Shown here: positions 1 through 64,000 of the stretch, one piece after another
Layout of the letters: every line of letters starts with the position of its first letter
How positions within the stretch are numbered: the stretch's first letter is position 1
Source: a virus
UHGV virus genome: UHGV-0038016
Strand: one strand, 5' to 3'
DNA: 64,000 nt
Program-made: the position numbers and the translations under genes
Notes under the pieces: generated by a model
What the model was told of the DNA's origin: nothing
Database searches by the model: none
Seen by the model: only the letters and a program-made list of their open reading frames with translations

Positions 1-144
1 CAAGCAATGGGTGAAATAGCAAGACAAGAAGTTTTATTGGCTAAATCAGAAGCTGCAAATAAACAATTGCTTGAAGCTATTCAACAACTACAATCTCCTG
101 CAACAACTGAAGAAAAAGAGATTGAAGAAAAAGTTGAAGAATAA
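1..144 (+). CDS. 3' end of a CDS starting upstream of the window; hypothetical protein
   Basis: Frame 1 is open from nt 1 to the TAA at 142-144. A hairpin plus T-run terminator follows. Confidence 0.4.
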   Translation, partial: QAMGEIARQEVLLAKSEAANKQLLEAIQQLQSPATTEEKEIEEKVEE

Positions 145-154
145 TTTCTAATTA

Positions 155-184
155 AAAAAGACTGAGTTTTTCTCAGCCTTTTTT
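155..184 (+). terminator. Intrinsic terminator (imperfect 12-bp stem, TTTTT loop, T-run)
   Basis: AAAAAGACTGAG tttttCTCAGCCTTTTTT lies directly after the stop at 142-144. Confidence 0.5.
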
Positions 185-192
185 AATTTAAT

Positions 193-221
193 TTGAAAAA
201 CTTATTTAAAAATGATATAAT
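193..221 (+). promoter_or_regulatory. Sigma-A-like promoter (-35 TTGAAA 193-198; 17-nt spacer; -10 TATAAT 216-221 within ATGATATAAT)
   Basis: The consensus hexamers and spacing are read directly from the sequence. The ATGATATAAT motif recurs at other promoters in this window. Confidence 0.55.
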
Positions 222-269
222 ATATATATAGTTAAGAAATAAAAGAATTTTAAAAGGAGTTTTTATTTT

Positions 270-827
270 ATGGAAAACAAATACGGTGCATTCCAACAAA
301 CTACAGAGGATAGAAAATTTATGTCTATGTACTATAATTCTATTATCGCAAGTAGAAAATTTAAAGAAAATTTGAAAAACGGCATAAAGAAACCAGATCC
401 TAGACATCAAGAGTTTGAATATGAAATTCTGAGAAATTGGGACGATTATTTAATCGAAGCAGGTCGTGCTACTCCAACAAAACAAATGACTGCAGATAAG
501 TGGGGATTAGCGAATATGGCATTTGGCTTTCTCCAAGAGGATGAAGATATTGAATTTAAACTTTTGGATTCTCAAAAACGTATTGCTGGTATTAAAGACG
601 GCGACACATTTTATGAGGTAAAAGTAACTCGACATAAAAGTCCTCAAGTTGAAGAAGGAGAAGTTATTGTAGCTAAAAAACTAAATCCTTTTGTAGAAAA
701 ATTAGCAGAAAAACTTGAAGAACAATATCCTGTTGTTGTAGTTAAAAATAATCAAATTACTGTGGAAGATGATAATAAAGTTCATACTTCGGTAAAAATT
801 ACAAAGAAAAAATCACGGTTATTTTAA
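270..827 (+). CDS. Hypothetical early protein (185 aa)
   Basis: Long ORF with an AGGAG RBS upstream. It is the first gene after the promoter at about 193-221. Confidence 0.6.
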   Translation: MENKYGAFQQTTEDRKFMSMYYNSIIASRKFKENLKNGIKKPDPRHQEFEYEILRNWDDYLIEAGRATPTKQMTADKWGLANMAFGFLQEDEDIEFKLLDSQKRIAGIKDGDTFYEVKVTRHKSPQVEEGEVIVAKKLNPFVEKLAEKLEEQYPVVVVKNNQITVEDDNKVHTSVKITKKKSRLF

Positions 828-894
828 TGTAATTTAACTGTAATAATTTTGTAATAGGGTCTTTTTTATTAAAACAAGAAAAGGGGAATTTCAT

Positions 895-1224
895 ATGGAA
901 TACATCGTTGAAGCAACAAAAACTATTTTTGGTAAAGAGGCGTATAAAGTTGTAAATAAGAAATTGGAATCATTAGATGATTGGGTTTATGAGGCTTTTC
1001 TATTAGACATTCCTTTTTCAGAAGATGGAGATATTGTATTTCCATTTTTCGATTTCGTAAAAGACAACTTTAATTCAGCACAATTTGAACGAGAAGCTTT
1101 AGTAGATTCTCAACGAAATTGTTTTACTGGCTTAAGTGTTGCCAAAATTAAGTTTTTAGAATTTAATGAAGCAAATGGATATGCTTCATTGCTTAACGAA
1201 AAACTAAAAGAAAAAGGAGAATAA
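895..1224 (+). CDS. Hypothetical acidic protein (109 aa)
   Basis: ORF with an AAGGGGAA RBS-like sequence upstream. It is co-oriented and tightly packed with its neighbours. Confidence 0.5.
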   Translation: MEYIVEATKTIFGKEAYKVVNKKLESLDDWVYEAFLLDIPFSEDGDIVFPFFDFVKDNFNSAQFEREALVDSQRNCFTGLSVAKIKFLEFNEANGYASLLNEKLKEKGE

Positions 1225-1228
1225 CAAT

Positions 1229-1813
1229 TTGAAGAAAATTATTATCGCAGGACTATTAGCAGGAGCTTTGTTTATTGGTGGAACAGGTGTTCACGCAGCA
1301 GAAATTCAAAAAGATGGACAAACTTATTACGAAGTAGAAGCAGGAGATACTTTATCTGCTATCGGTAATAAATATGGATTAGATCATAGTTTGATCCATC
1401 AATCTAACCTTGATACAGTTAGTGATGCTAATATGATTTTTGTTGGAGATTTATTATTGATTCCAACCAATGGAGAGGTTCAGGCTCCAGCAACAGCGGC
1501 GGTAGTTGAAGCTCCAGTTGTGCAAGAAAATGTTGTGGAACAAGCTCCAGTAGTAGAACAATCACCAGTTGTTGAACAGGCTCCTTCAGTAGGGACAAGT
1601 TCAGCAAAAGAATGGATTGCTCAACGTGAATCAGGTGGTTCATACTCAGCAACAAATGGTCGTTACATCGGACGTTATCAACTAGATTCAGCTTATCTAA
1701 ATGGAGATCATTCTCCAGCAAACCAGGAACGTGTTGCAGAAAATTATGTAGCTCAACGTTATGGTTCATGGGAAGCGGCACAAGCTTTTTGGATGGCTAA
1801 TGGCTGGTACTAA
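1229..1813 (+). CDS. Secreted LysM-domain protein with an Apf-like/lysozyme-like C-terminal domain (TTG start)
   Basis: The N-terminus MKKIIIAGLLAGALFIGGTGVHAAE is a Sec signal peptide. A LysM motif follows (YEVEAGDTLSAIGNKYG...LLLIP), then an Ala/Pro/Val/Gln-rich linker. The C-terminus EWIAQRESGGSY...GRYQLDSAYLNGD...YGSWEAAQAFWMANGWY resembles the C-terminal domain of aggregation-promoting-factor / transglycosylase-like secreted proteins of Lactobacillales. Confidence 0.6.
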   Translation: MKKIIIAGLLAGALFIGGTGVHAAEIQKDGQTYYEVEAGDTLSAIGNKYGLDHSLIHQSNLDTVSDANMIFVGDLLLIPTNGEVQAPATAAVVEAPVVQENVVEQAPVVEQSPVVEQAPSVGTSSAKEWIAQRESGGSYSATNGRYIGRYQLDSAYLNGDHSPANQERVAENYVAQRYGSWEAAQAFWMANGWY

Positions 1814-1824
1814 AAATAAATAAT

Positions 1825-1853
1825 TTGACAAAAAATCCTTACTATGTTATAAT
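1825..1853 (+). promoter_or_regulatory. Sigma-A-like promoter (-35 TTGACA 1825-1830; 17 nt; extended -10 TGtTATAAT 1845-1853)
   Basis: Hexamers read directly from the sequence. The -10 sits in the loop of a perfect 15-bp palindrome (see the repeat feature at 1831-1871). Confidence 0.6.
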
Positions 1854-1871
1854 TTATATAGTAAGGATTTT
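1831..1871. repeat. Perfect 15-bp inverted repeat (AAAAATCCTTACTAT / ATAGTAAGGATTTTT) bracketing the -10 element; candidate operator
   Basis: Arm 1 (1831-1845) is the exact reverse complement of arm 2 (1857-1871). The 11-nt loop contains TATAAT. Confidence 0.7.
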
Positions 1872-1904
1872 TATTTTATAATGATTTTAAAAGGAGAAAA
1901 AAAT

Positions 1905-2387
1905 ATGAGACCATTAGAAGAGGTAAGTGCAATTGTAAAAGAAATTAGCCGCTCTAAAGTTTTAAGGGTAGAGGGCAAAATATATTCTCCAAAAGGAAGA
2001 ATAGAAGTAAGTCCTATAATAACTAAAGATTCTTTAAATTTAATGTTTTATGATTGTCATTCTTATGAGAAAGACTTTATTTCATCTATGAGTTTATATT
2101 TTGATAAGGAAACAACAGGAACAAATATGAGAACTATAGTTTTTTATATCATAGATGCTTTAGGATATAGCGAAGATGAAATATACATTAAACATGATAA
2201 AGACGGAAAATCTAGTGGTTTTATTTTATATTCTACCACAGGAAAATATACAGCTATGATTGTAGATATAGACAAAAAAGAGGTTTCTGTAATAGGACGA
2301 GAAGGAAAAGCTGAATCAGTATTTATTGATTGTAATAATGGACTGGTAGATGTCTTACTTGCCTTGATTAAATATGCTTCTATATAA
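1905..2387 (+). CDS. Hypothetical protein (160 aa)
   Basis: ORF; the start was moved to the ATG at 1905, which has an AAAGGAG RBS 8 nt upstream. The track's longer start at 1881 lacks an RBS. Confidence 0.55.
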   Translation: MRPLEEVSAIVKEISRSKVLRVEGKIYSPKGRIEVSPIITKDSLNLMFYDCHSYEKDFISSMSLYFDKETTGTNMRTIVFYIIDALGYSEDEIYIKHDKDGKSSGFILYSTTGKYTAMIVDIDKKEVSVIGREGKAESVFIDCNNGLVDVLLALIKYASI

Positions 2388-2461
2388 GGTGGTTTATTTC
2401 GTATAAATATCTATATATTGGGTTTTATAAAGATTACAGAATTAAAAAAGGAGAGATTTAT

Positions 2462-4891
2462 TTGACAGTAGTAGTAAAAGATAACGGATTAAGAAAATTG
2501 GAATTTGATCCACAACGGTTAATTAATAAATTAGATAGCTTTAAGGAAGGACTGGATGTTCATCCAGATACGTTTGAAGCATATAAGAAGGGCGTTATTA
2601 AACAAATTCAGGGTAGACAAGAGATTGATTTCCGAGATATCAATGATGTTATTATTCAAAATGCAATTGATAGAATCATGGACTTTAAAGATGGGGAAAT
2701 GATGGATTTTGATAAATTAGGTAATACACAATTTGAATTTGTCGCAGCTAGAGCGTTATTAAATTCGTTGTATAAACGAGCTTCAAAAAATCGAAGCTAT
2801 GATGTTGATTCAAAATATGGCGATTATTTTGGTCTCCTTTCTTCTCTTGGTGAACAAGGTCTTATTGAACCAGAAATTTTTGTAAAATATACTAAAGAAG
2901 AAATTCAAGAATTAGGTAAATATATTAAGCCAGAACGAGATTTACTTTTGACTTATGCTGGTTTATATAATATGTCTGAAAGATATCTCATTCGAGCTAA
3001 AGACAAAGGACGTTCAGTATTTGAATTACCACAAGAACGTTATATGACAATTGCGATTTCTTTATTAAGAGAAGAAACACAAGATAGACTGCAACATGTA
3101 AAAGAATTATATGATGTACTATCTAAACAAGAAGTTACTATGGCTACCCCAACATTTGCAAATGCTGGACGACCAGATGCACAATTTTCTAGTTGCTTTA
3201 TTTTAACAACAGATGATAGCTTACAAGGGATCTATGATGACAATACAGATGCTGCTCGCCTAAGCAAGGCTGGTGGAGGAATTGGTATTTATGTAGGTAA
3301 AATTCGTGCTGCTGGTTCAGATATTAGAGGAAATGTCGGTGCTGCAGGAGGTATTATTGGTTGGCTTAAACAATTAAATAATACTGCTGTTTCAGTAGAC
3401 CAATTAGGAGTTCGTAGTGGTGCTATTGCGGCGTACTTGGACGTTTGGCATTATGATATAGAAGATTTCTTAGAGTTACGTTTAAACACAGGAGATCTAT
3501 CTAAACGAGCACATGAACTATTTTTAGGTGCTTCTATTCCTGATTTATTTATGCAACAAGTAGAAAAACGAGGAGACTGGTATTTATTTGACCCTCACGA
3601 AGTGAAAAAAGTATTAGGTTTTTCTCTGGAAGATTTCTACGATAAAGAAAAATGGGATGGGAAATCGCCACTAGATCCTGATCGTCACGCTTTCTCTTAT
3701 CACTATTTCAAGGCTGTAGATAACAACGATTTACATTTAAAGAAACGTTTGCCAGCTATTGAAATTATGAAAAAAATTATGCGTTCTCAATTAGAAACTG
3801 GTTTGCCTTATATGTTTTATCGAGATACTGCAAATAGAGATAATCCTAATAATCATGCAGGAATGGTATACTGCTCTAATTTGTGTTCTGAGATTGTACA
3901 AAATCAATCTCCTACAATTATGACTAAAGAAACTATTAATGAACTAGGAGAAATTATTGTTCATAAACAAAGTGGAGATTTTGTAACATGTAATTTATCT
4001 TCTATTGTTCTTAATAATGTCTTGAAAGATTTTACTCTTTCTGTCGAAGGACCCAAAACCAGCGATGATGTTAAAGCATTTGAAAAATTAAGACAGGTTT
4101 TACGTACTCAAGTTCGTGCTACTGATGCAGTTATTACTGTTAATAATTTACCTGTCTTACAAGCTCAATATACAAATAATCGTTATCGTGCTATTGGGAT
4201 TGGTGAACAAGGTATTGCAGCAGTTTTGGCTAAACAAGGAATTCATTTTGATTCAGTTGAAGCAACTAAATTAATTGCTCGGCTAGAAGAAAGAATCATG
4301 CTAAATATTATTGAGGCGTCAGCAGATTTAGCTCAAGAAAAGGGAAGTTATCCTTTGTTTGAGGGAAGTCAATGGAATACAGGAGAATGGTTGAATCGTC
4401 GAGGAGTTTGTCAAGATCGTATTGAGGATGCTTATCGAGCAGAGGTCTATTACAAAGCTAAAAAAGGTATGCGAAATGGGTATTTAAGAGCAGTTGCTCC
4501 AACAGGTTCTACTTCCTTGTTAGCTGGTTCTACTGCAGCGGCAGACACAGTTTACGACACTATCTTTTTTGATGGTAAGAAAGATTCTCGGACACCTGTT
4601 ATTGCTCCAGAATTAAGTTTAGAAACATGGTTCTATTATAAACCAACTATGTTAATGGAGTTTGAAGGAGAGAGAGATTTGGGTCATATGTGGGCTATTC
4701 TCCACAACGCAGAACGTCAAAAATGGGTAGATCAATCTACTTCATTTAATTTATATATCTTAGATGATATTAAGGTTAAAAACTTACTTCGTCTTCATAT
4801 GGAAGTTTGGTCTAGAGGAATTAAATCTTCTTACTATACTCGTTCTCATGACGCTTCTCGTGTAGATGATTGTGTTGCTTGCTCAGCTTAA
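2462..4891 (+). CDS. nrdE: Ribonucleoside-diphosphate reductase large subunit (class Ib NrdE-like; TTG start)
   Basis: The N-terminal ATP-cone is absent. Catalytic-site motifs NLCSEI and PTGSTS are present, with a C-terminal CxxC redox pair (CVACSA). The gene is about 809 aa and is followed by nrdF, nrdI and nrdH-like genes. Confidence 0.85.
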   Translation: MTVVVKDNGLRKLEFDPQRLINKLDSFKEGLDVHPDTFEAYKKGVIKQIQGRQEIDFRDINDVIIQNAIDRIMDFKDGEMMDFDKLGNTQFEFVAARALLNSLYKRASKNRSYDVDSKYGDYFGLLSSLGEQGLIEPEIFVKYTKEEIQELGKYIKPERDLLLTYAGLYNMSERYLIRAKDKGRSVFELPQERYMTIAISLLREETQDRLQHVKELYDVLSKQEVTMATPTFANAGRPDAQFSSCFILTTDDSLQGIYDDNTDAARLSKAGGGIGIYVGKIRAAGSDIRGNVGAAGGIIGWLKQLNNTAVSVDQLGVRSGAIAAYLDVWHYDIEDFLELRLNTGDLSKRAHELFLGASIPDLFMQQVEKRGDWYLFDPHEVKKVLGFSLEDFYDKEKWDGKSPLDPDRHAFSYHYFKAVDNNDLHLKKRLPAIEIMKKIMRSQLETGLPYMFYRDTANRDNPNNHAGMVYCSNLCSEIVQNQSPTIMTKETINELGEIIVHKQSGDFVTCNLSSIVLNNVLKDFTLSVEGPKTSDDVKAFEKLRQVLRTQVRATDAVITVNNLPVLQAQYTNNRYRAIGIGEQGIAAVLAKQGIHFDSVEATKLIARLEERIMLNIIEASADLAQEKGSYPLFEGSQWNTGEWLNRRGVCQDRIEDAYRAEVYYKAKKGMRNGYLRAVAPTGSTSLLAGSTAAADTVYDTIFFDGKKDSRTPVIAPELSLETWFYYKPTMLMEFEGERDLGHMWAILHNAERQKWVDQSTSFNLYILDDIKVKNLLRLHMEVWSRGIKSSYYTRSHDASRVDDCVACSA

Positions 4892-4902
4892 TATAAAATT
4901 AA

Positions 4903-4934
4903 AATAAGGAATTTCTTATTTGAAATTCCTTATT
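4903..4934 (+). terminator. Intrinsic terminator hairpin (13-bp stem AATAAGGAATTTC/GAAATTCCTTATT) after nrdE
   Basis: Perfect inverted repeat followed by T-rich sequence. Its 3' arm carries the -35 of the next promoter. Confidence 0.6.
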
Positions 4935-4948
4935 TATTATGATATAAT
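4920..4948 (+). promoter_or_regulatory. Promoter (-35 TTGAAA 4920-4925; 17 nt; TGaTATAAT 4940-4948)
   Basis: The -35 lies inside the terminator's 3' arm. The same ATGATATAAT motif is seen at other promoters. Confidence 0.55.
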
Positions 4949-4981
4949 AAATATATAAGGTTAAAGAAAAGAGGAAATAAA

Positions 4982-5242
4982 ATGAAACATGAATTATTTG
5001 TAGAGGCAGCTAAAAAATTGGTCTTAGATTATTCTAATGAAAATTTAGAAGGAGACTATACCTTAGAAGATGTGTATATTGTCTGGAGTACAAAGGTATT
5101 ACAAAATAGTAAATTACTTTTGTCTACAGCAATTTCTGATGGTATGTATTATGAAGTAACCTTAAATGGAGATAAAAAAGAAATTTATTTAGATGCTTAT
5201 AAGAAGCAAAAGAACATTCATTTTAATGTAAAGGATTTGTAA
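4982..5242 (+). CDS. Hypothetical protein (86 aa)
   Basis: ORF with a GAGGAAATAAAATG RBS. It is inserted between nrdE and nrdF. Confidence 0.45.
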   Translation: MKHELFVEAAKKLVLDYSNENLEGDYTLEDVYIVWSTKVLQNSKLLLSTAISDGMYYEVTLNGDKKEIYLDAYKKQKNIHFNVKDL

Positions 5243-5245
5243 AAA

Positions 5246-5449
5246 ATGAAAGCAAAATTTACAGAAAATGGTAAGGTCTTATATCAAAATTTATATGACC
5301 TTACTGAGGAAGCTGAAAGTAAAGGGTACAAAACTGAAGATGAAGTTATTAGCTATCTTCATGATTGTTTTATTGCTGACGAAAATCGAACGACAAATGA
5401 TTTTTCTGAATGGTTAGATTCAATTGATGAATGGACAAATCATTCATAG
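5246..5449 (+). CDS. Hypothetical acidic protein (67 aa)
   Basis: ORF beginning 4 nt after the preceding stop. Confidence 0.4.
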   Translation: MKAKFTENGKVLYQNLYDLTEEAESKGYKTEDEVISYLHDCFIADENRTTNDFSEWLDSIDEWTNHS

Positions 5450-5471
5450 TAACATAAAGGAGAAGATTTTA

Positions 5472-6515
5472 ATGTTAGAAAAACATATTAGACTATTTAA
5501 TAAAGATGCAGAAAATACAAATGAATCAATTTTTGGAGAACACTCTGGATTATTATATTGGGACGAACAAAATCCCGTATGGTATGATGTATATTCAGAA
5601 CTAAAACAAAATTTTTGGATCCCTCAAGAAGTAGGGTTAAATACTGATAGTAGAGATTGGCGAGATAATATGAGCGACATTGAAAAAACTTTCTATAAAC
5701 GAGCTATTTCTCAATTAGTATTATTAGATTCTATTTCTACTGTTATTGACGGTCAATTGGCAGCGTATATTAAAAATCCTGCTATCAAAGCTATTATGGC
5801 TTATATCGCTTCTCAAGAATCAATTCATAATGAAAGTTATACTTATATTGCTACTACTTTTATGACGAAAGAAGAAGCGAAGGAAGTATTTGAAATCCCT
5901 AAAACAGATAAATATATTCTTGGCTCAAGTGAAATGATTTTGGATACATTTGAGACATTTTTGGAAACTCCAACAAAACTAAATATGGCTAAAGCCTTAG
6001 CAGCTATGGCAGCACTTGAAGGTATTAGATTTACAAACGGATTTACTCCATTTTATTTATTAAACCGAAACAAAAAAATGTTGGGAACAGGACAAATTAT
6101 TCAGTTAATTCAACGTGACGAAGTACAACATAGTTATTTCCAAACGTTAGTTGTACGACAAATTATGTCTGAATTACATCTTTCATCCCAAGAGAGTGAA
6201 GATTTTAGTAATTGGGTTTATGCGTTCTTTGATAAGGTAGTTAAATCTGAACAGGAATTAGCTCGAGATTTATATAAAGATTATGCTGTTTTAGATATGG
6301 AAGAATTAGAACATTATATTGAGTGGCGTGCTAATATTCTGTTGCAAAACTTAGGATTAACCAAAGTTTATACTGAAGCTTTAACTAATCCAATGATTTG
6401 GATTAAGACTTATGATTCAGATAATATCAATAATACAAAAACAGATTTCTTTGAAAATCGTGTAGTAAATTATTCTAAAGCAACAGACGACAAAAATAAT
6501 TGGGATGATTTATAA
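5472..6515 (+). CDS. nrdF: Ribonucleoside-diphosphate reductase small subunit (NrdF-like, di-metal/tyrosyl radical R2)
   Basis: Start chosen at MLEKH (AAAGGAG RBS 9 nt upstream). E..H metal-ligand motifs are present (ESIHNESY, QRDEVQHS), as is the conserved ALEGIRF segment. Confidence 0.8.
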   Translation: MLEKHIRLFNKDAENTNESIFGEHSGLLYWDEQNPVWYDVYSELKQNFWIPQEVGLNTDSRDWRDNMSDIEKTFYKRAISQLVLLDSISTVIDGQLAAYIKNPAIKAIMAYIASQESIHNESYTYIATTFMTKEEAKEVFEIPKTDKYILGSSEMILDTFETFLETPTKLNMAKALAAMAALEGIRFTNGFTPFYLLNRNKKMLGTGQIIQLIQRDEVQHSYFQTLVVRQIMSELHLSSQESEDFSNWVYAFFDKVVKSEQELARDLYKDYAVLDMEELEHYIEWRANILLQNLGLTKVYTEALTNPMIWIKTYDSDNINNTKTDFFENRVVNYSKATDDKNNWDDL

Positions 6516-7015
6516 TGGATAATAACGAAAAAACATTTTGCACGGGTGGAGTAAAATTAGCTCCTCCCAAAGCAATTCCCTCTCATGTAGAATCTCTCTC
6601 TCTTGGATCTAAAGTGCTTGTAGTTTATGAGAGTCTATCTGGGAATACAAAAACTTTTGTTGATTTTATAGTAAAGGCTTATCCAAATGTTAATTTTATT
6701 ATAAAAAATACAAAAGATAACTTGACAAATTTAGAAGAATATGATAAAATAATTATAGGAACTTACACATGGAGTAACGGAAAGATTCCTAAAAATATTA
6801 AATCTTTTGTAATTTCTAATAGAGATGTATTAATAAACAAACCAGTTTTATTATTTGGTAGTGGAATTACAATTTATACTCATTTCTGTGGAGCATTAGA
6901 TAATATTCAAATTATTTTAGAGAAAGATATTCCTAAGATTAAGTTTGAATTAACTTTTATTCCAGAAGAGCATAAAGAAGATTTAGAAATGTTTAATAAT
7001 TTTATTAAGGAGTAG
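6515..7015 (+). CDS. nrdI: Flavodoxin-like protein, probable NrdI
   Basis: Contains the flavodoxin FMN-binding signature YESLSGNT and a LFGSG motif. The TAATG overlap with nrdF suggests translational coupling. Confidence 0.55.
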   Translation: MDNNEKTFCTGGVKLAPPKAIPSHVESLSLGSKVLVVYESLSGNTKTFVDFIVKAYPNVNFIIKNTKDNLTNLEEYDKIIIGTYTWSNGKIPKNIKSFVISNRDVLINKPVLLFGSGITIYTHFCGALDNIQIILEKDIPKIKFELTFIPEEHKEDLEMFNNFIKE

Positions 7016-7024
7016 TGAGATAAT

Positions 7025-7285
7025 TTGATTTATAAACTATCAAAAGATAATTGTCCATATTGTAATCAATTGGAAGGTTATTTAAAAACTAAAAATATGC
7101 AAAAATATAATAAGCATATCGTAAGTGTTCATAAAGAAAAAGATCCAGAAAAATATAATGAATTAGTAGAAAAAGGTAATGTATTATCATTACCAGTATT
7201 AATGAGAGAAGATGGAACAGTTTTAACAACTGGTTTTAATATTCAACAAATTAATTTAATGTTAAAACGAGAATTTGGTGAGTAA
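7025..7285 (+). CDS. nrdH: Glutaredoxin-like protein NrdH (CPYC active site; TTG start)
   Basis: N-terminal CPYC motif in a thioredoxin-fold-sized protein of about 86 aa within the nrd cluster. An AAGGAG RBS lies 11 nt upstream of the TTG. Confidence 0.6.
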   Translation: MIYKLSKDNCPYCNQLEGYLKTKNMQKYNKHIVSVHKEKDPEKYNELVEKGNVLSLPVLMREDGTVLTTGFNIQQINLMLKREFGE

Positions 7286-7475
7286 TATGATTAGATATTA
7301 TTCTAGAAAATATTTTTGTCCAGTATGTAAGCAGGAAAAGGATAAATTAATTCGTTTATACTCTGAAAAAAATGAACATGGAGAAAAAACTTTAAATTGT
7401 AAATATCATGGTTTTCAACAATATTGTAATTGTAGTCCTAGTGAATTGGAATTAGTTATTGAGGACGATGAATAA
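7275..7475 (+). CDS. Small zinc-ribbon protein (CPVC...CKYHG...CNC)
   Basis: 66-aa ORF with CxxC ... CxxH ... CxC cysteine/histidine spacing. Confidence 0.45.
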   Translation: MVSNMIRYYSRKYFCPVCKQEKDKLIRLYSEKNEHGEKTLNCKYHGFQQYCNCSPSELELVIEDDE

Positions 7476-7530
7476 TAATGGATGATTTCTCCTTTTTAAA
7501 TTATAAAGATAAGAAAAGGAGGAATCTTTT

Positions 7531-7782
7531 ATGATGAAAGTAAATTTAAATCTTGACAATTTTTGTCCAATTTGTTATGATGAAGAAAGAGTTATGAGAA
7601 ATGTATATCGTAAATTAGACGATAAATCAGGAGATCTGTATTGTCCAAAACATGGTTTAATAATGAATGAAGATATTGATTTAACTAGGTATGTTGAACG
7701 AACAATTGATGATGGAACTTCAGAGGATACAAACGCAGTGGTTGGAAAAGCTATTGTAGGTAAAGCCGTTATTCCTAATTAA
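7531..7782 (+). CDS. Small zinc-ribbon protein, paralog-like of 7275..7475 (CPICYDEE...CPKHG)
   Basis: 83-aa ORF with an AAAAGGAGG RBS. The CxxC...CPKHG spacing matches the preceding gene's CxxC...CKYHG. Confidence 0.45.
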   Translation: MMKVNLNLDNFCPICYDEERVMRNVYRKLDDKSGDLYCPKHGLIMNEDIDLTRYVERTIDDGTSEDTNAVVGKAIVGKAVIPN

Positions 7783-7786
7783 AAAT

Positions 7787-7815
7787 TTGATTTTTTATGT
7801 TCAACATGATATAAT
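7787..7815 (+). promoter_or_regulatory. Promoter (-35 TTGATT 7787-7792; 17 nt; -10 TATAAT 7810-7815 within CATGATATAAT)
   Basis: Hexamers read directly. The downstream leader TATAATTAATTATAAAGTTAAA is shared with the promoter at 21728. Confidence 0.55.
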
Positions 7816-7868
7816 TAATTATAAAGTTAAATAAGAAATATTAAAAAGTATTTATGGAGGATTTTATT

Positions 7869-8255
7869 ATGACAAAAAATGAAAAGCAAGAAAAGAAAAT
7901 TTTTAAAAGTTTTTCTCGAAACTTAAATGCGTTCCTTAAAAAGGAAGGAATTTTCCCAATCAAGAAAGGTGTTCATACCACAGGAGTTCAAATTAGTCCA
8001 GATGGTGGAATGACTTGGGAAGACTATACAAGTATTGTGCAAGCCTTAGATAAATATTATAAAGTATTTAGTCGTGAAGATTTAGAAGGTTTAGTCAAAG
8101 AATCTTTTAAACATAGTTCACCAGTTTTTGGAGCAGAATATAAAGGAAATGATATTATGGTTTGTAAACGAGTTAGGTATTATCAAGAATATGAAATTAA
8201 TGATCGTTTACAAGTAGCTTTAAAACGATGGAAAGAGTCTGGTCCAAAAAAATAA
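7869..8255 (+). CDS. Hypothetical basic protein (128 aa), single-gene transcription unit
   Basis: Start moved to the ATG at 7869, immediately after a GGAGG RBS. The track start at 7854 overlaps that RBS. The gene is flanked by promoters on both sides. Confidence 0.5.
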   Translation: MTKNEKQEKKIFKSFSRNLNAFLKKEGIFPIKKGVHTTGVQISPDGGMTWEDYTSIVQALDKYYKVFSREDLEGLVKESFKHSSPVFGAEYKGNDIMVCKRVRYYQEYEINDRLQVALKRWKESGPKK

Positions 8256-8258
8256 AAT

Positions 8259-8287
8259 TTGACTTTTTTAGTTAAATAGGTTATAAT
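8259..8287 (+). promoter_or_regulatory. Promoter (-35 TTGACT 8259-8264; 17 nt; -10 TATAAT 8282-8287)
   Basis: Consensus hexamers with 17-nt spacing. Confidence 0.55.
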
Positions 8288-8333
8288 ATTAATATAATAT
8301 AAAAGATAAACAAATATTGGAGGAAATTAAATT

Positions 8334-9212
8334 ATGGCAACTTTTAAAAATCAAGTAAAAATTTCAGGTACATTAGAGGATTTCGATTTCGCAGTTAAAG
8401 AGTATAAAGATAAAAGCTCTGGTGAACCTTACAATGCAATGGTTGGATCATTAACTTTGAATACTGGAGACCAATCTGTAAATCTTCAAGGTTTTTATCG
8501 TGAATTGAACAAAGATGGTTCTACAAATCAACAGTTCGCAACTATCAGCAATTGGTTACAAAATCCAGAAGCATTTATTGGAAAAAATTATATGACGACA
8601 ACTTCTATTAGTTCAAGTGCTTTTAAAAATCAAGCTGGTGATTTAATTGAAGCAACTCAAATTCGAGCAAGCTTCTTAAATGATCGAAACACAGGTGTTC
8701 CTCGAGCAGAATTTACAACAGATTTGTTGTTAACAGCTCAACCTGTAGAAGAAATTTATAAAGATGAGCCTACTGGACGATATGTATTGAATGCAAATAT
8801 CTTTGATTATCGTGACGTTTGTTTCCCAGCTAAATTTATTATTGAAACTGAAGCTGCTTATGATTATTTCGTTCAGCTTGACGCAAGTCAAACAAACCCA
8901 GTTTTGATTGAAGTATGGGGTAAAGTGATTAATAATCTAATTCATGAAGAACGTGAAACAGAATCAGCGTTTGGTGATACTCGTATTGAAATCTTTGAAA
9001 GTACAAAACGAGAAAATGTAATTACTGGTGCAGCTATTGAGCCAAAAGAAATCACAGATGAATTATTTAAAACAATTCAAGATGGACGTAAAGCTTACGA
9101 AGTTTCAATTGCAGCTTTAGACAACCAACAACGTAAAAGCGGATTTGCAGCTGACACATCTAAAAAAGATACAGCACCAAAAGTTGATAGAGCAAAAACT
9201 TTTGAATTCTAA
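8334..9212 (+). CDS. Abundant early protein (292 aa); tentatively an ssDNA-binding / recombination accessory protein
   Basis: Own strong promoter and a strong RBS (TGGAGGAAATTAAATTATG), followed by a stable UUCG hairpin. It sits immediately upstream of a Sak4-like ATPase. The C-terminus ends in an acidic/aromatic ...KTFEF tip reminiscent of SSB-type tails. The function call is inferred from context, not from a recognised motif. Confidence 0.55.
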   Translation: MATFKNQVKISGTLEDFDFAVKEYKDKSSGEPYNAMVGSLTLNTGDQSVNLQGFYRELNKDGSTNQQFATISNWLQNPEAFIGKNYMTTTSISSSAFKNQAGDLIEATQIRASFLNDRNTGVPRAEFTTDLLLTAQPVEEIYKDEPTGRYVLNANIFDYRDVCFPAKFIIETEAAYDYFVQLDASQTNPVLIEVWGKVINNLIHEERETESAFGDTRIEIFESTKRENVITGAAIEPKEITDELFKTIQDGRKAYEVSIAALDNQQRKSGFAADTSKKDTAPKVDRAKTFEF

Positions 9213-9229
9213 TTAATGCTCTACTTAGG

Positions 9230-9251
9230 AAGAGAAGCTTCGGTTTCTCTT
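9230..9251 (+). terminator. Stable RNA hairpin with a C(UUCG)G tetraloop (9-bp stem incl. one G-U); RNA-stability element or weak terminator
   Basis: AAGAGAAGC-ttcg-GTTTCTCTT. There is no U-run immediately 3', so probably not a strong intrinsic terminator. Confidence 0.45.
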
Positions 9252-9308
9252 TCTAGTTGGAAACATTAATAAAATATAAAATAAAAAAAAGAAAAGGATA
9301 GTGATACA

Positions 9309-10316
9309 ATGGCAAACACAATTGACATTTTTAATGTTGAGCCTCATAAAGTTTCTAAAGATTTAAAAGGATATGCAGTAATGTTTTACGGAGAACCTAA
9401 ATCAGGTAAAACTACTACAGCAACACGATTTCCTAAGTCTTTGCTATTGGCTTTTGAAAAAGGTTATTCTGCAATTCCTGGTGTAAGAGCTTTGCCAATT
9501 AACAGCTGGTCTGAATTTAAAAAAGTTCTACGGCAGTTAAAAACAGATCAAGCGAAAGAAATGTATGATAATATTATTATTGATACTGTAGATATTGCAT
9601 ATGGACTATGTGAAAAATTTATTGTTAATCAACATGGTGCGTCAGATATTGCAGATCAAAAGAAATTACCTTATGGTAAAGGATATCAATTAGTAGAAAA
9701 AGAATTTGATGAACAATTACGTTCTATCATGGCTGAAGATTATGGATTAGTTATGATTTCTCATTCTCAAGATAAAGTCTTCAAAGATGAATCTGGTGAA
9801 GAATATAACCAAATTATTCCAACATTAGATAAACGTGGTAATAAAATTATTACTCGTATGGCTGATATTATTGGTTATTCACGAGCAGTAAATACAGAAG
9901 AAGGTTTGGAAACTCGTCTATATATGCGAGGAACACCTCGTTTTGTCGCTGGTTCTCGTTTTGATAGTACTCCTGATTATATTGTATTTAATTATGATAA
10001 TTTGGTAGGAGCAATTAGTGATGCAGTTTCTCATCTAGAACAACAATTTGGAGTTGATTCTGTCACAGATAATTCTTCTACAGTTCATAAATACAATAAA
10101 ATTGATACTCCTATCGAAGAATTAATTGAAACGTTCAATAATCTTGCTGGAGAATTAATGGAAGCTAATGCTGATTTCTATGGTCCTCGTATTCGTACAA
10201 TTGTAAATGAAGCTTTAGGTCATGATAATAAAGTAGCAGATGCTACACCTGAACAAGCTGAATTAGTAGATCTAGCAATTACGAACTTGAAAGATTTGGC
10301 TGCTTCACAACAATAA
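9309..10316 (+). CDS. Sak4-like (AAA_24-type) RecA-family ATPase
   Basis: Walker A GEPKSGKTT near the N-terminus; Walker B-like IIIDTVD; length about 335 aa. The gene sits in a recombination/replication neighbourhood. Confidence 0.6.
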   Translation: MANTIDIFNVEPHKVSKDLKGYAVMFYGEPKSGKTTTATRFPKSLLLAFEKGYSAIPGVRALPINSWSEFKKVLRQLKTDQAKEMYDNIIIDTVDIAYGLCEKFIVNQHGASDIADQKKLPYGKGYQLVEKEFDEQLRSIMAEDYGLVMISHSQDKVFKDESGEEYNQIIPTLDKRGNKIITRMADIIGYSRAVNTEEGLETRLYMRGTPRFVAGSRFDSTPDYIVFNYDNLVGAISDAVSHLEQQFGVDSVTDNSSTVHKYNKIDTPIEELIETFNNLAGELMEANADFYGPRIRTIVNEALGHDNKVADATPEQAELVDLAITNLKDLAASQQ

Positions 10317-10329
10317 GATTAATTTGATG

Positions 10330-10366
10330 AGCGAGGAGGAATAACTTCCTCGCTTTTCTTTTTTAA
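10330..10366 (+). terminator. Intrinsic terminator (AGCGAGGA/TCCTCGCT stem plus T-run TTTTCTTTTTT)
   Basis: GC-rich 8-bp stem followed by a T-run, directly after the stop at 10314-10316. Confidence 0.65.
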
Positions 10367-10380
10367 GGAGGATACATATA

Positions 10381-10881
10381 ATGGCTAAACAAAGAAAAGT
10401 TATTTGTCAATATTGTAGACAACATTTTAGCAGGGAAGAAGAACTGTTTGAACATACTTCAAAGGGATATTATCATAAAACTTGCTATGATACAATGCAG
10501 GAAGAGAGAGCCAAGAGAGCAGGTATAACTGATTTATTAGAACAGTTAACGCCTGGCAAGGTCAATTATCCTCTCGTTCAAAAACAGATTAAAGAATTTA
10601 CTGAAAAATTTAATTATACAGAGTCCGGTCTCTTGGGAACACTTTATTATTTAATTGATATTAAAAAGAAACGATTAACCCCTGAAAGCGGTATAGCTTT
10701 GCTTCCTTATTTTTATAATGAGGCAAGAGATTATTATAAAGGGCTAAAACATTTAGAACAGGTTACTAAAATAGAATATAAGACAAAAGAGGTTGTTGTT
10801 CCTCCACAAAAAACTAAACGACTAGAAAAATTAATTGATTTAGATTCTTTATTATCAGAGGAGGAAAATAAAAATGTTTAA
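10381..10881 (+). CDS. Zinc-finger protein (CxxC...HxxxxxxH C2H2-like N-terminus); possible replication initiation or helicase-loading accessory
   Basis: MAKQRKVICQYCRQHFSREEELFEHTSKGYYHKTCY reads as C-X2-C-X12-H-X8-H. The role is inferred only from its position upstream of the helicase. Confidence 0.5.
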   Translation: MAKQRKVICQYCRQHFSREEELFEHTSKGYYHKTCYDTMQEERAKRAGITDLLEQLTPGKVNYPLVQKQIKEFTEKFNYTESGLLGTLYYLIDIKKKRLTPESGIALLPYFYNEARDYYKGLKHLEQVTKIEYKTKEVVVPPQKTKRLEKLIDLDSLLSEEENKNV

Positions 10882-11056
10882 GCAATGTTTTAGAATTTAT
10901 GTAAAAGATATCAGTGCAGACACAAATCAGACAGAATTAATTTTTATTAAGGGAAAAGAAAAAGATGATTTAGAAAAATTGTTTGATACAATTATTTCTG
11001 ATTTACAAGAAGATAAAACTAAAAGAATTACTATTGATATGAGTGGAGTGAAGTAA
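10874..11056 (+). CDS. Hypothetical small protein (60 aa)
   Basis: ORF overlapping the previous stop by 8 nt, with a GAGGAGGAAAATAAAAATG RBS. Confidence 0.35.
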   Translation: MFKQCFRIYVKDISADTNQTELIFIKGKEKDDLEKLFDTIISDLQEDKTKRITIDMSGVK

Positions 11057-11060
11057 AAAA

Positions 11061-12656
11061 ATGAAGTATTATCGTAAAGACATTGCTAATATGTTATTAG
11101 GAGCTTTATATGTACAACCAACATTATTCGATCACCCTAAAATGGCTGCGGTAAATGAAGCTGATTTTGTTGATAGTTTACAAAAAGTTTCTTATGCAAT
11201 TATGTATAATTTATATTCAATGGGACATCCAAAATTTAGCTTAGGTGTAATAGAAAGCTATATTCAAGGTCGCCCGCAAATTAATACTTTATTTGATGAA
11301 GAGATAGAAATTGCTGAAGGGAAATATGCTCGACAAGGTGAATATTACTTTGATAAACTATCACAAGTGGGAGATCCAACAGCTTTTGAGCCAGCCCTAG
11401 ATACAATTAAAAAATTAACTCTACTTCGCTCTCTTGAGAAAAATGGCGTATCTGTAAAACAGTTTTATGATTGGGATACAGAGAATCAAGAATTAATTGC
11501 TTATCAACAAAATTGGTTTGAACATACTTCTTTGAAGGATATGGCAAATGAGATTTCAGATAATATCCAACATATTATGGATACTTCTGCAAGCAATGTA
11601 GCTTCTGAAAGTATTCAAGCTGGTGAAGGATTGTTAAATTTAATTGATTCTTTTAAAGAAGCCCCAGATTTTGGTTCACCTTCTCCAATTGCAATGATGG
11701 ATACGATAACTCGTGGAGATCGATTAGGTAAATTCTATTTGTACTCAGCTCCAACAGGAAATGGGAAATCTCGTATTATGATGTCTCGAGCTTGTTATTC
11801 TGCCTTTCCTGTAATTTATGACCAACATAAACAAGCTTGGATTGACAACGGAGAAGCAGAAGGTTCTTTATTTATTTCTACAGAGTTAGATTCAGAAGAA
11901 TGTCAAACAATGGCATTAGCATTTCTTACAGGAATTCCTGAAGATATCATTTTAGATGGTAAATTTGACGAAGATCAAGAAAAAGTATTAAGAGAAGGAG
12001 CTAGAATTATGTCTGAGGCTCCGTTGTACTTTGAAATTATTTCAGATTTCTCTGTTACAGAAATTGAAGCTACTATTAGAAAATATTATCGAGAACATGA
12101 TGTTAAATATTTCCGTTTTGATTATATTCATACATCTATGAAATTTTTAGCAGAGATTGCTTCTATTTCAAACGGTATGAAATTACGTGAAGACCAAGTA
12201 TTATTTATGTTGTCAACTAAATTAAAAGATTTAGCAAACCAACTAGGAATTTTTATTGAGTCAGGAACTCAGGTGAATGGAGATTATCTTGAAGGAGAAC
12301 TTAATCAAAATTTGCTTCGAGGATCTAAAGCTATTGCGGATCGTATTGATGTAGGAATGATTGCAGTTAAAATTAGACCTATTGATGAACAAGCTGTAGA
12401 AACATTTGTAAGTCAAGGATATTTTCGTCCAAACTATATTATTAGCTTTTATAAAGTACGACGAGGTAAATATGCTGGTGTTAAATTGTGGTGCGACGTA
12501 GATTTGGGAACTTGTAGATGTAAAGGTTTGTTTATTACAGATAGTAATAATATCCCTATTGGAATTGATGCCACTTCTATTAAGGTTCAAAAAGCAGCAG
12601 AAAAAAATGTTAAGCGTCGTAACCAAACGGTAGATGATCGAAAAAGTGCTTTTTAA
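11061..12656 (+). CDS. DnaB-like replicative DNA helicase
   Basis: Walker A SAPTGNGKS in the C-terminal RecA-like half, with an N-terminal helical domain. Length is about 531 aa. The primase gene follows. Confidence 0.65.
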   Translation: MKYYRKDIANMLLGALYVQPTLFDHPKMAAVNEADFVDSLQKVSYAIMYNLYSMGHPKFSLGVIESYIQGRPQINTLFDEEIEIAEGKYARQGEYYFDKLSQVGDPTAFEPALDTIKKLTLLRSLEKNGVSVKQFYDWDTENQELIAYQQNWFEHTSLKDMANEISDNIQHIMDTSASNVASESIQAGEGLLNLIDSFKEAPDFGSPSPIAMMDTITRGDRLGKFYLYSAPTGNGKSRIMMSRACYSAFPVIYDQHKQAWIDNGEAEGSLFISTELDSEECQTMALAFLTGIPEDIILDGKFDEDQEKVLREGARIMSEAPLYFEIISDFSVTEIEATIRKYYREHDVKYFRFDYIHTSMKFLAEIASISNGMKLREDQVLFMLSTKLKDLANQLGIFIESGTQVNGDYLEGELNQNLLRGSKAIADRIDVGMIAVKIRPIDEQAVETFVSQGYFRPNYIISFYKVRRGKYAGVKLWCDVDLGTCRCKGLFITDSNNIPIGIDATSIKVQKAAEKNVKRRNQTVDDRKSAF

Positions 12657-12684
12657 AGTCAAGCTAATTGCTTGACTTTTTATT
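12655..12684 (+). terminator. Intrinsic terminator (AAAGTCAAGC/GCTTGACTTT stem plus TTTTTATTTTTATT)
   Basis: 10-bp stem overlapping the helicase stop codon. The 3' arm contains the -35 TTGACT of the next promoter. Confidence 0.65.
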
Positions 12685-12700
12685 TTTATTGTGATATAAT
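12672..12700 (+). promoter_or_regulatory. Promoter (-35 TTGACT 12672-12677; 17 nt; extended -10 TGtGATATAAT, TATAAT 12695-12700)
   Basis: Consensus hexamers. This is a terminator-promoter fusion. Confidence 0.6.
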
Positions 12701-12742
12701 ATAAATGTATAAAAAATAATTAAAAAAGTAGGTTGTAGGTAT

Positions 12743-13900
12743 ATGGCAGAATATGGACGTGATAAGAATGCTATAAAAGCTGGGATGTCTATCCAACAGG
12801 TATATGATTTTTTAGTAGGACAAGGTATTCAAGGTAATTGGGTTGATGAACACCAATTAGTCTTTGAAACTGTCTGTCATAATCATAAAGGTGAGGGCAG
12901 TCATAAACTTTATTATTATGATAATACAAAATTATTTAATTGTTACACTGGCTGTGGTAGATTTGATATTTTTGAATTATTATCTAAAATGTATATGAAT
13001 GAATATCATGAAGAACTTTTATTAGAAGAGGCTATTGATATTTATATTCAATCACAAGAGTTTATGACTTTAGGTGATAATGATATGTTGCATAATGATG
13101 ATTTAGATATTGAATATCAAGAACCAAGTTTTATGTTTTATGACAAAAAACCTTATTTACGTTATCCTAGAATTATTGTAAATGATTGGGAACGAGAAGG
13201 TATATCAGCAGAAACTCAACATAAATATAATATCAGATATAATTATGCAACAACGGGTTTAATGTTTCCTCATTTAGATGAAGAAGGAAATCTATTAGGT
13301 ATACGACAAAGAATAGCTAATAGCGAAATGATAGAACGGTATGGAAAATATAGACCTGTTGAACGTGAAGGAATACTATATTCTTCGCCACTATCATTTT
13401 ATTTATTCGGTTTATTTTTTAATGCTAATAATATTAGAAGAGAAAGAAAAGCCATTGTTTTTGAGGGAGAGAAATCGGTCATGAAAATGGATGATTTATT
13501 ATCCCCAAAGAAGAATATTGGTGTAGCAGCATTTGGTATGCACTTTTCACGGCATCAATATGAAGCATTAAAAAAATTAGGTGTAGAAGAAATTATTTTT
13601 GCTTTTGATAGACAATTTCAATCTATGAAGTATGATAGAGAATATGATAACTTAATAGGAATTTTTAAAACAATACAAGAACGTTTTGGAACTAATGAAG
13701 ATGGTATTAAAATAAGTTTTATTTTAGATACTAATATGATTTCAGGATATAAAGATTCTCCAGTAGATTGCGGTTTTGAAGTTTTTGCAGAATTATATGG
13801 AGAACGAAAAACATACAAAGAGATAGATGAAAATTTTGTAGAAAAATTAGAACTATGGGATTCCATAGGAACAGATGAAGAGGAGTATGATATATATTGA
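12743..13900 (+). CDS. DNA primase (DnaG-like: zinc-binding N-terminus plus TOPRIM)
   Basis: CHNHKGEGSH...CYTGCG fits a CHC2-type zinc-binding pattern. The TOPRIM-like segment IVFEGEKSVMKMDD is followed by FAFDRQ (DxD-like). Confidence 0.7.
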   Translation: MAEYGRDKNAIKAGMSIQQVYDFLVGQGIQGNWVDEHQLVFETVCHNHKGEGSHKLYYYDNTKLFNCYTGCGRFDIFELLSKMYMNEYHEELLLEEAIDIYIQSQEFMTLGDNDMLHNDDLDIEYQEPSFMFYDKKPYLRYPRIIVNDWEREGISAETQHKYNIRYNYATTGLMFPHLDEEGNLLGIRQRIANSEMIERYGKYRPVEREGILYSSPLSFYLFGLFFNANNIRRERKAIVFEGEKSVMKMDDLLSPKKNIGVAAFGMHFSRHQYEALKKLGVEEIIFAFDRQFQSMKYDREYDNLIGIFKTIQERFGTNEDGIKISFILDTNMISGYKDSPVDCGFEVFAELYGERKTYKEIDENFVEKLELWDSIGTDEEEYDIY

Positions 13901-15636
13901 GAACGCAACTAATTGGAAAAAATGATGATAACATTATTAACATTTTCATAAATAGAGGAATAAACCCAGATAAGATTTTTAGATTAAATGATTCAGCGTT
14001 GCACGATCCTCTCTTAATAAAAAATTTGAAAGAGGTTGCTGAAATTATTCACGACAAAATCGTAAATTCAAAAGATAAAATATTATTAATTCAAGACCCT
14101 GATGCAGATGGTTATACATCTACAGCTATTATCTATAATTATTTAAAAGATTGTTATAAAGAAGAAATAACAAATAGAATAATAATTGTTTTCCAAGAGA
14201 ACAAAGAACATGGAATTCCTGTAAAAACAGTGGAAGATATTATGGGAGAACATAAGGTAGATTTAATTATAGCTCCTGACTGTTCTTCGAATGAATATGA
14301 TGTTCATAAGTATATTGTAGAAAAGTTGAATATACCTATTGTAATTTTGGATCACCACGACGCACCTAAATTTTCAGAATATGCTACAATGGTAAATATT
14401 TCTTTAGATGATTACCCTAATAAGAAATTATCAGGTGCAGGGGTTTGTTTAAAATTTGCTGCGTTGTATGATAAAATGTATGACTTCGACCACTCAGAAA
14501 AATATTATGATCTTGCTGCTATTGGGATTGTAGGAGATATGATCGAAATTAATACTTTAGAAACAATTTATATTGTTCAGCAAGGAATGAGAAATATTCA
14601 TAATACTTTTTTAAAAGCATTATACAAGGCTAAGTCATTTAATCTTGGAGGACAGGTAACACCAATTGGTTTATCTTTTTCTATTGTTCCAATGATTAAT
14701 GCAGTAACACGAGTAGGAACAATGGATGAGAAAAAAGAAGTTACAAAAGCTATGGTCAGTGATAAACCTTATGACGTACCCTCAACAAAACGTGGAGCTA
14801 AAGAGGGAGATACAGAAGTGTTCCATGAAGCAGTTGTTCGGAAAATGAATAATATTAAGGCTCGTCAGGATAGATTGAGAGATAATGCCTTTAATTCATT
14901 AGAAACTCAAATTGAAGAAAATAAATTAACTGACAACCAGATTCTAATTTTAGATACAAAAAATGAATTTCCAAAAACCTTTACAGGATTAATTGCTAAT
15001 CAATTTGTTTCAAAATATAAAAAGCCAACTTTAGTAGGAACGTATTTTGAAAAAGATGGAAAAACCTTTTTTGGTGGGTCGGCTCGTGGAGATGATAAAT
15101 CTGACTTACCAGAATTAAAACGATTTGAGCAAGAAAGTGGATTATTTGAATTTGCAGAAGGTCACGAAGGAGCTCACGGATTTGCCTTTGCTGCTGATAA
15201 AAAGGATGAAATTGTAGAATATTTTAATAAACAATTATCAGAAATTGTCTTTGAACCAATATATTCTGTAGATTTTGATATTTCTTGGCAACAGATGTCT
15301 AAAGAAAATTTAACAGAAATTACTCGTTATGCTACATTTTGGGGGAAAGGTTTGGAAGAGCCTACTTTTGTTTTAAGAGATATTCCTGTTAAAAAAGATG
15401 ATATAGTTGTGGGTGGAGAATTTGATAATCATAAGATAACATTTTCTGCTGGAGGACTGGAGTTTATTAAGTTTAAGGGTGTTAGCACTGAAACAGCACA
15501 AAAACTTATGAAAAACCAGCAATCAAAAATTGATGTAGTTGGAACTATTAAGATGAGTACTTTTAGAGGTCGTACGTTCCTACAAATGTTTGTTGCAGAT
15601 TTAGAATTAAAATCAGCGCAAAAATACATTTTCTAA
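13897..15636 (+). CDS. DHH-family phosphoesterase, RecJ-like ssDNA exonuclease
   Basis: DHH motifs DPDADGYTS and ILDHHDAP, followed by a DHHA1-like C-terminal region (GGGH-like GAHGFAFAA). Confidence 0.65.
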   Translation: MRTQLIGKNDDNIINIFINRGINPDKIFRLNDSALHDPLLIKNLKEVAEIIHDKIVNSKDKILLIQDPDADGYTSTAIIYNYLKDCYKEEITNRIIIVFQENKEHGIPVKTVEDIMGEHKVDLIIAPDCSSNEYDVHKYIVEKLNIPIVILDHHDAPKFSEYATMVNISLDDYPNKKLSGAGVCLKFAALYDKMYDFDHSEKYYDLAAIGIVGDMIEINTLETIYIVQQGMRNIHNTFLKALYKAKSFNLGGQVTPIGLSFSIVPMINAVTRVGTMDEKKEVTKAMVSDKPYDVPSTKRGAKEGDTEVFHEAVVRKMNNIKARQDRLRDNAFNSLETQIEENKLTDNQILILDTKNEFPKTFTGLIANQFVSKYKKPTLVGTYFEKDGKTFFGGSARGDDKSDLPELKRFEQESGLFEFAEGHEGAHGFAFAADKKDEIVEYFNKQLSEIVFEPIYSVDFDISWQQMSKENLTEITRYATFWGKGLEEPTFVLRDIPVKKDDIVVGGEFDNHKITFSAGGLEFIKFKGVSTETAQKLMKNQQSKIDVVGTIKMSTFRGRTFLQMFVADLELKSAQKYIF

Positions 15637-15679
15637 TATTAAAGGATTTTTATCGTCTACGGACGCTAATCTAGGAGAA

Positions 15680-15718
15680 AAATATGGTTCATGCTATTTT
15701 TTGAATTGAACCATATTT
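15680..15718 (+). terminator. Perfect 12-bp inverted repeat (AAATATGGTTCA ... TGAACCATATTT, 15-nt loop); terminator or protein-binding site in an ori-like intergenic region
   Basis: Seen directly. It follows the RecJ-like gene by 44 nt; T-rich sequence is nearby but not immediately 3'. Confidence 0.4.
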
Positions 15719-15750
15719 ACCTTCTGCCTATTTTCTTTTTCCTAAAACCA

Positions 15751-15759
15751 CCCCCCCCC
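15751..15759. repeat. Homopolymeric C9 tract
   Basis: Nine consecutive C in an otherwise AT-rich genome, about 28 nt upstream of a small ORF. Confidence 0.8.
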
Positions 15760-15786
15760 TACATATAAATTTAAGGAGTGATAGAT

Positions 15787-15915
15787 ATGAAACGCAAAGT
15801 AACAAAAAAAGAATTTGTTTCAGAATATTTAGCTCGTAACCCAGGTCAAATGAAAAACGCTTTAATTGCTTGGGAACAAATTAAAACTAAACGAAATAAA
15901 AAGTCAAGTAAATAA
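15787..15915 (+). CDS. Small highly basic protein (42 aa), hypothetical
   Basis: MKRKVTKKEFVSEYLARNPGQMKNALIAWEQIKTKRNKKSSK with an AAGGAGTG RBS 8 nt upstream. Its stop lies in the loop of the following terminator. Not in the ORF track because it is under the length cutoff. Confidence 0.35.
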   Translation: MKRKVTKKEFVSEYLARNPGQMKNALIAWEQIKTKRNKKSSK

Positions 15916-15930
15916 CTTGACTTTTTATTT
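15900..15930 (+). terminator. Intrinsic terminator (AAAGTCAAG/CTTGACTTT stem plus TTTTTATTTTTAT)
   Basis: Same hairpin family as the ones at 12655 and 17726. Confidence 0.6.
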
Positions 15931-15945
15931 TTATAATGATATAAT
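15918..15945 (+). promoter_or_regulatory. Promoter (-35 TTGACT 15918-15923; 16 nt; -10 TATAAT 15940-15945 in ATGATATAAT)
   Basis: Terminator-promoter fusion of the same family. Confidence 0.55.
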
Positions 15946-15977
15946 ATAAATATAATGAATAAAAAAGGAATGATTAA

Positions 15978-17159
15978 ATGTCATTAACAAGTAAACAAAA
16001 ACAAGGTTTAGAAATTGCTGTAGAACGATATAAAAGTGGAGAACGTTATACTACAATCGCTGGTTTTGCTGGAACAGGTAAAACTTTTTTAGCAAAAAAA
16101 ATTATTAATGCACTAGAGCTATCACCATTACAATATATGGTTGGAGCTTTTACAGGTAAGGCAGCTTATCGTCTTCAACAAACAGGATTCCCAGCAGCAC
16201 AAACTTTACACAAATTGCGATATAAGTCTATCAAAATTAATAATAACTTTATTCATCAAAAGCTTCCTATTGAAAACTATCAGGGAATTAAATTAATTTT
16301 AATAGATGAGATTTCAATGGTTCCAGAAGATCTATTAAAAGATATAGCAGATTTAGGTATTCATATTATAATGCTTGGAGATCCAGGGCAGTTACCTCCT
16401 GTAGGAGCAGATAATGGTATGTTAAAAAATCCTCACATTTTCTTAGATGAAATCATGCGCCAAGAGGAAGGAAATAGTATTATTCAACTATCTAAAATGA
16501 TTCGAGAAGGGGAGGTTATAAAACCTTTTTCTGATGATTTTGTTAAGATGGTTCCAAAAGAAGAAATTTCTGTAGGTATGCTTTTATGGGCAGACCAAGT
16601 TTTGTGTGGAAGAAACGCAACCAGAAAACTTTACAACGATGAAATCCGTTTAGCCAAGGGTTTTGTTTCACCTACTCCTCAAGAGGGAGATAAAATTATT
16701 GTAACTAACAATAACTGGGATATTTTAAATGAAGAAGGATTTCCTCTTATTAATGGTATGCTAGGTGAAGTTAATTTTTCGAGTGGTGTATTTAAAAGTG
16801 AAAAATTAATGGGGAATGCAATGGGAAAAGATATTGAGATCGCTCGAGTTCGTTTTATTCCAGAATTTGGTGGTGGAGAGTTTTCTATCAAGTATGATAT
16901 GCTTCCTTTTATTAAAGAAAACCAAAAATCTTATATTGTAAATCAGTTTGCAAAAGGTGATGCTAGAGTTAATTATATTGATTATGGATATTGTATTACT
17001 ACACATAAATCTCAAGGTAGTGAATATTCTAAAGTTTTAGGAATCGAAGAACGATTAAATGGAAAAAATCATAGAAAATGGTTATATACAATGGTTACTA
17101 GGGCTTCGGAAAAACTAGTATTAGCTTATGATAAAAATAGTGGAATTTGGGAGAAATAA
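15978..17159 (+). CDS. RecD/Dda-like SF1 DNA helicase
   Basis: Walker A GFAGTGKTF, Walker B LILIDEISMV, and a C-terminal TTHKSQGSEY motif typical of RecD-like helicases. Length about 393 aa. Confidence 0.7.
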   Translation: MSLTSKQKQGLEIAVERYKSGERYTTIAGFAGTGKTFLAKKIINALELSPLQYMVGAFTGKAAYRLQQTGFPAAQTLHKLRYKSIKINNNFIHQKLPIENYQGIKLILIDEISMVPEDLLKDIADLGIHIIMLGDPGQLPPVGADNGMLKNPHIFLDEIMRQEEGNSIIQLSKMIREGEVIKPFSDDFVKMVPKEEISVGMLLWADQVLCGRNATRKLYNDEIRLAKGFVSPTPQEGDKIIVTNNNWDILNEEGFPLINGMLGEVNFSSGVFKSEKLMGNAMGKDIEIARVRFIPEFGGGEFSIKYDMLPFIKENQKSYIVNQFAKGDARVNYIDYGYCITTHKSQGSEYSKVLGIEERLNGKNHRKWLYTMVTRASEKLVLAYDKNSGIWEK

Positions 17160-17161
17160 AA

Positions 17162-17734
17162 ATGGCAAAATTATATTTTAAATATGGAGTTATGAACTCA
17201 GGAAAAAGTTTATCTTTAATTACAACTGCTTACAATTATGCTCAACAAGGAAAAAATGTATTAATTTATACTTCTGATTTAGATACTAGAAGCGGTTTCA
17301 AAAAGATCGTTTCTAGAACTGGCTTTAATATTGAGGCAGAATACTTAAATGATAGCAGAGAAGAAATTTTAGAAAAAGCTAAAAAAGAAAAGGTTCATGC
17401 TATCTTAGTGGATGAATCCCAGTTTTTATCAAGAGAACAGGTAATTACCTTAGCCGGAGTAGCAGATGAGGGCGATATTCCTGTTCTCTGTTGGGGATTA
17501 AAAAATGATTTTCAAAATAATTTATTTGAAGGTTCTAAAGCATTGTTAGAATTTGCAGATAAATTAGAAGAGTTAAAAACTGTATGTACATTATGCGATA
17601 AAAAAGCAACTATGAATTTACGTACAATTAATGGAGAGGCTGTTTATAGAGGTGAACAAATTTTAATTGGAGATAACGAATATATTCCTGTATGTAGAAA
17701 ATGTTATTTTAACTATAATGAATTGGTCAAGTAA
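17162..17734 (+). CDS. tdk: Thymidine kinase
   Basis: Start chosen at MAKLYF (the track's upstream extension lacks an RBS). P-loop GVMNSGKS; zinc-ribbon lid CTLCDKKA...CRKCY; length about 190 aa. Confidence 0.8.
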   Translation: MAKLYFKYGVMNSGKSLSLITTAYNYAQQGKNVLIYTSDLDTRSGFKKIVSRTGFNIEAEYLNDSREEILEKAKKEKVHAILVDESQFLSREQVITLAGVADEGDIPVLCWGLKNDFQNNLFEGSKALLEFADKLEELKTVCTLCDKKATMNLRTINGEAVYRGEQILIGDNEYIPVCRKCYFNYNELVK

Positions 17735-17753
17735 TTATTTTACTTGACTTTTT
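17726..17753 (+). terminator. Intrinsic terminator (GTCAAGTAA/TTACTTGAC 9-bp stem plus TTTTT)
   Basis: Perfect stem overlapping the tdk stop. The 3' arm carries the next -35. Confidence 0.65.
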
Positions 17754-17772
17754 ATATTTTAAATGATATAAT
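17743..17772 (+). promoter_or_regulatory. Promoter (-35 TTGACT 17743-17748; 18 nt; -10 TATAAT 17767-17772 in ATGATATAAT)
   Basis: Same fused terminator-promoter architecture. Confidence 0.55.
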
Positions 17773-17807
17773 TAATATATAAGGAATTATGAAAGGAGTT
17801 ATATTTA

Positions 17808-20800
17808 TTGGGATACTATTCAATTCATAATCATAGTAGTTTTAGTAATGCATTATTAGGATTCGCTGATTCAATTAATGATATTAAACAATCAGTTGAT
17901 TATGCTTTAGATTTAGGTTTAAGCGGTTATGTTTTAACAGACCACGAAGGATTATCTGGTCACGCTCAATTAATGCATTATAGAGATAAATTAGAAAAAG
18001 AAGGTCGTATAGACCATGAATCTTTTACAATTGGTTTTGGAGATGAAATTTATTTAGTCGAAGATTTAGAAATGGGACAAAAATATTATCATCATTTATT
18101 GATTGCAAAAGATAAAAAAGGACACAAAATTTTAAGAATGTTATCTTCTAAGGCTTGGGAAAATAGTTATTGGGATAGAGGCTTACAAAGAACTCCGATT
18201 ACTCGTGAACAAGTAAAAGAAATTATGGAACAGGAAAATGGAAAAGGACATATTGTATCTTCTACAGCTTGTCTTGGAAGTTTTGAAGCTCAAGCTTTTT
18301 TGAAAATTAAAGCGGCAGAAGAAGTTCCATTTGGAGAAAAAATTAACCAAGAAAAAATCTTAGAAGAAAAACAAAAAATTGTTGATTTTGTTTTATGGAA
18401 TCAAGAAGTTTTTGGCGAAGAAGATTTTTATTTAGAAATTGCTCCAAATACTTCAGAAGAACAAAGATATGTAAATAGAAGAGTTTGGAAGCTTGGGAAG
18501 GCAATGAATGTTCCAGTTGTGTTTAGTACAGATAGTCATTATCTTACTGAAGCAGATAGAGAAATTCATAAAGCTTATTTGAATAGTAAGCAAGCAGAGC
18601 GAGAAGTTGACGATTTCTATTATACTGCTTATATGATGCCACCTGAACAAGTTAAGGAATATTTTTTATTAGATTTTTCAGAAGAAGAGTTTCAGGAAAT
18701 GTTAGATAACTTAGAAAAAATTAGAAGTGGGATCAAACATTATTCTTTGTTTAAGGAACAAGAAATTCCATATGTTCCTGTTGATGTACCAGAATTAAGC
18801 AAAACATATAATAATATTGATTTAAGCAAATATAAATATTTAACAATGTTGCTAAATTCTGACGAAGACCAAGATTTATATTGGAGTAGAACTTGTTTGA
18901 ACCAATTAGAAATTAGAAATGTATTAAATGAAAGATATTTAGAACAATTGGAAATTGAAGCTACTACACTGGTAAAAATTTCTGAACGTTTAAAACAACC
19001 TATGACGTCTTATTATAATACAGCTCAAAAAATTATTGAATTAATTTGGGATGAAGGAGATTCATTAGTTGGAGTATCTCGTGGTTCAGCTATGGGATTT
19101 ATGTCAAACTGGTTGTTGGACGTTACACAAGTAAATCCTATTCCATATGTAGGAGATATGAGCTGGAGGCATCTAGCTGAAAGTCGTCCAGAATTGCCTG
19201 ACGTCGATATAGATTCACAAGGTTCTAAACGAGAACAAATTTTATTGGCGTTAAAAAACTTTTTTGGTCATGATAGAGTTTTAAATATCGCAACATTTGG
19301 AACTGAAAAAGCAAAATCAGCATTAGCTACTGCTGCACGAGGACTTGGTATAAGTGATGATGTTTCAAGTTATTTAAGTGGTTTAATTCCAAATGAACGT
19401 GGTTTTGATTGGAATTTAAAAGATATGGTTTATGGGAATCCAGAAAAAGGTCGTAAACCAGTTTCTGAGTTTATTAATGAAATTAATAAATACGAAAATT
19501 ATTTAGAAACAGCTTTAGCAATTGAAGGAATGGTAAAAAGTAGAGGTTCTCATGCTTCAGGAGTTTATATTTTTAATCATCCTTATACAGATATTAATGC
19601 TATGATGAAAACTCCTAACGATCTAGAAGTAACTCAATGGGATTATCATGATAGTGATGATATGGGAGCATTAAAAATGGATATGTTATCCATCGAAGCT
19701 TTAGATAAAATTCGTCAAACAATGGATTTATTGATTAAAGACAATAGAATGGAATGGAAGGGTTCTTTAAAAGAAACATATTTTAATACATTGCATCCTG
19801 ATGTATTAGATTATAGCAAAGAATTGTGGGAACCAACATGGGATAACAAAGTTTTGGATATTTTTCAGCTTGATACACCTGTAGGAAAAGAGGCTGTAAG
19901 GAAGGGTAAACCAGAAGATGTAAAAGATGCAGCAGCATTGAATTCTTTAATGAGGCTTATGGCAACTGAAAATGGTGAAATGCCACTAGAGAAATATGCA
20001 AGATTTAAAGAGAATATCCAACTTTGGTATGAAGAATTAGAAAAATATAATATTCCAGCAGATGAAATTCCTATCCTAGAGAAACATTTCTTATCTTCTT
20101 ATGGAGTTCCAAATACACAGGAAGAATTAATGTTGATTTTAATGGATGAAAACATTTGTAATTTTACAGAAACAGAAGCTAATGCAGCACGTAAAATTAT
20201 TGGTAAAAAACTAATGGATAAAATTCCAGAACTTAGAGCCAAAATTTTTGAACAAGCAGTATGTTCGAGTGAAACGGTTCATTATATTTGGGATTCAGCG
20301 GTTAGTGTTCAAATGGGATATAGTTTCTCAATTTTGCATACAATTGGATATACAATTATTGCATTACAAGAATTAAACTTATTTAATCATTATCCATCTA
20401 TTTATTGGAACTGTGGCTGTTTGATTGTCAACTCAGGAGATGAAACAGGAACTTCAACAGATTATTCTAAAATGGCAGTAGCGTTAGGAAATACTATTAA
20501 ACATGGGATTAAAGTAGAAATGGTAGATATAAATAAATCAGAATCAAACTTTTCTCCTAATGTAGAAGGTAATTTTATTTCTTATGGTTTAAGACCATTA
20601 ACTGGGATTGGTTATGAATTTATCCAGAAAATTTTCGAGGGAAGACCATTTAGTTCTTTAGCGGATTTTGTCAGAAAGACAAACCCAAATAAAATGCAAA
20701 TGTTAACATTAATTAAGGCAGGAGCTTTTAGAGAAATAGATAGCTCTGATAGAAAAATTACTTTAGCAAAATATGCTAAAATGATGACAGGGCTTAGAAA

Positions 20801-21662
20801 AAATCTTACAATGACGCAAGTCCCATTGGTTATGAAAATTAATAGATTCCCTGAATCATTACAAGAAGAAAAACGAATTTATGAGTTTAATCGCTATGTA
20901 AATGAAGTTCTAACCAAGAGCGGACAAATTATTAGACTTGATGATCGGGCGCAAAACTTTTTATCTTCGATTGGTTTAGATGAATTTATTGAAACGTTTA
21001 GTGATGAGGATCGTTATTGGACTGTGATGAGTCGAGATAGATGGAGTAAGTTCTATGATAAAAAAATGGATACTGTTAGAAATTGGTTAAGAGAGAATAA
21101 AGAGTCTTTATTAGAAGAAATATTTTTTGATGAAATGTTAGAATTATTTGATTCATATGGTGGTCACGATTCATATGCAAGATGGGAAATGGAATCTATG
21201 AACTTCTATTATACAGAACATGAATTAAATTGTGTGGATGTAGATAGATATGGAATTGATAATTTTGAACTTCTTCCAAGAGAGGCACAAAAAATCAATC
21301 CTTACGCAAGTTTTTCTAAGTTAAAATTAAATAGAATTGTTGGAACTATAATTGGTAAAAATAAGGTTAAAGCAAGTATCGATGTTTTAACTCCAGAAGG
21401 AACTGTTGTTTTAGTTAAAATGTACAAAGGAGATTTTTCTTACTGGGATAAACAAATTTCAGAAAGAACATCAACAGGAAAGAAAACTGTTGTAGAAAAA
21501 TCTTTCTTTGAAAGAGGAAACAAACTATTTATTACTGGTTTTAGACGTGACGATCAATTTATTCCTAGAGCATATAATGATACAGCAACTCCAAAAATTG
21601 GATTAATTACTGAAACTCGTGATGATGGAAGTATTGTTCTGAAAACAGAACGAGCAGCTTAA
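17808..21662 (+). CDS. dnaE: DNA polymerase III alpha-like replicative polymerase (PHP domain; TTG start)
   Basis: N-terminal PHP motifs (SIHNHSSFS, LTDHEGLSGH). The 1284-aa size and position in the replication module fit. A GAAAGGAG RBS lies upstream of the TTG. Confidence 0.8.
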   Translation: MGYYSIHNHSSFSNALLGFADSINDIKQSVDYALDLGLSGYVLTDHEGLSGHAQLMHYRDKLEKEGRIDHESFTIGFGDEIYLVEDLEMGQKYYHHLLIAKDKKGHKILRMLSSKAWENSYWDRGLQRTPITREQVKEIMEQENGKGHIVSSTACLGSFEAQAFLKIKAAEEVPFGEKINQEKILEEKQKIVDFVLWNQEVFGEEDFYLEIAPNTSEEQRYVNRRVWKLGKAMNVPVVFSTDSHYLTEADREIHKAYLNSKQAEREVDDFYYTAYMMPPEQVKEYFLLDFSEEEFQEMLDNLEKIRSGIKHYSLFKEQEIPYVPVDVPELSKTYNNIDLSKYKYLTMLLNSDEDQDLYWSRTCLNQLEIRNVLNERYLEQLEIEATTLVKISERLKQPMTSYYNTAQKIIELIWDEGDSLVGVSRGSAMGFMSNWLLDVTQVNPIPYVGDMSWRHLAESRPELPDVDIDSQGSKREQILLALKNFFGHDRVLNIATFGTEKAKSALATAARGLGISDDVSSYLSGLIPNERGFDWNLKDMVYGNPEKGRKPVSEFINEINKYENYLETALAIEGMVKSRGSHASGVYIFNHPYTDINAMMKTPNDLEVTQWDYHDSDDMGALKMDMLSIEALDKIRQTMDLLIKDNRMEWKGSLKETYFNTLHPDVLDYSKELWEPTWDNKVLDIFQLDTPVGKEAVRKGKPEDVKDAAALNSLMRLMATENGEMPLEKYARFKENIQLWYEELEKYNIPADEIPILEKHFLSSYGVPNTQEELMLILMDENICNFTETEANAARKIIGKKLMDKIPELRAKIFEQAVCSSETVHYIWDSAVSVQMGYSFSILHTIGYTIIALQELNLFNHYPSIYWNCGCLIVNSGDETGTSTDYSKMAVALGNTIKHGIKVEMVDINKSESNFSPNVEGNFISYGLRPLTGIGYEFIQKIFEGRPFSSLADFVRKTNPNKMQMLTLIKAGAFREIDSSDRKITLAKYAKMMTGLRKNLTMTQVPLVMKINRFPESLQEEKRIYEFNRYVNEVLTKSGQIIRLDDRAQNFLSSIGLDEFIETFSDEDRYWTVMSRDRWSKFYDKKMDTVRNWLRENKESLLEEIFFDEMLELFDSYGGHDSYARWEMESMNFYYTEHELNCVDVDRYGIDNFELLPREAQKINPYASFSKLKLNRIVGTIIGKNKVKASIDVLTPEGTVVLVKMYKGDFSYWDKQISERTSTGKKTVVEKSFFERGNKLFITGFRRDDQFIPRAYNDTATPKIGLITETRDDGSIVLKTERAA

Positions 21663-21727
21663 TCCGACGAGGTTAATTATCTTACGTTAAAGGTCTCAGT
21701 GCTTAAAACTGGGATCTTGACGAAAGA

Positions 21728-21756
21728 TTGACAAATAATATATAATATGTTATAAT
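21728..21756 (+). promoter_or_regulatory. Promoter (-35 TTGACA 21728-21733; 17 nt; extended -10 TGtTATAAT 21748-21756)
   Basis: Near-identical to the promoter at 1825. The leader TATAATTAATTATAAAGTTAAA is shared with 7810-7833. Confidence 0.6.
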
Positions 21757-21787
21757 TAATTATAAAGTTAAAACAAGGAGAGATAAA

Positions 21788-22366
21788 ATGTTAGTAATCT
21801 TATATGGACAAACAGGAGCTGGTAAAGATTATATTGCAAGGAAATTACTTGGCTCTCTTGGCGTAGATGCTTATTTAGCCAAACGACCAACAACAAGACC
21901 TAAGCGTTCTGATAAAGAAGAATCTTATTATCAATTTTTAACTGATGAGGTTTTTCAAAAAGGAGTAGAAAAAAAAGAAATTCTATTTCCTAAGGTATTT
22001 AATAATTGGAATTATGGTGTTTACTTTGGTATTACTGCTCAAGCTAGAGATAAAGAATCTATTTATTTAATGACTTGCGAAAAAGAGACTGCATTTGAAG
22101 TAGCTGACTGGGTAGGTAAGTCAGATGATACAAACGTTATGTTAATAGAAATTGTAGCGGATGAAAAAATTAGAATGGAACGAGCAAAAGGTAGACAAAA
22201 GAACCCTGATGTAAATGAAATCAAACGACGAATTGAAGCAGATAAAAAAGATTATGCTGAAATTGATAGAAAACCAGATGCTTACTATTTTTCAGATACA
22301 CCCTTTGTATGGATGGCATTAAGTGCTTTACAAGATAAAATTATGGAAAAATTAAAAGGAGAATAA
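21788..22366 (+). CDS. P-loop nucleotide (dNMP/guanylate-like) kinase
   Basis: N-terminal Walker A GQTGAGKDY; size about 192 aa; nucleotide-metabolism neighbourhood. Confidence 0.5.
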   Translation: MLVILYGQTGAGKDYIARKLLGSLGVDAYLAKRPTTRPKRSDKEESYYQFLTDEVFQKGVEKKEILFPKVFNNWNYGVYFGITAQARDKESIYLMTCEKETAFEVADWVGKSDDTNVMLIEIVADEKIRMERAKGRQKNPDVNEIKRRIEADKKDYAEIDRKPDAYYFSDTPFVWMALSALQDKIMEKLKGE

Positions 22367-22371
22367 TTAAT

Positions 22372-22833
22372 ATGAAAAAGAAAAATGATGGACAAACAAT
22401 GAAAAAATCGGATTTAATTACACAAGCTTTAAAGGACGCACCTAAATTATCAGAAGAAGATATTTATCAAGCTGTTCTAACTTTTGTTAGAAAATCTTTT
22501 GGAAAATATTTTTGGCTTAATTCACGAGATATTAACTATAATGTGATTTTTGATCGAACTGAGTCTACAGATAAAGAAGTGGCTCAACATATCTTAGGTT
22601 ATCTAAAAGATTCTAGTTTCTGCCAACCAAAAGAAAATATTAAAGACAAAAATGAAAATGATATTGTAGAAGCTGATATGATCGATATGATGGATGTGCG
22701 AGATATTGATGATACTTCTCATGGTGAGCTTGGACTTTATATTGGACTTACTTATTTTAAATTAGTTAGCAATGATTGGATTGTTGAATCAATTAAAGAT
22801 TTTACACAAAAAGATAAAAAGGAGACTAAATAA
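22372..22833 (+). CDS. Hypothetical protein (153 aa)
   Basis: ORF with an AAAGGAG RBS. Confidence 0.5.
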   Translation: MKKKNDGQTMKKSDLITQALKDAPKLSEEDIYQAVLTFVRKSFGKYFWLNSRDINYNVIFDRTESTDKEVAQHILGYLKDSSFCQPKENIKDKNENDIVEADMIDMMDVRDIDDTSHGELGLYIGLTYFKLVSNDWIVESIKDFTQKDKKETK

Positions 22834-22835
22834 TT

Positions 22836-23633
22836 ATGACAAAAGTACGTGGATTTGAAGTAGCAAAAGGTTTTGAAGATAAAAATATTAACCTGCCTGT
22901 TCGAGCAACCGCTCGTGCAGCAGGATATGATTTTGAAGCATCAGATGATATTGTAATTCCTTCGATTTGGGATGTTAAAGAAATTCATAAAAAGTCAATT
23001 TCAAGTATTCTTTCTAAAGACTTATTTGGATTTAATATTGATTTACAAGATCCAGATTCAATTAGTCAAGTTATGGAACATTTAACAGAAGTCGAATCTT
23101 TAGAACTATTTTCTAAAGTTACAGATTTTCTGAGCAAGATTACTCAGCTTTTAAAAGATAAGGGTGTTGATTTAGAAGAATTGGCTTCAGACCCTGCTTC
23201 TTATACAGCATTATTTAATACTCTAAATTTAGAAAATCAAAACAATGAAATTCTAAAAGAGTTATTAAGTGATGAAGCTATTTCAGAAATTAAAACTTTA
23301 AGTAAACAATTTAAACCAGTTTTAGTTCCAACAGGAGTAAAAGCTTATATGGAACCAGATGAATATTTAGCTTTATTCAATCGTTCTTCAAATCCATTAA
23401 AACGTTTCTTAGTTTTAACAAATGGCGTGGGAGTTATTGATGGTGACTACTACAGCAATCCTGATAATGATGGTCATATCATGTTCCAATTTCTAAATTT
23501 TGGACCTGAAACTATCTATATTAAAAAAGGAGAGCGTATTGGACAAGGAGTATTTTCAAAATTCTTGTTGGTAGACGACGATAATGCCCAAGGAGAACGT
23601 CTTGGTGGGCACGGAAGTACGGGAGTAAAATAA
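22836..23633 (+). CDS. dut: dUTPase (trimeric-type motifs) with an insertion of about 110 aa between motifs II and III
   Basis: Motif I/II region RATARAAGYDFEAS, motif III GVGVIDGDYY, motif IV RIGQG, motif V RLGGHGSTG. Total length is 265 aa, against about 150-170 for a minimal dUTPase. Confidence 0.75.
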   Translation: MTKVRGFEVAKGFEDKNINLPVRATARAAGYDFEASDDIVIPSIWDVKEIHKKSISSILSKDLFGFNIDLQDPDSISQVMEHLTEVESLELFSKVTDFLSKITQLLKDKGVDLEELASDPASYTALFNTLNLENQNNEILKELLSDEAISEIKTLSKQFKPVLVPTGVKAYMEPDEYLALFNRSSNPLKRFLVLTNGVGVIDGDYYSNPDNDGHIMFQFLNFGPETIYIKKGERIGQGVFSKFLLVDDDNAQGERLGGHGSTGVK

Positions 23634-23678
23634 TTAATTTTTATATTCTTATATAGGACAAAAAAAGACAACATGTCT

Positions 23679-23709
23679 CACCTCTTTACTATTTATTAGT
23701 AGGGAGGTG
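23679..23709 (+). terminator. Hairpin (13-bp stem incl. three G-U pairs) followed by UUUUAAU; terminator that also sequesters the RBS of the next gene
   Basis: CACCTCTTTACTA tttat TAGTAGGGAGGTG. The 3' arm contains GGGAGG, which is the RBS for the ATG at 23717. Confidence 0.45.
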
Positions 23710-23716
23710 TTTTAAT

Positions 23717-24202
23717 ATGATTTTTATAGGTTTAGACCAAGCAACAGTTGTAACAGGTTATTCTGTTTATAAGAATCAAGAATTAATTGCCTATGGAAAA
23801 TTTTCTGCTGAAGGAGATGATTTCTCAAGATATTCAAAACAGAAAGCAAATGTATTAGCATTAATTGAATATACTAAAGAAAAATATCCTAAAGAAGAAA
23901 TAAAAATAATGTTTGAAGATATTCAAATGCAGCAAAATAAAACTACTTTTAAACAATTAGCTCAACTACAAGGCGTTCTTGCTGTTGGGGTTTTAGAAGC
24001 TCATCCAGAAATTCATTTTGATTTTATCTATGCTTCTCAATGGAAAGGGTTTGCTAAGATTAAAGGTAAAAATAGAATAGAACAAAAAAGAAATGCTCAA
24101 GCTAAAGTGTTAGAAATATTTGATATTACTGCAACACAAGACGAAGCAGATGCAATTATGATTGGTTATTATGCTTCACACCAAGAAATTAATTGGAACT
24201 AA
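23717..24202 (+). CDS. RuvC-like Holliday junction resolvase
   Basis: The N-terminus MIFIGLDQATVVTGYSV is the RuvC motif with the catalytic Asp. Acidic residues QDEADAIMIGY lie near the C-terminus. Size about 161 aa. Confidence 0.65.
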   Translation: MIFIGLDQATVVTGYSVYKNQELIAYGKFSAEGDDFSRYSKQKANVLALIEYTKEKYPKEEIKIMFEDIQMQQNKTTFKQLAQLQGVLAVGVLEAHPEIHFDFIYASQWKGFAKIKGKNRIEQKRNAQAKVLEIFDITATQDEADAIMIGYYASHQEINWN

Positions 24203-24205
24203 AAA

Positions 24206-24231
24206 AGAGACCATGTTGGTCTCTTTTTTTA
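24206..24231. terminator. Bidirectional intrinsic terminator (AGAGACCA/TGGTCTCT stem flanked by an A-run and a T-run) separating the two convergent modules
   Basis: AAAAAAGAGACCAtgtTGGTCTCTTTTTTT lies between convergent stop codons at 24200-24202 and 24229-24231. Confidence 0.8.
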
Positions 24232-26997
24232 TATAGCTGGATTTGTTTGTATTGCAGAAATATTCATTGTTGGACTTCCTTCTGTGTTTAATTGTATAGA
24301 ATATCCTGTTATCATAAACATTCCTGATATATTTGAAATTTCATCTTCTGCATAAATTAATGTATTTGGTTCTAAATGATAAACTGGTAATACATCTATT
24401 GTTACTACATCTGAAGTATTAGTATGTTGATAGATTAAATTCCTAACAGAAGAAAATAAATCAACCGCTCCATCAATAGTAAATAAATTATCCATTTTAG
24501 AATCTCTAATATTAAATAATTCTTGAAAATCATCAATTCTACCACTTGACCAATCAGGAAAATCTGCGCTTCCTTTATAAACAGTTTTACTTAATACTGC
24601 TACCAAAAAGTCGTTAGTTTTATCCCAATTAAATTTAGTCCATGCAGGTTTTCCATTATTTTGTTTAGCATAGTACCATTGAGTACCTATATTTTTAACT
24701 ACAGCAAAATAATTATGATTCCCACTATCAGGACAACGACTGTTTTTATTTAACAGATAAGCAATAAAACCATATTCTGTTAAATCTGTTTCACTACCAA
24801 AAGGAGTATTTATGGTTGCAAAATCTGTTTGAGTAAACTGTCTTTTTGTAACTGGATTGGTGTATACCCCAGCAGAAATTGTAACATATCCAGGTTTATC
24901 TTGATCTTGCATATTCTTATTTACCCCAATAGTACCAGTATGTTTACCACCAGCTAGATATTCGTGAACTGTTCCATTACCTTCTGCAAACATATACCGT
25001 AATTGTTCAAACCGCCCTGGGTCTCCAACCATAGCACTATAAGGCATAACATTTTTATTTTTTGTTATTGCTGTTGGCATAAAGAATTGATCTTGTATAT
25101 CTCTAATTACTGCATAAGCTTCTCCTTGTGCTTTTAAATTATCTAATATCATATCTCCGCCTAAATCTTGTAATTCTGTTTCTGTAATAACAATTAATTC
25201 TTTAGGGTTTGTTCTAAAAATGGTAGTCGCCTGTTTATTAGAAACTCCAATAGAACGTTTACCAATTAATTCAATAGAATATTTGCCCAATTTAGATTCT
25301 GTTGGTATAATATCAAGAAAGTAAGTCCAATAAGCCGAATCACCCTTGTCGGTAAAAATAGGATTCTGTTTATCTAAAGACTCAACATCATTTTCTGTGT
25401 TTGCGCTTGCAGCCATAGGATAACCTGCCAACCATGGAGTTCCGACAGAAATAAAAGATGGATTAAAAATTCCAGTATTTGGCAACAAAGTTTTTTTATC
25501 TTCAGATGCAATCCATTTAAAAATCATTGATTCGCATTCTTTTCCCCATCTAGGAAGAACTCTTGCAGTAGAAGCGCCATAGATATTTCTAATAAAATAA
25601 TTTTTAAGCCCTAAACCAATTTGCCATGGAATTTTATCTAAAGGAACTTCAATATATTGTGTTGGTTTTCCTGCTGTGGCTTCTTTAAATTCAAAAGGAA
25701 CTGTATTAGTTTGAGGGTTATATGGCTCCCTTCTTCTTCCATCTTTTGCTAAAAAATCCATTTCTGGAGAATCCATATTAAAATCTTCTGCAACTCCAAC
25801 AAACCATTCCTTAATCTCTCTAATTGTTGGTTTATGGTCTATTGCTATTTCTAAAATTTCTCCTGTTTCTCTAGTTGCTATAAAATCATTTTTGATATTT
25901 GTATAACTAGGATTGTTATTATATCTAATAATAGTCTTTTTATCGGCAAAATTATAGGTAAAAGGAAGACCTAAATAATTAGGAATAAAATCATCCATAT
26001 CTAATTCATAAGCAAAATATCCTAAATCTGTATCTTTTTCAGGATTAAATACTTCGTTAACATAATTTTTAATAGGCTGAAACATTAAATCCCCATCACG
26101 AGTATAAAAAAATTCATGAGTATTGCTCATAGCTTCTACAATATCTTCAAAAATAGAGGTTAATGGTTCGTTTACATTCTTTTGATAAGATTCTTGAGTA
26201 CTTACCGTTCCTGCTGAAGGGTCAGGTGGACCAAATCTGCGCAATTTATAGATTCTATCTCCCTTTGAAAAATTAATTTCTGTTTCTGGAACAGTTGGGC
26301 TCCACGCTCTAGTAATAATTCTTTCCCCATCTACATCTCCAGGAGCATTAATATGAATAAATTTATCTTTTAATCCAGCCACATTTTTTACTTGCGTATA
26401 TTCATTTATATAATCTGGAACAGAATCAATAATAACCTTTGCTGGATTCTCATTCCCAAAATTCACTGCTGCACTTAAGAAAATATCTCTCCAAGAGAAG
26501 GAATAATTCTTACCATTTCTTTTTTCTACAAAACTTACTGGGGCTGGGAGGCGGCCTCCCAATGTACCATTTAGCATAGTCATTTTATCTTGCGCATTAA
26601 TTGATATAGTTGCTGTATCAACAGAATGAGAATAAGATGGTTCGGTTAAAATAAAGATCCCCATATTAAACCATATAATTTCATCTTCTTGATAACGAGA
26701 AGTTTGGTTTTCCAATCCTATATATAATTTTATTTTTTTATCTGGGGTTAGATATTTATAAACCAATTCATCGTCTCTATCTTTTACACTAAAAGTTAGA
26801 GATAAATTTCTTCTTACTCGACTTGTTCCATCAGCATTATAACTTCCACTTTTTACAATACCTTGTATTTCTTTTAAAACTTGTTCGTCCCAATTAAGTA
26901 ACTGTATCTTAGTATGCACTACTCTAATATTATGTTCAAAAAGTTCTTCTAAAAAAGAAGTAGGGTACTGCTTAACGTTAATATTTTCATTCATTAC
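24229..26997 (-). CDS. Large virion/tail-tip structural protein (922 aa), possibly Tal-like
   Basis: Start chosen at MNENIN (AAAGGAGAG RBS). Last gene of the minus-strand structural operon. The N-terminal region looks like a tail-associated/Tal-type structural domain by eye only; no catalytic motif was recognised. Confidence 0.45.
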   Translation of the reverse strand, partial: VMNENINVKQYPTSFLEELFEHNIRVVHTKIQLLNWDEQVLKEIQGIVKSGSYNADGTSRVRRNLSLTFSVKDRDDELVYKYLTPDKKIKLYIGLENQTSRYQEDEIIWFNMGIFILTEPSYSHSVDTATISINAQDKMTMLNGTLGGRLPAPVSFVEKRNGKNYSFSWRDIFLSAAVNFGNENPAKVIIDSVPDYINEYTQVKNVAGLKDKFIHINAPGDVDGERIITRAWSPTVPETEINFSKGDRIYKLRRFGPPDPSAGTVSTQESYQKNVNEPLTSIFEDIVEAMSNTHEFFYTRDGDLMFQPIKNYVNEVFNPEKDTDLGYFAYELDMDDFIPNYLGLPFTYNFADKKTIIRYNNNPSYTNIKNDFIATRETGEILEIAIDHKPTIREIKEWFVGVAEDFNMDSPEMDFLAKDGRRREPYNPQTNTVPFEFKEATAGKPTQYIEVPLDKIPWQIGLGLKNYFIRNIYGASTARVLPRWGKECESMIFKWIASEDKKTLLPNTGIFNPSFISVGTPWLAGYPMAASANTENDVESLDKQNPIFTDKGDSAYWTYFLDIIPTESKLGKYSIELIGKRSIGVSNKQATTIFRTNPKELIVITETELQDLGGDMILDNLKAQGEAYAVIRDIQDQFFMPTAITKNKNVMPYSAMVGDPGRFEQLRYMFAEGNGTVHEYLAGGKHTGTIGVNKNMQDQDKPGYVTISAGVYTNPVTKRQFTQTDFATINTPFGSETDLTEYGFIAYLLNKNSRCPDSGNHNYFAVVKNIGTQWYYAKQNNGKPAWTKFNWDKTNDFLVAVLSKTVYKGSADFPDWSSGRIDDFQELFNIRDSKMDNLFTIDGAVDLFSSVRNLIYQHTNTSDVVTIDVLPVYHLEPNTLIYAEDEISNISGMFMITGYSIQLNTEGSPTMNISAIQTNPAI

Positions 26998-27049
26998 TTT
27001 CTCTCCTTTGCTCTTGGTATGTAAAGTTTCTCTTCTATATAAAAAAATT

Positions 27050-27080
27050 AAACTGGGTACTATCACAAGTTCCCCAGTTT
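27050..27080 (-). terminator. Intrinsic terminator on the minus strand (AAACTGGG/CCCAGTTT stem, 14-nt loop, then a U-run)
   Basis: The inverted repeat is followed on the minus-strand transcript by the reverse complement of AAAAAAA (27041-27047). Confidence 0.55.
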
Positions 27081-27091
27081 AATTTTATTTA

Positions 27092-28945
27092 TTAGAATGA
27101 AGTATTTTTCATAGCTTCTTTTACAAGCTCATCCTTCATAATAGAAGATTTACGAAGTTTATATTTTTGTAATGCTTTTTCATCAAGTTTTCCAATTTCA
27201 GTAACGGTGCATTCAAAATCAGAAATTAAACCAAACGTTGGTTCATTTGGGGTAACCTTAATATTTGTCAACATTACTAACATATTCCCTTGAGCTTCTG
27301 ATTTAAGAATTTTAGGTTTTCCATCATTTAACCATGCTAGAATTTTGTTTCTCCAAATTCTTTGCATTACCATACCATCTTGTACTTCTTCTAAATCGTT
27401 CTTCATATTAAGCAACATTTCATCTCCATATTTTAGTTCTACATAACTAATAGGAATAGTTGGATCTGGAGATATTGCGACAGAATAACTATCAGAAGTA
27501 AGTAATTTGTGAACATCTTGATGATAAGTTAATGTACCAGAAAATTGATATGTTCTATAATCTAATTCAGAAGAGGTTACAAAATATGGATATTGCCCTG
27601 CAATAGTTTGAATAACATCTCTAGGTTTTACATAGGAGATTTCTCCAATTTTACCATTATAAATAAATGAAAACTGTTCATCTTTTTCTCCTAGCAACCA
27701 GAAACCATCAAAAGTAGTTACAGTATCATAGAATGAAGTAATAGCACCTTTCATTCCGTTGGCTAATATAGGTTGTAAAGCATATCGATAATAATTACCA
27801 TTTTCTATAAAATAATCATATAAGATTGCTTCTTGTACCGAACTAGATTTTAATCTAGTTACTTCTTCCCATTTCAATAATCCTTCTCCCAAAACAGAAC
27901 GCAAGATTGCAATTTCAGAAATTAATTTAGATTTATCAACCTCTCCATTCAGCATTGGAACGTCTATTTCCCCTGCATTAAGATTTAATAATAATTCTTC
28001 TTCATGCAAATTCCATCCTGTATCTTCCATACCTATTTCTGCTTTAATTCTATTTACTTGTAGTTCACTTTTTCGATCTTCTACTCCAAGAATAGAAACT
28101 CTAATAAAAGCAGCTGCTTTTGTTCGGTCTGTAAAAATAAAAGGATGTCCAAAATGTTTACTTTCTTCAGTTTTATTAAAGAATCTAGGAGAATATTTTG
28201 TTTGAATTAACTGCCTATTATTATCATAGAATTCTATACGAATTACCGCTCCACCTGAATCAGTTTTCTCACTAAGGTTAAAGCCAACTGTAATAGCATC
28301 TCCTTGCCACAGAACTATTTTTAATGGTACAAATTGAGCGATTCCTATGTTAGCATTAATTTTAGGAGCTTTATAAATTCTAAAGGCGTTTCCATTTCTT
28401 TTATTTTCTACTAATCCAACCTCACCTTTAAACTCTTTTTGTTTAAAATCATAATAATTTTTCCAGCCATTTTGATAATATTTAGGTTCTATAGTTTCTT
28501 CTCTTGTATCTACCCAAATTTTACTATGGTCGGAAGGTTCAGATTTAGAATAAATCCAATTATAAGGTTGTTCAATATCATCAGAACCCTCTACATAAGG
28601 TTTTTCAAAAACTGAGGTCCAATGAGTACTTTGAAAAGTTGACAAAGCTGTATTCTTTAATAGGTTAAAATTACCTGTTGGAGATTCTCCTCCTGCGTCA
28701 ACAAAATCTGATTGTATTTCTGTAACTCCAGAAGCCCAATCGTAACGACTACCATCCCAATCTAAATTAGGCTCCATATGACCACCTTCCATATATATAG
28801 ATTTAATTGAAATATCTCTTAAAGCTATATCAGAAAGATAACTATCTCCAGCTTGTGGAATAGCTGGAGAAGTCATTAATAAGGGATAGTATAGTTGTAA
28901 GTCGTCATTACCATATTCTTTAAATGAAGCAAATGGTACTGCCAT
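27092..28945 (-). CDS. Structural protein (617 aa), possibly Dit-like/baseplate
   Basis: Large ORF with a TAAGGAGG RBS. Function is inferred only from context. Confidence 0.45.
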   Translation of the reverse strand: MAVPFASFKEYGNDDLQLYYPLLMTSPAIPQAGDSYLSDIALRDISIKSIYMEGGHMEPNLDWDGSRYDWASGVTEIQSDFVDAGGESPTGNFNLLKNTALSTFQSTHWTSVFEKPYVEGSDDIEQPYNWIYSKSEPSDHSKIWVDTREETIEPKYYQNGWKNYYDFKQKEFKGEVGLVENKRNGNAFRIYKAPKINANIGIAQFVPLKIVLWQGDAITVGFNLSEKTDSGGAVIRIEFYDNNRQLIQTKYSPRFFNKTEESKHFGHPFIFTDRTKAAAFIRVSILGVEDRKSELQVNRIKAEIGMEDTGWNLHEEELLLNLNAGEIDVPMLNGEVDKSKLISEIAILRSVLGEGLLKWEEVTRLKSSSVQEAILYDYFIENGNYYRYALQPILANGMKGAITSFYDTVTTFDGFWLLGEKDEQFSFIYNGKIGEISYVKPRDVIQTIAGQYPYFVTSSELDYRTYQFSGTLTYHQDVHKLLTSDSYSVAISPDPTIPISYVELKYGDEMLLNMKNDLEEVQDGMVMQRIWRNKILAWLNDGKPKILKSEAQGNMLVMLTNIKVTPNEPTFGLISDFECTVTEIGKLDEKALQKYKLRKSSIMKDELVKEAMKNTSF

Positions 28946-28959
28946 TTATATCTACCTCC

Positions 28960-29553
28960 TTATTGTGGATAATCATTTAAGTCTTCATCAGGGTTAAAAG
29001 TAATTGCCGGAGCAATATAGGTATCATCTTGTGGTTGAGCCCACAAATATCCAAGAGCAGAAGGTCCTGGGCTATTTTCGCTATAAATTACTGGCGCACC
29101 CCAATTTTTATTGGCTGCTACTTTTGCTAGTTCATCTTGAAGCCATAGACTCCATTCATTGATTTGATCTACTAATTGTTGAGCAACAATTGAAATTAGT
29201 TCATAGTTGCCATCTGCAGCTTCAATTGATGCTTTTAAATAAGACTGTGTAGTTCTAATAGCATCAGCCATTAGATTAAAATCATCTTCCGTCAAAACAT
29301 AATTACGAACTCTCAACATCAACTCTTTAAGTTTTACAAAGTCTTGTTCTGACGCTGTATTATTTGATACATTCGCTAAGATAGCATAATAATCATGTAA
29401 GTCTTTTTCTAGTTGTCCCCCAGAAGGAACACTTGAATATTCAATTACTTTTAATTGATCTACAACACTAGGGAATTTAGAAGGTCCCACATTAGCTGGA
29501 GGATCAATTTCTAATCGTCTGGGTACTTGTATTTTTAAGTCTACTTTATCCAT
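28960..29553 (-). CDS. Hypothetical protein (197 aa)
   Basis: ORF with an AAAGGAG RBS. Its ATG overlaps the upstream stop (TAATG). Confidence 0.45.
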   Translation of the reverse strand: MDKVDLKIQVPRRLEIDPPANVGPSKFPSVVDQLKVIEYSSVPSGGQLEKDLHDYYAILANVSNNTASEQDFVKLKELMLRVRNYVLTEDDFNLMADAIRTTQSYLKASIEAADGNYELISIVAQQLVDQINEWSLWLQDELAKVAANKNWGAPVIYSENSPGPSALGYLWAQPQDDTYIAPAITFNPDEDLNDYPQ

Positions 29554-31751
29554 TATTCTATTTCTCCTTTACTCTTTAATTCTTCAATGTCACTGGTTAA
29601 TAAGTCTCTCGAACGTGTTGTTGCAGTAGAGATGTTTCCAACATCCGTTCCTAAGACCCCTCGTTCATCTGCTGTAATTGTATAAGGAACTTCCTTGCCA
29701 CTTAAATCAACTTTTGGTAGGAAATCTGAACCTAAACCAGTTGTTGTTAAAAACATATCAGAACTTATTCCAACGCTGTTCATGAATCCTTCAGAATAAG
29801 TTAATGTAAATCTATCTAAACTGTTTTGGCTATCATCAGCAGATAAATCACGTACTATTAATCTTATCTGTCCATCAATACAAGAAAAGTACATATAATA
29901 TTTTCTTGTCGGTTGTATTTTAACCCACTTATTTAACTTCTTATTAAAATCATTCATGTAAGCTTTATAAGTTTGTGTAGTTAATAGAGTTTTTCTTCCA
30001 AGCTCAAGAGCGTAAACTCGTTTAACAAACCTAAATTCATTAAGATACATTGGACGGACGTTTTCGCCCAATACATAATTTTCATAAACTGTATCAAGAA
30101 CAATAGTTCCATTTGTCTCTACTCTTGGTACTACTAAAATATTATGATATGAATCAAAGAAACAAACAGGTTTTAAAAATTCTGTTGGATCTTTTTCATG
30201 AGATTGTTCTGTGACGAATTCTCCATTAATTGTAACAGTTGTTTTCCATAGTTGTTGGTTTTCATCTTCCAAATAGAAGAAGGTATGCGAACTTGGTAAA
30301 TCTTCACTCGGAATAGTAACAATACCTCCCATACCTCCAATAATTCCTCCTTCTGTTGTAGGAGTTTTAGAACTATCTAGGTAAGTTAGATATATATCTC
30401 CTGATGGACTTTCAATAACAGGATTAATAATAATATCATCTTCATATGGACCTTCAGAAGCTTTATCTTTCCCAAGAGGAGCAGTATGGGCATACATTAG
30501 ATATTCTTCTTGGTAGGGATTAATTGTAGAAATCTCTGGTCCTTTTAGCCTGAAGAACCATCGGTCTTCTTTCGCTTCCCAAGTTTTTATTGGATTAATT
30601 CCAGAAACTATCATTTCCCCTGCTATAGCAGCTTGTTTATTAAAGAAGTCTATTCCTTCAAGTACAGATACTTCTCCAGTTGCATCAGCAAATTCTCTGT
30701 CGTTAAGAGAAATTTCAAAGTTTTCCTTTGGTCCCCATTGTAGAGGTGTTTTTATATTTAGTTTGATTTTAGAACGAGCATTATCATGATCGTTTTCAAC
30801 ACTAACTGAACCCCTAAATAAGCTTCCTTCAAATTGTGTTGTAACATGATAAGTAAATGTTTTTCTTAGGTCCCAGGCAGTTTGTATTGATAATTCAACT
30901 ATATACTTATTCTTATCTTCTAATTCTACTACATTTTGCCATCTAATTTCAATATTTGAAGGTTCTTGACCGATAATCCAATCACTTGAATCAATAAAGA
31001 GTTCTTTTTCATCTCCATTGGCTCTATAAATATCAATTCTATAAGCTTTAAGATAATTAGCCATTGTGTTATTTCTAATATTTTCTTGTATATTAGAACC
31101 AACAAATTCAAATATTGGTGAAAAAATATTATTCCCGTCAAATTGCAATTCATAAATTGCTTCACTTACAGGAGAAATTAAAGAAATAGTAGACCACTCA
31201 GATAATCCCTTAGAAATTAAATTTCCTCCAAAGTATGTGGTTTTATCAATATTTACATACTGTTGTACATCACTAGAGTAAGTTTGAATATTCCCTCTTC
31301 CATTTGGCTTAGTAGAAGAAAGCCAGTCTGTTGTTAACATAATTTGCATTTTATATCTAACATCTTTTTCTGCGCCAGACATAGTAAAAGCTTCTTGCTT
31401 TATATCAATAAAATATTCTCCATTAGTATTTTTTTGTACATAAGGCATTGTAGTATTATATCCAGTTGGCTGAATTATATTTTTTGAAGGATCTTTTAAA
31501 TCAATATATTCAGCAAATGGATTTCTAAAAGGAATAAAATCATCTAGGTATCCTTCTCCAACTGGTAATAGCGCACTTTTTTCTGTCTCAGCATTTCTGA
31601 TTCTAATAAATCCTCCTTTAAAATCAGAAATTTTATTACCAACTGCTGGTTCAAAAAAAAGTCTAAACGTGTCAGTTGGTTTTCCTAATTCAAAGGCAGG
31701 ATGCGTAATAGGAACTAATGGTGGGTATAAAATATTATAATAAATAGCCAT
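29553..31751 (-). CDS. Large structural protein (732 aa), unknown function
   Basis: ORF with an AAAAGGAGG RBS. Confidence 0.5.
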   Translation of the reverse strand: MAIYYNILYPPLVPITHPAFELGKPTDTFRLFFEPAVGNKISDFKGGFIRIRNAETEKSALLPVGEGYLDDFIPFRNPFAEYIDLKDPSKNIIQPTGYNTTMPYVQKNTNGEYFIDIKQEAFTMSGAEKDVRYKMQIMLTTDWLSSTKPNGRGNIQTYSSDVQQYVNIDKTTYFGGNLISKGLSEWSTISLISPVSEAIYELQFDGNNIFSPIFEFVGSNIQENIRNNTMANYLKAYRIDIYRANGDEKELFIDSSDWIIGQEPSNIEIRWQNVVELEDKNKYIVELSIQTAWDLRKTFTYHVTTQFEGSLFRGSVSVENDHDNARSKIKLNIKTPLQWGPKENFEISLNDREFADATGEVSVLEGIDFFNKQAAIAGEMIVSGINPIKTWEAKEDRWFFRLKGPEISTINPYQEEYLMYAHTAPLGKDKASEGPYEDDIIINPVIESPSGDIYLTYLDSSKTPTTEGGIIGGMGGIVTIPSEDLPSSHTFFYLEDENQQLWKTTVTINGEFVTEQSHEKDPTEFLKPVCFFDSYHNILVVPRVETNGTIVLDTVYENYVLGENVRPMYLNEFRFVKRVYALELGRKTLLTTQTYKAYMNDFNKKLNKWVKIQPTRKYYMYFSCIDGQIRLIVRDLSADDSQNSLDRFTLTYSEGFMNSVGISSDMFLTTTGLGSDFLPKVDLSGKEVPYTITADERGVLGTDVGNISTATTRSRDLLTSDIEELKSKGEIE

Positions 31752-31776
31752 TTAGTTCTTTCCTCCTTTTTCTCTT

Positions 31777-32892
31777 TTATTCTTCTTCACTAATAGCCCA
31801 ATCTAAGATATTAAATTTACCATCCATATTATTTTGAGCAACTAATGTTTTTCCAATATATGGATTTTTAATATAAACTTTTAATGTTGGCTTTGCGATA
31901 CTAATAGAATTATTAGTCTTCCCATAAGTAACTAATGCTGCTTCACCAGAGTCATTTAGCCATTCTCTAATAAAGTTAGTATCTAAACTATTTGTCCATG
32001 TAATATTTTGGAAAGTATTAGCAGTATAATCTTCTTTTTTATTTGCTTCTCGAACTGGTTGTACTACATTGCCGTTCATATAAGCTTGCGTTAATGCACT
32101 TGTTGTGCCTTCCATTGGTTGAGATAATACTTCAATAGTAAAGTTTGAAATAGTATTTTCTAAACTTTTAGAAGTAGCAAATAATTCTTGTAATTGATGA
32201 CGAACCGCAAATCGTACAAATGCTTGTGGGATATTATCATCTTCTGCAGTAATAGTTTCTTCTTGAACACCATTAACTATATTTGTAAATACATCTTCTG
32301 GTACGTCCACCAAATTTTTGCCTTCGTTAAAGACTAAAACAGTTTTTCTGGAGTTATCAAAAGCAATATGAGTTGGTGCTAATTCAACTAATACATCTGG
32401 CACTCCTGGTTGAACCTTCCATTTATCTCCCTTAACATAAGTTAATGGTTGACCTGTATTAATAGATTGTTGTGCGAATTTAAGTTTTAAATTATTTGGA
32501 TCTGTATCATCAATTTGTAAAGCATAAGATAAACCTGAAGTTGTAGAAGTTACAACTGGTGGATAGCTTAAGTTTTCAATTAATTGTGAAATATAAGGAA
32601 CTAAACGTGATAGTTCATCTGTAGTTAAAACAATATCCTCGAAATTATTTGGTACTTTATCAATTAGTTGAGTTAAGGCAACTTCTTGTGTAGCTAATGC
32701 TCGAATAGGTTCTGCATTAGTAATCAACATATCAACAATATCAATCTTACCACCAAATCTAGTTAAAATTTGTTTTTCTGAATTATCTACAAAGCGTCTA
32801 TCTGGTGTTTCTCTTACCATTTCTGAGACTGTTTCAGGAAGTATAATATTCCCTTGATGGTCACGGAAAGTGTGTTTTTTAAATCCTTCCAT
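31777..32892 (-). CDS. Structural protein (371 aa), unknown function
   Basis: Start moved to MEGFKKH (AAAGGAGGAAAAGGATAATG). The track's longer N-terminus lacks an RBS. Confidence 0.45.
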   Translation of the reverse strand: MEGFKKHTFRDHQGNIILPETVSEMVRETPDRRFVDNSEKQILTRFGGKIDIVDMLITNAEPIRALATQEVALTQLIDKVPNNFEDIVLTTDELSRLVPYISQLIENLSYPPVVTSTTSGLSYALQIDDTDPNNLKLKFAQQSINTGQPLTYVKGDKWKVQPGVPDVLVELAPTHIAFDNSRKTVLVFNEGKNLVDVPEDVFTNIVNGVQEETITAEDDNIPQAFVRFAVRHQLQELFATSKSLENTISNFTIEVLSQPMEGTTSALTQAYMNGNVVQPVREANKKEDYTANTFQNITWTNSLDTNFIREWLNDSGEAALVTYGKTNNSISIAKPTLKVYIKNPYIGKTLVAQNNMDGKFNILDWAISEEE

Positions 32893-32984
32893 TATCCTTT
32901 TCCTCCTTTTGTTTTTTGCTCTAAAAGTATTGAAAAAGAGGATAAGCACATTGTTATTGCATACCCTCTAATTCTTTTTATATA

Positions 32985-33200
32985 TTACCCAATTGAATCA
33001 ATTGGGAATGTTATTAGCTGTCCTTTAGTACTTATTTTAAGTTTATAATATCCTTGATAGGTTTTAATTCTTACTGAATTTTCTCCTTCTTCATCAGTTT
33101 TTGTTGTATACAATTGACGGATACCATCTTCATGATATACTCGGACCAACCAATTCTGTCCTTTTGGGTCTCTTAAAATTAAAGATTTACTTTGGCTCAC
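32985..33200 (-). CDS. Small beta-rich protein (71 aa), GTG start overlapping the 3' end of the hydrolase gene
   Basis: The only start is the GTG at 33198-33200; a GGAGG lies 8 nt upstream, inside the hydrolase coding sequence. It overlaps the hydrolase by 14 nt out of frame. A real gene is uncertain. Confidence 0.3.
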   Translation of the reverse strand: MSQSKSLILRDPKGQNWLVRVYHEDGIRQLYTTKTDEEGENSVRIKTYQGYYKLKISTKGQLITFPIDSIG

Positions 33201-35619
33201 CTAACATACCTCCTTCTGGAGTTTTTGGAGGGATAGCTTTAGTTTGTTCGTAACCTTCTGGATTATTCATAAATTTTGTAATATCTACATCATTATCTAA
33301 TACTTCTAATAATGTAATAATTCCAGTTCTTCCTCCAAAATTATATTGATCTCCTTGGTTTGTAAATATCAATTCTAATACATTTCCATCTGAATCATTT
33401 AATTTATTTGATACCACAACTGCTTTTCTATTATATTTAGTTGCTGATGGAATTTCTATATTAATTACTGAACCAATATCTAATAAATCTGGATGAGCAA
33501 CTACAGCTAACCCATTTTTAATTGGCAAACTATTCTCTACTGTAATAAAGTCTTCTGGTTCATACCGTCCTCTTACAGTAGTTGAAGTTGGAATGCCCTG
33601 TTCAAAATTAATATCTTCTACAAATTCTTCAGATAAATCAATATTCAAAGTCGCATATGTAGAATTAGCTACAGCCCAATGATTTTTTTCTAAATCTACT
33701 TGAGCAAAACCATTCTCTACAGCGTAAATATTCATACTTGTTTTTTCAGGAAGAATTCTTGGCGTTCCTTTCTCTATTGCTGGTTCTGCTACGTAAGTAG
33801 GAGCAGAATATACTTTTGTAGGTAATTTAGTTGAAATAGCCCCAATAGGAGAAGATGGTGTAGATAATCGTGAAACTGTTATTGCATCACTACTCTTAGG
33901 CACCCATAATTCATTAGAAGCTAATTGTAAACTAGTTTTACCAATTTCTTGTACTCTATAAACTTCATTGGAAGATAACCTTCTTTGAGATACTCCACCG
34001 ACATCAGCATTGGTTGCAACAACTGATTTTTTAACATTAACAACATATGTTCCTTTAGGGTCAATTGTAGGTTTTGAAGGTTTCCCCCCTCCTGATTGAG
34101 ATTGGTTATAATCTGCATCAGAAAAAATTCGTTTCACACCATAGATTTTTGGTCCCCAATAACTATCATTATAATTGTTTAATTTTGGACCTGGTGTAGA
34201 ACCAAAGTCAATCATTTTTCCTCCACCAACAACAATTCCAATATGAGTGGTTGTCATATTAGTAGCATAAGTTCCAGCAAAGAATATTAAGTCTCCTGCT
34301 CTAGCATCTTTGACGTCAACTTTTTTACCCCAACTTCCAAACCATTGGGCATCAGTATAACTTCCTATATCAACTTTAGCATGTTTTTGGTATAGATATT
34401 GACAGAATGAAGAACAGTCTCCAAAACCGCCTTTTCTTATTTGGGCAGGTCTTGTCCAAGAATAGGTCATTGACCCAAGCAAATCATTGGCTTCTTTAAT
34501 AATATTCTTAATTGTGCCTTCTCCATTTGGTATTAACCCATCAGCGCCAGTTCCTCCTCCACCACTATTATAGTCAGGATTTGTAATTACATCTTCTCCT
34601 TTTTCAATGGCATCACTTACCATTCCTACAAAGGCAGTATATAAGAAAGGATTATTATACCAGCTAATAGGTTCGCTTACTCCATCTACTTGCCAAGCTG
34701 GTAATACAGCGGTTGCAGGTATCTTATATGTTCTACATATTTCTGCAATAACTAAGGCTAATTTAATATTTAAATTGGTAGAAAAATTAGAAAGTGAACG
34801 TTTTGTTACTACTCCAATAGAGATAGTTTTTTTATTTGGATTACTCATGCCAGCAACTAAGCTTTTGCCTCTCTCCGCATGATAAACTCCTTCTGTAAAG
34901 GGCACTACTAATTGGGCGTCATTTTCCGAGATAATAACGTGATAGCCCATTTTTTGTCCACCATTTCCAGAATTAAGAATATTCCTTATTCCACCTAAAT
35001 TAGAACTACTTTGAATATCATGTACCACAATGGCTTGCATTGCTTCTAATTTAAACCCTGGTCTTGTAGTACCATTTTTCTTGATAAGATTTTCAGAAAA
35101 GTTTTTATAACCATTTCCTCCACCTATATCTCCACTGAATCCTCCGCCATCTCCACCAGAAAAAGCGTCTAAATCCCATGCTCTTAAATTATTAGCATTA
35201 ATAACTGACATAATTTTGCTTGGATAAGCAGGATCTGTTGCATAACCAGCGCTCCAAATTGCTGTGATTTGAGCTAAAGGATCTGTTTTCCCAATAGCAG
35301 CACGATAACGAGCATTTTCTGCAATTAATTTACCATGTTCCACAATGGAAACATCCCAACTAGGATACTTAGCAAAGGCGTCATTAATAGTTACATATCC
35401 CCCACCAGTCCACTCTTGGGTAGGGAAAACAATAGACTGCCCTTTATAACTTCCTTTTACACCAAACAGATTTTTCCCTTGTGTTGCTAGGGAACTTCTA
35501 CCCCAGTTTGACTCCAATGCTGCCTGAGCGGCAACAACAGAAGGTAAAACCTTATAGTTTTTCCAACTAGCATAAGCTCCACCTTTTATCTTTTTTAAAA
35601 AATCATCTGTAAAAGCCAT
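33187..35619 (-). CDS. Multidomain peptidoglycan hydrolase (810 aa): N-terminal glucosaminidase, amidase_2 and NlpC/P60-type domains, then a C-terminal binding region. Either an endolysin or a virion-associated lysin.
   Basis: The N-terminus AAQAALESNWGRSSLATQGKNLFGVKG is the LytD/FlgJ-type glucosaminidase signature. The middle HVIISENDAQ...YHAERGKSLV...ISIGV is amidase_2-like. GGFGDCSSFCQYLY ... HIGIVVGGGKMIDFG is an NlpC/P60 Cys-His. A strong RBS TAAGGAGGTATATAAATG is present. Confidence 0.8.
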   Translation of the reverse strand: MAFTDDFLKKIKGGAYASWKNYKVLPSVVAAQAALESNWGRSSLATQGKNLFGVKGSYKGQSIVFPTQEWTGGGYVTINDAFAKYPSWDVSIVEHGKLIAENARYRAAIGKTDPLAQITAIWSAGYATDPAYPSKIMSVINANNLRAWDLDAFSGGDGGGFSGDIGGGNGYKNFSENLIKKNGTTRPGFKLEAMQAIVVHDIQSSSNLGGIRNILNSGNGGQKMGYHVIISENDAQLVVPFTEGVYHAERGKSLVAGMSNPNKKTISIGVVTKRSLSNFSTNLNIKLALVIAEICRTYKIPATAVLPAWQVDGVSEPISWYNNPFLYTAFVGMVSDAIEKGEDVITNPDYNSGGGGTGADGLIPNGEGTIKNIIKEANDLLGSMTYSWTRPAQIRKGGFGDCSSFCQYLYQKHAKVDIGSYTDAQWFGSWGKKVDVKDARAGDLIFFAGTYATNMTTTHIGIVVGGGKMIDFGSTPGPKLNNYNDSYWGPKIYGVKRIFSDADYNQSQSGGGKPSKPTIDPKGTYVVNVKKSVVATNADVGGVSQRRLSSNEVYRVQEIGKTSLQLASNELWVPKSSDAITVSRLSTPSSPIGAISTKLPTKVYSAPTYVAEPAIEKGTPRILPEKTSMNIYAVENGFAQVDLEKNHWAVANSTYATLNIDLSEEFVEDINFEQGIPTSTTVRGRYEPEDFITVENSLPIKNGLAVVAHPDLLDIGSVINIEIPSATKYNRKAVVVSNKLNDSDGNVLELIFTNQGDQYNFGGRTGIITLLEVLDNDVDITKFMNNPEGYEQTKAIPPKTPEGGMLGEPK

Positions 35620-35652
35620 TTATATACCTCCTTATAAATACTCTCTTTAATG

Positions 35653-35684
35653 TAAAAAAATAGGCTGTGCAATGACAGCCTATT
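35653..35684 (-). terminator. Intrinsic terminator on the minus strand between the holin and the hydrolase (ATAGGCTGT/ACAGCCTAT stem plus a U-run)
   Basis: AAAAAAATAGGCTGTgcaatgACAGCCTATT on the plus strand. Read on the minus strand, a U7 run follows the hairpin. Confidence 0.7.
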
Positions 35685-35696
35685 GATTTATTTTAT

Positions 35697-36026
35697 TTAT
35701 TTTTCTTGTTTAGTTTCATCTAGACCTTTTTCAAAGCCTTTTTTAGCAGCAGTATCAAATTGATTAGTTGCAATATAACCACCGATTAAACCACCAATTA
35801 TACCAACAATATAGTTAAGTCCTACAATTCCAAGAGCAGGAGCAATTGCCACTAGTACTGCTCCGATACCCCCTCCTAAAACTACTGCGATTAATTTAGT
35901 ATAATCGCTAGGAATAAAAGGTTTGATTAATTGAATAATATAAAATACGATTGGTGCCAAGATACCACCAAATGCTACCAAAGCAGCGAAAACATCTTGA
36001 ATTTGACTCATATCAATATTTGCCAT
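35697..36026 (-). CDS. Holin-like membrane protein (three predicted TM segments, charged C-terminus)
   Basis: Hydrophobic stretches FAALVAFGGILAPIVFYIIQLI, LIAVVLGGGIGAVLVAIAPALGIV and YIVGIIGGLIGGYIA, then a KKGFEKGLDETKQEK tail. The gene lies immediately upstream of the hydrolase. Confidence 0.65.
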   Translation of the reverse strand: MANIDMSQIQDVFAALVAFGGILAPIVFYIIQLIKPFIPSDYTKLIAVVLGGGIGAVLVAIAPALGIVGLNYIVGIIGGLIGGYIATNQFDTAAKKGFEKGLDETKQEK

Positions 36027-36110
36027 AATTTTATTTCCTCCTTAATTTTTGCCGAGATTAAAAGATTAGAAGAGCTAGGAAAAAACCTGCTAGCATTCCT
36101 AAACCAAATA

Positions 36111-36266
36111 ATATTACTCGGCGGTAACGTCTTTTTTTGCCATTTCATCTACAAGCTTCATAACATCGTCTCGGATCATAGCTGGAATTTGGTTTTCTTT
36201 TCCTTTCCAACCTTCTGGATCTTTGATGATAAGACTTGCGTAAAAAATTGCTAAATATGGATACAT
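36111..36266 (-). CDS. Small protein (51 aa) with a hydrophobic N-terminus, hypothetical
   Basis: MYPYLAIFYASLIIKDPEGWKGKENQIPAMIRDDVMKLVDEMAKKDVTAE with a strong AAAGGAGGTGATTATTAATG RBS. Under the ORF-track cutoff. Confidence 0.4.
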
Positions 36267-36281
36267 TAATAATCACCTCCT

Positions 36282-37016
36282 TTAAGGTTGTCCAATAATC
36301 ATATTAGATAACATATTAATAGCATCAACTAAAGCCATTTCATTTAACTCTACTTTTTGTTTAAGTTCTTCATTTTCTTTCACTAAAGCGTCAAATTCTT
36401 CTTGGCTAATTTTGCCATCTCCATTTAGATCAATAATTGGTTTTTCTGGCAATGGTTCATCAGGAATAGAATCCCACGTAATTTTAAGTAGCTCATCCTT
36501 ATCAGTTTGACTGTCTACTAATGGATACAGCTTTTCTTTTAGTTTGTTCATTTTAGCTGTTTTTACTAAACTAGCAAAAGTATAAAGCGTTAAGAAACCT
36601 ATTTCATCTAATTCCTTTAAGAGAGTTTCCCCATTAGAATTAATAAACTCCCATTTAATATGCGTAATAATTTTACGTTCGAAGAGCGACTTAACCTCTT
36701 CGAAGTATTGTTGTTTATTTTTAGAGTAGGATACATGGTAGGTTTCCTCACTATTTAGTTCGTAGTCAAAACCAGAAATTATACTTTCATAACAAGACAT
36801 CTCTAAGTCATTTTTTACGTATTCTTTCAGGTTGTTTAATTCAAGAGAATTATCTTTGATCAGTTTTCCGTCTTTGTAAGTGTAATTACCAAAAAAATCA
36901 TTTAATACAATAATGGGGTGGTCATCTGGTATTTCTACTTCTGTCAGACCTTCAGAGTAACTGCTACTCCACCCCAAAACAACATTATTTGTATCTAATT
37001 CAACGTAAATAGTCAT
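36282..37016 (-). CDS. Tail-associated protein (244 aa) with a canonical EF-hand-type Ca-binding loop and a C-terminal coiled coil
   Basis: DLNGDGKISQEE matches D-x-N-x-D-G-x-I-x-x-x-E. AAGGAGGTGG RBS. Confidence 0.55.
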   Translation of the reverse strand: MTIYVELDTNNVVLGWSSSYSEGLTEVEIPDDHPIIVLNDFFGNYTYKDGKLIKDNSLELNNLKEYVKNDLEMSCYESIISGFDYELNSEETYHVSYSKNKQQYFEEVKSLFERKIITHIKWEFINSNGETLLKELDEIGFLTLYTFASLVKTAKMNKLKEKLYPLVDSQTDKDELLKITWDSIPDEPLPEKPIIDLNGDGKISQEEFDALVKENEELKQKVELNEMALVDAINMLSNMIIGQP

Positions 37017-37028
37017 CTGACCACCTCC

Positions 37029-39410
37029 TTAAAATTCATGTACCCTTACTAGTACAGCACGATTGGCATAGTTTTCGCCCTTCCAATTGTTATCATTACC
37101 TTTTATTTGCGTATTAGTAACATAGAGATATTTATGAGCAACAACGTCACCATAGGCCCCGAATAGCAAACGTACTCCGGCAGTGCTTGAAGTAGTTACC
37201 ATATCCTTCCCAATATAGGTCTGAATCATGTCGGCCCAAAATGAAGCACCATTAATATATTTACACCACATAAGCACCCAACCATTTCTACATTCAGACA
37301 AAGGCTTAGATGGTGTTATAGTTTGATTGCCTGCCATAAACCAACCACCTGACCATAGCATTGTGGCAGGATAATACATACGACCATTATCAGTAACTTT
37401 AAATATTGGAGTACCATCATGGTTAACATAGAATCCGTTATCTCTCATGTACATACGGTCGTAATCTTGACTTTGATTAGGAGAGTTAATATCTTTATCT
37501 GATTTGATGAAGTGTAGCCCTTCTCCATCATTGTTCATTGTATCATTCGAGAAGAAAATACCATTTAAACCAGATATATCACTATTATTCATTTGAATTC
37601 CCGTTTTACCTGTACTATGGTATTTTTCAGCTTCAATTTCTATAACACCAGACAATCCTCTTTCTTCACCTGTTGTTGGAAAATCTCCAAAAGAGACAGA
37701 TTTACGGTTTGGATCGATAAACATTAATGGTTTACCTTCCGTAATATTATATGATCTAGAATATGTTCCAGTTTTATCTGTAATGAATATTGTAACTGTC
37801 CAAGACTGAGAATTATCTAATGGTAATGTTTGTGCTGTAATACTTAATACATTCGCTGCTGTAGTAAAAGGAATATCTACCCTATCTGAACCACTTATTT
37901 GGTATTGTACAGATAAAATTTTATTTTTCCCATCAACAGGAGACCAAATAGAAGTACCTGAAACTAAAGTATCTGTTTCAAAACTATTATTTCTTCTTAC
38001 ATTAAAATTAATTACAGGCATATTATATGGAAGTACCGTAACTTCATAAGAAACACTTCCCTTTAATCCTCGACTATCAATAGCAGTAACAGTTAGGTTT
38101 CCTGTTGTTCCTGTAATAACACCAAAGTCTAAAACCATATTTCCTTCTGCATAATTAACCGTTTTTTTGATCCCTGCAAACGATGCCTCAACACTAGCTG
38201 GTTTACCATAATCTCTAGTTGTTATTATTGAACTAGGAACCGTTACCCTCAAAGTAGAATTTTTGTCTAAAAGTATTTTTTTGTTTCCTGTTATAGCAAT
38301 AGATACTTGATTTGTATCTTCATGAGAAAAACCTTCAGTTATTAAGGGTGAAGCTGTTTCTGTATTAACAATCGCACTTGCATATTTTTTTATACTATTT
38401 CTATATTGGGAACCACAAAGTTTAGAAACAATTTCTACTTCATAACCATTTTTTGTTGCTCCCGTAAATCTACTCAACATATTATTTACGTCTTCTTGGG
38501 TTAGCGTCCATCCTGTAGAACTTGTCGTTAAATTAGACCATGATTTACTCCAGCCAGCACATCTAAATGTTACATCATATTTAAACTTACTATCTGATTG
38601 GAAACTATCTAAACCAATATTAATTTTTTCACCTGAAGTTAAAGAAAAATCTTTAATATTAGGAGAAGCTGGTGCTGGATGAGCAATCTGGACTGTTCGT
38701 TGTTGACTAAGTCCGGACACGCCGTTCGTCCATAGTTTAACCTTTCCCAAAATATTTCCACCATCACCAGCAAATTGTTTTATTCTTTGAGCAATAGTTG
38801 ATAGCTGTCCATCTGTAAAATTAAATTTACCACTCGTTGCGACATTGCTTACATCTGCAAGCCACGTCCAATGACTATCATCAGATAGCGTAGGGTTAGC
38901 TCTATTTTGGACCCAAAAGCTTAGTCCATGTGTAAAATTTGATTGTCTGCTAATAGAAAAAGAACATCCATTAGGGACTGTAAATGTTGGTACTGGATTC
39001 AATGAACTATGTCTAGGTATTTTTGGTAAATCTGCATTAAAATTCCCAACAGATATTGTTCCGTAATAAACTCCTGCAAATGTAACATTTACAAAATAAC
39101 TTCCAGAAACAGTAGTCGTTTTTGAGCCGTCATTATTGTGTCCTACTCGATAATCTTTAGCTAATAATAATTTATTTTGACGCGCACTTAATTGAGAAGT
39201 TGCGTTTTCAGTTTGTTTTTGTCCATTAATTGTAACTTGTGCTTGACCTACGGCAGAAGCTGAAATAGCTCCATAGGCGTCCATAGATTGTAAATATAAA
39301 AAACCGGTGACAATTGTATAGTTACCAGCAATATCTTGTCGGTTTATCGACCATCTACAATTTAAATGATGTCGAGCAAAAGCAGTATATTTCTCTCCAC
39401 TTGTTGCCAT
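37029..39410 (-). CDS. Tail fibre / receptor-binding-like protein (793 aa)
   Basis: Large Ser/Thr/Asn/Gly-rich beta-type protein adjacent to the giant fibre gene. RBS GAAAAGGAGGAAATTTAATAATG. Confidence 0.5.
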   Translation of the reverse strand: MATSGEKYTAFARHHLNCRWSINRQDIAGNYTIVTGFLYLQSMDAYGAISASAVGQAQVTINGQKQTENATSQLSARQNKLLLAKDYRVGHNNDGSKTTTVSGSYFVNVTFAGVYYGTISVGNFNADLPKIPRHSSLNPVPTFTVPNGCSFSISRQSNFTHGLSFWVQNRANPTLSDDSHWTWLADVSNVATSGKFNFTDGQLSTIAQRIKQFAGDGGNILGKVKLWTNGVSGLSQQRTVQIAHPAPASPNIKDFSLTSGEKINIGLDSFQSDSKFKYDVTFRCAGWSKSWSNLTTSSTGWTLTQEDVNNMLSRFTGATKNGYEVEIVSKLCGSQYRNSIKKYASAIVNTETASPLITEGFSHEDTNQVSIAITGNKKILLDKNSTLRVTVPSSIITTRDYGKPASVEASFAGIKKTVNYAEGNMVLDFGVITGTTGNLTVTAIDSRGLKGSVSYEVTVLPYNMPVINFNVRRNNSFETDTLVSGTSIWSPVDGKNKILSVQYQISGSDRVDIPFTTAANVLSITAQTLPLDNSQSWTVTIFITDKTGTYSRSYNITEGKPLMFIDPNRKSVSFGDFPTTGEERGLSGVIEIEAEKYHSTGKTGIQMNNSDISGLNGIFFSNDTMNNDGEGLHFIKSDKDINSPNQSQDYDRMYMRDNGFYVNHDGTPIFKVTDNGRMYYPATMLWSGGWFMAGNQTITPSKPLSECRNGWVLMWCKYINGASFWADMIQTYIGKDMVTTSSTAGVRLLFGAYGDVVAHKYLYVTNTQIKGNDNNWKGENYANRAVLVRVHEF

Positions 39411-39452
39411 TATTAAATTTCCTCCTTTTCCTCTTCTCTCTTGGGAAATAAG

Positions 39453-39488
39453 AAATGGTCACTCCCAAATAATTAGGAATGACCATTT
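39453..39488 (-). terminator. Hairpin terminator after the 2297-aa gene (AAATGGTCAcTCC / GGAaTGACCATTT)
   Basis: Stem of 9 + 3 bp with one mismatch. U-rich sequence lies on both sides. Confidence 0.5.
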
Positions 39489-39492
39489 ATTT

Positions 39493-42400
39493 TTAGTCAG
39501 TATCTTCACCATTGTATCCAACAAAGGCCCAGCCCTTAATAGTTGGAGAATCAACCGATACAATTTGTACTGGTTTCATCATAAATCTTTCTTGCGCTTC
39601 TAATTTTTTAACTTTCGTTGTATCTTTATTTAAAGTAAATACTCTTTCATAAACTTCCCCATTACGATAATAACCTGCAAATTCTCTAGGAGTCATAACA
39701 TTATATCCATCGTAATCAGAATTAAATACTTTCAAGCCACTACTATCAATTCGGACATTTGTAGAATATACTTCTTCGTGATGAGATTGCCAAGAGAGAG
39801 GATATGGACCAATGTTAATCATTAATCCTGCTGCGGATAATGTTGCATCTGCGCTTCCTTCTCCTTCTAAACCAATTCTAATAGTAACTGCACTTGTGTT
39901 AGTTACTGAAAAAGTAACAGACATTCGTTGGTATCCAATAGTATCAGCAGAGGCTTCTGAAACAGCTATTTCTTCTCCAGTTTTTGTATTTAATACTTTT
40001 ACATAATATTTACTCTTCCCTGACTGATTAATTTTATTAGCGTACCAGCTTAGAGTATATTCTGTATTTGGATTAGGTAGAAGAATATCTTGGTCTAGTT
40101 TATATCTTAAACCTTTTAATTCAAAACCAGCAATTAAACCAAGTTCTTCTAGTGATTCATCACCTAAAATTTGTCTAATTTGGGCATTGGCTGAATCATT
40201 TTTATGCCAGAAATCAAACATCCCAGAATATAAAACTACACTAGGTTTTCTAAAATCAAAATAGTCAGTAACAGTTGTAGAACTATTATACAAACATACC
40301 TTCATAAAAGCGGCTCCAGATGGTATTGTTACATTAACAGAATAATTACTCCAAATATCTTGGACTATATTATTTGTTTTTACAGTGTAAGAATCTGTTT
40401 CAAATATGGAACCAGCATTGTGCTTTTTGTCTGTAAATAGATAGATAAAACCTTGTCCATCTCCTATTGTATCCGCTTCAGAATTAGCTGATGGATCGCT
40501 TGCTGCCCCATAGAATCTAATAGAAACATAAATATGTTGAGTATCTCCAATAGTGTTAGGGATACGAGCCTGTCCAGAAATATTAATCAATTGACCTGGA
40601 GTAACAGGAATATTTTTACTATAACTATATTTGGTTCTTGAATTAGTTCCACCAATACGCATAATATTATATTCTGGAAAGTCATTTTCTGCTCCTATTA
40701 TTTGACCCATTCCTGTATCATTATACACCCAACCATTATCATTTAATCCAGTAGTTGAGATTGTTCCTTCAAATTTAGGATTTGTTAACATTTCATCGCT
40801 AGGCGCTGTATCTTCCCATTGGAAACCTGTTGAATTTCTAATTAAGTTAACCCCACCAGCTTTATCAATACCAAAATTGAATTTATTCATTTCTTGTTCA
40901 AATTCTGATTTGTTTACATATGTTGTATCAATTCCAGCAAAAGCTTCTTGCATCTGCTTATTATATTCTTCTATTTTATCTGATAATTCATGGTTGGCAC
41001 TACTTAGTTCATCGACCGCATCAGTTTTAGCATACACTTTCGACATATCTTCTGAACCAACTACTGTTTGAACAATAGAATCATCCGAAGTTTTTTGGGT
41101 AATTTGATAAATCCAGTCAATAATTGTAGAACCGTCTTCATTATTTAACCATGGAAGCATTTCTAAATCAGAAGCACTTAGAACAACCCATCCCCATTCG
41201 TAAGTTGTTTCTATTTTTTCTTGTGCAATACCTTTGGCACCGTTAACGTCTTCGCTACCATTTTCTGTAGTGATTGACTTCCAATTATAAGAACTAGGAG
41301 TGGTTGGATCTGGTGCTGTATCAGTTACACAATATCCAATATACATAGGTTTTTGACTACTATTATAAGTAACACTAAACCCTGGATCTGGTGTGACACC
41401 ATCTTCTTGATATCCAGTTGGTGTATTTGCATAAGCATAATGCGCATATTCAGTTCCAATTACACTTTCAATTGCTGATTTACCCCAACGATAAACTAAA
41501 CTTGGATTAGTTTTATCTAGAGGATCTCCACTACCACTAGAAGTATCTAACCATAATAATCCAGGATAAGGATTAAGTGGAGCAGTTGGTTGTCGTAAAA
41601 TTAACGGTTTTGTTGCATCGAAGCTTTTATTGTTTACAGTCATATAATCAAAAGCTGCCATAGAATTATATTCTACTTGAGCTTTAAAACTAATTGAATT
41701 AGCCTCTAAGAATACTACTGGTTCAACAACAATATATTTTTTATTTAAGGTAATTCCATTTCCAGCAGTAATTACTGTCCATTCCACCGAAGAATCTTTT
41801 GACATATACCATGTTACTTTATCTGGTTCTACTATATCTCCATCAGATTGTGTTTCTACATTAATTTGAATTGGAGATTGCTCAATGTTTGTTCCACCAT
41901 TAGAATAAACTTTAGCTACAAGTCCGCCACTCCCTTTGATTCTACTCCAAGTATAATCACCATAGGCGCTTGGTGCAGTTGAAGTTTGTGTAATAGCAAT
42001 ACCAATGTATTTAGTTTTGCTATTAGGTGTTGTAGTCATTGGATTACCATTGGCGTTTTCTGAATAACGAATCCATGTATAACTACTTGAACCATTAGAA
42101 CCATTCGAACCATCTTTGACAATATTAATACTCTTTTGATCTAATTGTACATTTTTAGCTCCAGCAACATACATCTTAACTCGTGCAGACAAAACGTTTA
42201 ATGAAGAAGGAGTATAGGTATAGGTTAATGCGTCTGCATCATACTTAGTAGTCCATGTAGTTCCATTAGTAGTTTCTTCTACAACAATACGAGATTTGAT
42301 GTTCTCAATAGATTTGTCCCCTGTTTGAGCCATACCAGAAATAGTAATATTTTCAGGAACTAGTTTACTTGCTCCTCTTGGTAATGACATTACTTGGCTG

Positions 42401-45400
42401 CTTAATAATAATGAATAAGCTGTAGAATCATTACCCTTGATCTGGCTCCAAGCATATTGAGTTGGATCATGAGGTTGTTCGCTTTCTCCTCCAACATAAA
42501 CACCCATATATTTATATGAATCAATGTTAGGAGTTCTTGTATCTCCTTTTTCTAGTTTTATCCAATCTATGGTAACTGCCCCAATTGTAGATTGTGGCAC
42601 CTGATAGATACTTAATACATCAGTTACGCCAGTATCCATAATAGCCTGTGTGACTTTAAATGTGAGTTGCCAAACGTCAGACAAACCTTCTACAGGTTTC
42701 ATATTACCAACACCCATTGCTCCGCCTAACAAATAAACACCGAATTGTTGTGTAGCTGGTTTAGTTGCCTTCATGGTAATTGTATATGTTTGATTCAATT
42801 GATACTTTTCAATATTTTTACCTAGGTATATATTATATGAACTGGTACTATAAGGAAATACTTTTTTAGGATCAGTAATATTCTCACCTAAAGCCACCTT
42901 ACTCAAATAATACGGTGCATCTAGTAGATTTGGCTGGTATGGGGTGGCTTTATCCCCTTTTTCGATTTTGATAGTATATCTAATGTTTAATTTACCTTTA
43001 AACTCTGTATTAGAAAGATTCGCTTGAAGCCATACAGACTTACAGTTATTAATTAAATCAGGTATAATATGATTCCCATCCATTGTTGTTAATGTATACC
43101 ATTTATTGGCTACAGGATTAGTAACGTCTCCAATTAGTACACCTTGTGCAACTGGAGCTGGGCTTCCATCTGGCTTATTGATACGATAACTCATACGGAT
43201 TCTTCCTGTCCATGTAGTATCAGTACTTACTTCTGCAGACAGAGTATAGTTTTGATTAGCTTCAAGTAAAGGAAGTGGATGACTAAAACCAGCATATACA
43301 TTCATATCACCACTATGTTTACTAAAATCAAAGCTTACATATTCGCTATTTACATCAGCCTTCGTAATACCTGCGCCCATTAAATCCCAATCATCTAATG
43401 AGAGCGGTCTCATAAAATTATAGTTCCCACTATAATCATAATTTCCAAAATCTTTTGAATTAGAATACTTTGTATAAGTATATGTTTCTTTCCCTGCTTT
43501 AGATTTAGCCACACTTAATATTTTTTCAATCTTAATATTTTTATAAGTAGCTTCAAAGACTGCTATAGCAGAATCTTTGCTCATTTCAGTCATATTATAT
43601 ACTCCAGTAGAAGCATTAATATTAAAGGTTCCTCCTGACTTATTCTTTAATGTATAAACAACGTTTCTACCAGTAACATCTGATAATCCATCAAATACCT
43701 TAAACGTTCCTGAAGCCTCTGAGAAGCTCTCAACAATACCATTTTTATCAGCAGGTAATGTTACAGATTCATTTGTTAATAATCCAGTTATTGAATCAGC
43801 ACCATCTTTACCTTCTTTAACAGAAATAATTGTTTGCTTATCAATAAATGATTCAAATGTAGCAGTAACTACTAAAGAAGTCCAATTTTTATCCCAAGAG
43901 GAAGTAGAAAATGTTCTTATGTTTCCTGTCCCACCCAATGTTATTGCTGTTTGCGGTCTTGCTCCAATATATGGAGTGGCACTAAAAGTAGCAGTTCCTG
44001 TCATATTTTGCATATTAGCTTGAAGAGTTATAGTATCTGACTGAATAGAAGAATCTTGATTAATTTTAACAGTATTTGAAGAAGTTGATAAAATTAATGT
44101 TTTTGCAGATTCACCGTCAGAGCCCATAGAACGTGCCCAAGCGTAGTTCTTAGGGTTGTCGCTACCTTCCACATTGAAGTCAGAGTATGTTCCGGTGTAT
44201 GACGGATAAGCATTATCATAGTCTTCTTTTGGGGACGGGGTATCAATAGTTACTTTATTACCCAACTCGAATTTAACATTTTTAACGGAGGGTATCCGCC
44301 CAGTATCATAAGTACCATAAAAAGCTAACATAGCTTGTTTCATTTCCATATTTGAAGCTTTAGGTTTAAATGTGTGTGAATATCTTTTATATTCAGTAGT
44401 AGCTTGAATAGTATTTGATCCTATATCATACCTAGTACCTGAACCGTTTTGAGAGTAAACGTTAATTCCACCAGCCACTTTTGACTTCAAATCAAACGAT
44501 ACCGAGTATTCCCTATCCAATCCATATTTATCGATAATCGGAGCCATATCCCAATCAGGACTGTTAACAAATTCTCGACTTCCAGTACGTTCTGCCCTAG
44601 ACTTTACAAACAAGTTCTCATTAGGGTAATCCTTAGTAAACCTGTCAGTACCATCAGCGGACCAAGCATAAGCAGTGTGTACGTGAGAAGTTTCCCCATC
44701 ATTCCCTCGTATCAGACTCCAAGTATAATCGGATGGATTAGTACTGTTATCTTGCGTAAAGTCTGTGTACTGACCGATGTAGATAGGCCAGTCAGCAGTT
44801 GTGACTTCGCTATCTGAGGGCATATATGGAGTAGAGGTTGAGCTTAGTTCGTACTTATGACCGGCAGTCCATAAAATTGAATCCGTTCCAGTGCCTGATA
44901 TTTCGTATCTAATCCATACCTCATCATTAGCTTTTAAATTTAAAGTTACACTATCTCTAGTCCAGTCAAAGTTATTGCCTATTTTCTGTTGTATTGTGGC
45001 TTGAGATGATGCAGCATTTACTCCACCATATCTATACACATTTGCGGAATTTCCTGAACTTTTTATATAAGCTGAAAATGTGTAAACACCATCTTTAGGT
45101 GCAGTAAATGTTTTATAAATACCGTTCCATGACCAGGTTCGTTTTTTAACAGTTAAGCCTTTATATGTTCCATCAGTCACCCAATCGCTTGAATTTTTCC
45201 AAGTACCGCTAAAATCTTTAGTCCCATCCAATAAATTTAGATTCGGATAAACAGTCGTGAAACCGTCTACGCCATCAGCACTATTTGCATAAGCAATATG
45301 TGTATATTGCGTTTCTCCGGTATCGCCTTTGATAAGATTCCAAGAATACTTAGCTGGATTTGATGAGTCTGCTTGAACGAAGTCAGTATAGTTTCCTAGA

Positions 45401-46386
45401 TACTTATAATCATCAATATTGGGAGTTCGGGCGTTGCCTTTTTCAATTTTTAACCATTTTATGGTACATGAACCTAAAGGAGTATTTGGCGTTTGAGAAA
45501 GATATACCCATTTTGCGTTTTCCCCTAGCTGAGTTATTGTCACAGTGGTAACCCATGTATCAGCCAATCCTTCAACTGGTTTAAAGATACCGAATTGTTT
45601 TTGAGCCAAATAAACTCGAATAGCTTGTGAGGCAGGTTTAGTCGCTCCTATCGTCACAGTATAAGTTTCACCTAAAACAAAATCCTCTGATGCATTTTTT
45701 GCATAGATTGCCTCGCTACTAGTTGTGATTGGAAATTCAACCGTTGGGTCAGCAATATTCTCTCCCAGTGGAATAGTGTTAAAGTACCATGGATCACCTT
45801 TAATATTAGGCTGATATGGAGTGGCTGTTGAACCTTCTTCAATTTTGATATTTCTTACCCTAACTTTACCAGACGGCTTAAGGTTCCGAATATCCCTAAA
45901 TAATGGATACCATTCACCTGGTAAGCTAGAACCGTATGTTACCGTTCGTGTTCCAATAAGCTTCTGCCATTTATTCAATTCATTTTTAGGAACTGTATCT
46001 GTCTGCAAAGCAGTAATACCACCAGGCAAGTATGCGTGTAGTAGTTTTATTCCAGATGGGTCACCTGTGAAACCCGTTTCTAACATGATTTCACAGCTAA
46101 TTGTGTATTGTTTTCCTTCTACTAGAGGTGTTTGTGCTCCGAGAGTATACTTCGATAGTTGATTTGTGCCATCTAAGGTGAACACAATTTCATCATTATC
46201 ATCCGCGACTGTTGCGCCAGTACCTGAAGAAAAACTTGAAGCATTAAGTTTAGCGCTAAGGTTAGGATTCCCACTATAATCATAAGTACCGAAGTCAGTG
46301 CTGTTAGTATAAGCTGTATGAAAATATGAAGTTCTACCATCATCAACGTTCGTTATAGTGATTTCACCACGTGAAACTGTAGTCAT
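39493..46386 (-). CDS. Giant tail fibre / host-specificity protein (2297 aa) with an internal module duplication and a recurring aromatic-DG repeat motif
   Basis: aa ~15-380 and ~965-1330 are clearly paralogous (e.g. TSYFHTAYTNSTDFGTYDYSGNPN vs ETYTYTKYSNSKDFGNYDYSGNYN; KIEEGSTATPYQPNIKGDPWYFNTIPLGENIADP vs KIEKGDKATPYQPNLLDAPYYLSKVALGENITDP). The repeated motifs YSWNLIKGDTGE...HIAYANSADG, YTWSLIRGNDGE...HTAYAWSADG and YAWSQIKGND recur. Confidence 0.6.
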   Translation of the reverse strand: MTTVSRGEITITNVDDGRTSYFHTAYTNSTDFGTYDYSGNPNLSAKLNASSFSSGTGATVADDNDEIVFTLDGTNQLSKYTLGAQTPLVEGKQYTISCEIMLETGFTGDPSGIKLLHAYLPGGITALQTDTVPKNELNKWQKLIGTRTVTYGSSLPGEWYPLFRDIRNLKPSGKVRVRNIKIEEGSTATPYQPNIKGDPWYFNTIPLGENIADPTVEFPITTSSEAIYAKNASEDFVLGETYTVTIGATKPASQAIRVYLAQKQFGIFKPVEGLADTWVTTVTITQLGENAKWVYLSQTPNTPLGSCTIKWLKIEKGNARTPNIDDYKYLGNYTDFVQADSSNPAKYSWNLIKGDTGETQYTHIAYANSADGVDGFTTVYPNLNLLDGTKDFSGTWKNSSDWVTDGTYKGLTVKKRTWSWNGIYKTFTAPKDGVYTFSAYIKSSGNSANVYRYGGVNAASSQATIQQKIGNNFDWTRDSVTLNLKANDEVWIRYEISGTGTDSILWTAGHKYELSSTSTPYMPSDSEVTTADWPIYIGQYTDFTQDNSTNPSDYTWSLIRGNDGETSHVHTAYAWSADGTDRFTKDYPNENLFVKSRAERTGSREFVNSPDWDMAPIIDKYGLDREYSVSFDLKSKVAGGINVYSQNGSGTRYDIGSNTIQATTEYKRYSHTFKPKASNMEMKQAMLAFYGTYDTGRIPSVKNVKFELGNKVTIDTPSPKEDYDNAYPSYTGTYSDFNVEGSDNPKNYAWARSMGSDGESAKTLILSTSSNTVKINQDSSIQSDTITLQANMQNMTGTATFSATPYIGARPQTAITLGGTGNIRTFSTSSWDKNWTSLVVTATFESFIDKQTIISVKEGKDGADSITGLLTNESVTLPADKNGIVESFSEASGTFKVFDGLSDVTGRNVVYTLKNKSGGTFNINASTGVYNMTEMSKDSAIAVFEATYKNIKIEKILSVAKSKAGKETYTYTKYSNSKDFGNYDYSGNYNFMRPLSLDDWDLMGAGITKADVNSEYVSFDFSKHSGDMNVYAGFSHPLPLLEANQNYTLSAEVSTDTTWTGRIRMSYRINKPDGSPAPVAQGVLIGDVTNPVANKWYTLTTMDGNHIIPDLINNCKSVWLQANLSNTEFKGKLNIRYTIKIEKGDKATPYQPNLLDAPYYLSKVALGENITDPKKVFPYSTSSYNIYLGKNIEKYQLNQTYTITMKATKPATQQFGVYLLGGAMGVGNMKPVEGLSDVWQLTFKVTQAIMDTGVTDVLSIYQVPQSTIGAVTIDWIKLEKGDTRTPNIDSYKYMGVYVGGESEQPHDPTQYAWSQIKGNDSTAYSLLLSSQVMSLPRGASKLVPENITISGMAQTGDKSIENIKSRIVVEETTNGTTWTTKYDADALTYTYTPSSLNVLSARVKMYVAGAKNVQLDQKSINIVKDGSNGSNGSSSYTWIRYSENANGNPMTTTPNSKTKYIGIAITQTSTAPSAYGDYTWSRIKGSGGLVAKVYSNGGTNIEQSPIQINVETQSDGDIVEPDKVTWYMSKDSSVEWTVITAGNGITLNKKYIVVEPVVFLEANSISFKAQVEYNSMAAFDYMTVNNKSFDATKPLILRQPTAPLNPYPGLLWLDTSSGSGDPLDKTNPSLVYRWGKSAIESVIGTEYAHYAYANTPTGYQEDGVTPDPGFSVTYNSSQKPMYIGYCVTDTAPDPTTPSSYNWKSITTENGSEDVNGAKGIAQEKIETTYEWGWVVLSASDLEMLPWLNNEDGSTIIDWIYQITQKTSDDSIVQTVVGSEDMSKVYAKTDAVDELSSANHELSDKIEEYNKQMQEAFAGIDTTYVNKSEFEQEMNKFNFGIDKAGGVNLIRNSTGFQWEDTAPSDEMLTNPKFEGTISTTGLNDNGWVYNDTGMGQIIGAENDFPEYNIMRIGGTNSRTKYSYSKNIPVTPGQLINISGQARIPNTIGDTQHIYVSIRFYGAASDPSANSEADTIGDGQGFIYLFTDKKHNAGSIFETDSYTVKTNNIVQDIWSNYSVNVTIPSGAAFMKVCLYNSSTTVTDYFDFRKPSVVLYSGMFDFWHKNDSANAQIRQILGDESLEELGLIAGFELKGLRYKLDQDILLPNPNTEYTLSWYANKINQSGKSKYYVKVLNTKTGEEIAVSEASADTIGYQRMSVTFSVTNTSAVTIRIGLEGEGSADATLSAAGLMINIGPYPLSWQSHHEEVYSTNVRIDSSGLKVFNSDYDGYNVMTPREFAGYYRNGEVYERVFTLNKDTTKVKKLEAQERFMMKPVQIVSVDSPTIKGWAFVGYNGEDTD

Positions 46387-46539
46387 CTAATCACCCTCTT
46401 CTTTAATTTCCTCAAAGGATTCGATATAAGTATCCATACCATATTTAGTCCATAAATATTCGATAGGATTTCCATCTGTACTAAATTCAATTTTTGTCCG
46501 TTCATTATTTAAAATGATATAAGCAATATAGTTCGTCAT
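46387..46539 (-). CDS. Small protein (50 aa), translationally coupled between two tail genes
   Basis: Its ATG overlaps the upstream TGA (ATGA), and its TAG stop abuts the ATG of the 2297-aa gene. A GGAGGTAGAAAACAAATG RBS is present. Under the ORF-track cutoff. Confidence 0.4.
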   Translation of the reverse strand: MTNYIAYIILNNERTKIEFSTDGNPIEYLWTKYGMDTYIESFEEIKEEGD

Positions 46540-47651
46540 TTGTTTTCTACCTCCACTTTGAATGTTGTTGTATTATCTACATCAGCACTTCCAACTGACA
46601 GCGATTTTCCAGTTTTATAAGCATTGCTTGTGCCGCCGAAGTTTGATACCATTGCGTTATTTTGCCACTTAGACCATTTATAGGTATATCCTGTACCGCC
46701 CGAATCGATTTCTTCTCCATTTTGGTACAATCGTGCTTTCAAAGTAGTAGATCCTACGCCATTCTTCAAAATGTTCCCTCCGGAGGACTCAATAACTACC
46801 ATAATTGGATCGTCCATGTCCATTAAAGTTACATACTGCTTCATTTTAGTTCCAGAAGTTCCTCCAGCATTATCTGTGACAACACACAAGAATGTTTGTC
46901 CATTTGTTACTGCATCTGGGTAGACCGTTAAAACTCCTTGAGCTGTAACTGCAACATCAAATCCCGAACTTGCAACAGCCCCTGATGTTCCTGTGGTTGC
47001 TGTAATTTTTCTCCAACCAACTCCAGCGTCAGGATCTTGAGATGTTGAAACGCTTGAATCTGCTGCGAACCATTTATATTTTCGAGAGCCATTGCTTAAA
47101 TCCCCATCCTTATAAACATCAGCAGTTAACTTCAGACTAGAAGGCGTATTATTTCGGAAGTAATTTCCATTAGGCGTACTCAAAACTGCTACTACTGCAG
47201 CTTTAGCTAGTTGAATAAGATTAATGTCGATAGTCGCTTGAAAAGTAATTGGTAGCGAAGTATCTGGGTCTGTATATATTCCCTCAACCGTCCAACGTAC
47301 AGCACTATTTGTTGTTGGGACGTTTACTTTTGTTGTCAACACACTGTTTGATGTGCCGCCCTTATACTCACTATCAGTATTTGTTGTAGAAGTTATTTCA
47401 GTAGTTGTTGCCCCTACTGTCTTTTTCCATTTAACATCTGATACAGCGGAGCCAATTAAGCTTCCTGTTCCACCTGCTTTTGTTAAGTTAAGTGTTAAAA
47501 CTTGTGCAGAGGACCCAAAATTGGGTGAATATGTGTTAGTTGTATTGTTGTATGTTTGAGTTGTTGTTTGACTTGCTGAAATCCATGCATTTAATGCAGG
47601 AGCATCATACAAATCAATAATTGTAATTTGACCGCTTGAAATTGTTGCCAT
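46536..47651 (-). CDS. Tail-tip protein with Ig/BppU-like beta repeats (371 aa)
   Basis: Thr/Ser/Gly-rich. Shares the KWFAADSSV...DAGVGWRKI motif with the C-terminus of the 661-aa protein (KWFYADESV...DGGVGWSLI). Confidence 0.5.
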   Translation of the reverse strand: MATISSGQITIIDLYDAPALNAWISASQTTTQTYNNTTNTYSPNFGSSAQVLTLNLTKAGGTGSLIGSAVSDVKWKKTVGATTTEITSTTNTDSEYKGGTSNSVLTTKVNVPTTNSAVRWTVEGIYTDPDTSLPITFQATIDINLIQLAKAAVVAVLSTPNGNYFRNNTPSSLKLTADVYKDGDLSNGSRKYKWFAADSSVSTSQDPDAGVGWRKITATTGTSGAVASSGFDVAVTAQGVLTVYPDAVTNGQTFLCVVTDNAGGTSGTKMKQYVTLMDMDDPIMVVIESSGGNILKNGVGSTTLKARLYQNGEEIDSGGTGYTYKWSKWQNNAMVSNFGGTSNAYKTGKSLSVGSADVDNTTTFKVEVENK

Positions 47652-48500
47652 TTATTCCATCTCCTTTATATCTTCGATAATGTCGCAGCTAAACGTTGCA
47701 CGTTTATTAACATCATCTGTTTCAATTATTATGCTTTTTGTACCACCAGCATGCATTGCATTCCATATTAAATCTGGCGATCCATCAGCATTTGTTTTAG
47801 TCCATCTAAACTGATTTGCGTCTAATAAATCAGTAATATTTTCATTTCCTTTAAAAACGATTGCATGAATAATAGTTGAAATTACCCCATTTTTAAAAAT
47901 TAAACCGTTTGATGATATAAGTTCTACATTGTATGGACTCTCTCCATCTTCTCCAGGAGTACCTTGTTTTACTTTTGCAATCTTAGCTACTTTTGTCAAA
48001 GTAGTTGTTTTATACTTAGCAATAAAAGTTATTTCTCCTGAGTCTACAGTCATTCCTGACACTTTATAAGTGTCCTTTGAAGAACTTAAACTCCCTTGAA
48101 TTCCTGCAGTTACTTCAACAGAAATATCCCATTCTGATGTATTTTCTCTTGTTCCTTCAAACAAAATAATTGACGTACTAGCATTAGAGAAATTACCATT
48201 ATTCCCATCTGCATCTGTATTAACAGCAATAAATTCATCAGTTAAGAGACCACTATAAGAATTTTGTCCATCTGAACCATCTTCACCCTTAATTTTAGTC
48301 CAGATATATTCACTTGGGTTCTCGGAAGGTTTATTTTTTGTGCTTGTATAAACCCCCATATATTTTGTATCTTCTGTTGGTCTTTCTGTCATAGGATTTC
48401 CATCTGGGTTTGCTGAAAATCTCCAGAATATATATTGACTTTGTCCGTCAATTACTTTTGAAATACCAGCAGAAGCTGTACCTACTTGAGTTAATGACAT
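47652..48500 (-). CDS. Tail-tip protein (282 aa) carrying the same aromatic-DG repeat motif
   Basis: YIFWRFSANPDGNPMT...YIWTKIKGEDGSDG matches motifs in the 2297-aa protein. Also carries QFRWTKTNADGSP, a sandwich-type repeat shared with the 661-aa protein. Confidence 0.5.
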   Translation of the reverse strand: MSLTQVGTASAGISKVIDGQSQYIFWRFSANPDGNPMTERPTEDTKYMGVYTSTKNKPSENPSEYIWTKIKGEDGSDGQNSYSGLLTDEFIAVNTDADGNNGNFSNASTSIILFEGTRENTSEWDISVEVTAGIQGSLSSSKDTYKVSGMTVDSGEITFIAKYKTTTLTKVAKIAKVKQGTPGEDGESPYNVELISSNGLIFKNGVISTIIHAIVFKGNENITDLLDANQFRWTKTNADGSPDLIWNAMHAGGTKSIIIETDDVNKRATFSCDIIEDIKEME

Positions 48501-48529
48501 CTTGTTCCCTCCTTTATCTCTATATTTAT

Positions 48530-50515
48530 CTACTCATTACGATATATTTTACATGTTACATAAACATTATCGTTTTCAGGGATATCTCCCCATTCTAATA
48601 TAATAGATTCTCCATATTTGGGCCATACTGTACTTGTAGTAAAAGGTTCCATTGGACCAATCATTCTAGAACTATTATCTATCAATTCTAAATTCCACAC
48701 AAAAGTGTAATTAGAAGTATCAGTTATTTTCATTTGTCCTAAATAAGCTTCTATTTGTAATGAAGTTGGTTCACCATTTTTTAATTGCGTATTGCCCAAG
48801 ATAACTCCTGTAATTGGGTCAGTAGAATCAATTAAAGTAGTTGTTGCAGCTCCCTTAAATTCTTCAAAGTAAGCTACCACCTTGATAGAAATACTCCCGT
48901 TAAAGCCATTTCCAGAAATAGATAGAATATTTGTATCATATCCATTTAAAGCTCCATTCAAATTATTTGTCTCGCTAATTAGAGACCAGCCTACTCCACC
49001 ATCTTTATCATAATAAGGACTAGAAGAATTAACTGATTCATCTGCATAAAACCATTTTCTATTACTTAATAAAGAAAGAACATCCTTATCAGCAAAATAT
49101 GCTTGTAATGATACCAAGAGAAGAGATTGTTGTTTATTTTTAATAGTTGTGCCGTATGGATGAAGAACATTAACTAAAAGAGCATTCTTTCCATCTTCCC
49201 CATCTTCTCCATTAGATACATAAGAGAAGTCTAAAGACAAAGAATCCTCAAGGGTTAATCTATATTCTTCACTATAATAAGATACTTTACAATCAATCAT
49301 CATTGTGGGGTTTTCTGAGTCCATTAAATTTCTTTTGATAAACAAAGCGTTGTTTTGAATTTCAAACCTACCATCATTAGTAATTAATTCTCCATTATAA
49401 TACCATTTATGTGTTACTAAAGAAGTAATATCATCTGCTCCTTTTAGAGTCTTGGCTTGAATGACTTGATTTTGTATAGTATAATCTGGTATAATATTTT
49501 TAGTGGTTGGGTCAAACGTTTGAGTTCTACTTAACTTAGGAGTTAAACTTAATTTAATATTTTCTATATCATTTAAATCAACTATAGTTATTGTATCTTG
49601 TGCTACCATTGCTTCTTCTACATATAATTGTACCACAAATACTTGTTTAATGTCAACATCCTCTGATGTAATAGGAATACTTTTACCAGTCTTAGACCAA
49701 TTAGGTAAAATAGAACCATCATCTTTCATTTTATACCATCTAATATTTTCTGGTTCGAATGATGAAGTTATAGTTTTTTTACCTCTCATAGCAATTACTT
49801 GCAAAATAGTATTGATTACACCATTTTTAAAACTCTCACCATTTGTTGAAACAATATCAGCCTTATAAGTAATTTCATTTCTTAATGCCTCTTGGATTAA
49901 AACTCTTACTGAGGTATCTTCAGTTAAATAATTAGATAAAACTTGTCTTACTGTATTTCCATCAACCTCTGTGGTAGTTTCCATATTTTCTAAAATAACA
50001 TTCATTAATGATTCTAAAGTTTTATATTTAGAATTTAAGCCAGTTAAATCAATTTCTGGATAAGGCGCAGAATTATTTAAAATCTCCTGATAAGACTTTT
50101 TAATTTGTTCCCATTGGATTTGTAAAGATTGTTTTTCTACTGGGGTAATTTTATTATCTGAAATTAAATCGTTAAAATTGTTAATAATATCCTGAATCAT
50201 ACCAAGAGTAGAATCAGATAGTCCATTTGCATTTGTTGTTATAGTTGGAGTCCTATCATTAGTTTTACCAATAATAAACTTGACCCCATCTAATCTTCCT
50301 TTAGGAAGCATTACATATACAGAATCTCCAGCATTATATCGTCCACCCATAGAACTTGCTAGAATTTCAATATTTTGATAAGAAACTTTATAAGCGTCGC
50401 TTGATTCAACACGTTCAATTACTGTACCAATTACAGTATCTGTAGATGATTGTTTTTCTATTTCGTTTCTTGCAATTAATCGAATCGCATCAAAAAGCTC
50501 TTGGCTTTTATCCAT
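48530..50515 (-). CDS. First gene after the tape measure (661 aa); candidate distal tail (Dit-like, extended) protein
   Basis: Its position immediately downstream of the TMP suggests this. Contains repeated xRW(Y/T)K..DGS beta-repeats. No sequence motif confirms Dit. Confidence 0.45.
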   Translation of the reverse strand: MDKSQELFDAIRLIARNEIEKQSSTDTVIGTVIERVESSDAYKVSYQNIEILASSMGGRYNAGDSVYVMLPKGRLDGVKFIIGKTNDRTPTITTNANGLSDSTLGMIQDIINNFNDLISDNKITPVEKQSLQIQWEQIKKSYQEILNNSAPYPEIDLTGLNSKYKTLESLMNVILENMETTTEVDGNTVRQVLSNYLTEDTSVRVLIQEALRNEITYKADIVSTNGESFKNGVINTILQVIAMRGKKTITSSFEPENIRWYKMKDDGSILPNWSKTGKSIPITSEDVDIKQVFVVQLYVEEAMVAQDTITIVDLNDIENIKLSLTPKLSRTQTFDPTTKNIIPDYTIQNQVIQAKTLKGADDITSLVTHKWYYNGELITNDGRFEIQNNALFIKRNLMDSENPTMMIDCKVSYYSEEYRLTLEDSLSLDFSYVSNGEDGEDGKNALLVNVLHPYGTTIKNKQQSLLLVSLQAYFADKDVLSLLSNRKWFYADESVNSSSPYYDKDGGVGWSLISETNNLNGALNGYDTNILSISGNGFNGSISIKVVAYFEEFKGAATTTLIDSTDPITGVILGNTQLKNGEPTSLQIEAYLGQMKITDTSNYTFVWNLELIDNSSRMIGPMEPFTTSTVWPKYGESIILEWGDIPENDNVYVTCKIYRNE

Positions 50516-50563
50516 ATCATGTCAGCTCCTTTTTCTCTTTTTTCCTATTGAGATTAAAAAGAA

Positions 50564-50589
50564 AGGGCGAAAATAGTCGTATTTCCGCC
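50564..50589 (-). terminator. Hairpin terminator after the tape measure gene (GGGCGaAAATA / TATTTcCGCCC)
   Basis: GC-rich stem with one mismatch. A U-rich tract follows on the minus strand (reverse complement of AAAAAGAAAG). Confidence 0.55.
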
Positions 50590-50604
50590 CCTAGTTTTTA
50601 TATT

Positions 50605-53600
50605 CTATTTCTTTCCAACATAAGTTGATGCTTTGCCTAATAAGCCTTCGAACGCTGCTTCAATTTCACTTCGATCTCTAGCATTAGGGAAGTTTGGTGA
50701 AAGAGTAATGTTTTGTTCAACTGTACTCATTCTGTTACTATTTTGAATATTAGAGATATTAGAACTCATGTTTTGAATACTATTTTTTACAGAAGAACCT
50801 CTGCCCTTAATAGATTCCATTAGTCCTCTTTGCATTTTAACTGATTCTAAAATATTTTTTGTATCTTCTTTGTTAAGAATTAATTCTTTTTCATGTAAAA
50901 TTGCCATTCTACCCTCAGCATTATTAGTTGAATTGCTCCATGTTCCTGTATAACCACCACTGTCTAAAGATGCAGCTTTTTTAGTAGAACCTCCAGAAAC
51001 TTTATAAGAGCCATATCCAGCTAAAGTGCTGATTGCTGAACTGAAGTCAATGATACTATTTCTACCTTCTTTTGCATCACGTTTAACATTTCTAAACGCT
51101 CCAGCAGTATTATTAGTTTTACCAGTGATTCTATCAATATTTGTCATTGCTACTTTTGTAGGTTGGTCACTAAATGCATTAACTCGTTGGTAAGCGAATC
51201 TAGCTTCATTTCCCATTGCATTATATTTTACTGCTGAATTATAAGTTTTTCCACTTAATATATCAGTTTGTTTACCAGTATTTACCATTGAAGGCTGTAA
51301 TTGCTCATTCATAGTACGTTGCAATTGAACCATTGAACCAAACAGTCCTGAATTTCCATTTGAACCAATTAATCTGTTTTGAAGATTTAAAACACTATTT
51401 GATGTTGCATCAGTTTGTCTTTGACTTCTTAGCATTGCCTGAGTTTGTTTGTCAATAGTTGAAATAACTTGTTGAGAAGCTTGATTTGTTTGATTTAACA
51501 AATCATTTAATCTTCCTGTAGAGCTGCTATAGTCATTTAAAACTTTTGTAGCTTGAGACATATACTCAGCATAGGCATTTCCTAAGTTATTTACATTTTG
51601 TTGAGCAGTAGAAGTCCATTTATTACTTGCATCCATCATTGCTTCTGCAATATCCAGGTTATCTCCTAAGATTAATTCTAATAATTTATCCATTGTACCA
51701 CTAAGTTGATCGGCTGTCATACCAATAGAACTTGCAAAATCATCAAAGTCTCCGCTTAACATATCTTGAACTGTTAAAGTACCATCTTTCATTGCTGAGA
51801 AAATACTTGATAACGTATTTTTATCTACTCCTAGTTGATCTGGTGTAATAGTACCATTTGCAACCATACCTTGTAGATTACTTAATCCATCTTTTCCAGC
51901 ATTTTCTAACCATTTATTCATTTCATTAGTTTTATCTTTAATTTCATCTTCTGCTTCATCAAGAAGTTTTTGTAACTCTTTCTTATATTCTGCAGGATCT
52001 AATCCTTTATCTTGTAATTCTTTGATTTTGTCTTGATATTTAGAAATAGTATCAAATACACCTTTAGCAGATTCTCTCACCTTATCAGAATCAAAAGCAT
52101 ATAATTCATCTTTTTGTTTCTGTAAATCTGCGATTTCACTTGATAAATCTTCTGTTTCAGTTCTAACATATTCATAAGTCATGTTACCATTAGCATCACG
52201 AACTAATTGAGCTGTACGTTTTGCATTTTCTCGTTCCTGTAAAGCTAGTTCTTTTTGTTTAATATCATACATTTTCATTGCACGATCATAATCATCTTGA
52301 GAAACTTTATCTTGAGCCAAGAGAGCAGATAATTCTTTATCTCTAAAGTCTGCTAATTCTTTGGCGCGTTTAGGGTCTTGTGTTTTAGCAATTTCATCGT
52401 TAATTTCTTTGATTTTGCTACTGATATTTGTAAATTTTTCAAAGTTGCTGAAATATTTATCTTGTTTTTCAGTAAGTTTATCAAAATCATCAATGACTCC
52501 ATCTAATCCCCAAGTACCAAACATTTTTTGGAATCCATCCTCAACTGATTGAGTAAATAATTCAAAACGCTTTTGAGCTAACTCAAGTTTTTTCAATAAG
52601 GCATCGCTAATTGAATCAGCCATTTCGTTAATAGCATCATTTGCCTCATTCCAAGCATCTGATCCTTGTTTAACAGAATTTCGATATTTAATCATTCTAC
52701 GTTGAGCTTCCTGAAGATTCTTAACTTGACCATTAATCGCCTTCTCTTGGGTATCGAAATAACCAACAATTTTACCATAAGCTTTTGTACCATATAATTC
52801 TTCTGTTTTAGCTGCTAGTTGTCCAGCTTTTTCAAATAAATTATCATATCTATCATTAACCTTATTAATAGCTTCAATTGATTGTTTAACAAAGTCAGCC
52901 TGTACTTCTAATAATTCTTTATAACCACTTCTTGCTTTTGAAACTGCGTCGAGTAAGTTTTTATTATATTCTTGTAATAGATCTTGTCTATCAGAATCTG
53001 TTAAACCACGATCATTTCTAACTTGGTTCATCATAGATTGCCAATAAGAAACATTATCTAAAGCTTGTTTCATTTCTTTGCCGACGATTTGAGCTTTTTC
53101 ATCAAGGTCTGCATAAGAATCTTGCATTTCTTTAACAACATCTAAAACATCAGATTTGAATTCATCTTTGTCAACTCTAAGTTTAACAGTATATTCAATT
53201 CTTTCTCTAGCAATTTCAGAAAGTTGTTTTTTAATTTCATTTAATGTTTTTTGTTTATCTGGAATTAAATTAAATGTAATATCTTGGTAACGTGAAGCTT
53301 CTTCTTGAATCTTTTTAACAGCATCAATTGCGTCTTCTTTAGCGTCTCCGGTTTTAGAATTTGCGGCGTTTTGTAAATCAGTTAATTTTTGATTTAAATT
53401 ATCAATATCGCCATTAGCGCTAAATGTAAATCCTTGAGAAGCAAGTTTATTTCTTAACTCGTCTTGCTCTTTATTTAATTCAGCGGTATATTGTTTTAAT
53501 ACCCCTGCTTTTTGAGCTAATAATTGCTCTTCTTGCTTCATGATATTTAATCTATCATTGCCATAAGCAGCATCTTTAGCATCTGATAATTCAGAATAAC

Positions 53601-56600
53601 GTTTTTCAATTTCACTTAAGATATGATCTAATTTATAATATCTATCTAATTCTAATTCTAAATTATCAACATCTTTTTTACTATCTTTGTCTTCCTTTTC
53701 AATTTTGCCATCTTTTTCAATATCTTTATTTTCTGGGTCTCTAGGAACACCATTCAGACCTTCTAATGACTGTGGTTTATCAAGGTTTAACTTTTTCATC
53801 AAGTCTTCATTTGAGAGACCGTTTTTATTCTTGAATTCTCCTTCAAGAATTTGTTGGATTAAAGAATCTTTTTTCTCTTGTTCTTTTTGAGCTTCTTTAT
53901 TCTTTTTATCTACATAATTTTTAGCAAGATTAGAAGAAGGTAATTTATTCCAAATTGTCTCTGGAGCTCCACCTTCGCCCCAATCATTAACTTTATCAAG
54001 ACCTAATTTTTCTCTTATGCCTTTTGGAAGTTTATCAAAGAGTCCTCCTAATAAATCTCCAATTGCTTTATGAGCCCAATTCATCCAATTCAATAAAGTC
54101 TGTGACATACTTGCAAACAATTGGTTGAATCCATTGGCAACATCATCGTAAGCATTTAAGAAAGATGCTACAAGCTTTTGTGTATAAGTAAGATTTGAAT
54201 TAGACCAAATATCAGATAAAGAGATCATGTTGGTAAAGTGTTTAGCTTCACCAGCTAAAATTTGTTTATTCTTTTCATTATTTGTTTCTACTTCTTGTCC
54301 TGCAATGACTTGTAGATTTTCAAGGCTTAATGACTGTAGGGCAGTTTTATATTCAGCCAATGTTTGGTAATTAGCTGCATCAATGCCATAATCTTCAGCA
54401 ATTTTATTAATTGTCTTAGAATTATTTTGCATCCAAACCCCATAAAATTGCTCATTATTCATGACCATACCAGTTATAGCAGCTTCATGTTCCTCTGACA
54501 AGATATCATATAAATTTGAAGCATTTTGTTTAAAGGCTTCTGTACCTTTCTCAGCAGATTCCCTCATAGATTTTTCTAATTCTGGGAATTTTTGTTTTAA
54601 TACTTCTAATTGGCCGTCGTCCAAACCATTCTTTTGAAGTTGATCCAATGCTTGCATTGCAGCATCTATATCTCCAACGTGACCTAAGTTTTCATTAAAA
54701 CCTTCGACTGTTCTAGATGTTCTAGAATACTCTTCAGAAACATCAGACATAACATTTTGAAGTTTATCATAATCTTCAATTTTATCATTAATATTTTCGA
54801 TTTCTTTTCTATCACCAGTAAAGTCAGCGCCTTCTGCTTTAGAAAAATCAAATCTCATTTTGTTAGCGTCTTCAATCTTTTCTTCAAGATCTGAAGCAAG
54901 TTCTCCAATACGTTTTTGGGCTTTTTTAACATCTTTTTCAGGGACTACTTTATCTACAAAACTTAATGCTCTAGATTGCGCACCATCTGTAATTGGATCT
55001 GCAGCTTCCGCCATTTTTTCTTGTAAAGTTTCAATATTTCCTTGAACATCATATAAGGCTAATTTAGCCCATTCACTAGACTTGGCAATTTTATCTAAGA
55101 ATTCTTGAGCTTTTCCAGGATCTTGTTGAGCTATTTCAGTAAATTTATCTTTAATAAGACCCATATTTTGAACAAGATTTTTCATTCCTTCTTCGTCATC
55201 CTCAGATGCCATTCCTGCCAAGAAATTAGAGTTCATATAATTATCAGAAAAAGTTTCAAATGCTTCTTTTAATTCAGGAGTTTTATCAACTAATTTATTA
55301 AATTCATCGTTTGCTTCATTAAAAGGTACTACAATACTACTTTGAATATTAGCTTTAGTTTCACTGAAAGTTTTTTGCACTTCTGAAATTTTATTTTGAG
55401 CGTTAGTTAAATCTTTTAGAATATCATCTACTTTTTCGCCCTTGCCCTGTTTTTTTGCATTTTCAAGTTCTTTGGTTAATTTAGCAACTTCAACAGAATA
55501 GTCATTCATACTAGATTTAGCATTTTGTAGGTCAGAGACTTGCTGCACAATAAATGAGTTTCTATTTGCAGAAAGCATTTGATAATTATCTGTTCTAGCA
55601 GTTTTTTGTTGTTCCATCAAAGTTTCAAAATCTTTAGATAGATCTATAATTGCTCTACCAGTATCATCGTAACCTTTGACTAACTCTGGATTTGTTTGAG
55701 CAATTTTACCAGCTAAATTATCATAGTCTTCTAGATTTTTATTATACTTTTCAAAAGCTTCTGTGTCACTTGGATCTGGGGCATTATTAATAAATGCTTC
55801 AGCATTAACACCCTCAAAACGTTTATAGGTATCTGCAATATCATTTAGGTTAGAAATATTTCCATTAACTGTTTCTTGAAGAGACATAAAAGTTTTAGTT
55901 AATTGTTCATTAACTTCTTTTGCTTTTTCTCCACGAGATTTGAATAAATCAAATTTATCAACTATTAATGAAAATGCTCCGGCAGCAGCTCCTGCAGCCA
56001 TACCCCACGGATTCATAGATGCCATCAACATTGCAGAAGTAGTTTGTAAACCTGCAATTACACCATCTTGTTTACTAATACTTTTTTCTTGAACAGAATT
56101 ATAAGTAGCTATAATAGGAACTATTGTGCTATAAGCTAAACTCATTCCTCTAACGCCTTTTTGAATTAATTCCGTTCGTTTTGCAATTTGAGCAGTACTT
56201 TGAGCTTTATTTTCTAAAACCGTTCTATCAGCAATAATTTTATTTTGTTCTTTCATTTCATTAGTATATTGTTCTTCTAATACTACTTTTTTAGCTTTAT
56301 TTTCAAGTTCTTTTTGAGCCTTAGAAACATTATCAAGAGCTTCATACTCTTGTGATTTCATACTATCTCTAATTTGATCTTCGATTACTTTAGCCTCTTT
56401 ACGAACTTTCAATAATCCAGAATAGCTATCATATTGTTGGTCTATTCCTTCTCTAACTTTGTCAATATCCGCAGAGAATTTATCTGCCAAAGCTTTATTC
56501 TCATAAAGGGCTCCTCTATAATCATCTTCCCAAATAACAAGTTCTTCTTGTAATTTTTTAATTGAACTTGATGCTCTTTTATCTAATAATGTAACTTTCC

Positions 56601-58626
56601 CTTCTAAAGTAGAAAGTTGGTCAAGAGATACCTGTTCTGCTTTTTGTAAGGCTTCCTTAGCTTTATTAAGTTCATTAATATTACTTAAAATACGGGGGTC
56701 TTTTTCATTTTCTAAACCTTTAGCCGCTCTAGTAACATTTTTTTCATCTACGCCTTTATAATAACCATTTAAAGTAAGGGATTTTGCAGCTTCTTCAGTT
56801 TTAGCTTTTACCTCTTCTGCACTTTTAGGAATATCTTTTAATTTCTCATCAAGTTTAGTAATCTCTTTAGTTACTTCTTCGTAATTCTTAGCAGCTTCTG
56901 GCCCAAGAGTAGACATAATTTGATTTACTTGGGCTGCTGATTTATACTCTTCTTGTAGAGCCGTTAAATTACCCTCTTGAGCAACCTTTAATTTTTCTAA
57001 ACTTGCTGTAATTTCTTTGGCTTGTTTATTTAGTCTATTATTAGAATATAATTCTCCAATTTGGTTAGCGCCAAACATTTGTCCGCCAATACCAACAATA
57101 GGAGCAATTGCTGTAGCTAAACCACCAAGTCCACTTTTTGCGTCACCAATAATTTTTAAGAAATTAGTAGCATCTTCCAAAACACCCTTGAACATATCTG
57201 AGTCAACAACTGTATTTACAGCGCCCTGCCAAGCATTTTGAAGTTGTTCTCCTTTAGCTTTTAAAGAGTCCATATATACTAATTGTTGTTGCGCCGATGT
57301 TCCAGCAGAATCATAAGCTTCCCCAAGTAATTGATTGTATCGCTCTTGGTTGTTCATAAATGCACGGAATGTTTCTGCTTGATACTTACCAGCAACAGCT
57401 TCAGAAACTAAAGATTGTTGTTCTTTATTCATTGTTTGCCAGCGAGCAGCAATATCTTTAAAGATATCTGCAGCATCTCTTAGGTTCCCATTATCAAATA
57501 AAGAAATGTCTTCAATTCCACCAAGTTTAAAGGCTTCTTGAACTTTATTTGTGAAAGCTTCTACTTCCTCTTCACCAGCTTCACGCAATTGAGTAAATGA
57601 AGTAAGCATTGATTTAAACGCATTACCGATTGTTTCTGGTGTACGACGAGTTACTTCAGAAACAGTAGCAATCATTGTTGCTATTTCTTCAAATTCAAAA
57701 CCAACGTCTTTTGCTGTATTAGCAGTACGTGTTAAACCTGTAGCAATCTCAGCTAAGTCGGAACCAGATGCAGCCCCTAATTTAGCCATTACATCAGTAA
57801 TATAAGTACCAGCTTCTCCACCTTTTTCTTTTAATAGTTGGAAACCATTAATTGTAGCTGTAAGATATTCAGACATTTGGTCCGTTGCTACGTTAGAAAT
57901 ATTAGCGGCTGTTACAGTAGCTTCTGCTAATTCTTTTGCGTAATAAGCTGCTTGACCACCTTGTTGTTCAAAGATTAAAGAAGCATCTAAATAATCTTTT
58001 GTAGTGGTTCCTAAGGCATCAGCAGCATCTACAGCGGCATCACGATATCCTTCCATTTCTTTTCTAGTTTTACCAGAAACGATACTAATATCTGTTGAAA
58101 TTTCGTCTAATTGTTTTGTTACATTTAAAGCATCGGTTACTGCGCCTGTCACAGCCCCAATAGCACCAAAGGCAATAGTTTGTCCCATACCTTGTTGTAA
58201 ATTCACTCGTAACTGGTCAATTTGACCTGTTGTTCCTTGAATTTCTTTTGTTGCTAAACGAGCAGCGTTAGAGATAGATTTAAATCCTCCACCATTGTTA
58301 GATGTTTGGTTTAAAGATTTAATTTCTTTTTCTACCTTTGAAACACTAGTTGCAGTTTGTTTAGCTTCATTTTGTACCGCATTTAAATTAGACTGGAAAA
58401 TTCTACCAAAATCTCCACCACTTTGTTCAGCTTCTCTAATTGAGCGCTCCAAGGCTGAAATTTGTAATTTAGCTTGTTCAATTTCTCCATCTTTTAAGTT
58501 AAGTTTAACTCCATCTTTACCAATGGAGTCCATTAAGTTTTTTAGCTCTTTTAGGTCCTGTTTACCAGCATCAAGACCTTCGTAGGTAGTTTTAAACTTT
58601 AAACCAACGTCTACATTATTTGCCAT
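50605..58626 (-). CDS. Tail tape measure protein (2673 aa)
   Basis: Very long Ala/Gln/Glu/Lys-rich, largely alpha-helical/coiled-coil protein. Glycine-rich hydrophobic segments occur near residues ~145-165 and ~860-890. It follows the major tail and chaperone genes. RBS AAAAGGAGAGGAATTAAATG. Confidence 0.85.
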   Translation of the reverse strand: MANNVDVGLKFKTTYEGLDAGKQDLKELKNLMDSIGKDGVKLNLKDGEIEQAKLQISALERSIREAEQSGGDFGRIFQSNLNAVQNEAKQTATSVSKVEKEIKSLNQTSNNGGGFKSISNAARLATKEIQGTTGQIDQLRVNLQQGMGQTIAFGAIGAVTGAVTDALNVTKQLDEISTDISIVSGKTRKEMEGYRDAAVDAADALGTTTKDYLDASLIFEQQGGQAAYYAKELAEATVTAANISNVATDQMSEYLTATINGFQLLKEKGGEAGTYITDVMAKLGAASGSDLAEIATGLTRTANTAKDVGFEFEEIATMIATVSEVTRRTPETIGNAFKSMLTSFTQLREAGEEEVEAFTNKVQEAFKLGGIEDISLFDNGNLRDAADIFKDIAARWQTMNKEQQSLVSEAVAGKYQAETFRAFMNNQERYNQLLGEAYDSAGTSAQQQLVYMDSLKAKGEQLQNAWQGAVNTVVDSDMFKGVLEDATNFLKIIGDAKSGLGGLATAIAPIVGIGGQMFGANQIGELYSNNRLNKQAKEITASLEKLKVAQEGNLTALQEEYKSAAQVNQIMSTLGPEAAKNYEEVTKEITKLDEKLKDIPKSAEEVKAKTEEAAKSLTLNGYYKGVDEKNVTRAAKGLENEKDPRILSNINELNKAKEALQKAEQVSLDQLSTLEGKVTLLDKRASSSIKKLQEELVIWEDDYRGALYENKALADKFSADIDKVREGIDQQYDSYSGLLKVRKEAKVIEDQIRDSMKSQEYEALDNVSKAQKELENKAKKVVLEEQYTNEMKEQNKIIADRTVLENKAQSTAQIAKRTELIQKGVRGMSLAYSTIVPIIATYNSVQEKSISKQDGVIAGLQTTSAMLMASMNPWGMAAGAAAGAFSLIVDKFDLFKSRGEKAKEVNEQLTKTFMSLQETVNGNISNLNDIADTYKRFEGVNAEAFINNAPDPSDTEAFEKYNKNLEDYDNLAGKIAQTNPELVKGYDDTGRAIIDLSKDFETLMEQQKTARTDNYQMLSANRNSFIVQQVSDLQNAKSSMNDYSVEVAKLTKELENAKKQGKGEKVDDILKDLTNAQNKISEVQKTFSETKANIQSSIVVPFNEANDEFNKLVDKTPELKEAFETFSDNYMNSNFLAGMASEDDEEGMKNLVQNMGLIKDKFTEIAQQDPGKAQEFLDKIAKSSEWAKLALYDVQGNIETLQEKMAEAADPITDGAQSRALSFVDKVVPEKDVKKAQKRIGELASDLEEKIEDANKMRFDFSKAEGADFTGDRKEIENINDKIEDYDKLQNVMSDVSEEYSRTSRTVEGFNENLGHVGDIDAAMQALDQLQKNGLDDGQLEVLKQKFPELEKSMRESAEKGTEAFKQNASNLYDILSEEHEAAITGMVMNNEQFYGVWMQNNSKTINKIAEDYGIDAANYQTLAEYKTALQSLSLENLQVIAGQEVETNNEKNKQILAGEAKHFTNMISLSDIWSNSNLTYTQKLVASFLNAYDDVANGFNQLFASMSQTLLNWMNWAHKAIGDLLGGLFDKLPKGIREKLGLDKVNDWGEGGAPETIWNKLPSSNLAKNYVDKKNKEAQKEQEKKDSLIQQILEGEFKNKNGLSNEDLMKKLNLDKPQSLEGLNGVPRDPENKDIEKDGKIEKEDKDSKKDVDNLELELDRYYKLDHILSEIEKRYSELSDAKDAAYGNDRLNIMKQEEQLLAQKAGVLKQYTAELNKEQDELRNKLASQGFTFSANGDIDNLNQKLTDLQNAANSKTGDAKEDAIDAVKKIQEEASRYQDITFNLIPDKQKTLNEIKKQLSEIARERIEYTVKLRVDKDEFKSDVLDVVKEMQDSYADLDEKAQIVGKEMKQALDNVSYWQSMMNQVRNDRGLTDSDRQDLLQEYNKNLLDAVSKARSGYKELLEVQADFVKQSIEAINKVNDRYDNLFEKAGQLAAKTEELYGTKAYGKIVGYFDTQEKAINGQVKNLQEAQRRMIKYRNSVKQGSDAWNEANDAINEMADSISDALLKKLELAQKRFELFTQSVEDGFQKMFGTWGLDGVIDDFDKLTEKQDKYFSNFEKFTNISSKIKEINDEIAKTQDPKRAKELADFRDKELSALLAQDKVSQDDYDRAMKMYDIKQKELALQERENAKRTAQLVRDANGNMTYEYVRTETEDLSSEIADLQKQKDELYAFDSDKVRESAKGVFDTISKYQDKIKELQDKGLDPAEYKKELQKLLDEAEDEIKDKTNEMNKWLENAGKDGLSNLQGMVANGTITPDQLGVDKNTLSSIFSAMKDGTLTVQDMLSGDFDDFASSIGMTADQLSGTMDKLLELILGDNLDIAEAMMDASNKWTSTAQQNVNNLGNAYAEYMSQATKVLNDYSSSTGRLNDLLNQTNQASQQVISTIDKQTQAMLRSQRQTDATSNSVLNLQNRLIGSNGNSGLFGSMVQLQRTMNEQLQPSMVNTGKQTDILSGKTYNSAVKYNAMGNEARFAYQRVNAFSDQPTKVAMTNIDRITGKTNNTAGAFRNVKRDAKEGRNSIIDFSSAISTLAGYGSYKVSGGSTKKAASLDSGGYTGTWSNSTNNAEGRMAILHEKELILNKEDTKNILESVKMQRGLMESIKGRGSSVKNSIQNMSSNISNIQNSNRMSTVEQNITLSPNFPNARDRSEIEAAFEGLLGKASTYVGKK

Positions 58627-58648
58627 TTAATTCCTCTCCTTTTGCTCT

Positions 58649-60007
58649 CTATGTTGTAAATTTAACAGGCATATTAGCTAATATTTCCCGTTCTCTCAAC
58701 TCTCTAAGTTGATTTTGATAAGAACTCTGACTAGCACTAGGATGAATTTTAAGAGATAATCTTTTCTCCATAATTGAATAATACTCTCCTAAGCTAATAA
58801 CTTTATCATTAAAAACCATATAATCAATACGATCATTTCCTCCCATTGCAATTGCATAGTCTGCAGACAAGGAAGCTAAAAACATTGTTAATTGGTCACT
58901 AGTTCGTTTTATAGAATCAGAACGCCACATTAATGTCCCAGCTAATTGTGATCGAAAATCTTGATTATTACTTATTAAAGCAATAAGCTGATTTGTATTA
59001 GAAGTATTTAATGAAACTCGTTTAGTTTTACCATTTTTAGATAAATTCTTTAAAGAAAAACCTAAGTCAACTCCTTCAACAGTTGCTCTAAGGTCTGTTT
59101 TACTTTGTTTAACTTTAAAAGGTCGTTCATCACTTAATGTTACCGAAACTCCTTCTGCACCTCCCAAGAGAGCAATGTCTGATAATGCTTCATTGACTTG
59201 GCGTTCCAAACCACTTGCTAATTGTGCTTCGAAGGCAAAACCCATCAAATTGCTCAATGAACCAACCATTGTCTTTAAGTTTCCCAATGTTTTTATTGTT
59301 GACGGTGCTTGTCCTCTAACTCCTTCATAACTAGGAGTTGTAATAACCATATTCGATAATTGTTTAACAGACAATCCTTCTTGATTAACTTTATCAATAG
59401 ATTGTTTTAAACCTACTATTAAAGCGTCTGCATTTTGCATCGCTGTCATAGCACTTCGTTCCAATCTAAAGGCTTGAGAAATATTCCTTCCACTTGCCAT
59501 AGAAATAGAACCTTTTATCTGAGCTTGATCCATATTTCTAAAATAATATAAATCATCTACTCTTGAAAGTACATCAAGATATTCTTGAACTGAGTTAGCC
59601 CAATTTTCTAATACTTTGATAATTTCTTTTTCTTTTCCAGCCAATTTTTGTAGTCTATCGGAATCTCCAGATAATAAATCATTAACATATTTGTTTAACT
59701 CTGTATTATTTATACTGAAATTATTTTGTGCTATTTTAAAATTTTTAATAAAATCTGTATTTTCTGTAACTAATTTACTATGAAGACCAGCTTTTTCAGA
59801 AAATTCTTCGGCATTCATTCCTGCCCTAGAAGTAAAATCTGCTTCATAAGCATTAATATAATTTTGATATATTCTATGCTTTGTATCGCCTGAATTAAAA
59901 TCTCTTAAAGAGTATGATTGTAAGGGCTGTAAATTATAGACAGAATAAAATTTTAAGTCTCGTATGTTTTGTAACGTATAAGGTATTTTTGGCAGATTAT
60001 CGGCCAT
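58649..60007 (-). CDS. Hypothetical protein (452 aa) inserted between the tail chaperone region and the tape measure
   Basis: Start chosen at MADNLPK (AAAGGAGGGAGAAGGATG). The track's upstream extension lacks an RBS and would overlap the neighbouring gene. No recognisable motif. Confidence 0.5.
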   Translation of the reverse strand: MADNLPKIPYTLQNIRDLKFYSVYNLQPLQSYSLRDFNSGDTKHRIYQNYINAYEADFTSRAGMNAEEFSEKAGLHSKLVTENTDFIKNFKIAQNNFSINNTELNKYVNDLLSGDSDRLQKLAGKEKEIIKVLENWANSVQEYLDVLSRVDDLYYFRNMDQAQIKGSISMASGRNISQAFRLERSAMTAMQNADALIVGLKQSIDKVNQEGLSVKQLSNMVITTPSYEGVRGQAPSTIKTLGNLKTMVGSLSNLMGFAFEAQLASGLERQVNEALSDIALLGGAEGVSVTLSDERPFKVKQSKTDLRATVEGVDLGFSLKNLSKNGKTKRVSLNTSNTNQLIALISNNQDFRSQLAGTLMWRSDSIKRTSDQLTMFLASLSADYAIAMGGNDRIDYMVFNDKVISLGEYYSIMEKRLSLKIHPSASQSSYQNQLRELREREILANMPVKFTT

Positions 60008-60050
60008 CCTTCTCCCTCCTTTTGGGATAAAAATAGAGACAGGAGATAGA

Positions 60051-60389
60051 TTAACTATCGTTCCTGTCTCCTTGTTTTTTCTCGCTATGCTCTTTTTCGT
60101 CATGAATTTCAAAGTGTTCTAGCTTACGATTTATTTCATCAACTTTATCGGAAACGTTGTCTGTCTTTTCATTTCCTTCTCGGATAAGTGCGACTAGTTC
60201 AGATAATGTTTCGGTAAAACTTGCTATAATTTTGAACGTTTTATCCATTTGTTCGTTGTGTAACATAGTTTGTTCTTGTTGTTTATCTAAAAACTTCCCA
60301 ACTAACCAGACTACCAAAAGGATAGCAACTATTCCGATCGTTAAATCTGACAAACCAGGAGCCGCATTTAAAACATCTGATAAAGACAT
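60051..60389 (-). CDS. Membrane-anchored coiled-coil protein (112 aa)
   Basis: An N-terminal TM helix LTIGIVAILLVVWLVGKF is followed by a charged helical region. Own RBS AAGGAGGAATGAGTACGAATG. An in-frame TGA 9 nt upstream excludes a fusion with the chaperone gene. Confidence 0.5.
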   Translation of the reverse strand: MSLSDVLNAAPGLSDLTIGIVAILLVVWLVGKFLDKQQEQTMLHNEQMDKTFKIIASFTETLSELVALIREGNEKTDNVSDKVDEINRKLEHFEIHDEKEHSEKKQGDRNDS

Positions 60390-60426
60390 TCGTACTCATT
60401 CCTCCTTGTGATAAGAAGGTATAATG

Positions 60427-60936
60427 TTAGTTATCTGACACTGTTTCTGATTCGTTGCTGACAATTTCACTCATAAATTTAGCTACCATGCCTTCAATAG
60501 CTTTCTCTTGAGCAGTATATCCTGATACAGAAGATTGAATAGATTTTTGCATTTGGTCTGAATAAGAATTAATATAACGAATAATGTCTTCTAATTCTGC
60601 AGGGTTCATTGCATCTTGTACTTTGCCTACAATATCATTAGATTCCAGCACATCAAATAAATCTGCATCATTCTGAAGCATTTTTTCTGTAAATGAAAAA
60701 TTAGTATATTCTTTAACTAATTCTACACCAAGGTAGGCATCTAACATATCTTCTCGAATAACGCCACCATTTGCAGATTTCGCAATTACATAAGAAACAA
60801 GTTTAATCTTATTTTCAATTGGAAGATATTGTTTTACTTCAATCTCATAAATCGTACCATCTGCACCTTCAATGTCTACAGTGTTGACACTATCATCAAC
60901 CTTTAATTTAAGTTTACTAAAAGATATTTTACTCAT
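60427..60936 (-). CDS. Tail assembly chaperone (gpG-like, acidic 169 aa)
   Basis: Position between the major tail gene and the TMP; acidic composition. RBS AAAGGAGAG. Confidence 0.5.
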   Translation of the reverse strand: MSKISFSKLKLKVDDSVNTVDIEGADGTIYEIEVKQYLPIENKIKLVSYVIAKSANGGVIREDMLDAYLGVELVKEYTNFSFTEKMLQNDADLFDVLESNDIVGKVQDAMNPAELEDIIRYINSYSDQMQKSIQSSVSGYTAQEKAIEGMVAKFMSEIVSNESETVSDN

Positions 60937-61005
60937 AGTATGTTTCTCTCCTTTTTCTCGTATGTCTTTATCAATAATAAAAAATATGAATTACTTATAA
61001 AAAAA

Positions 61006-61029
61006 AGACCTAGCAAAAATACTAGGTCT
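61006..61029 (-). terminator. Hairpin (AGACCTAG/CTAGGTCT) with flanking A/T runs after the major tail protein gene; bidirectional-type terminator/attenuator
   Basis: AAAAAAAAGACCTAGcaaaaataCTAGGTCTTTT. Confidence 0.6.
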
Positions 61030-61039
61030 TTTATAATTA

Positions 61040-62074
61040 TTAGCACTCATTTTCGCCAATTGGTTCTTCAGCAACATCCAATGCAAACAATGCTTTACAT
61101 TTTTTGTTAAATGGAAGATAATCAGGTTGTGCTTCAACTTGGAATGGGAATGTACTTGGATCACCAGTAGATGCCATTGTGAATGTGAAGTTAGAACTGA
61201 TTTTACCATTTGGAATAGTAAATTGAGCTGGGAAGTCGCGGCTATCAGCTTGACGACGGAACAATGTTGTTGCTTCGATTAAGAAGCTTCCTGCAAATTT
61301 ACCTGGTGTAATTGTCAAGTTTGAACCTGGTTGAGCTACATAGAAGTCAACTAAGTAAACTTTAGATTCGTCTAAAGCATTTGCTCCTGAAACAGCTGTA
61401 GTTGCGCTATCTCCAGCATAAGCACTTGCTAAATAGAATTTTTTAGTTACATTTAATTCAGTATCGTCACCTTGTTGTGACTCAGCCAAAGTAGATAGAG
61501 CTGGTGTAGAAGGAGCTGTTTGTAAAGCACCTGCTGTAACATCAAAACGACGAGTAATTTCACCATGTTCGTTAAGTTCCATTACATAAATACCTGCTTC
61601 AGGATATTTAGCATTTCCAGCTTCTGTTACCAAAGTAGGGTCTGCAGCACTTAGGATTTGTCCATTTTTAGGTAGATATGGAGCTAAATCAAGTACTGGT
61701 ACTTCAGCAGCAGTTTTTTCTCCCAATTGAATAGATGCTTTTGTAACTTCTACACGTTCTGTAACGTGCATATTTACACGAGTATTTTCTGTTAAATTAC
61801 CACCTGATAACAATGCAAAACTACGTGTTGATAATAGAGCTTCTTCAAAGTTGAAAGTAACTGTTTTGTCACCTTCCCAAGCAAGTAAACGAGCATTACC
61901 ACGTCCACCTTGAGCGTAAACAGTAGCAGTTGTAGACTCCAAAGTTGAAGTTTTAGCTGAGTCGAAGTAGATAACTGGTTCACCTTTTTTATACTTAGTG
62001 TTACCAACAGTCATAGCACTTTTAGCCTTAAATACTACGTCTACTATTTCTCGAACGCCAAATTTTTCATTCAT
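61040..62074 (-). CDS. Major tail (tube) protein, probably with a C-terminal Ig-like extension (344 aa)
   Basis: Strong RBS AAGAGGAGGAAAAACAAATG, followed by a terminator. It lies upstream of the chaperone and TMP. Composition is typical of siphophage MTPs. No sheath-sized gene lies upstream. Confidence 0.55.
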   Translation of the reverse strand: MNEKFGVREIVDVVFKAKSAMTVGNTKYKKGEPVIYFDSAKTSTLESTTATVYAQGGRGNARLLAWEGDKTVTFNFEEALLSTRSFALLSGGNLTENTRVNMHVTERVEVTKASIQLGEKTAAEVPVLDLAPYLPKNGQILSAADPTLVTEAGNAKYPEAGIYVMELNEHGEITRRFDVTAGALQTAPSTPALSTLAESQQGDDTELNVTKKFYLASAYAGDSATTAVSGANALDESKVYLVDFYVAQPGSNLTITPGKFAGSFLIEATTLFRRQADSRDFPAQFTIPNGKISSNFTFTMASTGDPSTFPFQVEAQPDYLPFNKKCKALFALDVAEEPIGENEC

Positions 62075-62171
62075 TTGTTTTTCCTCCTCTTATATGAGTT
62101 GTTCTTGGAATTATATTCCCTAATACATCTAGAAAAAACCAAGCTTGTATTATAAAGTTTTGATAGTAAAA

Positions 62172-62987
62172 TTAAACTGACTGTTGCCAGTTTACTACAT
62201 CATCTGCTTCTAAACCTCCAAAAGCCCCAAGTGTAATCTGTGTACGATATTGTTGGAACATTTGTGTTCGATTTAACTGAATAAGAACCTGTGGAAATGT
62301 TAATTTTAAGACCTCTGTTATTGGTATACCATCACTCGTAGCTAAAATTGAAGCCATTGTTCCTATTACAGATTCTTCATCTTTTTTAGCCTTATTTTTC
62401 CCATAAATTTTAGCTCTTCTTTCTGCTGCTGCAGCCATTTTATCAGCAATTTTTTGAGCCATTTCTCCAGCAGGATTTAGTTTCGCTTCTTGATCTTCTT
62501 CTGATTGGTAAGTAAACATATCAGAAACAGTTTCTTTTAATTCTGAGAAATTTTCTGCATCAAGAGTGATAGTATTTATTTTATTTTCTTCTTTGCTAAG
62601 AATATCTATAAAAGATAGTTGAAGCAACATTTTTGTTTCTCCTATGGGAATAAATTTTACTCCTCGTAATGATTCAAAAATTAAAAATAAAAAAGATTCA
62701 ATTACTCTTTTTTCTTGAGTTCCTAAACAATATTTATAAAAAACATCTAGTTCTGATGTTATCGTATAATTTAATTCAACTTCTGTTGCTCCACGTTCTT
62801 CTTCGGGTATTCCTTTAAGTACTTGTTTTTTAAAATAATCTGGAGAAGAACCCGCAAAGATTGCTAAGGCATCAAATAGAGTTCTTTCTCCTAATAAAGC
62901 TATTTCTTTTATCGTTGGTTGATGAATTAATGTAGCAAAAGGTATAAAATAAAAGTCTGTGCCAGCAACTTTTGTTAAAATATCCAT
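62172..62987 (-). CDS. Hypothetical head-tail region protein (271 aa)
   Basis: ORF directly upstream of the major tail gene. Coupled to the preceding gene (TAGTAATG). Confidence 0.45.
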   Translation of the reverse strand: MDILTKVAGTDFYFIPFATLIHQPTIKEIALLGERTLFDALAIFAGSSPDYFKKQVLKGIPEEERGATEVELNYTITSELDVFYKYCLGTQEKRVIESFLFLIFESLRGVKFIPIGETKMLLQLSFIDILSKEENKINTITLDAENFSELKETVSDMFTYQSEEDQEAKLNPAGEMAQKIADKMAAAAERRAKIYGKNKAKKDEESVIGTMASILATSDGIPITEVLKLTFPQVLIQLNRTQMFQQYRTQITLGAFGGLEADDVVNWQQSV

Positions 62988-62989
62988 TA

Positions 62990-63517
62990 CTATTGTATTT
63001 CCGAAAATGAAAACATCATAGTATAACCAAGCATTTTTTCATTAATTTTCAAGCTAGTTGCTCCTAAGAATGTTGCTGGCCCCAAAGATTTCATCTTAGT
63101 ATTTGAAAAAAGTTGGTCTAATTCATTCATTATTAAATATGGACGTTGGTTATATCCATCTAAATTCCAAACTTCTGTGTTGCATAAAATATCAAACACA
63201 AAATTATATGTTAATCCTTGTATTGTAGGCACAATATCAGTAATTTGTACTGCGATAAAAGTATTTACTTCAATATCTTTATCTATAATTGGTATAACAC
63301 CAATATTAGTTCTCATTGCTTCAGCTCGTTCTTCGTCTGTAACAGGTCTATCATCTGTTAAAACATCTGAACCATTGCGAGTAAGCAATTTAATTAATTT
63401 GTCACTTTCTAAAAGACGATTAGCAATAATATTTAGATTGTCCCCACTTGTGATAAATCTATCTTTTATATACATATCTTTTGTAGCTTTTTTGGTTTTA
63501 CTATCATAAATAGGCAT
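62990..63517 (-). CDS. Hypothetical head-tail joining / tail terminator-sized protein (175 aa)
   Basis: ORF. The function is inferred only from its position and size. Confidence 0.4.
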   Translation of the reverse strand: MPIYDSKTKKATKDMYIKDRFITSGDNLNIIANRLLESDKLIKLLTRNGSDVLTDDRPVTDEERAEAMRTNIGVIPIIDKDIEVNTFIAVQITDIVPTIQGLTYNFVFDILCNTEVWNLDGYNQRPYLIMNELDQLFSNTKMKSLGPATFLGATSLKINEKMLGYTMMFSFSEIQ

Positions 63518-63549
63518 ATTAAAATTCTCTCCTTTAACTCATTATTTTA

Positions 63550-64000
63550 TTAAGAAAACATAGATACTGTTTTAGCTGTTACTATATTAGAATTTCCTTC
63601 TTCATCTGTAAACATTATAGTAATTATGTTCCCAATTTTCGTTCCTTTTACATCGACCTCGTATTCATCTACCTTATTAAAGGTTGCGCCAGAAATTTCC
63701 CATGTTCCTTTAACTTTTTCAGACGTCTCTTCATTAATTGCATAAACTCTGCTAACTAATTTTTCTTTAATCTTAGCAGGTGCAACAATACGAATTTTAT
63801 TTTCTTTAGGTTCTTCTTCGTTAGGAGCGAAATCAATTTTACCATTAGGAATTAAAGCTACCATATCATCTGTTACTGGATTGTTGAAATCTTCAACGCA
63901 TGAAAAACGTAAAATATTAGGGTTAGAAATGTCATCGATTACTTGAATTCTCCAACATCTTCCTTTAATATTTATTTTATCATACCTTGTTAAATCACTA
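63550..64000 (-). CDS. 3' portion of a structural gene that continues beyond the window edge (at least 149 codons)
   Basis: The frame containing the track ORF 63550..63864 stays open (no stop) up to nt 64000, and there is no RBS in front of the internal ATG at 63864. The track's 104-aa ORF is therefore a truncation. Confidence 0.55.
   Translation of the reverse strand, partial: SDLTRYDKINIKGRCWRIQVIDDISNPNILRFSCVEDFNNPVTDDMVALIPNGKIDFAPNEEEPKENKIRIVAPAKIKEKLVSRVYAINEETSEKVKGTWEISGATFNKVDEYEVDVKGTKIGNIITIMFTDEEGNSNIVTAKTVSMFS

Follow-up and report, generated by a model that had tools for sequence, protein, structure and literature searches.

A run of nine C residues, a perfect inverted repeat and a small basic ORF are found together in or directly beside a 150-bp stretch (15637-15786) of an Enterococcus phage genome, and the question is what function, if any, has brought and kept them there. 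The window, i.e., the whole 64,000-nucleotide stretch of DNA that was analysed, comes from a phage of the EF1/EF5/H1/VRE9 clade, which belongs to a group of large phages whose replication module is SPbeta-like. A sequence-only reading of the locus had proposed a replication origin or a packaging-related site or, alternatively, slipped-strand phase variation of the small gene, and named an ordinary spacer as what would be left if these failed.

Locus and neighbouring genes

The location given by the sequence-only reading, between a RecJ-like and a RecD-like gene, was confirmed: the TAA stop of the first occupies 15634-15636 and the second starts at 15978 (Table 1). The RecJ-like gene closes a primase-like/recJ transcription unit, and an identical product in relatives carries the Pfam DHH and RecJ_OB domains. 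DnaB-like, primase-like and RecJ-like genes adjoin the locus, which lies in a replication module. The region also precedes a highly basic 42-aa ORF as described, position 15786 being the base before its ATG. The recD-like gene has a strong promoter (TTGACT-17-TGnTATAAT, 11/12 match) fused to a terminator; this cassette occurs three times in the window, the other copies being at 12655-12706 and 17725-17772. Across the family the recJ-recD junction is a cargo hotspot, with gaps of 55 to 1280 bp that hold HNH, GIY-YIG and assorted small genes. The cumulative GC skew turns at ~24.2 kb, the point of convergent transcription, away from the locus. No tRNA or tmRNA was found in the window. A set of Logan contigs that all begin at 7806-7810 was considered as a possible genome end but was rejected as an assembly artefact, because they break at the repeated ATGATATAAT promoter k-mer.

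Table 1. Positions of the features at the recJ-recD junction, in window coordinates
Feature	Positions	Strand	Basis or remark
RecJ-like ssDNA exonuclease gene	13897..15636	+	ORF; annotated RecJ-like in VRE9_4
Block A hairpin CGUC[UACG]GACG, 4-bp stem, C(UNCG)G-type tetraloop	15654..15665	+	read from sequence
Block B CTAATCTAGGAG, consensus CTAnT..AGG	15666..15677	+	conserved columns CTA.T
Long interrupted hairpin, UAGG/CCUA + AGAA/UUCU + 12-bp perfect stem	15672..15730	+	folding
Inverted repeat, 5' arm AAATATGGTTCA	15680..15691	+	perfect 12-bp pairing
Mini-ORF ATG GTT CAT GCT ATT TTT TGA (MVHAIF*)	15684..15704	+	read from sequence
Block C, 15-nt loop TGCTATTTTTTGAAT with T6 tract (15697-15702)	15692..15706	+	comparison with L066 and other lineages
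Inverted repeat, 3' arm TGAACCATATTT	15707..15718	+	perfect 12-bp pairing
U-rich tract UUUUCUUUUU directly 3' of the extended stem	15731..15740	+	resembles a terminator tract only in this clade
Block D TTCCTAAAACCACCCCCCCCCTAC, consensus WTCC(N)nAAA..AC(5-9)TA, holds C9	15739..15762	+	sequence and lineages
Shine-Dalgarno (SD) AAGGAG of the 42-aa ORF	15773-15778	+	0/18 variable columns in 15770-15787
42-aa basic orphan ORF (PHROG 36796)	15787..15915	+	net charge ~ +10
Terminator (15894-15930) fused to strong promoter (15917-15945) for recD	15894..15951	+	repeat and promoter scan
RecD/Dda-like helicase gene	15978..17159	+	context; start at 15978

Parts of the module

The sequence motifs that had drawn attention to the region are real. 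What had been noted as a short palindrome is CGTC-TACG-GACG, which corresponds to a C(UACG)G tetraloop hairpin, designated block A. Its consensus, YCGYTTRCGG, begins at 15653; the pattern has a single occurrence in the window and is unchanged in 20/20 clade genomes. The 12-bp inverted repeat (15680-15718) is indeed perfect and forms the inner part of a 20-bp interrupted stem with a dG of about -19 kcal/mol, equal to or greater than the strength of the obvious terminators in the window. Alternatively, the outer helix is formed by 15672-15679 and 15737-15744. The window has six perfect inverted repeats with stems of 12 bp or more and loops of 3-20 nt, as opposed to 0.17 expected from Markov-1 simulations, and all six are intergenic. 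A terminator consensus scan did not report this hairpin. The AGGAG of block B is both an SD-like sequence and the outer 5' arm of the hairpin; it stands as a perfect SD 6 nt before the ATG of a 6-codon mini-ORF inside the hairpin, which is probably vestigial or incidental.

The C9 run (15751-15759), described as highly unusual in an AT-rich genome, proved to be so by composition counts: it is the sole C or G run of at least seven in the 64 kb, where ~0.004 such runs are expected. The 60 nt around it (15711-15770) contain 22 C and 1 G, a C-G difference of +21 (z ~ +6), higher than anywhere else in the 24-kb block of + strand genes (mean -3.8, sd 4.1), and folding predicts this C-rich tail to be unpaired. 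The overall GC content, 0.33, is close to that of the whole window, 0.32.

Conservation within the clade

Among 20 distinct clade genomes, the core of the region (15654-15719) has 1/66 variable columns as compared to 29% at the third codon positions of the flanking recJ and recD genes. This contrast speaks against the ordinary spacer and supports a structured, functional element. The only stem change within the clade, A15710G, gives a U.G pair. The following segment (15720-15769) varies near-neutrally (10/50 columns). The C tract itself ranges from C6 to C9, is polymorphic in all three sublineages and differs in length even among near-identical haplotypes. The compared 2.6 kb contain just two further indel sites, and all three are non-coding homopolymers; part of the differences in tract length may be assembly or sequencing error. 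The sequence-only reading had held that a uniform C9 across deep reads together with a lack of origin activity would reduce the region to a spacer; between isolates and assemblies the tract is not uniform.

Comparison of seven lineages

A collinear ~125-nt non-coding module, with blocks A to D in the same order, is found at the recJ-recD junction in seven lineages: the window clade, L066, L069, L073, L076/L072, L078 and L079 (RecD 54-100% and RecJ 54-100% identical). Public sequencing runs such as ERR10890107, SRR30155088 and SRR13089955 were among the sources of the loci. The gap in this phage is the Enterococcus-clade copy of this conserved, length-constrained module at the boundary of the recJ-side and recD-side units. 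The distance from block A to the C tract is 98-100 nt in all seven lineages, and the interior is only ~41% identical yet has no net indels; its ungapped identity peaks at zero shift (0.41 vs a background of 0.28). The tract is C7 in L066, C6 in L069, L073 and L076, C8 in L072, C5 in L078 and C9 in L079. Because the distance is fixed in every lineage despite the low identity, the C tract is selected but tolerant in length.

Block A takes the forms CGUU[UACG]GACG, CCCG[UUAA]CGGG, UCCG[UUUG]CGGA, AUCG[UUUG]CGGU and CUCG[CUUG]CGGG in the other lineages, the stem covarying while the loop changes. The loops belong to the stable UNCG and CUUG families, and the closing geometry of these, C(UNCG)G or G(CUUG)C on a short stem, is present (G[CUUG]C in L078 and L079). 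U.G pairs occur in L066, L076 and L078, where the opposite strand would have C.A. Between the window and L066, the long hairpin has two compensatory pairs (U-A to C-G and G-C to A-U). The hairpin substitutions are compensatory or U.G, and only a + strand RNA is compatible with them. The 15-nt loop is almost identical between the window and L066, and both the loop sequence TGCTATTTTTT and that of blocks A/B have changed less than the stem. RNAalifold on the seven lineages recovered block A as the sole consensus helix; position-matched pair probabilities recover the central hairpin in 4/7 lineages, and it is clear in only 4-6 of 7.

Other parts are less constant. Five lineages have the T6 tract in the loop, and L078 and L079 have A7 in its place. 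The mini-ORF persists in L066 as MTHAIF*, with the stop changed from TGA to TAG and the SD lost; unrelated mini-ORFs, each with an SD, are at the same place in L078 and L079, and L069, L073 and L076 have no ATG. At the positions homologous to UUUUCUUUUU, L076, L078 and L079 have A-rich sequence, and in L066 the U tract is missing. The C>G bias of the tail has z values of 1.7-4.3 in relatives, weak in L069 and L076 (1.7-1.8); the C-G maximum of the locus is inside the module in 4/7 loci, and the L073 tail has 0 G in 60 nt.

The surroundings also differ. A strong terminator is located upstream of the module in L069 and L076, with an antisense gene there as well in L076, making recJ transcription into the module doubtful in these two. 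An intrinsic terminator follows the C tract by 3-10 nt in L078 and L079; none is found right after the tract in the window, L066, L069 or L073. The distance from the module to the next promoter varies from 3 to 160 nt among lineages, therefore the module is not a promoter element.

In more distant relatives, with RecD ~40% identical, a GC box, an A-rich/U-rich hairpin, a U run and a promoter come directly after recJ, and the entire 3' half of the module is missing. When a covariance model of this post-recJ element was run on the window, its second-best match was 15651-15743, with 17 bits and an E of 0.076. Homology was rejected at this score, which ranks behind a generic terminator at 142-202; the match appears to reflect analogy or partial homology of the 5' half only.

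No second copy or repeat of the spacer was found in the window or in complete relatives, the module being single-copy per genome, and Rfam gave no match with E <2 in the window region and none with E <=1 in eight related loci. The clade has a long-range helix that joins UAGGAGAA and UUUUCCUA, but L066 and L076 lack it, and it was dropped as a conserved feature. A decayed gene or hidden ORF across the spacer was likewise dismissed, as tblastx against relatives was negative and six-frame translations of the seven lineages have stops in every frame. So was a 29-aa PHANOTATE call in VRE9 records, which has no SD and a frame that shifts with tract length.

The C tract and the 42-aa gene

The 42-aa protein has no Pfam match, and its PHROG has no known function; it is modelled as a helical hairpin (pLDDT 86) with no fold match. 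Variable columns are found at 4/42 third positions and 6/84 first and second positions, which indicates that protein-level constraint on the ORF is weak. The gene is clade-specific cargo that lies outside the conserved module.

In the phase-variation proposal, the C tract lies in the spacer of a promoter (TTCCTA ... TATAAA) and slippage between C7 and C9 tunes its strength. The length differences among near-identical haplotypes of all three sublineages fit such a scheme, as does the TATAAA 4 nt past the tract (15764-15769) and the presence of a real promoter in the equivalent stretch of the ~40%-RecD relatives. However, whatever the tract length, even the best candidates for a -35 agree with only 2-3 of the 6 positions, and no sigma-70-like promoter of at least 9/12 spans the tract at any length; nor is there a + strand promoter-like site of at least 9/12 anywhere between 15338 and 15917. 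The candidate -10 is mutated to TACAAA in one sublineage, and errors in assembly or sequencing may account for part of the variation in length. The tract is outside the ORF, 28 nt upstream of its ATG and 14 nt upstream of its SD. Furthermore, six deeper lineages (L066, L069, L073, L076/L072, L078 and L079) keep the tract and its flanking motif with no homologue of the ORF; the C tract is older than the gene. Phase variation is thus unsupported, because the ORF is clade-specific, the module is kept without it in six lineages and no promoter spans the tract; we consider it exceedingly improbable.

A model for the module

Most likely, the module marks and controls the boundary of two replication-gene transcripts and is not an origin or an on/off switch for the small gene beside it. 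The reading favoured here, with a probability of roughly 40%, is that the module is an RNA-level operon-boundary element composed of a stabilizer hairpin, a terminator-derived hairpin and an unstructured C-rich, G-poor tail. It would act in cis, as part of the + strand RNA where the recJ transcript ends. The very stable small tetraloop hairpin, ~20 nt past the recJ stop, would protect or define the 3' region of the upstream mRNA. The long hairpin with its 12-bp repeat may derive from the intrinsic terminator that more distant relatives have at the same position, and might now function as a leaky terminator or attenuator, with UUUUCUUUUU next to it in this clade, or as a hairpin recognised by a protein or RNase. 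The G-poor tail including the C tract would stay single-stranded and offer a landing platform for a factor; among candidates that prefer poly(C), the best known is a Rho-type terminator. In combination, the three parts would insulate the next promoter or gene from read-through, and any read-through RNA in this clade would also carry the promoterless orphan 42-aa ORF. We infer that the module is transcribed, acts as RNA, terminates or attenuates transcription and loads a factor.

Several lines of evidence argue for this model. Conservation of the core, the collinear blocks in seven lineages and the retention of C5-C9 suggest a selected element, and the compensatory pairs, the within-clade U.G and the covariation of block A, with wobble on the + strand only, point to RNA. 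Terminator ancestry through the ~40%-RecD relatives, the covariance-model match and the dG of the hairpin are in its favour, as are the C>G bias and predicted unpaired state of the tail and the lack of a + strand promoter-like site of at least 9/12 between 15338 and 15917. On the other side, no RNAalifold consensus extends beyond block A, the central hairpin is clear in a subset of lineages (4-6/7), the U tract after it is unconserved and its 15-nt loop is beyond the usual terminator rules. The doubtful recJ transcription in L069 and L076, the weak C>G bias in the same two, and the change from T6 to A7 in two lineages also count against it. A simple terminator or rut site, moreover, needs neither a fixed 98-100-nt spacing nor a conserved loop, and Rho has a limited role in Firmicutes (PMC1187862).

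Alternative explanations

The fixed spacing makes a DNA-level nucleoprotein site a live rival, albeit an unlikely one. In this reading the module would be an origin, a primosome/helicase loading or priming site, or a region bound by a phage regulator, in which block A (a CCG..CGG dyad) and the C/G tract provide two protein contacts ~9.5 helical turns apart with an A/T tract between them. The 98-100-nt spacing held constant over a ~41% identical interior without net indels speaks for such a site, and T6 (five lineages) and A7 (two) are equivalent in duplex DNA but not in RNA. The persistence of the module behind strong terminators in L069 and L076, its single copy per genome among DnaB-like, primase-like and RecJ-like genes, and the 3-160-nt distance to the next promoter, which excludes a promoter element, are also consistent with a DNA site. 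Yet no iterons, direct-repeat family or tandem array were found in or near 15637-15786, and with no skew inflection and no second copy either, there is no positive support for the proposed origin; nor is there an AT-rich unwinding element, because the GC content equals the background. No positive evidence was obtained for a packaging-related site. Stem changes that are compensatory or U.G on the + strand only, and a block A register that shifts to keep a stable tetraloop, are unexpected for a duplex binding site; G depletion is strand-specific, and the ~40%-RecD relatives lack the whole 3' half. A related idea, somewhat more doubtful, is that the module represents an undescribed class of cis-element in phages with SPbeta-like replication, either a DNA or ssDNA initiation or priming site or a new structured RNA motif in which the C tract would attract a poly(C)-binding factor. 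One possibility for the DNA/ssDNA version is that the template G run gives rise to a stable C-rich primer, with the hairpins forming in the displaced + strand.

The same parts could make up a separate small RNA of ~110-130 nt, derived from the 3'-UTR or made from its own promoter and acting in trans on phage or host mRNAs. It would have the tetraloop hairpin at its 5' end, the conserved loop, and the C-rich stretch as a single-stranded seed. Conservation of TGCTATTTTTT and block A/B above that of the stem, the conserved length, the favoured + strand and the terminator 3-10 nt after the C tract in L078 and L079, a usual arrangement in sRNAs and 3'-UTRs, would suit it. But it is improbable, with no upstream promoter-like site, Rfam match, consensus fold or target identified; in addition, the tract is not directly followed by a terminator in the window, L066, L069 and L073. 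Translation of MVHAIF might instead block the hairpin and allow read-through into the small ORF, as in a leader-peptide attenuator, the SD and AUG of the mini-ORF being within the 5' arm and sequestered in the stem. By our own rough estimate AGGAG-6 nt-ATG has a chance of ~0.006 in 150 nt, L066 keeps six codons (MTHAIF) despite its altered stop, and SD and mini-ORFs recur in L078 and L079. The loss of the SD in L066, the missing ATG in L069, L073 and L076, the unrelated peptides, and an ORF conservation inseparable from that of hairpin and loop make this very improbable. Equally hard to sustain is the absence of any function, i.e., a spacer left by cargo insertion with an unstable homopolymer and chance hairpins. 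The junction is a hotspot with gaps of 55-1280 bp containing HNH, GIY-YIG and small genes, and 15720-15769 is near-neutral, but the core is 1/66 variable against 29% at neutral-proxy sites, stems covary, and blocks, spacing and C run are kept across lineages with saturated synonymous sites. An SPO1 gp28-type middle promoter via AGGAGA was rejected, the site failing AGGAGA-N17/18-TTTNTTT; this pattern has one match elsewhere in the 64 kb against 0.2 expected.

Comparison with known systems

The mean stem of E. faecalis intrinsic terminators is 11.9 nt (de Hoon et al. 2005, PMC1187862), and the module, with its 12-bp stem, resembles Firmicutes terminators in its position at an operon end, in a dG comparable to or stronger than that of clear terminators in the window, in the U-rich tract after the extended stem and in the bona fide hairpin and U run that distant relatives have at the same place. 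Typical intrinsic terminators have a G+C-rich stem of 5-14 bp and a loop of 3-8 nt, whereas here the loop is 15 nt and conserved in sequence, the perfect stem has only three G-C pairs and the U tract is unconserved across lineages. The hairpin, in addition, is inside a longer, fixed-length module that runs on for 45 nt to the C tract.

Composite Rho-dependent terminators include lambda tR1 (rutA-boxB hairpin-rutB) and the tandem trp t/trp t'. The module shares with them a hairpin at an operon boundary with unstructured RNA, rich in C and poor in G, beside it, and an intrinsic hairpin with a factor-type site after it; its C>G bubble is the strongest in the transcription unit. Rut sites are recognised by 60-80 nt of such RNA, and the tail, with 22 C and 1 G in 60 nt and predicted to be unpaired, agrees with this. 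However, rut sites are not known to need a homopolymeric C run, fixed spacing or conserved flanking motifs.

C(UUCG)G-type tetraloop hairpins were reportedly described in T4 intercistronic regions by Tuerk et al. in 1988. The CGUC[UACG]GACG of block A is likewise just after a stop codon and before an SD-ATG. Downstream of stp in the T4-like phage JS10, GCGUC[UUCG]GACGC-TAAT-GAGG-AAAATATG is 81% identical over 58 nt (E 5e-4); homology was rejected in favour of a convergent hairpin-SD-ATG syntax in an unrelated phage family. Unlike the T4 and JS10 hairpins, the one here is one block of a larger conserved module. PeSL (promoter-early + stem-loop) cassettes bound mobile gene cassettes in T4-type phages (PMC2839356, PMC4122927). 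The terminator-promoter cassette at 15894-15951, which is repeated and brackets small variable cargo, is similar, but the likeness is limited to this flanking cassette; the poly-C module occurs once per genome and does not serve as a promoter.

Contingency loci, among them porA and opc of Neisseria, carry poly-G/C tracts in their promoter spacers. The C homopolymer here is also upstream of a small gene and length-polymorphic between isolates, but no -35/-10 pair flanks it, it is kept without the gene and it is part of a larger module. R-loop-primed origins with G/C runs, e.g., ColE1 RNA II with its template C run and mitochondrial CSB II, share with the locus a conserved G/C run that is set in AT-rich non-coding DNA next to replication genes. 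R-loop priming needs a G-rich RNA, which here would need leftward transcription; no conserved leftward promoter was found, the only 9/12 site being inside the clade-specific ORF, and an unwinding element is absent.

Significance

Long C runs are nearly absent from genomes of ~30% GC and are mutationally unstable. That one is kept at the same position across lineages with proteins of only 54% identity, and that its distance from a hairpin varies by no more than +/-1 nt, signifies selection of a feature that would otherwise be dismissed as noise or read as a phase-variation switch. The collinear module common to seven lineages is a new comparative result. It provides a concrete cis element, now separated from the adjoining orphan gene, for the replication module of phages that have been little studied although candidates for Enterococcus therapy are among them, and an example of a terminator-derived hairpin built into a larger module. 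If the DNA-level reading were true, this phage family would have its first candidate for an origin or priming site; if the module is an undescribed cis-element, at the level of DNA or RNA, then selection would have made a functional part out of a C homopolymer in genomes of ~30% GC.

The recJ-recD spacer

The spacer between the RecJ-like and RecD-like genes of this Enterococcus phage holds a non-coding module of ~125 nt, followed by a 42-aa basic ORF and the signals that serve recD (see table). All the features listed in the sequence-only reading are present, and the C9 run proved as unusual as had been claimed: no other C or G run in the 64 kb is 7 or longer, and ~0.004 runs of this kind are expected. 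The 12-bp repeat is one of six perfect short-loop inverted repeats of at least 12 bp in the window (0.17 expected), all of them intergenic, and it extends into a 20-bp interrupted stem with a dG of about -19 kcal/mol. The 60 nt from 15711 contain 22 C and 1 G, the most extreme C-over-G stretch across the 24-kb + strand block. These features are not due to chance. No second copy of the spacer was found in the window and it is single-copy in complete relatives; searches of the spacer for an Rfam match or a tRNA found none.

Features of the recJ-recD spacer and their variation among 20 clade genomes
Feature	Position	Variation or remark
T4/5 indel site	15647	just 3' of recJ stop
CGTC-TACG-GACG hairpin	15654-15665
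Small hairpin, linker, 12-bp stem and loop	15654-15719	1/66 columns variable
Perfect 12-bp inverted repeat	15680-15691 / 15707-15718	15-nt loop
Stretch including C tract	15720-15769	10/50 columns variable
C9 run (indel site)	15751-15759
SD region	15770-15787	0/18 columns variable
SD AAGGAG	15773-15778
42-aa basic ORF	15787-15915
Terminator	15894-15930	3' of 42-aa ORF
Strong promoter TTGACT-17-TGnTATAAT	15917-15945	fused to terminator; serves recD
A5/6 indel site	15961	recD leader
recJ and recD, third codon positions		29% of columns variable
recJ and recD, first and second codon positions		~2% of columns variable

The 1 kb around the module is 95.6-99.1% identical to VRE9_1 to VRE9_4, H1, EF1 and EF5, unclassified Caudoviricetes with genomes of 134-142 kb; EF1 has been placed near a proposed new gut-phage family (PMC10607447). 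The module lies within a rightward-transcribed, SPbeta-like replication module with YorF, AAA_24, YorH, DnaB-like, primase-like, RecJ-like, RecD/Dda-like, thymidine kinase and PHP/DnaE-type polymerase annotations or domains. The polymerase gene is uninterrupted in the window (1284 aa; 17808-21662, homologous to 9998-15674 and 9999-14829 of the related loci L063 and L064). In some clade members it is in 2-3 pieces, separated by inserts that bear ORFs for HNH and GIY-YIG endonucleases and resemble mobile introns or inteins. Two very large - strand ORFs (2297 and 2673 aa, at 39493-46386 and 50605-58626) occupy the leftward structural block.

Conservation across lineages

Relatives of the RecD-like protein were found at every distance, and recJ-recD junctions were fetched from six further lineages with RecJ identities of 78% down to 54%. 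They are represented by the loci L066 (RecD identity 79%), L069 (67%), L076 and L072 (61%), L073 (60%), L078 (57%) and L079 (54%). All six bear a collinear non-coding module of four blocks, and no reading frame is open across it in all lineages. Block A (YCGYTTRCGG) is a 4-bp hairpin with a covarying stem and a changing loop: CGUC[UACG]GACG, CGUU[UACG]GACG, CCCG[UUAA]CGGG, UCCG[UUUG]CGGA, AUCG[UUUG]CGGU and CUCG[CUUG]CGGG, weakened in L079. Its U.G pairs in three lineages would be C.A mismatches on the opposite strand. Block B reads CTAnT..AGG. Block C consists of T6, or of A7 in L078 and L079, and in most cases falls within the loop of a central hairpin; block D reads WTCC(N)nAAA..AC(5-9)TA. 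From the window to L066, two pairs of the 12-bp stem have changed in a compensatory manner (U-A to C-G, G-C to A-U) around an identical loop, TGCTATTTTTT.

The C tract is C7 in L066, C6 in L069, L073 and L076, C8 in L072, C5 in L078 and C9 in L079. From the start of block A to the start of the C run the distance is 98, 99, 100, 100, 100, 100 and 99 nt in the seven lineages. Compared without gaps, the interiors of the different lineages show a sharp identity peak at zero shift (0.41 vs 0.28 background), so the interior has diverged through substitution, without net indels. Because tract, flanking motif and distance to block A are kept where synonymous sites are saturated, the C tract is under selection and not accidental to the window genome, with lengths of ~5-9 tolerated.

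Terminators stand at various places around the module: ahead of it in L069, and in L076 together with an antisense gene; within it in L073 (12-bp hairpin and U run); and directly 3' of the C tract in L078 and L079. L069 also has, upstream of the module, a perfect hairpin of 14-16 bp (2276-2307; AATACACCTTCTAG[TTTG]CTAGAAGGTGTATT) that encloses the recJ stop codon. The L076 gene (99 aa, opposite strand, 1105-1404) is inserted between recJ and the module; it starts ~10 nt from block A, so that only the module or the sequence past it can hold its promoter, and a consensus scan found none.

Variation within the clade

Variability was taken as the fraction of variable columns across 2.6 kb in 20 distinct genomes or contigs from GenBank, IMG/VR, a JGI scan, and ENA and Logan assemblies. 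The sole stem change, A15710G, is found in VRE9_4 and in one ENA contig; it replaces U-A by U.G and keeps the pair in + strand RNA only. The window shares its C9 tract with one Logan contig; most other members have C8, several have C7 (some with C-to-T interruptions) and one has C6, with more than one length in each of the three sublineages. Internal indels occur at only three sites, all non-coding homopolymers; since the C tract is one of them, it is either hypermutable or error-prone in assemblies.

The 42-aa ORF and promoters

The 42-aa ORF is confined to the clade, with no homologue in any of the six deeper lineages. There the module is followed by the promoter and recD only (L066, L069), by a terminator and then these (L078, L079), by a THF-dehydrogenase gene (L073) or by a YAcAr-domain gene (L076, L072). 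The product, a predicted helical hairpin, matched no Pfam family and no known fold. Its variable columns are spread about evenly over the codon positions (4/42 at third vs 6/84 at first and second positions), and we read the ORF as young, weakly constrained cargo. As six lineages keep the tract without the ORF, the two are independent, and the proposal that the tract mediates phase variation of the small basic gene found no support.

The tract lies 3 to ~50 nt from the next -35 hexamer in other lineages and 160 nt in the window, and with so variable a distance it is not a promoter element. No + strand promoter-like site of at least 9/12 occurs between 15338 and 15917; transcription of the ORF must then come by read-through out of the primase-like/recJ unit or from a promoter of unknown type. 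The tests of a contingency-locus promoter failed, and a phase-variable promoter is hardly credible.

The terminator-promoter cassette occurs three times in the replication module (12655-12706, 15894-15951, 17725-17772; 90-94% identical), the 3' arm of the terminator hairpin providing the -35 TTGACT of a strong TGnTATAAT promoter. Its recurrence divides the replication module into short operons. Elsewhere in the window, a perfect 15-bp inverted repeat, AAAAATCCTTACTAT / ATAGTAAGGATTTTT (1831-1845 / 1858-1872), has its arms on either side of the -10 (TGTTATAAT) in the strong TTGACA promoter that precedes the gene at 1881, and could be an operator or a promoter-occluding structure. An inverted repeat at 7475-7496 / 7514-7535, in the poorly annotated 7015-7854, pairs CTCCTTTT with the SD (AAAAGGAG) of a small ORF downstream of it, and is a candidate for sequestering that SD. 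In several independent samples the Logan contigs all start at 7806 or 7810, within the ATGATATAAT -10 region (7806-7815) of the promoter preceding the gene at 7854; as the same sequence recurs at other promoters, the likeliest cause is that assembly broke at a repeated k-mer, and not a genome end.

Distant relatives

In IMG/VR loci with RecD ~40% identical, recJ-recD synteny is kept around gaps of 55-1280 bp with varied cargo. Directly 3' of recJ, five of these carry a GC-rich box, AGGAAA, an A/U-flanked hairpin with T6 in its loop, a U run and a promoter, a terminator-promoter region that resembles the 5' half of the module and has no C tract. A covariance model of this element places 15651-15743 second among window sites (E 0.076). 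The long hairpin is thus most simply seen as terminator-derived. The box, GGCTCGGCGCGCAGGCAGTCGTCCACAGGAAA, is conserved in genomes of 28-30% GC (L022 2156-2250, L025 1945-2040, L028 2142-2238, L035 2407-2500, L039 2422-2520), is followed by the long A/U-flanked hairpin and then the promoter, and the element has no Rfam match. In two loci the RecJ-like gene is split by a ~1-kb insert between residues 422 and 423 (L034 1274-2309, L035 914-1948). The cargo of L025 and L026 (1721-3001) includes a GIY-YIG-like frame with several in-frame TAG codons, in keeping with the recoding of TAG that has been reported among relatives of this phage group (PMC10607447).

Possible mechanisms

A tentative reading, with a probability of about 0.4, is that the module works as RNA of the + strand where the recJ transcript ends. 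This reading draws on compensatory and wobble substitutions that fit the + strand only, a register shift in block A that keeps a stable tetraloop, a depletion of G confined to the + strand, and the terminator ancestry of the long hairpin. The tetraloop hairpin would protect or define the 3' region, the long hairpin would be a leaky terminator or a recognition hairpin, and the unstructured C-rich, G-poor tail would be a loading platform. To our knowledge, Rho is the only well-known bacterial factor preferring poly(C). The 12-bp stem matches the terminators of E. faecalis (mean stem 11.9 nt; PMC1187862). Against the reading stand the limited role of Rho in Firmicutes (same paper) and a consensus fold of the lineages that gave nothing beyond block A.

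The RNA reading leaves unexplained why the spacing is fixed at 98-100 nt, why the loop sequence is conserved, why T6 is swapped for A7 and why the module persists behind strong terminators. These observations speak for a DNA-level site, which could be an origin, a site of priming or loading, or a region bound by a regulator through two contacts ~9.5 helical turns from each other, with an A/T tract in the middle; such a site is nevertheless somewhat unlikely, with no iterons, AT-rich element or skew inflection. The replication origin or packaging-related site suggested earlier is, as a specific mechanism, without support for the same reasons, and tests for an iteron/DUE origin failed. That the module is an independent small RNA is decidedly unlikely. 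An attenuator working through a leader peptide, the MVHAIF mini-ORF, is very improbable, its SD being lost in L066 and the mini-ORF missing in three lineages; that the module has no function is just as hard to believe.

Relation to known systems

UNCG tetraloop hairpins occur in T4 intercistronic regions, and that of the module is like them; in the T4-like phage JS10 the same hairpin-TAAT-SD-AAAATATG syntax is found, by convergence. The long hairpin is a terminator-type part and the tail a rut-like part. The flanking cassettes resemble the PeSL cassettes of T4-type phages, which bound shuffled cargo (PMC2839356, PMC4122927). The module fully matches none of the UNCG intercistronic hairpin, terminator, rut and PeSL families, and we class it among the cis elements of phage operon boundaries. 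What is unexplained and truly unusual about it is that a selected homopolymeric C tract is held at a fixed distance from a hairpin.

Follow-up and report, generated by a model that had tools for sequence, protein, structure and literature searches.

The window analysed here, a 64,000-nt stretch of virus genome UHGV-0038016, is ~99% identical to Enterococcus phage VRE9_4, in which all six genes of the block under study are labelled "hypothetical". The late operon ends with this block, convergent with the replication genes, and the features of the region are as follows.

50605..58626, minus strand: tape measure protein (TMP), 2673 aa (Pfam PhageMin_Tail, 1.7e-20)
35697..50515, minus strand: intervening segment from the TMP to the tail-tip module, fibre-type genes and holin
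36026-35697, minus strand: holin, upstream of the 810-aa gene
35659..35684, minus strand: T1, terminator-like hairpin with U-run in the gap between the holin and 810-aa genes (dG -14.7, z -3.55)
33187..35619, minus strand: 810-aa peptidoglycan hydrolase with three catalytic domains (Pfam)
33200-32985, minus strand: 71-aa basic protein (ORF listing; conserved in the related locus L005)
32932..32974, minus strand: T2, terminator-like hairpin with U-run in the gap between the 71-aa and 371-aa genes (dG -16.7, z -3.76)
32892-31777, minus strand: 371-aa protein with conserved N-terminus and variable C-terminus (ORF listing)
31751-29553, minus strand: 732-aa protein (ORF listing; fusion proteins, motif, hhalign)
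29553-28960, minus strand: 197-aa acidic protein (ORF listing; homologues between 732-like and 617-like genes)
28945-27092, minus strand: 617-aa Dit-position protein (ORF listing; PHROG, BLASTP, hhalign, AlphaFold2)
26994-24229, minus strand: 921-aa predicted baseplate hub / Tal (ORF listing; AlphaFold2 with Foldseek, phmmer, PHROG)
24202..24228, no strand assigned: bidirectional terminator between the convergent hub gene of the late operon and RuvC-like gene of the replication module (dG -15.9, z -6.3)

The open reading frame (ORF) listing agrees with the sequence-only reading that the six genes are co-oriented on the minus strand and lie downstream of the holin and hydrolase, not of the TMP. 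Their ribosome-binding sites are indeed strong: an AGGAGG-type Shine-Dalgarno sequence precedes all six starts, and GTG-extended readings of block genes (390 and 945 aa) have none. Two details had to be corrected, namely the length of the last protein (921 aa, not 922 aa) and the end of the block at 32949, which leaves the 71-aa ORF outside. Coupling by TAATG overlap holds at the 732/197 junction and nowhere else; the 71-aa gene shares 14 nt with the end of the 810-aa hydrolase gene, and the remaining gaps are 14, 25, 92 and 97 nt. Because two terminator-like hairpins lie in or beside the block, its genes are less tightly coupled than had been claimed. In L005, the counterpart of T2 is a 13-bp stem with U8, that of T1 is a hairpin directly abutting the ribosome-binding site, and the bidirectional terminator has an equivalent too.

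The block is kept at 95.7-99% identity across seven independently isolated Enterococcus phages, and metagenomic homologues were found for every block gene, down to 40-45% identity, so it represents real biology and not chance. No family match to the block proteins was returned by Pfam, NCBIfam or PADLOC, and no sequence match by PDB searches, profile searches included. The proteins are acidic; structural proteins usually are. The earlier remark that no motif ties the block to the upstream fibre proteins was borne out, since no domain is common to the two groups and the fibre-type proteins have repeats common only among themselves.

Among the relatives of this phage are Geobacillus virus E3, Enterocloster phage PMBT24 and phAss-1; this group was compared with Spbetavirus genomes by its authors. 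Structure prediction, by which the sequence-only reading had proposed to judge the block, gave a gp27-like hub/Tal fold for the 921-aa protein in a confident AlphaFold2 (AF2) model (pLDDT 84.7, pTM 0.64). The gp27-like hub (~aa 1-390) and a DUF5048-like C-terminal domain (~aa 845-916) are separated by ~440 extra residues, and the model resembles Mu gp44, MuSo2, T5 pb3, 80alpha Tal and T4 gp27. Foldseek matches in the PDB are nearly all hub proteins, with 350-400 aligned columns (7aef_q, 8v3w_H, 3cdd, 1wru, 7zqp_b, 9euf_E, 3gs9, 6v8i_AE and 1k28_D) and a TM-score of ~0.45, normalised to the target. There are 34 matches at E <= 0.001, and among the 50 matches listed almost all are baseplate hubs, Tal or VgrG proteins. 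By sequence, phmmer recovered PMBT24 ORF66 ("baseplate hub"), E3 gp45 ("tail protein") and the hub genes of the related loci L008 and L011. ORF66 and gp45 have Pfam DUF5047/DUF5048 and are matched by both the N- and C-terminal parts of the 921-aa protein, which also matches phrog_1887 ("tail protein", 2.4e-9); weak DUF5048 matches occur in 13 of 27 members of its family.

The 617-aa protein consists of an N-terminal segment (aa 1-83), a carbohydrate-binding module (CBM)-like insertion (~aa 90-310) and a conserved core (~aa 320-610). It matches phrog_27355 (1.4e-15), the family of E3 gp44 and PMBT24 ORF65, and is similar to ORF65 by BLASTP (5e-8) and to gp44 by hhalign (E 0.0055). Here structure prediction was successful in part: the insertion is confidently modelled (pLDDT above 90), and its top Foldseek matches, CBM4/11/16-type modules, show its predicted fold to be CBM-like, but the core reaches a pLDDT of only ~40-79 and the CBM matches dominate the fold searches. 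Relatives of 381-389 aa are without the insertion. The 617-aa protein belongs to a family that occupies the slot directly upstream of the hub and, in relatives, directly after the TMP. In E3, gp44 is the sole gene between TMP and hub (TMP-gp44-gp45), and L011 has the order TMP-122 aa-623 aa-866 aa, followed by a convergent RuvC gene.

In the 49 intact related loci, a 617-type gene is always found directly upstream of the hub gene (49 of 49), a TMP homologue lies 1-4 ORFs upstream of the pair in 20, and a convergent RuvC gene within two ORFs after the hub in 18. The four-gene core is kept even in the distant L008. Synteny comparison separates this phage from its relatives, in which the homologous pair sits 1-4 ORFs after the TMP; here 13 genes (fibres, holin, hydrolase and four block genes) intervene. 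The 2673-aa protein has a TMP annotation in VRE9_4 and a match to the TMP of L011 (3e-152), and its gene is 21.6 kb from the tail-tip module. Such a distance, with two terminator-like hairpins between, is atypical for an assembly-initiation set. The intervening segment encodes fibre-type proteins of 661, 282, 371, 2297, 793 and 244 aa, which match tail or tail-fibre PHROG families, and a 50-aa ORF annotated only in VRE9_4. Its GC content is 0.335-0.379, against ~0.30-0.33 in the flanks, and the 793-aa protein is 42-51% identical to Enterococcus myovirus proteins and varies among sibling phages. The module is conserved, and the genes between it and the TMP are mosaic fibre and lysis genes.

The N-terminal ~300 aa of the 732-aa protein correspond to a domain fused ahead of the 617-type core in relatives. 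Both parts are present in fusion proteins P0146, P0149, P0152, P0158 and P0163, the 623-aa protein of L011 aligns to aa 6-303 of the 732-aa and aa 333-607 of the 617-aa protein, and an N-terminal motif, [LF][YF]PP..x..PAF, is shared. The 732-aa protein is similar to a 752-aa protein of L008 (hhalign probability 84%, E 7.6e-6), and a search of 1.84 billion representative proteins yielded no more than 28 relatives. Judged from these sequence fusions, the 732-aa protein is probably a Dit-derived paralogue or a peripheral tail-tip subunit. The 197-aa gene is present only where a separate 732-like gene exists, with homologues between 732-like and 617-like genes in L005, L008, L015 and L016; the protein had no match in PDB, Pfam or NCBIfam. 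Judging by its sequence, it may be helical.

Taken together, we consider it likely (probability roughly 0.8) that the block encodes the distal tail tip, or baseplate core, of a large Enterococcus siphovirus of ~134-142 kb. This agrees with the proposal of a displaced Dit/Tal-like baseplate set, as the 921-aa protein has a predicted gp27-like fold and the 617-aa protein is homologous to what relatives encode at the Dit position. The evidence supports a rearranged but ordinary baseplate module, ordinary in its parts and displaced from the TMP in its position.

The closest isolated-phage relatives outside this Enterococcus group are E3 gp44-gp45 and PMBT24 ORF65-ORF66. E3 and PMBT24 are likewise large siphoviruses; their tape measures are very long, their replication module is of the DNA polymerase III alpha type, and they have the homologous pair (phrog_27355 for the 617-aa core; phrog_1887 and DUF5047/DUF5048 for the hub). 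However, their pair lies directly (E3) or a few genes (PMBT24) after the TMP and encodes far shorter proteins (282/309 aa and 396/471 aa), which have neither the CBM nor the ~440-aa insertion in the hub; genes for the 732-, 197-, 371- and 71-aa proteins are also missing. Solved siphophage tips, namely SPP1 gp19.1/gp21, 80alpha gp58/gp59 (6V8I), T5 pb9/pb3 (7ZQP) and the Douge mycobacteriophage baseplate (8ZDO), share the hub fold (Foldseek 7zqp_b, 6v8i_AE, 8zdo_s) and the Dit-then-Tal gene order, the 617-aa protein being Dit by position. They differ in that sequence similarity is undetectable (hhalign found no match between the hub family and SPP1 Tal or between the Dit-like family and SPP1 Dit) and that the genes here are not beside the TMP. 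The best structural matches of the 921-aa model are contractile hubs, i.e. Mu gp44 (1WRU), MuSo2 (3CDD), T4 gp27 (1K28) and VgrG, eCIS, diffocin and monocin hubs (E 1e-6 to 1e-3, target-normalised TM-score ~0.45), whereas the structural module of VRE9_4 has no annotated sheath, and no gene for a gp5-like or PAAR spike was recognised. "Evolved" Dit proteins with inserted carbohydrate-binding modules are found in Lactobacillus phages J-1 and PL-1 and in lactococcal phages. The 617-aa protein similarly has a CBM-like beta-sandwich missing from shorter orthologues, but this putative carbohydrate binder is inserted behind the first ~85 residues, at a site where relatives have a 732-like domain instead.

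In siphophages, the tail tip initiates tail assembly and gates the exit of DNA. Based on established siphophage biology (SPP1, TP901-1, p2, 80alpha, T5), the tail tube would polymerise on an initiation complex made up of a hub trimer, the C-terminus of the TMP and a ring of the 617-aa protein. During infection, cell-wall polysaccharide would be bound by the CBM insertion and by the fibres, which are encoded separately; the hub would then open, and the tape measure and DNA would leave through it. The 732-, 197- and 371-aa proteins would probably be peripheral tip subunits. The unusual gene order is best explained if the tail-tip module has stayed where it was ancestrally, at the 3' end of the late operon, with fibre and lysis genes and a Dit-derived duplication (732 and 197) lying between it and the TMP.

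The 810-aa hydrolase contains Glucosaminidase (6.7e-34), NlpC/P60 (1.6e-14) and Amidase_2 (2.5e-5, just under the Pfam cut-off) domains. Its gene travels with those of the tail tip, and together with the 71-aa protein coupled to it, the enzyme may be carried on the virion and degrade the cell wall. At slightly less than even odds, it is only the phage endolysin, without a structural link to the tail tip, and the module then runs from the 371-aa to the 921-aa gene. Its gene directly follows the holin, its glucosaminidase domain is closest to streptococcal phage endolysins, and terminator-like hairpins stand between the 810/71 pair and the 371-921 genes. However, L005 has a separate 668-aa endolysin gene that overlaps the holin gene and is followed by a hairpin and an 813-aa orthologue, VRE9_4 has a second annotated endolysin elsewhere, a Peptidase_M23 gene fills the 810-aa slot of L008 directly before the 752-aa gene, and the NlpC/P60 region matches PHROG tail-protein families, e.g. 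"tail protein with lysin activity".

The sequence-only reading had also offered a second adhesion device or an unrelated late-expressed system. We regard as improbable an accessory adhesion or baseplate-like device beside a canonical Dit/Tal next to the TMP. Six fibre-type genes do follow the TMP, the first of which (661 aa) has an unassigned N-terminal ~190 aa, and the block includes a CBM as well as a protein whose C-terminus varies. However, the only matches of the 661-, 282-, 371- and 2297-aa proteins are to tail-fibre families and among themselves, and in relatives of canonical order the 617/921 homologues themselves adjoin the TMP. No other hub/Dit candidate was found in the late region or in 120 kb of VRE9_4 annotation, and hhalign linked neither the 617 family to the 661-aa protein nor the 921 family to the 793-aa protein, though the method is insensitive here. 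More improbable still is a non-structural late system (ejected effectors, anti-defence, superinfection exclusion) with one hub/VgrG-like member: no curated family matches any block member, gp27/VgrG-like folds also occur in secretion and injection systems, and the block lies behind lysis genes and terminator-like hairpins, but PADLOC matched no defence family, the hub homologues of relatives are embedded in tail modules directly after the TMP, the phages are siphoviruses (PMBT24 has a long non-contractile tail in electron microscopy), and the genome needs a hub, for which no candidate other than the 921-aa protein was found. The searchable literature yielded no virion proteomics or electron microscopy of the Enterococcus phages.

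Within the proposed tail tip, the N-terminal ~130 aa of the 371-aa protein are conserved and the C-terminus varies by lineage; the L005 relative is only 156 aa long and aligned to aa 4-131. No homologue was found in other isolated phages and no meaningful match in the PDB, and we infer that the protein is a candidate peripheral or receptor-binding subunit. The 71-aa protein has a weak, sub-threshold likeness to the small beta-sandwich domain TIGR04183 (E 0.0016).

Seven Enterococcus phages of 134-142 kb (VRE9_1 to VRE9_4, EF1, EF5 and H1) share 95.7-99% identity with the region in the window, and in the records of these siblings all six genes of the block are annotated as "hypothetical protein", with one PHROG per gene. 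The sign of the GC skew switches at about 24 kb of the window, and the plus-strand replication module and the minus-strand late operon converge. The structural module of VRE9_4 begins with its first gene, passes through portal, head and tail functions and reaches the tape measure, all in the same orientation. The main features of the window are:

270-24202, plus strand: replication module (ribonucleotide reductase, DnaB, RecJ, Dda, thymidine kinase, 1284-aa DNA polymerase III alpha, dUTPase, RuvC-like resolvase)
58626-50605, minus strand: tape measure protein (TMP), 2673 aa, Pfam PhageMin_Tail
Between TMP and holin, minus strand: fibre-type genes of 661, 282, 371, 2297, 793 and 244 aa
After the fibre-type genes and before the 810-aa gene, minus strand: holin, 109 aa
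35684-35659, minus strand: T1, terminator-like hairpin with U-run
After the holin, minus strand: 810-aa protein, Glucosaminidase, Amidase_2 and NlpC/P60
After the 810-aa gene, minus strand: block genes, in transcription order 71, 371, 732, 197, 617 and 921 aa
32974-32932, minus strand: T2, terminator-like hairpin with U-run

The gene block described by the sequence-only reading is real, but its last protein has 921 aa and not 922, and the 71-aa ORF falls outside the end which that reading had set for the block. The strong ribosome-binding sites it claimed were found, with AGGAGG-type sites at the ATG or GTG starts of all six genes; the longer GTG readings (390 and 945 aa) lack a ribosome-binding site. 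Coupling by TAATG overlaps was confirmed at the 732/197 junction alone, while the end of the 810-aa gene and the start of the 71-aa gene share 14 nt and the remaining gaps are 14-97 nt.

Our analysis supports the block as a rearranged, otherwise ordinary tail-tip module, composed of sequence-orphan members of known structural classes. The first option of the sequence-only reading, a baseplate set like Dit (distal tail protein) and Tal (gp27-like baseplate hub) displaced from the TMP, is supported by the hub fold, by homology and by the order of tail modules in relatives. Searches of the block proteins against Pfam, PHROGs, NCBIfam and PADLOC gave singleton PHROGs and weak links to phrog_1887 and phrog_27355, and nothing more.

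The predicted structure identifies the 921-aa protein as the baseplate hub (Tal), with the gp27-like fold, in which tube-like beta-barrel domains build a trimeric hub. The AlphaFold2 model, made from 44 homologues, has a mean pLDDT of 84.7 and a pTM of 0.64. Using Foldseek against the PDB, hub, Tal or VgrG chains make up nearly all of the best 50 matches, with a probability of 1.00 and 350-400 aligned columns. The matches include the Algoriphagus eCIS and diffocin hubs, T5 pb3, the phi812 hub, Listeria gp18 (3GS9), the Douge baseplate, 80alpha Tal, T4 gp27 and VgrG, and the TM-score (target-normalised) is about 0.45 for MuSo2 (3CDD) and Mu gp44 (1WRU). By tblastn and phmmer, the N-terminus (aa 24-157) and the C-terminus (aa 834-917) match PMBT24 ORF66 (471 aa), which is annotated as "baseplate hub protein". 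Both ends also match a 746-aa protein of phAss-1, and gp45 of Geobacillus virus E3 (396 aa, "tail protein") is matched through the N-terminus alone. PMBT24 ORF66 lies above the DUF5048 cut-off (95 bits vs 32.3), the matches of E3 gp45 to Pfam DUF5047 and DUF5048 fall under the cut-offs, and for the 921-aa family a member-by-member Pfam scan found sub-threshold DUF5048 matches in 13 of 27 proteins. The window protein itself has no match in Pfam, Prophage_tail included, or in NCBIfam, and its link to phrog_1887 ("tail protein") is the weak one mentioned. Compared with the 396-471-aa relatives, this hub is larger by about 440 residues, which lie at about aa 390-845, before the DUF5048-like C-terminal domain, and are modelled as an alpha/beta region followed by a beta-sandwich.

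The 617-aa gene immediately precedes the hub gene, as expected of the Dit to Tal order, and homology and position make its product a candidate Dit. Its conserved core (about aa 320-610) matches phrog_27355 at 1.4e-15, the family of E3 gp44 (9e-131) and PMBT24 ORF65 (3e-48). Moreover, the protein matches PMBT24 ORF65 by BLASTP (5e-8) and E3 gp44 by hhalign (E 0.0055). In E3, gp44 is the sole gene separating the tape measure from the hub, so that by elimination it would be the distal tail protein of this phage. No relative of the 617-aa protein was found in Pfam, NCBIfam or the PDB (single sequence and profiles), including Sipho_tail-type Dit families, and the member-by-member Pfam scan of the Dit-like family gave no matches. 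The hhalign comparison between this family and SPP1 Dit was negative, as was the control comparison between the hub and SPP1 Tal; since a hub recognised by its structure is also left unlinked, the SPP1 Dit result says nothing either way.

In the AlphaFold2 model of the 617-aa protein, mean pLDDT is 67 overall and pLDDT is 40-79 in the core, and residues 90-310 are above 90. Foldseek matches of this segment are CBM4, CBM11 and CBM16 modules, alginate- and porphyran-binding CBMs, and Fbs1. As modelled, a carbohydrate-binding-module (CBM) fold sits inserted in the Dit-position polypeptide, and the segment is absent in orthologues of 381-389 aa. The confident CBM dominated the PDB results, and Dit structures, which combine an N-terminal tube-like beta-sandwich ring domain with a galectin-like domain, do not appear among the listed fold matches of the model. 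In BFVD, the matches are phage minor tail proteins and uncharacterised siphovirus proteins of 235-283 aa (TM-score 0.53-0.62, target-normalised).

In a scan of viral contigs, 360 were found to encode hub relatives, 79 loci were retrieved and counts were taken from the 49 loci whose genes are intact. In every one of these (49 of 49), the hub gene has the Dit-like gene immediately upstream. Of the 49 loci, 20 contain a homologue of the window's TMP, separated from the Dit-like gene by only 1-4 ORFs (0.4-7.8 kb). A large ORF is usual in this interval and probably represents the C-terminal portion of a tape measure that is split, the arrangement annotated in E3. As in the window, a convergent RuvC gene lies at most two ORFs after the hub in 18 of 49 loci. 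For example, the minimal order in one related contig (L011) is TMP, 122 aa, 623 aa, 866-aa hub and convergent RuvC gene. Adjacency of the Dit-Tal pair to the tape measure is typical of the family, not strictly defining. It is seen in relatives (E3, L011 and other loci), while in the window the TMP stop (50605) and the 617-aa start (28945) are 21.6 kb and 13 genes apart, and the pair is not TMP-adjacent.

The GC content of the fibre/lysis interval is 0.335-0.379, vs about 0.31 in its flanks. The full length of the 793-aa protein (37029-39410, minus strand) aligns at 42-51% identity with proteins of unrelated Enterococcus myoviruses (EFGrNG, KEN11, vB_EfaH_149 and GVEsP-1), and some large Bacillus phages (about 147-164 kb) also have homologues. 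It is variable among the siblings, with more than 95% identity in one of seven, unlike the block, which is nearly invariant among them. The 34-48 kb segment looks like a mosaic host-range cassette, and in the simplest scenario the tail-tip module stayed at the end of the late operon and mosaic fibre and lysis genes came between it and the TMP. Within the fibre-type genes, those of 661, 282 and 371 aa right after the TMP (46536-50515, minus strand) are paralogues (phrog_3267) and have repeated domains in common with the giant 2297-aa protein (39493-46386, minus strand), which carries a C1q-like domain at aa 426-495 (Pfam C1q, 5.4e-7). The 244-aa "tail fiber" protein (phrog_1348; 36282-37016, minus strand) contains an EF-hand-like calcium-binding loop at aa 195-213, slightly sub-threshold for Pfam EF-hand.

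A second adhesion device is unlikely: neither the late region nor the part of the VRE9_4 annotation examined shows another hub or Dit candidate, and hhalign was negative both for the 661-aa protein vs the Dit-like family and for the 793-aa protein vs the hub family. A late system without structural role is unlikely as well, since the hub fold is present and relatives place the hub in tail modules, and none of the six block proteins matches PADLOC models at E <= 0.01. A YonO-like or split multisubunit RNA polymerase, suggested by the size of the proteins and by the comparison of this phage group with Spbetavirus, was dropped when the hub fold and tail synteny emerged. In the phAss-1 paper, EF1 was grouped with large phages having tape measures of more than 3000 aa, among them the Enterocloster phage of record OQ326496, which is PMBT24 (written "PMBT10" there), and this group was compared with Spbetavirus genomes. 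The tail of PMBT24 is long and non-contractile by electron microscopy. No virion proteomics for these phages was found in the literature searched.

The 732-aa family is small, with 28 relatives among 1.84 billion representative proteins in a profile search. Several of its distant relatives are fusions, in which the N-terminal part is 732-like and the C-terminal part is the 617-type core. For example, the 623-aa fusion of L011 matches aa 6-303 of the 732-aa protein and aa 333-607 of the 617-aa protein. Such fusions imply that, within the tail tip, the 732-aa protein would work beside the 617-aa protein. The 732-like domain of the fusions occupies the place of the CBM in the 617-aa protein, and an N-terminal motif, [LF][YF]PP..x..PAF, is common to the 732-aa protein, the fusions and a 1885-aa protein of phAss-1, and degenerate in the 617-aa protein. 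From these alignments, we read the pair as probable descendants of one long Dit-like gene that was duplicated, with domains replaced afterwards. Homologues of the 197-aa protein were found solely in loci with a separate 732-like gene (L005, L008, L015 and L016), each time between the 732-like and 617-like genes, and the distant L008 keeps a four-gene core of 752, 251, 635 and 798 aa. By hhalign, the 732 family was negative against both the 617 family and PMBT24 ORF64. Nothing meaningful came from PDB searches with profiles of the 921, 617, 732 and Dit-core families or with the single 371- and 197-aa sequences, and the seven sibling phages were the sole tblastn hits for the 732-aa protein, the 371-aa protein and the 810-aa protein's C-terminal half.

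The 371-aa block protein has a conserved N-terminal part of about 130 aa and a variable rest, and its L005 orthologue has just 156 aa; peripheral or receptor-binding subunits typically vary in this way, and we infer that the protein may be one of them. In the 810-aa protein, Pfam finds Glucosaminidase and NlpC/P60, with Amidase_2 slightly under the cut-off. Its position beside the tail-tip genes is conserved, and the enzyme may be a candidate virion-associated hydrolase travelling with them; a plain endolysin role is about equally likely, since the gene directly follows the holin in the window. L005 encodes an 813-aa orthologue and, between this and the holin, a separate 668-aa endolysin; in L008 an M23 peptidase fills the slot. 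VRE9_4 has a second annotated endolysin (408 aa, phrog_2338, record 94884-96110) among early/metabolic genes. A small "transglycosylase" is located in the replication arm of the window (1229-1813, plus strand). Both ends of the EF5 record MF001361 fall within the 810-aa hydrolase gene, which means that a permuted or circular assembly was cut arbitrarily to number it, and this cut may explain why the 810-aa match is confined to positions 640-1431 of the 1434-position phrog_3513 profile.

T1 and T2 bracket the 810/71 gene pair. In L005, whose hub protein is just 49% identical, hairpins of unrelated sequence occur at both equivalent places (2712-2746 and 5433-5471), and the first abuts a ribosome-binding site with no space for a promoter. 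The hairpins suggest regulated read-through into the tail-tip genes. An intergenic motif shared after T2, TTAGAGCA(A/G)AAAA, was tried as a recurrent promoter and rejected, as it is not enriched in the window.

By analogy with established siphophage biology, a trimer of the hub and a ring of the Dit-position protein would, together with the TMP C-terminus, nucleate polymerisation of the tail tube. During infection, the CBM and fibres would bind cell-wall polysaccharide, and the hub would then open for the exit of tape measure and DNA. A joint reading goes further: the tail-initiation genes are uncoupled from the TMP, the tip genes stand behind two positionally conserved hairpins, a free-standing triple-domain hydrolase with its 71-aa partner docks on the hub, and the Dit duplication (732 and 197) makes a second baseplate tier carrying many separately encoded fibres. 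Taken as a whole, we consider it improbable. If true, it would be an unusual siphovirus baseplate architecture and expression logic, in which terminator read-through or antitermination sets the dosage of tip proteins.

The tail-tip reading gives a function to five or six "hypothetical" genes of therapeutic-candidate phages against vancomycin-resistant Enterococcus, and tells the conserved tail-tip core apart from the mosaic fibre genes, the probable host-range setters. The CBM-bearing tip protein, as modelled, is a candidate cell-wall-polysaccharide adhesin. The parts themselves are ordinary, but their arrangement is a clean counter-example to the contiguity rule of TMP, Dit and Tal, and annotation pipelines relying on synteny would overlook the hub here.

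In about one third of the related viral contigs, the tail-tip genes are split into many short ORFs under the standard code (L025, L029-L033, L036, L041, L044, L047, L049, L050, L056, L060, L062, L063, L066, L069, L071, L072, L075-L078, L080-L082, L084, L086, L087, L089, L009 and L004, the last being phAss-1). This fits stop-codon recoding of TAG to Gln (code 15), which has been published for phAss-1. Read with code 15, the Dit-like ORF of phAss-1 has 1885 aa and its hub ORF 746 aa.
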